Of a stretch of DNA of 13,947 bases, positions 1 through 13,947 are shown piece after piece. Position numbers and translations under genes: made by a program. Under the pieces are notes generated by a model. That model was not told the DNA's origin. It saw only the letters and a list, made by a program, of their open reading frames with translations, and ran no database searches. The stretch lies in contig JAZDIN010000049.1 in NCBI GenBank assembly GCA_043804895.1, forward strand, positions 1 to 13,947, in the 5' to 3' direction. Every line of letters begins with the position of its first letter. Position 1 is the first letter of the stretch. Source of the DNA: Candidatus Altiarchaeota archaeon (lineage in GTDB: Archaea > Altiarchaeota > Altiarchaeia > IMC4 > SCGC-AAA252-I15).

Positions 1-1
1 C

Positions 2-991
2 AGGTTGTTCCAGAAGAAGGCCCACGTTATAGTGCTCTGTGGTTCGTCGATGCGGATGATGGAACGGCTGGCCGGCTATAAGAGCCCCATCTATGGCAGG
101 CGCACGGAGCAGATGCTTCTCACGCCCCTTGATTTCTCGGATTCCGTCCAGTTCATGGGTGGCATCCCCCTGGAAAAGGCAGTGGAATTCTATGCCACTG
201 TGGGGGGTACGCCGGCTTATCTTCAGCTTCTCGACTACAAGTTCGGCTTGGAGCACAACATATGCTCAAAGATACTTCCGAAGATGGAGTTCCTAAACCA
301 GGACGCCATGTTCGTACTGCGGGAAGAACTGGATGAGCCGAGGAACTACTTTTCCATACTGAAGTCCCTATCTAAAGGCAACACGCAACTCGGAGCCATA
401 GTGAACGACACCGGCCAGCAGAGGAACCTAGTGGCAAAATACCTCTCCGTCCTCACCGACCTGCACATAGTCGAACGCAGGGTACCCTTAACTGAAAAGC
501 ACGGCGCAAGATCGCGCAAAGGAATCTACCAGATATCAGACCCGTATTTCCGTTTCTGGTTCAGGTTCGTATTCGATAACCTCCCCTACCTCGAGGCGAC
601 AAACCCACGTAAAACATACCTTGACCGCATAAAGCCGACTCTGAACGAACATGTGGCGTCTATCTTCGAAGACATGTGCCTCCGGTGGCTGAAAACCAGA
701 AAAGACTTCAGCGAATACGCAATCGGCAGATGGTGGAAAGACTCACACGAAATAGACATAATCGGCCTAGACGAAACCAAAAACATCCTGCTCCTTGTGG
801 AGGTCAAATGGTCCAACCTCACGGAACTGGATGCCAGACGAATACTAGACTCCCTATTAACGAAGGCCGAACACATAGATTGGCAGAAAAAAGGCCGCAA
901 GATAGCATTGGGCATCATCGCAAAGAAGATACATTCAAAGGATAAACTCAGAAAAGAGGGGCACCACATATTCGACATTGATGACATGTGA
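2..991 (+). CDS. Archaeal ATPase (ATPase_2/MJ-type) with winged helix and C-terminal DUF234/PD-(D/E)XK nuclease-like domain; 5'-truncated by window edge
   Basis: Frame open from the window start. Family motifs: VLCGSS (sensor), SPIYGRRT, YATVGGTPAYL, Y-x-I-x-DPYFRFWFRFV, FEDMC, GRWW...EIDIIG...VEVKW. Walker A/B lie upstream of the window. Confidence 0.9.
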   Translation, partial: RLFQKKAHVIVLCGSSMRMMERLAGYKSPIYGRRTEQMLLTPLDFSDSVQFMGGIPLEKAVEFYATVGGTPAYLQLLDYKFGLEHNICSKILPKMEFLNQDAMFVLREELDEPRNYFSILKSLSKGNTQLGAIVNDTGQQRNLVAKYLSVLTDLHIVERRVPLTEKHGARSRKGIYQISDPYFRFWFRFVFDNLPYLEATNPRKTYLDRIKPTLNEHVASIFEDMCLRWLKTRKDFSEYAIGRWWKDSHEIDIIGLDETKNILLLVEVKWSNLTELDARRILDSLLTKAEHIDWQKKGRKIALGIIAKKIHSKDKLRKEGHHIFDIDDM

Positions 992-1129
992 TGCGAGAAG
1001 GTTAACACATCCAAATGTCAACTAGCCTAATCACAGGAATATCTATGGGACTCTCGGGTTGGGTGTTTCGCGGTTAGTGTACTCCGGATTGTTTATGCAA
1101 GAGCTGACTGATATGGACTAATCTGGAAG

Positions 1130-1183
1130 TTAATCATAGTATACTATCTCTAACTACCGGATTTAATCATAGTACTCTATGGG
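1130..1183. repeat. Direct repeat TTAATCATAGTA x2 (1130-1141, 1163-1174), each running into a palindrome
   Basis: Exact 12-mer repeated with 33-nt period. ATAGTATACTAT (1136-1147) is a perfect palindrome; CATAGTACTCTATG (1168-1181) is near-palindromic. Confidence 0.6.
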
Positions 1184-1186
1184 TGA

Positions 1187-1300
1187 GCAGAATACAAAAA
1201 AGGGATAGTGGTGACTAAAAGCACTTTCGATAAGCGGACATTAGCCGAGGGGGAGTTGTTGCTTCTGCCGGCGTGGCTGTATTCCCTCCTTGAGCACTGA
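1187..1300 (+). pseudogene. 3'-terminal remnant of an AAA_14/DUF4143-type ATP-binding protein gene
   Basis: Hand translation AEYKKGIVVTKSTFDKRTLAEGELLLLPAWLYSLLEH* resembles the typical KGIVVTK...(I/L)PAWLF C-terminus of these ATPases. It is preceded by an in-frame TGA and lacks the rest of the gene. Confidence 0.6.
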
Positions 1301-1410
1301 TGGACGATAAGTTCATACCAGAATCAAGGCAGCCACATAACAATACTAGCAAGACCAGCCAACGCATCCTACTCAATCGGACTTTTGTCTAATAAACCCG
1401 GAGGGAGCTT

Positions 1411-1893
1411 TCACTTGTTGGTGTCAATCATTCCTTTAACTTTTTGTCTATATCTGTCGATGTCCTCATTTGTCAGCTTTTGTATGAAGTCGTATATTCT
1501 GGCGTTGAATCTCTCAGCCTTTGTTATCAACCTTTTGGTGTCATCCTTTGTGATTTTAAAGTCTATGTAGTATTGTTTGTCCACCCGCTCCCTCTTCGCT
1601 TGCTGAAGGTCTGTGCTATCCAACCCGAAAACATCATGGAGCACGATTATCGTGGCTGTGTGGTTTTCAGATTTGATGCCTGCCTTGAAAAGCAAGGCCA
1701 GCGCCGAGTAGTACATGCTATAGTATGCTATCGATACCGCCTCCTCAAGCTTGTCGTTGTCCCGGAGGATCTTCGAAGAGGAGAGATAGCTCTCGGATTT
1801 CTTCAGATGGGCGTCTTTGATATCGTCGCTGGTTTCGACCACTTGGAGTTTGCCATCTTCCCCGATTTTACCCAAAAAGTCCAGTTTTTCCAT
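1411..1893 (-). CDS. HEPN domain protein (toxin-like partner of MNT)
   Basis: 160 aa helical protein with AYYSMYYSALALL, SENH and R-x4-Y (RVDKQY) motifs; overlaps the upstream MNT gene by 26 nt. Confidence 0.9.
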   Translation of the reverse strand: MEKLDFLGKIGEDGKLQVVETSDDIKDAHLKKSESYLSSSKILRDNDKLEEAVSIAYYSMYYSALALLFKAGIKSENHTATIIVLHDVFGLDSTDLQQAKRERVDKQYYIDFKITKDDTKRLITKAERFNARIYDFIQKLTNEDIDRYRQKVKGMIDTNK

Positions 1894-2413
1894 AGTACTC
1901 CTCGACGCCCTTTATTATGACGTGGTTTTTTTCAATCTCCTTCACAAGCGGGTTGGATCTATCGTAGGTTCCGATCTTTACGCTTAATCGGCTGTCCAAT
2001 GCTTCCAGACCAGCTTTTATTTTTCTGTCTTTTGTTTCCACATATATGTCTATGTCGCTGTCATCCGTAGCCGCATTTTTAGCATGACTTCCGAATATGA
2101 CAGCCATGCCGATTCTCTGGTCCTCCTGAATGCGCTCCACCACCTTCCTCAGATGAGGGTAACCTTCTACGATCTTCAGCAGTTTGTGGTGCTCTGCCAT
2201 GTAAACGTAACATCGTGCTTCAACCGTCCTTTTCAAGAAATAGGTCTTATTTTTACCATTCTCGTGAAAATCCACTACATTGGCTTTCCTCAGCTCCTTA
2301 AGCCTCCGGTTGACTGACATATGGTTGACGGCGAGCCTTTTTGACAATAAGCGGGGGTGGATCTCATCCTTAATCAGGGCATCCACTACCTCGAATGATA
2401 AAATCTGTTCCAT
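1868..2413 (-). CDS. Minimal nucleotidyltransferase (MNT) with N-terminal winged-helix DNA-binding domain (antitoxin)
   Basis: GS-x10-DxD motif (GSHAKNAATDDSDID); N-terminal HPRLLSKRLAVNHMSVNRRLKEL...NGKNKTY wHTH. Start reassigned from 2539 to the ATG at 2413 (MEQILSF, 181 aa) because a TATA box lies 24 nt upstream and the extension is not protein-like. Confidence 0.9.
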   Translation of the reverse strand: MEQILSFEVVDALIKDEIHPRLLSKRLAVNHMSVNRRLKELRKANVVDFHENGKNKTYFLKRTVEARCYVYMAEHHKLLKIVEGYPHLRKVVERIQEDQRIGMAVIFGSHAKNAATDDSDIDIYVETKDRKIKAGLEALDSRLSVKIGTYDRSNPLVKEIEKNHVIIKGVEEYYGKTGLFG

Positions 2414-2444
2414 ATGTAACACATATGTTCCACATATTAATAAA
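2411..2444 (-). promoter_or_regulatory. Leaderless promoter of MNT-HEPN with inverted-repeat operator
   Basis: TTTATTAA on the minus strand at 2444-2437, 24 nt from the ATG; perfect inverted repeat CATATGT-AAC-ACATATG (2411-2427) covering the start codon. Confidence 0.65.
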
Positions 2445-2472
2445 TGAAATTTACCCCCCCTCAGGATCACGC

Positions 2473-2532
2473 TCACGTGATGATGCCGCCTGCGATGATG
2501 TCGTTGCCTCTGACGAGGACTAATCTCCCGAG
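2473..2532 (-). pseudogene. 3'-terminal remnant of a CysN/EF-1alpha-like GTPase gene
   Basis: Hand translation LGRLVLVRGNDIIAGGIIT* resembles the LGRF(V/A)L...(A)GGII end of domain III of CysN (sulfate adenylyltransferase large subunit) and EF-1alpha-like proteins. It is preceded by in-frame TAA and is only 19 aa long. Confidence 0.5.
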
Positions 2533-2581
2533 TTACCAACAGGGTAACTTTTATCCAATTATGCTAATTGTTAATTAGCAT
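2531..2581. repeat. Two inverted repeats downstream of the glycosyltransferase operon
   Basis: AGTTACC/GGTAACT (2531-2537/2543-2549) and ATGCTAATT/AATTAGCAT (2561-2569/2573-2581); both have perfect arms. Confidence 0.55.
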
Positions 2582-2609
2582 GTTTTGCGGGTGCTTTTAA
2601 GGGAGTAAT

Positions 2610-3809
2610 CTACTTTTGGACTAGTCTTTGGTAGGCGTCTTCGAGTTGTTTGTTTATGGTTTCTGTTTTGTATTCTTTTTCAACGTGTTGTCTGCAGGCT
2701 TCTCCCATGTCCAGTCTCACGTAGGGGTTTTTCACGAGGAGGCTTAGTTTGTTTGCTAGTTCTTCAACGTTTTTTTCTTTCACTAGGAAGCCGGTTCCGC
2801 CATCGACAATGACCTCATCTATCCCGTTTCTCCTTGTTGATATGGCTGGGAGGCCGCTCGCCTGGGCCTCTAAAAGTATTGTCGGTATCTCCCCCTCGTC
2901 TTCCGAGATTAAGTTCGGGGCTATCAACACGTCAGAGTCGTACAGGGTTTTGGTAATCTCCCCCTTTTTTTCCCCTCCGATGAGATTTACTGTGTCGTTA
3001 ACGTCCAATTCTGCAATGACTTCCTGGAGGTGTTTCCGAAGCGGCCCGTCTCCGATGATGGTATACTCCATGTCTCCGTGTTCGTCCAATACCTTCGCGA
3101 ATGCGCGTATCCCGTATTCGACGCCGCTTTCCTCCACGAGGCTGGCTATTGTTGTGACCCTTGTTGTGCCGCTTCCTCGCATCTCCCTCACTTTGTATGG
3201 GAACTTCTTGCGGTCCACACTTATATGGTTCACCATGATCTTGTCCTTCCCACAGCCTAATCTGATAAGCTCTTCCCTCATGTGTTCGCTTACGGTGATT
3301 ATCAGATCAGCCTTCCTGAAGAGGGGCATGTATAATCCCCCCCCGGCTCTCCTGGCGTTGGCGCTCACGTTATTGTCGTATAATGACGCGACCAGACTAC
3401 ACCTGAAGAATCCGATTTCCTTAAGGAGTGAACCTGTTAGGCAGTTTTTCCTGAAGTGGCAGTGGACTATGTCAAACTTATCCCCTATGAATGGAGTGGA
3501 ATAGTATAGGAGTCGCAGGGACAGCGCATGCCACCCGTACTCCAGGAAGTTCAGGGAGGATATGGTGTGGAAGGGGCTTCTCAGGAGGTTCCTAAAGAAC
3601 AGGGGAAAACCCTTCACTGCTCTCATAATCCACCCTTCCGAAAACCCCAAATAGTGTATCCTACTGTCCTGATAAACCTCTATATCCTTCGGCTTAGACT
3701 CGCAAATAACCGTAACCTCATGGCCCATCTCCAAAAGGCCTGTAATCTGATTCAGTATGAAATCTTCAGAGAGCGTCGAGAACTCCCCGACTATGAAAGC
3801 GATTTTCAT
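2610..3809 (-). CDS. GT4 glycosyltransferase, WcaL/AmsK-like, with degenerate catalytic motifs
   Basis: MKIAFIVGEF...SEDFILNQITGL, DIVHCHF, IIGDGPLR and LLEAQASGLPAIST match the WcaL-like GT-B architecture; 399 aa intact ORF. Confidence 0.9.
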   Translation of the reverse strand: MKIAFIVGEFSTLSEDFILNQITGLLEMGHEVTVICESKPKDIEVYQDSRIHYLGFSEGWIMRAVKGFPLFFRNLLRSPFHTISSLNFLEYGWHALSLRLLYYSTPFIGDKFDIVHCHFRKNCLTGSLLKEIGFFRCSLVASLYDNNVSANARRAGGGLYMPLFRKADLIITVSEHMREELIRLGCGKDKIMVNHISVDRKKFPYKVREMRGSGTTRVTTIASLVEESGVEYGIRAFAKVLDEHGDMEYTIIGDGPLRKHLQEVIAELDVNDTVNLIGGEKKGEITKTLYDSDVLIAPNLISEDEGEIPTILLEAQASGLPAISTRRNGIDEVIVDGGTGFLVKEKNVEELANKLSLLVKNPYVRLDMGEACRQHVEKEYKTETINKQLEDAYQRLVQK

Positions 3810-3871
3810 GATTCAATATTTTACATTCTTTGTTGCCTCTGTTAAAATACAGGCTACTTCAGAAGTAGAGT

Positions 3872-4996
3872 TCATTCGAACGTCTTGAACACTCCGGTCA
3901 GTGTCTTCTCCATCGCGTCCCAGCTGTATCTCTCCTGGCATCTTCGTCTTGCCTCAAGACCGCATCTTCGTGCCTCCTCCGGGTTGTCCAGGACATACTG
4001 TACCGTCCCAGCAAGTTGTTCGATTCCCCCGGGTTCAACCACCCACCCGCAACCGTCAAGTATCTCTGGGATGTCCGACACTCTCGTGGCGACTATCGGT
4101 TTGCCCATGGCCATGGCCTCGAATATCTTCCCAGGTAATTGCGCTCTTGTGAATAATTCATCCCTTTGCGGCAGCACGACCATGTCTGACATGCAAAGCA
4201 GCTCAGGCATCCTCTCATGCGGGAGTAGGCCAACATACTTGATGTGTTCTTCTTTCCTTTCCAATAGTTTGTCCAGGTGAATGTTTCTTTTACCTGCTAT
4301 AAGAAGCTGCACGTCCTTCCTTCCTAACCTCTCAAGCGCAAGGGCTAAATCATCCAGTCCCTTGTGCGGGTACGCTGTGCCTGTGAACAGGACGACTTTT
4401 TTGTCCTGCACCCCCCATCTATCCCTGATCTCCTCCCTGTTGAATCTTTCCGGGTCGAACATGGAGCAGTCTGCACCGTGGGGGAGTTTGACCCCTCCAA
4501 AACGCTTCTGCAGGAAGTCTGAGACGACAGTGATACTATCAGCCTGGCTGGAGAGGTGTTCCATTAGCCTGAAGTATGCCCTGCAGTTAACTGAGTAGGA
4601 CGTCCCGATGGTGTGGTGGAACATCCCCCAAAGGTTCATGGTACTGAACATCGCGGTATCCCAGTCTTCGATGTCAAGGACTACCGGAGTTTTCTTCAAC
4701 AGCTTGGATAGTAGGCCTACGCCGTAGCTTGTTGGTGTAGGTTTGAACGCGTAGATGACTTTTCCTTCAATACTCTTAATCAGTCTCAGGATGTTTGGGG
4801 TCACCACAGGGAGCCAGGAGTTGAGCGGCTTCACACTCTTGTAGTTGAACTCCCCCCTATACGGTTCGTATATTCCGTCTCCGAAGATGGGGCCCAACAC
4901 CTCCACCTCGTATCGTCTTTCAAGGACCTTCGCTATAGGGTATGTCCTCACCATGGAATGCGATGACAGGTCCCAAACCAGCAAAGATACCTTCAC
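3872..4996 (-). CDS. GT4 family glycosyltransferase
   Basis: FTGTAYPHKG, SDMVVLP and PGKIFEAMAMGKPIVAT motifs. Start reassigned to GTG at 4996 (GTGA overlap with the flippase stop, G-rich RBS upstream), giving 374 aa. Confidence 0.9.
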   Translation of the reverse strand: MKVSLLVWDLSSHSMVRTYPIAKVLERRYEVEVLGPIFGDGIYEPYRGEFNYKSVKPLNSWLPVVTPNILRLIKSIEGKVIYAFKPTPTSYGVGLLSKLLKKTPVVLDIEDWDTAMFSTMNLWGMFHHTIGTSYSVNCRAYFRLMEHLSSQADSITVVSDFLQKRFGGVKLPHGADCSMFDPERFNREEIRDRWGVQDKKVVLFTGTAYPHKGLDDLALALERLGRKDVQLLIAGKRNIHLDKLLERKEEHIKYVGLLPHERMPELLCMSDMVVLPQRDELFTRAQLPGKIFEAMAMGKPIVATRVSDIPEILDGCGWVVEPGGIEQLAGTVQYVLDNPEEARRCGLEARRRCQERYSWDAMEKTLTGVFKTFE

Positions 4997-6438
4997 CTCA
5001 GACCCCCTAGAATCTTCCGGAATTCGTCGAACAATTCCCTTCTGCACAGGTACAATGCTGCTAGATAAGAGATTGCTGATGAGGAGGCTACTGCAAGGAA
5101 TTTTACGATTACGCTGAATGGCAAGATTGCATTAGCTAGGTTTGCTGCAGTGAACATCACAATCACACCAAGGATTGGGGCGGATATAACCCTTAAAAAA
5201 TCCCTATACTCTACCTTGATGGTGCTCCTCAACTCCCTCACAATCAAAACCAATGATAGGCCGCCAGCAAACAAAACAGAAAAAGAAACGCCAATTATCC
5301 CGAACCTCATTGTTAATGGATAGATGGTCAAGGCCATGGCAGCCAACTGGACTCCCGACAGCATAGTCTGGACTTCAGGCCTTCCGATACTGTATAGCAC
5401 TGGACCGACCGTCGCGTTTAATGACCTCACCGCCCCATACAGGCACAGGATCTTTATCGCCGGGACCATCGGCATCCACTCTTGCCCAAGGAACGTCCTC
5501 GTGAACTCAGGAGCCAGGATGAATATCAGGCCTGCCATTAGGAAGGATACGAATGCTGTGGCGCCAAGGGCCTTCAGGTAGGCTTGACGTAGTTTCGACA
5601 GCCTGTGCTGGAGTTTCGAGTATGTCGGGAACGTGACCTGCGATATGACATTCGTCACCTCAGTTGCTGGAGTGTTTGAGATGAGGTATGCCATCTGGTA
5701 TAATCCTAGCGCTGTTGCGCCAATCAGTTTTCCAACGACTATGTTGTCCCCCTGGGTTATGAGGAAGATGAGGACGCTCGAGCCTAACACCCATTTTCCG
5801 AAGCCGAAGAGTCCCCTAGCCCTCCTTAGGTTAAGGTTGAAGCTCGGCCTATATGGGTGCACTAGGTAGCTCACGATGCATCTTGTTAAATTGCCTGCCA
5901 CGTATCCTAGGGCGAGTGCCCAGACGTTTCTGAAAACGATAGCTGATGACACCGCGATAGTGAAATCCGCGGCTGTTCCTGCGAACTGGTATGTGAATTC
6001 CCTCCTGAAATCAAGGTCCTTCTGGAAGTATATGACTCCCACATTGATGAGGGACTTGAACAATACTGCCACTCCAACCGCCTGGATTATCGTCTTGCCC
6101 TCAGGCACGTTGAAGAATCCGGCGAAATACGGCGCAGTGAAGAACAGGGTAGTGAATAGTATGAGCCCCCTTATTACGGAAACAGTCCACGCAGTGTTCA
6201 GGTACCTCCTTATGTTTGCGCTCTTCTGTATGAGGGCGGTCTGGAATCCAGTTTCGGTGAAAGTCTCCAAAGCCGTCATAGTCAGGAGGGCGACACCCAT
6301 GAGGCCGAAGTCGTTGGGTGCTATGATGCGTGCAAGGACGACCAGCCGGGCTGTGTTGAATAACACTTGCAGCACCCTCAGCGCGAAAACCCACATACTC
6401 CCCTTAACAACCTTCTTCCTCAGCAGGCTTTCGTCCAT
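4993..6438 (-). CDS. wzx: Oligosaccharide flippase, Wzx/MOP family (WzxC-like)
   Basis: 481 aa multi-pass protein; VLARIIAPNDFGL, G-x3-ALIQK, DNIVVGKLIGATALGLY-x-MAY and FPTYSKLQ are WzxC-like motifs; sits within a GT cluster. Confidence 0.92.
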   Translation of the reverse strand: MDESLLRKKVVKGSMWVFALRVLQVLFNTARLVVLARIIAPNDFGLMGVALLTMTALETFTETGFQTALIQKSANIRRYLNTAWTVSVIRGLILFTTLFFTAPYFAGFFNVPEGKTIIQAVGVAVLFKSLINVGVIYFQKDLDFRREFTYQFAGTAADFTIAVSSAIVFRNVWALALGYVAGNLTRCIVSYLVHPYRPSFNLNLRRARGLFGFGKWVLGSSVLIFLITQGDNIVVGKLIGATALGLYQMAYLISNTPATEVTNVISQVTFPTYSKLQHRLSKLRQAYLKALGATAFVSFLMAGLIFILAPEFTRTFLGQEWMPMVPAIKILCLYGAVRSLNATVGPVLYSIGRPEVQTMLSGVQLAAMALTIYPLTMRFGIIGVSFSVLFAGGLSLVLIVRELRSTIKVEYRDFLRVISAPILGVIVMFTAANLANAILPFSVIVKFLAVASSSAISYLAALYLCRRELFDEFRKILGGLR

Positions 6439-6464
6439 CCCTTATTCATTCACCCGAGGCTAAA

Positions 6465-6557
6465 ATATATCGGATAGGGACTATCTTGGACTTGGATTTT
6501 GGTATTCCCTATCCGATATATCGAATAATCCTGAAGTTTCACTTTCAGGATTATTCG
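6465..6557. repeat. Two abutting perfect inverted repeats (16-bp and 14-bp stems)
   Basis: ATATATCGGATAGGGA (6465-6480)/TCCCTATCCGATATAT (6506-6521), then CGAATAATCCTGAA (6522-6535)/TTCAGGATTATTCG (6544-6557). Confidence 0.9.
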
Positions 6558-7658
6558 CTATAACCTTAGTCTGAGGCGTTTTTCAACTAACTCGTTTAAT
6601 GCGTTGAAGCTGTTCTGTAGGGTGTAACTTGAAGCATGCCTCTTGGACAGGATGCTCAGTCGTTGGTAATACTCCTCATCCTCGTACAGTTTGTTAATCT
6701 CTTCAGCCCATTTGTCCACATCGTCTGCTGCAACTTTTACCGCGGCGTCGCCTCCCATCTCAGATGCGCCGCCAACGTCGCTGACTATGCATGGTATGCC
6801 GCTCACCATAGCCTCCGGGATTATCCTTGGGGAGCTGTCTGCCATGTCAGAGGGGACTATAACGATTCGGGACTTACTGTAGGCTTCTCTCATGTCCTCC
6901 ACGAAGCCGAGGTATTCGACGTTCTCCTCTTTGGTGAGCCACTGGACGTCTTTATCAACTTTCCCTGCTAGGACGAACTTCCTCCCCCTAAGCCTTTTCA
7001 CAAGCTTTGACACAAGCTCCACTCCTTTGTGTTTCGTCGGGTTGACGAACAGTACGGCATCCCCATGTTCTTCGACGCGGCAGCTTTCCAGGTCCATCAG
7101 GTTAGGCACTACGTCGCAGACCCTCCCGGTGTAGTGTTCCACGACCTTCCGCATGAAATCCGTCTGTGCGATTACCATGTCCGCGCTTCTGATGGCTTCC
7201 CTGTTGCGGCTGTAAATAAGCTGATAGGCAGGGTGTAGAAAAAGCCCCCTCACCCCCTCGCACTTCCAGCAATTGTGGTTGCATTCGAAGACGTTCCTGT
7301 GTTTGAATGAGTCAAGGCAGAAGTGTTCGAAGCTGCGGATGTAGAAAAGACACGGTACCCGTTTCCTCTTGCACCAGAATACTGTGGGTGCTGCAGCGTT
7401 CACTTGCGTGATAATCAAGTCTGGCTTGAAGCCAAGGCCATCCAGATACCTGCTCCAGAAGAGGTTTATGTAAAGGATGTTATTGGGGCAGGAGACTTCA
7501 TGGACTTTTATACCATTCCACTCGTAGACGCCTTTGCTTCCCCTGGAGACGACGTGCACCTCATGTTTCTCAGCTAGTCTCTTCAAAAGCGTCTGAGCAC
7601 TTATCTCAGCCCCCCCGACATCGTTTCGGAAATTCTGCGCAGAAAAGATTATCCTCAT
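6558..7658 (-). CDS. GT4 family glycosyltransferase with Cys-rich insert
   Basis: N-terminal GGAEIS, VNPTKHKG, D-x7-E (DSSPRIIPE) and AMVSGIPCIVSDVGG; C114-x11-C126-x3-C130-x2-C133 insert. Confidence 0.9.
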   Translation of the reverse strand: MRIIFSAQNFRNDVGGAEISAQTLLKRLAEKHEVHVVSRGSKGVYEWNGIKVHEVSCPNNILYINLFWSRYLDGLGFKPDLIITQVNAAAPTVFWCKRKRVPCLFYIRSFEHFCLDSFKHRNVFECNHNCWKCEGVRGLFLHPAYQLIYSRNREAIRSADMVIAQTDFMRKVVEHYTGRVCDVVPNLMDLESCRVEEHGDAVLFVNPTKHKGVELVSKLVKRLRGRKFVLAGKVDKDVQWLTKEENVEYLGFVEDMREAYSKSRIVIVPSDMADSSPRIIPEAMVSGIPCIVSDVGGASEMGGDAAVKVAADDVDKWAEEINKLYEDEEYYQRLSILSKRHASSYTLQNSFNALNELVEKRLRLRL

Positions 7659-7708
7659 ATTAGCATATGCTATCTGATAGTTAAATCAGCTGGGGGATAA
7701 TAACTCAT
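7659..7708. promoter_or_regulatory. Compact divergent promoter region
   Basis: 50 nt between divergent ATGs; TTAAAT at 7681-7686 is equidistant from both starts; perfect palindrome TAGCATATGCTA at 7661-7672. Confidence 0.5.
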
Positions 7709-8869
7709 ATGGCTCTATGGGATGCTGTTCGGAAGATGCAGATTCGAACACTCGTCTTCTCAACCCTGCTTCTATACTTCATCGCTCTCTCATCGTACTC
7801 GATTGTCTGGACTGAAAGCCATAACCTGGATTTGACGGTGTTCGTCCACGCAGGCGAAAAACTAGGTTTGGAATTCCCAGGAGTCTACACGTATCCTGGC
7901 TCCGAAGGCTATGACGGCCAGATATATCTCCTGATTGCCGAGCATCCACTTGATCTGTCTAAGATGCGGGAGGTTGATTCGGAACAGTGCATCTACTACC
8001 GTTACCAGCGCATCCTATATCCGCTCACCGTTCATGCGCTCTCGCTGGGTAGCATAAGGCTGATGCCCTACATGATGCTCCTCGTCAACCTAGTTTCTGT
8101 CCTACTATCCACCGTCGTATTCCATAAGCTACTCTCACTGTCGAAACATCCTCTTGCCTACTCTCTCTATCTGCCGATGACAACAGGTTTGTTCCTCTCA
8201 GTGCTTCTTGACTTGACTGAGCCCATGTGGGTCCTCTTCATTTTAGCGGCGTTTTACTTCCTCAGTAGGGGCGAGCATGTGAAATCAGCGGCGTTCATAT
8301 TACTCGCGTCCTTCACCAAAGAGACCACCCTTCTCCTGGTTGTTCCGCTCGTTCTCCATTACCTCTATATCCGCGACAGTAGAACTGCGATCGTATTCTT
8401 AGCATCATTGGTTCCATTCCTAATGTGGCAGGGTGTGCTGTTCTCAGTGTTCGGTTCTGTCCCGTTGCTGTATTCCATGACGTTTTCGACCGACTACCAG
8501 TGGCTCTATGACTCATTACTCTCAAACCTAACTTCGCCTCAGATTCCAATGCTTCCAGTATACTTGATTCTTGCGACCATCCCTGCAGCAATTGTCGTAT
8601 CACTGTCAGCTTTCAGGAGGAACAAGTCTGCAGTGACGACCGTCCTTTTGGCCAATTCTATGCTAATACTACTCCTTCTCGTGAAGAAGATACCCTGGGA
8701 GGATGTCTTCGCAGCTTCGCGGACTATACTGCCTCTGGCCCTAGTAGCGCTCATATACCTTGCAGAATCTGGTGACAGAAAGACCCACTACGTGCTTTTA
8801 CCCTCAGCTGTGTTGACTCTCCTCCTATCTGTGTTCTACCTAATTAAGGCGGTGTCAATATTAGTCTAA
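7709..8869 (+). CDS. Polytopic membrane protein, GT-C-like (lipid-linked sugar) glycosyltransferase / cell-surface glycopolymer formation protein
   Basis: One N-terminal TM helix, then an external loop with GYDGQIY and YRYQRILYP, followed by many TM helices with LTEP and TKET motifs typical of GT-C fold proteins. An alternative start at 7736 is possible. Confidence 0.7.
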   Translation: MALWDAVRKMQIRTLVFSTLLLYFIALSSYSIVWTESHNLDLTVFVHAGEKLGLEFPGVYTYPGSEGYDGQIYLLIAEHPLDLSKMREVDSEQCIYYRYQRILYPLTVHALSLGSIRLMPYMMLLVNLVSVLLSTVVFHKLLSLSKHPLAYSLYLPMTTGLFLSVLLDLTEPMWVLFILAAFYFLSRGEHVKSAAFILLASFTKETTLLLVVPLVLHYLYIRDSRTAIVFLASLVPFLMWQGVLFSVFGSVPLLYSMTFSTDYQWLYDSLLSNLTSPQIPMLPVYLILATIPAAIVVSLSAFRRNKSAVTTVLLANSMLILLLLVKKIPWEDVFAASRTILPLALVALIYLAESGDRKTHYVLLPSAVLTLLLSVFYLIKAVSILV

Positions 8870-8873
8870 CATC

Positions 8874-9950
8874 ATGAAGGCCCTCATACTGCACGACTAC
8901 CTGGACAATATCGGCGGGGGGGAGAAGTTGATGCTGGCTCTCGCCCGTGAGGTTGGTGCTGACTTCGCGACGTTGGATTATGATAGTAGGGTGGTTGACG
9001 ACATGGACCTTACTGGGGTGAATGTCATCAACCTAGGGTCAACTCCTAAGCTGCCGCCCCTCAAGCAGATTGCAGCATCCATGAAGTACAGTCTTTGTGA
9101 CCTCAGAAGAGACTACGACTTTTTCATCTTCAGCGGCAATTGGGCCCACTACGCCGCCAGGACGCATCATCCTAACCTCTGGTACTGTCACACCCCTGTT
9201 AGGGCGTTCTACACAGACTATGAGAATATGGCTCTTAGGATGGGGTGGCAGAGCACGTTATTCAGGTTGTGGGTTACAGTCCACCGGAGGTTGGACGGAC
9301 GTTCCGTCAGGAATGTGGACAAGATACTCGTAAACTCCAAAAATACGCAAGGCAGGGTCAAAAGATATTATGGCCGCGACTGCGAAGTAGTCTATCCTGG
9401 CATAGACACTAAGAGGTTCGGTTATAAGGAGTCCGGGGATTTCTGGTTGAGCGTGAACCGCCTGTACCCTGAGAAGAGGGTTGACTTACAGGCTGATGCT
9501 TTCCGGATGATGCCTGACGAGAGGCTGGTTGTCGTCGGCGGGAACCTCGCAGGCGACCACTCGAACAAATATGTCGCGAAACTATTGAGAAACAAGCCCG
9601 CAAATGTTGAGTACCGTGGGCGCGTGCCAGAGGATGAAGTAATAGACCTCTACTCCCGCTGTAAAGGGTTCATCTGCACAGCTTTGGATGAGGATTTTGG
9701 GATGACGCCTGTGGAGGCCATGGCGTCTGGGAAGCCAGTTGTTGCGACACGTGAGGGAGGCTACCTGGAGACTGTGGTGGATGGCGTGACTGGCGTGTTC
9801 GTAAACGCGAATGCCCTCGACATCAAAGCTGCGGTGAGAGAGGTTGGCGGCGACCCAGGAAGGTATCGGAGAGCATGCGAAAAACGCGCCCTCCTATTCG
9901 ACTTCAAGGTTTTTGTTGAATGTATGAAAGGACATGTTTCCGACATATAA
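8874..9950 (+). CDS. GT4 glycosyltransferase, WbaZ-like (putative mannosyltransferase)
   Basis: HDYL...GGGEK, YCHTPVR, VNRLYPEKRVD and EDFGMTPVEAMASGKPV are WbaZ-like signatures with an intact E-x7-E. Confidence 0.92.
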   Translation: MKALILHDYLDNIGGGEKLMLALAREVGADFATLDYDSRVVDDMDLTGVNVINLGSTPKLPPLKQIAASMKYSLCDLRRDYDFFIFSGNWAHYAARTHHPNLWYCHTPVRAFYTDYENMALRMGWQSTLFRLWVTVHRRLDGRSVRNVDKILVNSKNTQGRVKRYYGRDCEVVYPGIDTKRFGYKESGDFWLSVNRLYPEKRVDLQADAFRMMPDERLVVVGGNLAGDHSNKYVAKLLRNKPANVEYRGRVPEDEVIDLYSRCKGFICTALDEDFGMTPVEAMASGKPVVATREGGYLETVVDGVTGVFVNANALDIKAAVREVGGDPGRYRRACEKRALLFDFKVFVECMKGHVSDI

Positions 9951-9983
9951 ACGTAGGTTTCTAGTATATATGGGTGAATTGGT

Positions 9984-10697
9984 TTGTTTGATGAAGCTAA
10001 AGCGGGCATGATAGATAACCTGAAAAAGGAGATAGCCCGCCTGGAGTGGGAGGAGCAGCTTCTTCGAAAAAGGGATGACCGCCTCAGATGGGAGGAGGAG
10101 ATGCTCCAGATGGAGGACGGCCTGAAGGTTCGTGGCGGACTGTTGATAGACAAAATGCCTCCAGGGACAGTGGGTTCCACGCATTCGGACCAAATTTCAA
10201 AGGCCTCATCCACCACCGTCGTGCAAATGCCTGATGAAGTCTCACTCGAGTTAGGCTCAACCTACCTTCTCTTCGACCAGAGTATCGAGAAGAGTACGCG
10301 CCTGTTCAAAGCCGAAATGGATAAGGGACTGAAAGGACTGTACATTACCCGCGGCAACCCAAACCAGGTAAGGAAACTCTACGATTTGGGTGAGGCTAGG
10401 GTGTGTTGGCTCACGAGCGTCCGGGCCAGTGATGGTATGATGACAGTCTCAGGCCTTCAGGAGTTGAGCATACTTGTCAGCAACTTCATAGACGAGAACA
10501 ACAATAGCGTGATACTCTTGGATGGTCTTGAATACCTGGTGAGCAACAACGATTTTCCCATAGTGCTTCGGTTGCTGCAACAGATAAGGGATAAGGTCAG
10601 CACGTCCGAGTCTAAGATGCTGATCCCCATTAATCCAGACGCTCTTGATGGCAGGCAGCTCACCCTTTTGGAGCGCGAATGCCACACAATCAAGTGA
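9984..10697 (+). CDS. DUF835 domain protein (inactive KaiC/RecA-fold module) with N-terminal coiled coil
   Basis: GLYITRGNP, VCWLT, VILLDGLEYLVSNNDF, LQQIRDKV and L-x-LLERE are DUF835 motifs. TTG start preceded by GGTGA (9973-9977); ATG at 10008 is an alternative. Confidence 0.85.
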   Translation: MFDEAKAGMIDNLKKEIARLEWEEQLLRKRDDRLRWEEEMLQMEDGLKVRGGLLIDKMPPGTVGSTHSDQISKASSTTVVQMPDEVSLELGSTYLLFDQSIEKSTRLFKAEMDKGLKGLYITRGNPNQVRKLYDLGEARVCWLTSVRASDGMMTVSGLQELSILVSNFIDENNNSVILLDGLEYLVSNNDFPIVLRLLQQIRDKVSTSESKMLIPINPDALDGRQLTLLERECHTIK

Positions 10698-10711
10698 AAC
10701 CGGCTTTTTGG

Positions 10712-10746
10712 CGAAACCGCTATTTATTTATACTCGTTGGTACCAA
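10712..10746 (+). promoter_or_regulatory. Probable promoter of the archaellum cluster/leader RNA with palindromic operator
   Basis: CGAAA followed by TTTATTTATA (10723-10732), then the perfect palindrome TTGGTACCAA (10737-10746); predicted TSS near 10755. Confidence 0.55.
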
Positions 10747-10754
10747 TTAACTAT

Positions 10755-11027
10755 TGGGGGGTGTCCTCTAGTTGTAGCTATCAGTTGTTGATGTGAAATT
10801 GCGTCAGGCTGATAGTAAAGAGGCGTCCTTGCTACGTGTAATCTCAGCTGGTGCGTAAGCCTGCTGGATTATAAACCTTAGGTGGCTAGGATGGTGTCAA
10901 AGAGGTCTGGCGCAGTAGCGCCGGTGGGGGGGGTAATATTGGAAAGCATTATCAGATTCTATCCTAGATTGTTGTTAGCTGAAATTTCTCCTTGCGTTAG
11001 TCCTACAAAGAAGGGGGGGGTGGTCAG
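10755..11027 (+). ncRNA. Candidate structured 5' leader or ncRNA of unknown family
   Basis: Hand-folded consecutive helices at 10757-10830, 10837-10873 (GUAA loop), 10886-10967 (multibranch) and 10985-11019. Many G-U pairs favour the + strand. Confidence 0.45.
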
Positions 11028-12701
11028 ATGATAAAGGAGCTCCTAGATGGGATAAAGTCCAGGCTTAAGGGAGTCGGTGAGAAGCCGACCACGCTTCCCC
11101 CTGTCGGGGGTTTACCGCCAGCGCAAGTGGAGACTCAGCCTGCGGCTCCTGCTGCGCCAGCTACTGCACCGTCTACTCCTTCGACAGAGGACTTCACTGC
11201 CCTTTTGGGTGGTGGCGGGGACACTGAAGAGTTGCAGAATAAAATAAAAACCTTAGAGGATAAGACCACAAAACTTGAGTCGACAGTCAAGGAGACCCTT
11301 GACATGACAAAGGAGAACCGTGACAGGCTTGACAGCATAGACTCTAACATGAAGAAGTTCATATCCCTATACGAGCTGGTCACCAACCAAATAAACCCAT
11401 TCGTTGATACAGCCCAGCCGTTCAAGAAGGCTGCAAATTTACCTAAGCCTGTGGAATCTGAGGAGGAACCTAAGCCTGTGAGGGAGAAACCTAAGCATGT
11501 GAAGGAGGAACCTGAGTATGTGGAGGAGGAACCTAACTCAGAGGATGTTGTGGTGTCGCCACTCGAGGATATGGTGAAGCCTGAGCCGAAGCCCCAGCCG
11601 AAGCGTGAGTTGAAGCCTGAACCAGTCACCGAACCCGCTGATGGATCGGAGAAGGTGATGTTCCTCCAGTCTGTGAAGGACGGTAACGCTTCGTTCGTGC
11701 TCGAGTGGATAACATCGCTTGTGAGCAAGGACGGCAACATAGAACACAACACAAAGCTCCTGAAGTACCTCTGGGAACTGGGGTGGATAACGCCGAAGGC
11801 TTATGAGGCTCTCATGCAACACATTCAGGCTCTAGCGCAGGCTGGGAGGATGGTAGCGCAGCCTCAGCGTATACCGATGACAGTTGGTGTGCCGTCAGGG
11901 TTTTCCAACACCCCCCCAACTTCATTTTCCCCAGGTAATGTGAGGACGCCGTTCCCATTACCTCCACAGGGGGCAAACGCCGACAACCTAATACCGGTCC
12001 TGGAGTGGCTGAGGTACCTTGTCGACAAGATTGGTTACACCGAGGCATTGGAAGTGCTCAAATACCTTGTGCAACTCGACTGGATAACTCCTGAAGCTCA
12101 TGCTGCGCTCTTGAACTACATAGACAAGTCAGTGCAACCAAGTCAGCTGCACAAGATGCAGTCCAGTCAGGTGCCGCAGTGGCAGAAACCCGAGTCTAGG
12201 GTAACGTTGACTCCGAGACAGATTCCAACTCCTGGAGAATTCATGAGAGTCAATGAGTACAGGATACCCATACAACCCACGGAACAGATGCCTGTTCCGA
12301 TACAACCTCAGCAGCAAGAATACTCCCCTCAGGCGCAATACCAGAAGCCAAGGCGGCAGGTGCCTGTGACGCCGCAGCCGGATGCGATAATCCCACTCAC
12401 CGAGTTGGGTTCTGATATAGAGTCGTTGGCTATCGTGCTTGAGTGGATAAGGTACATGGTGGACCGGGCTGGGGTTAACGGGGCGAAGGAGATATTCAAC
12501 TACTACCTGAACATCGGATGGGTGGACGAGGACGTCTACCAGCAGCTTGTGAAGTACGTGGAGGGTATCAAGGTGAGTGAGGAGGAGAGGGTGGGCTACC
12601 AGCCTACAATCGAGGACCATGCCACCTCATTGTTCTTCATAAGCAAGCTCAAACACATGGAGTTGAGCGATAAGGACGTAAACTCCATGTTGGGGAAGTA
12701 G
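11028..12701 (+). CDS. flaCDE: Archaellum switch/accessory protein: FlaC (ArlC) domain fused to three FlaD/E (ArlD/E)-type repeats
   Basis: Coiled coil ending SLYELVTNQINPF (FlaC signature, aa ~67-126); three VLEW...Y...(G/D)W(I/V) repeats starting at aa 224, 324 and 470; the last also has EDHATSLFFI. The composite symbol is descriptive. Confidence 0.85.
   Translation: MIKELLDGIKSRLKGVGEKPTTLPPVGGLPPAQVETQPAAPAAPATAPSTPSTEDFTALLGGGGDTEELQNKIKTLEDKTTKLESTVKETLDMTKENRDRLDSIDSNMKKFISLYELVTNQINPFVDTAQPFKKAANLPKPVESEEEPKPVREKPKHVKEEPEYVEEEPNSEDVVVSPLEDMVKPEPKPQPKRELKPEPVTEPADGSEKVMFLQSVKDGNASFVLEWITSLVSKDGNIEHNTKLLKYLWELGWITPKAYEALMQHIQALAQAGRMVAQPQRIPMTVGVPSGFSNTPPTSFSPGNVRTPFPLPPQGANADNLIPVLEWLRYLVDKIGYTEALEVLKYLVQLDWITPEAHAALLNYIDKSVQPSQLHKMQSSQVPQWQKPESRVTLTPRQIPTPGEFMRVNEYRIPIQPTEQMPVPIQPQQQEYSPQAQYQKPRRQVPVTPQPDAIIPLTELGSDIESLAIVLEWIRYMVDRAGVNGAKEIFNYYLNIGWVDEDVYQQLVKYVEGIKVSEEERVGYQPTIEDHATSLFFISKLKHMELSDKDVNSMLGK
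11460..11537 (+). repeat. 21-bp coding tandem repeat (about 3.7 copies) in the FlaCDE linker
   Basis: GAGGAGGAACCTAAGCCTGTG / AGGGAGAAACCTAAGCATGTG / AAGGAGGAACCTGAGTATGTG / GAGGAGGAACCTAAC, encoding EEEPKPV-REKPKHV-KEEPEYV-EEEPN. Confidence 0.85.
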
Positions 12702-12702
12702 C

Positions 12703-12709
12703 TTAAATA
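12703..12709 (+). promoter_or_regulatory. Possible internal TATA box for a leaderless flaG transcript
   Basis: TTAAATA lies 22-28 nt upstream of the ATG at 12731; no GGAGG/GGTGA-type RBS close to that ATG. Confidence 0.45.
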
Positions 12710-12730
12710 TCTTGGGGCATAATATCTCAC

Positions 12731-13177
12731 ATGGGTTTCAGCACCATAACTGCTCAACTTATATTCTTCATTGCTGTGGTACTGGTTTCAGCAGGCGTCA
12801 TAGCCACATTAGGGTATTATATCGACCAGGTCATGAATGCGATGTCTGACAAGCAGCAGTACATAACTGGTCAGCTTCGCACTGACATAGTCATAACGAA
12901 CATATACAACAGCTCCGGCGATCTCATAATCTATGTCAAGAACGTCGGCAACAGCCAGCTTAAGACCAACTGCACTGAATTGTACGTTGACAGCGGGTGG
13001 ACTGACGTCGCAGAAAACGAGATTACCGACCCCACAAGCGGAGACCCACTATCGTACTGGGACCCTGAGGATACGATAAAACTATCCCCCGCTCCATCAA
13101 CCTATGACTCAACCCTTTCGATACATGAGGTCAAGTTCGTGACATGCAACGGCATATCGGATTCAGAAAATTTCTGA
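12731..13177 (+). CDS. flaG: Archaellum stator protein FlaG (ArlG) family
   Basis: N-terminal TM helix QLIFFIAVVLVSAGV; LRTDIVI, IYVKNVG, LYVD, WDPEDT and VTCNG are archaellin-like beta-sandwich motifs of FlaG/FlaF. Confidence 0.8.
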   Translation: MGFSTITAQLIFFIAVVLVSAGVIATLGYYIDQVMNAMSDKQQYITGQLRTDIVITNIYNSSGDLIIYVKNVGNSQLKTNCTELYVDSGWTDVAENEITDPTSGDPLSYWDPEDTIKLSPAPSTYDSTLSIHEVKFVTCNGISDSENF

Positions 13178-13215
13178 AAACACCTCCTTTTTACTCCTGC
13201 AGGCGATAGATTAAC

Positions 13216-13662
13216 ATGGGTCTGTCGACGATATACGCCAATGTCATTTTGGTCGTATTGGCTTTGACGGTGTCCTCGGCAGTCTGGTTCGCATATTCCA
13301 ACTACCTGGTCCACGTCACGCCTGAAGTCAAGGCCCAGGGTGATTATCTTAAGGAGCGTGTGGACACGAGCATAAAGTTGACTTCAGTGAGTGATGATCC
13401 GACACTCACTTACCTGGTGTTGAACGATGGGAAGACGATGTTGGACGTCAACTGCACTGACTTTTACGTCGACAGGGAGTGGTTGAGTAGAAGCGACATA
13501 GACTCCATCACCTTCTCTGACTACACCTTCGACCCGTACCTCTGGAATCCTGGCGAGAGCATAACGGTTGTCTTCGACTATTCGCCTGCTGCCGGCACCC
13601 ACGAGGGTCGGGTAGTCACCTGCAACGGCGTGTCAGACAGCATGATATTCACAACAACCTAA
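13216..13662 (+). CDS. flaF: Archaellum stator protein FlaF (ArlF) family
   Basis: MGLS start and TM helix; ERVDTSI, VLNDGKT, FYVD, LWNPGESI and VVTCNGV motifs. The F versus G assignment is by eye. Confidence 0.75.
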   Translation: MGLSTIYANVILVVLALTVSSAVWFAYSNYLVHVTPEVKAQGDYLKERVDTSIKLTSVSDDPTLTYLVLNDGKTMLDVNCTDFYVDREWLSRSDIDSITFSDYTFDPYLWNPGESITVVFDYSPAAGTHEGRVVTCNGVSDSMIFTTT

Positions 13663-13663
13663 A

Positions 13664-13947
13664 ATGGGCTTTAGTTCCGTAATATCCGCATTAATTGTTG
13701 CAACGTTCATAATACTCGTTGGGTCTGCAATCTTCCTTGGGCATTCAGGCTACACAAAGGCGGAGTTGGGTTTGAAATCGTACGAGAGAATGTCCGAATA
13801 CGGAAGGAGGACAGCCATAGCATACTCCGACTTTAACTGCACTAATACAACTGACACAATAATGAACGTGACGCTCTACATACTCAACGACGGCTCCTCC
13901 AGCATCCGCACAGACTGCATCGACCTCCTCATAGACGACGGATGGAT
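13664..13947 (+). CDS. Third FlaF/FlaG-family paralogue, 3'-truncated by window edge (not in ORF track)
   Basis: Hand translation MGFSSVISALIVATFIILVGSAIFLG...RRTAI...VTLYILNDGSSSIRTDCIDLLIDDGW has the same MGFS-TM, (I/V)LNDG and C-x-D-x2-(I/V)D pattern as the two preceding genes; starts 1 nt after the flaF stop. Confidence 0.75.
   Translation, partial: MGFSSVISALIVATFIILVGSAIFLGHSGYTKAELGLKSYERMSEYGRRTAIAYSDFNCTNTTDTIMNVTLYILNDGSSSIRTDCIDLLIDDGW

Follow-up and report, generated by a model that had tools for sequence, protein, structure and literature searches.

A FlaC protein with three D/E modules as the probable sole archaellum scaffold of a Candidatus Altiarchaeota archaeon

In a Candidatus Altiarchaeota archaeon (GCA_043804895.1), we find one gene, arlC-(D/E)x3, whose product joins a FlaC domain to three D/E modules, and this protein is probably the sole ArlCDE-type cytoplasmic scaffold of an archaellum that apparently works without chemotaxis. 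The gene lies in the window analysed here, the whole stretch of contig JAZDIN010000049.1 from position 1 to 13,947 (13,947 nt, forward strand), and its features and neighbours are collected in Table 1. An Rfam scan of the window gave no match.

Table 1. Features of the arlC-(D/E)x3 gene and its neighbours in the window
Feature	Position	Strand	Evidence
DUF835 protein, conserved upstream neighbour	9984..10697	+	PF05763, E 3.8e-30
arlC-(D/E)x3 gene	11028..12701	+	ATG-start ORF, 557 aa; FlaC_arch + 3 Arch_fla_DE
N-terminal amphipathic helix, aa 2-17, MIKELLDGxKSRLKG	11031..11078	+	AlphaFold helix 2-17; conservation 0.77; hydrophobic moment 0.51
FlaC coiled-coil domain	11223..11405	+	Single long helix aa 66-122, pLDDT ~90; PF05377; conservation 0.77
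Linker 1, aa 131-205, E/P/K-rich, predicted disordered	11418..11642	+	Composition; pLDDT <50; conservation 0.37
D/E module 1, truncated to the N-terminal sub-domain	11643..11870	+	28.9 bits, profile 7-65/96; helices 211-276; conservation 0.76
Linker 2, P-rich (aa 277-317), conserved QRIP motif	11871..11939	+	Composition, conservation, AlphaFold
D/E module 2, truncated	11940..12158	+	43.9 bits, profile 12-62/96; helices 318-378; conservation 0.71
Linker 3, Q/P-rich (aa 369-452), conserved IPxP and YRIPIQP motifs	12159..12374	+	Composition, conservation, AlphaFold
D/E module 3, full-length canonical Arch_fla_DE, DHxxSLxFI tail	12375..12683	+	85.1 bits, profile 6-95/96; conservation 0.75
ArlG/ArlF-family stator protein, 148 aa	12731..13177	+	PF01917; NCBIfam ArlG 60.4, ArlF 58.9 bits, both below 110-bit cut-off
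ArlF-like stator protein, 148 aa	13216..13662	+	PF01917 28.6 bits, just below cut-off; NCBIfam ArlF 46.9 bits
Third ArlF-like ORF, cut by contig end	13664..13945	+	NCBIfam ArlF 26.3 bits, E 6.7e-6

Results

Domain content and structure models

Pfam gave exactly one FlaC and three D/E matches, as a sequence-only reading of this DNA had expected of hmmscan, and the domain count with repeats 1 and 2 truncated is thereby upheld. FlaC_arch (PF05377) matched aa 72-126 of the whole protein with 46.8 bits (cut-off 27.8; E 3.9e-12), and 49.8 bits were reached when the N-terminal 141 aa were scanned alone. Three stretches of the whole protein matched Arch_fla_DE (PF04659), with 145 bits together. Scanned singly, each repeat was above the Pfam cut-off of 21 bits; the 96-position profile is covered in full in repeat 3 only, and repeats 1 and 2 reach across only its N-terminal two thirds. 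Profile-profile comparison of the clade's own alignments (hhalign) also tied both short repeats to repeat 3 (95.7% probability and E 1e-8 for repeat 1, 99.1% for repeat 2) and to each other (99.1%), with two linker controls at no more than 0.1%.

The motifs sit where they had been reported. VLEW occurs at nt 11697, 11997 and 12435 (aa 224, 324 and 470), and the first two are indeed 100 aa apart, although this exact spacing is no rule, as the distance between repeats 1 and 2 ranges from 81 to 110 aa across 20 homologues. The tail motifs YY-x2-IGW and DH-x2-SLxFI (YYLNIGW, nt 12501; DHATSLFFI, nt 12615) are confined to repeat 3, and KYL-x2-L(G/D)WITP is found as KYLWELGWITP (nt 11763) in repeat 1 and KYLVQLDWITP (nt 12060) in repeat 2. 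The composition of the linkers (E/P/K-rich, P-rich and Q/P-rich) likewise agrees with the Pro/Glu- and Pro/Gln-rich description given earlier. No transmembrane helix was predicted in a simple Kyte-Doolittle scan, which is not a dedicated predictor, because no 19-residue window reached a mean of 1.6 (maximum 1.38). Other lineages also have FlaC-D/E proteins whose N-termini resemble the aa 2-17 helix.

A full-length AlphaFold model contains confident helices in the four modules, joined by linkers with pLDDT <50, and fits the beads-on-a-string picture proposed earlier. Its pTM is 0.27, and therefore no arrangement between modules can be taken from it. Module 3 modelled as a single domain reached pLDDT 87.7 and pTM 0.78. 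A Foldseek search of the PDB with the full model found no match at E <=0.001, phmmer against PDB sequences found none at E up to 1, and none of 48,161 chains reached Z >=5 when compared with the module-3 model by VIA-align, the best match (Z 4.8 and an rmsd of 2.6 across 55 residues) being a generic helical hairpin. A 2021 review states that no atomic structure of ArlC, ArlD or ArlE is available (PMC10117864). When ArlH (7-row alignment) and module 3 (aa 447-557) were modelled as a complex, the prediction returned 'no answer' with a score of 0.00, which is evidence neither way.

Conservation and origin of the truncated modules

The 557-aa protein has 21 homologues, and the architecture is kept in about 20 metagenomic relatives, of which the named ones are Altiarchaeota. 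An assembly chimera is ruled out as an explanation for the repeats, because about 20 independent contigs share this architecture. Three repeats are retained in 20 of 20 full-length homologues with the repeat HMM and in 19 of 20 with a wider HMM.

Repeats 1 and 2 had been called degenerate, a description that does not fit. Over 20 homologues reaching down to 35% identity, repeats 1, 2 and 3 have conservation values of 0.76, 0.71 and 0.75, close to the 0.77 of FlaC and far from the 0.36-0.37 of the linkers. On this evidence of sequence conservation, repeats 1 and 2 are best described as truncated, not degenerate. The same values bear on the idea that fused ArlD or ArlE copies are decaying and survive, as modules 1 and 2, only as spacers, with FlaC and module 3 doing the work. 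Such decay would fit the absence of the C-terminal DHxxSLxFI helix from both modules, the low Pfam score of module 1 and its weakness (10-25 bits) in three homologues (P0020, P0022 and P0023), in one of which, P0022, the otherwise invariant Trp is lost. However, modules 1 and 2 each hold many invariant columns in the homologue alignment, and in the tree the modules of each type cluster as orthologues, which argues for long-term purifying selection; we consider the remnant reading very improbable.

In that tree, module 1 is a clade of its own (support 100/99) that module 2 joins (96/90), whereas module 3 lies across the separating branch with the canonical C-terminal D/E domains (98/99). We tentatively suggest, as a possibility well short of an even chance, that the truncated half-domains are a distinct and old paralogue class of single origin, which duplicated in tandem ahead of the divergence of families f1 and f5 and has since been kept under selection. 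These half-domains might replace separate ArlD and ArlE proteins, so that one polypeptide, with FlaC and D/E modules at 1:3, would build the complete cytoplasmic ring of an archaellum that runs without chemotaxis.

Archaellum gene context

The genes directly downstream of arlC-(D/E)x3 belong to the ArlG/ArlF family and follow at spacings of 30-39 nt; the third, incomplete ORF shares 31% identity with a 292-aa ORF in the equivalent position of another genome (G051), where the DUF835 neighbour is present as well. The DUF835 protein also gave a weak FlaH-like match (E 0.015). Elsewhere in the same genome, one contig (C62) carries arlH, arlI and arlJ, and nine archaellin-type genes lie on other contigs.

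Arch_fla_DE has only three matches in the whole genome, all of them within the ORF described here, and no second FlaC/D/E-type gene was found in this 88.7% complete assembly. One polypeptide therefore has to supply all such modules, as had been proposed.

It could be argued that the locus does not serve a working swimming archaellum but a remnant or repurposed type IV filament system, in which the unusual protein has no motor role. D/E domains are present in just 7 of the 61 genomes of the phylum, the archaellum genes of family f1 are dispersed over several contigs, and a comparative paper states that Altiarchaeota lack archaella (PMC8407392). Yet the archaellin-type, ArlF/G-like, ArlH, ArlI and ArlJ genes form a full set free of stops, the split layout is shared with three other family-f1 genomes, and family f5 has arlH-I-J-C(D/E)3-G-F in one block. 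Furthermore, 'flagellar proteins' have been reported as common to Alti-2 genomes (PMC4975002). A locus without a swimming archaellum thus has very little probability in our view.

Chemotaxis genes

The sequence-only reading had described the protein as part of an archaellum switch, and the chemotaxis genes do not bear this out. Neither CheF (PF04283) nor CheW or MCP (MCPsignal) was matched in the genome, where absence is unproven since at 88.7% completeness such genes could sit in the missing part. CheF was above the cut-off in none of the 61 genomes of the phylum, CheW was found in none of the 21 family-f1 genomes, and neither was found in any of the three further family-f1 genomes with an arlC-(D/E)x3 gene. 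The host archaeon thus appears to lack chemotaxis.

A true switch complex would still be conceivable if the extra D/E modules docked a signalling adaptor that replaces CheF, so that rotation remained regulated. The haloarchaeal ArlCDE proteins are reported to bind CheF (PMC7534055, PMC9126983), the extra conserved modules and the short linker motifs QRIP, IPxP and YRIPIQP could be partner sites, and a CheW/CheA-like gene with a CheW domain is present in G009, a family-f5 genome with the three-module gene. In family f6, however, the genomes with CheW (6 of 22) are not those with D/E domains, and together with the counts given above this leaves a regulated switch decidedly unlikely.

Discussion

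Our preferred explanation is that the arlC-(D/E)x3 protein acts as a one-chain scaffold. The protein, which is predicted to be soluble, carries four conserved helical modules, namely the FlaC coiled coil, the two D/E half-domains and the single full D/E domain, behind a short N-terminal amphipathic helix and joined by long disordered Pro/Glu/Gln-rich linkers. One chain would thus supply the modules that other archaea distribute among ArlC, ArlD and ArlE, or between ArlCE and ArlD. We infer its oligomerisation, ring formation and partners as follows: the FlaC coiled coil would oligomerise the protein, and the D/E modules would make contacts with one another and with the motor to give a cytoplasmic ring under ArlH/ArlI, perhaps also tying the motor to the polar cap. 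Because the organism seemingly has no CheF and no Che system, the protein is more plausibly a structural scaffold or anchor than a chemotaxis switch. In Haloferax volcanii, ArlCE and ArlD are reported to need each other and ArlH for placement at the motor (PMC7534055), and cryo-ET of Pyrococcus furiosus suggests a cytosolic ArlC/ArlDE ring with a link to the polar cap (PMC8978795).

The protein shares its two Pfam families, and the fusion of a FlaC coiled coil to D/E, with the ArlCE and ArlD proteins of H. volcanii and Halobacterium salinarum, which are likewise soluble and encoded in the archaellum locus, their placement at the motor being reported as ArlH-dependent (PMC7534055). However, the haloarchaeal system uses at least two genes with one complete D/E domain each, binds CheF and relays chemotaxis, whereas in the Altiarchaeota system a single gene encodes three D/E modules, of which two are truncated, and CheF was not found. 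Another likeness is to fused 'ArlCDE' forms, exemplified by the haloarchaeal P0099 (680 aa; relatives in Haloglomus, Halobellus and Halovivax), in which FlaC precedes more than one D/E domain in a single chain; Makarova et al. 2016 (PMC4858521) gave a general description of ArlCDE-type fusions. The two D/E domains of P0099 are both complete, unlike modules 1 and 2 here, and since they are each other's closest relatives (100/99), P0099 represents an independent duplication.

Methanococcus FlaC, FlaD and FlaE and Pyrococcus ArlC plus ArlDE belong to the same domain families and presumably occupy an equivalent place in the motor, within arlCDEFGHIJ clusters (PMC10117864), but carry their modules on separate polypeptides, whereas the Altiarchaeota protein fixes the stoichiometry at 1 C : 3 D/E per chain. 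Within Altiarchaeota, the single-module FlaC-D/E proteins P0025 and P0027 (G011; 378-380 aa) similarly combine FlaC with a C-terminal D/E domain, which groups with module 3 in the tree, and have arlG/F, arlH, arlI and arlJ as neighbours, but lack modules 1 and 2. Crenarchaeal ArlX is thought to form an analogous scaffold ring around ArlH/ArlI in archaea without chemotaxis (PMC10117864, PMC8978795); unlike the Altiarchaeota protein, it is anchored in the membrane and matches neither the FlaC nor the D/E family of Pfam.

The suggestion that a C plus three D/E form had not been described holds in part. Outside the clade, no protein with three D/E modules was found among the best 150 of 804 hits in 1.84 billion representatives, nor among 802 genomes sampled from two further archaeal phyla. 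These scans took in haloarchaeal, Thermoplasmata-type and Methanosarcinales records, with Methanococci and Thermococci covered by the representative search and the literature only. A search of genome contigs for related loci with the whole 557-aa protein returned nothing, and the ESM Atlas held only ordinary FlaC plus D/E clusters (394-428 aa). Matches to profile positions 2-65 in the second sampled phylum were considered as stand-alone truncated modules, an idea we rejected, since all six that were fetched proved to be complete D/E domains, one per protein, that are interrupted by roughly 35-75 inserted aa. The novelty had nevertheless been overstated, because CE, DE and CDE fusions are already textbook, being established 'in various permutations' (PMC4858521, PMC10117864, PMC8978795, PMC7534055, PMC13705601). 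The three-module scaffold is a lineage-specific variation on the known fusion habit of archaellum genes.

Otherwise an incremental domain-architecture variant in a fusion-prone family, the protein adds detail to the sparse record of Altiarchaeota archaella and shows that about the first 60 residues of a D/E domain, from its N-terminal end, can be maintained as a separate module. If the paralogue-class reading is true, it would be the simplest known one-gene archaellar 'C-ring', handy for the missing ArlCDE structure. The single-chain form could in any case be an easier target for expression and structure determination. As a natural version with a fixed module ratio, it bears on how the ArlC/D/E ring is constructed and, with no chemotaxis input detected, it sets the scaffold function of ArlC/D/E proteins apart from their switch function.

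Domain architecture and conservation of P0001

The sequence-only reading had described a single FlaC domain followed by three FlaD/E-type repeats in P0001, the 557-aa window protein, and this architecture is real: Pfam returned, as expected, one FlaC_arch match and Arch_fla_DE matches to three stretches, and all positions, including those of the VLEW motifs, were confirmed. The same was true of KYLWELGWITP in repeat 1, of KYLVQLDWITP in repeat 2 and of the restriction of YYLNIGW and DHATSLFFI to the third repeat. The repeats were also scanned separately against Arch_fla_DE (profile length 96; Pfam cut-off 21 bits), and from their scores and partial profile coverage repeats 1 and 2 are genuine D/E copies, though truncated ones that lack the C-terminal DHxxSLxFI helix. 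Profile-profile comparison of the clade's own alignments gave 95.7% for repeat 1 against repeat 3 and 99.1% both for repeat 2 against repeat 3 and for repeat 1 against repeat 2, with two linker segments as negative controls reaching ≤0.1%. No transmembrane segment was predicted in P0001.

Features of the window and of P0001 (nt, window; aa, P0001)
Feature	Position	Details
HEPN-domain ORF	nt 1411-1893 (-)	overlaps next ORF
Nucleotidyltransferase ORF	nt 1868-2539 (-)	Polbeta/NTP_transf_2 matches
GT4-type glycosyltransferases (four)	nt 2610-3809, 3872-5047, 6558-7658, 8874-9950	cluster 2610-9950
Flippase-like gene	nt 4993-6438	Polysacc_synt_3; in cluster
'Cell surface glycopolymer formation' gene	nt 7709-8869	AZOBR_p60025 family; in cluster
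DUF835 gene	nt 9984-10697	upstream of arlC(D/E)3
Non-coding gap	nt 10698-11027	330 nt
TATA-like TTTATTTATA	nt about 10722-10731	in gap
arlC(D/E)3 gene (P0001)	nt 11028-12701 (+)	557 aa
VLEW motifs	nt 11697, 11997, 12435	
ArlF/ArlG-family genes	nt 12731-13945	three consecutive
N-terminal helix	aa 2-17	confident in AlphaFold2 model
FlaC long single helix	aa 66-122	pLDDT about 90, AlphaFold2
FlaC_arch	aa 72-126	Pfam, E 3.9e-12
Repeat 1 helices	aa 211-276	confident in AlphaFold2 model; repeat alone 28.9 bits, profile 7-65 of 96
Repeat 2 helices	aa 318-378	confident in AlphaFold2 model; repeat alone 43.9 bits, profile 12-62 of 96
Repeat 3 helices	aa 464-555	confident in AlphaFold2 model; repeat alone 85.1 bits, profile 6-95 of 96
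Low-confidence stretches	aa 16-62, 127-222, 277-317, 378-395, 409-452	pLDDT <50, AlphaFold2

Searching 5.8 billion clusters by word index (E ≤0.001) returned 22 proteins including P0001 itself, all of them metagenomic. The two homologues named at NCBI are both from 'Candidatus Altiarchaeota archaeon', and other members of the clusters are labelled 'Candidatus Altiarchaeota' or 'Altiarchaeales'. With an HMM of P0001's own repeats, three repeats were found in 21 of the 22 proteins, the exception being P0021, a 319-aa fragment; a wider HMM (alignment A1) found them in 19 of 20 full-length proteins, the first repeat of P0020 being too weak there. The three-repeat feature is conserved in the clade. 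In an alignment of the 20 full-length proteins, with the fragments P0019 and P0021 excluded, mean column conservation was 0.77 for both the N-terminal motif and FlaC. Repeats 1 and 2 scored 0.76 and 0.71, and the halves of repeat 3 scored 0.75 and 0.71, compared with 0.36-0.37 for the three long linkers. As repeats 1 and 2 are conserved like FlaC and repeat 3, they are constrained as much as the remainder of the protein, and their earlier description as 'degenerate' is not borne out. The exact 100-aa spacing of repeats 1 and 2 holds in the window, but it is incidental, since the distance ranges from 81 to 110 aa across the 20 homologues.

A short amphipathic helix and, after it, a Lys-rich patch lie at residues 1-19 of P0001. 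Similar N-termini recur in FlaC-D/E proteins of several lineages (P0022, P0026, P0032, P0033, P0037 and P0060), and this element might serve to target such proteins to the membrane or the motor.

Predicted structure

The AlphaFold2 model of P0001 (20-row alignment) has a mean pLDDT of 60.7 and a pTM of 0.27. Its helical modules are set between stretches of pLDDT <50, which fits the beads-on-a-string polypeptide proposed from the sequence, and the packing between modules is modelled without confidence. When modelled alone (36-row alignment), module 3 is small and all-helical, with a pLDDT of 87.7 and a pTM of 0.78. No clear solved relative of it was found by fold among 48,161 chains (none with Z ≥5), by Foldseek at E ≤0.001 or by PDB sequence search.

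Rarity of the three-module architecture

The Arch_fla_DE domain occurs in 7 of 61 genomes of the window phylum. In four genomes of family f1 a single ORF carries three Pfam matches; two genomes of family f5 carry two, with a weak third by the repeat HMM, and one of family f6 carries just one, within a 380-aa frame. In samples of two other phyla, which were without Methanococci and Thermococci, the domain was present in 180 of 401 genomes around a Methanohalobium MAG and in 134 of 401 around a Thermoplasmatales MAG. No ORF in either sample had three Pfam matches, although the Pfam model missed the weakest f5 repeat and could likewise overlook extra modules elsewhere that are very divergent. Among the rows listed and in a re-search of five genomes, those with three or four matches had them spread over different ORFs; the D/E rows listed for G475 and G637 likewise lie in different ORFs, with at most two in any one.

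With a D/E profile of 13 rows (seven full-length and six truncated modules), exhaustive HMMER searching of 1.84 billion representatives clustered at 50% identity found 804 proteins at E ≤0.001. Three stretches were present in six of the best 150 of these (P0011, P0013, P0015, P0017, P0020 and P0023), all clade members. We then re-scanned 166 proteins, the 22 from the clade search and all the others among the best 150, with local HMMs, the FlaC one being specific to the clade and prone to miss FlaC outside it. One FlaC with three D/E matches was found in 20 proteins, all in the clade; one FlaC with two in three proteins, namely P0020, P0026 (second match doubtful, 12 bits) and P0099; and one FlaC with one in 46. 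Without a FlaC match there were one protein with three D/E matches and one with two, both fragments, and 95 with one. P0099, whose relatives are haloarchaeal, differs in that its two D/E domains are both complete.

Apparently truncated D/E domains (profile about 2-65) in FlaC proteins of 343-517 aa from six genomes in the second of the sampled phyla (L126-L131) proved to be complete, with ~35-75 aa inserted ahead of the C-terminal helix. The N-terminal sub-domain of D/E is thus a unit separable from the last helix.

Origin of the repeats

An unrooted IQ-TREE phylogeny was computed from the 58-column core common to all modules (67 rows, from 11 of 23 clade proteins and, among other proteins, only P0024-P0055 and P0099), with a bootstrap not fully settled. 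Module 1 forms a clade (support 100/99), and a supported branch (96/90) sets modules 1 and 2 apart together. The nearest neighbour of module 3 is a canonical D/E fragment (98/99), and both fall within the large group made up of ordinary single D/E domains. In P0099 the two domains are sisters (100/99) and so stem from a separate, independent duplication. In this tree the truncated modules have a common origin that predates the split of f1 and f5; because the columns are few and there is no root, the tree speaks only to that shared origin and does not tell the source domain.

Genomic surroundings

The window is one whole contig of 71 in a genome of 1.58 Mb, estimated at 88.7% complete, in which Arch_fla_DE matches only the three stretches of the P0001 ORF. 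Glycosyltransferase, flippase and DUF835 genes lie upstream of it. The glycosyltransferase cluster immediately precedes the archaellum genes and may function in glycosylating archaellin or the surface. The two minus-strand ORFs have the arrangement of a HEPN-MNT toxin-antitoxin-like pair. The DUF835 protein has a weak FlaH-like NCBIfam match (E 0.015) and two paralogues elsewhere in the genome, on C45 and C66; it could act as a partner of the motor specific to this lineage. In G051, another f1 genome, a DUF835 gene (L029 3131-4120) is likewise upstream of arlC(D/E)3, with an opposite-strand archaellin gene intervening. The non-coding gap before arlC(D/E)3 has no Rfam match, and a G-rich ribosome-binding-like stretch is immediately 5' of the ATG.

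Downstream, with gaps of 30-39 nt, are two 148-aa ArlG/ArlF-family genes and then an ArlF-like ORF that runs off the contig and has a 292-aa counterpart by sequence match in G051; the usual number of such genes is two. In NCBIfam, ArlG is by a small margin the better match for the first and ArlF for the second, the order G then F being one described for loci of the arl2 type, and these names are tentative because the scores are below the equivalog cut-offs. In G051, ArlG/F-like genes and a DUF5752 gene follow arlC(D/E)3, and contig C70 of the window genome opens with a DUF5752 orthologue before four archaellin genes, which suggests that the window contig continues into C70. Nine further archaellin-type genes are on C68, C70, C47, C39 and C25, and arlH, arlI and arlJ are together on C62 (3387-7588). 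The split recurs in three further f1 genomes, where arlH and the D/E gene do not share a contig; in f5 (G008) a single block reads arlH-I-J-C(D/E)3-G-F.

Chemotaxis genes

The label 'switch' given to this architecture is not upheld, as CheF, CheW and MCPsignal had no match in the window genome (88.7% complete), and the search controls matched in the expected model genomes. CheF was over the cut-off in none of the 61 genomes of the phylum, and its three sub-threshold matches were in a genus without D/E genes. CheW was found in seven of the 61 (6 of 22 in f6, one in f5, G009, and none of 21 in f1). The three-module gene occurs in four f1 genomes (G000, G038, G034 and G051), and neither CheF nor CheW was found in any of them, although at 84-92% completeness such genes could lie in the missing parts. 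All six f6 genomes with CheW/CheA-like genes (G014-G018 and G021) had no Arch_fla_DE match, and G011, the single f6 genome with an archaellum D/E gene, had no CheW; chemotaxis and ArlCDE-type genes do not co-occur in these f6 genomes.

Relation to known fusions

Fused ArlC/D/E forms are treated in the relevant parts of Makarova et al. (PMC4858521), PMC8978795 (section 12) and PMC7534055; Jarrell et al. (2021; PMC10117864) list ArlCE, ArlDE and ArlCDE fusions, and PMC13705601 mentions 'various fusion or fission arrangements'. Within these portions of the literature on archaellum fusions, which are not a full review, no description of a C + three D/E form was found. Sections of two further papers concern the lineage: the Alti-2 core genome includes 'flagellar proteins' (Bird et al., 2016; PMC4975002), and PMC8407392 states that archaella are lacking in Altiarchaeota. 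What is new here is the presence of two extra truncated D/E half-domains in cis, in a family already known for fusing. We infer that P0001 would build the cytoplasmic ring and provide docking sites, as had been proposed from the sequence. P0001 is best interpreted as the ArlC/D/E scaffold, encoded by a single gene, of an Altiarchaeota archaellum that lacks chemotaxis.
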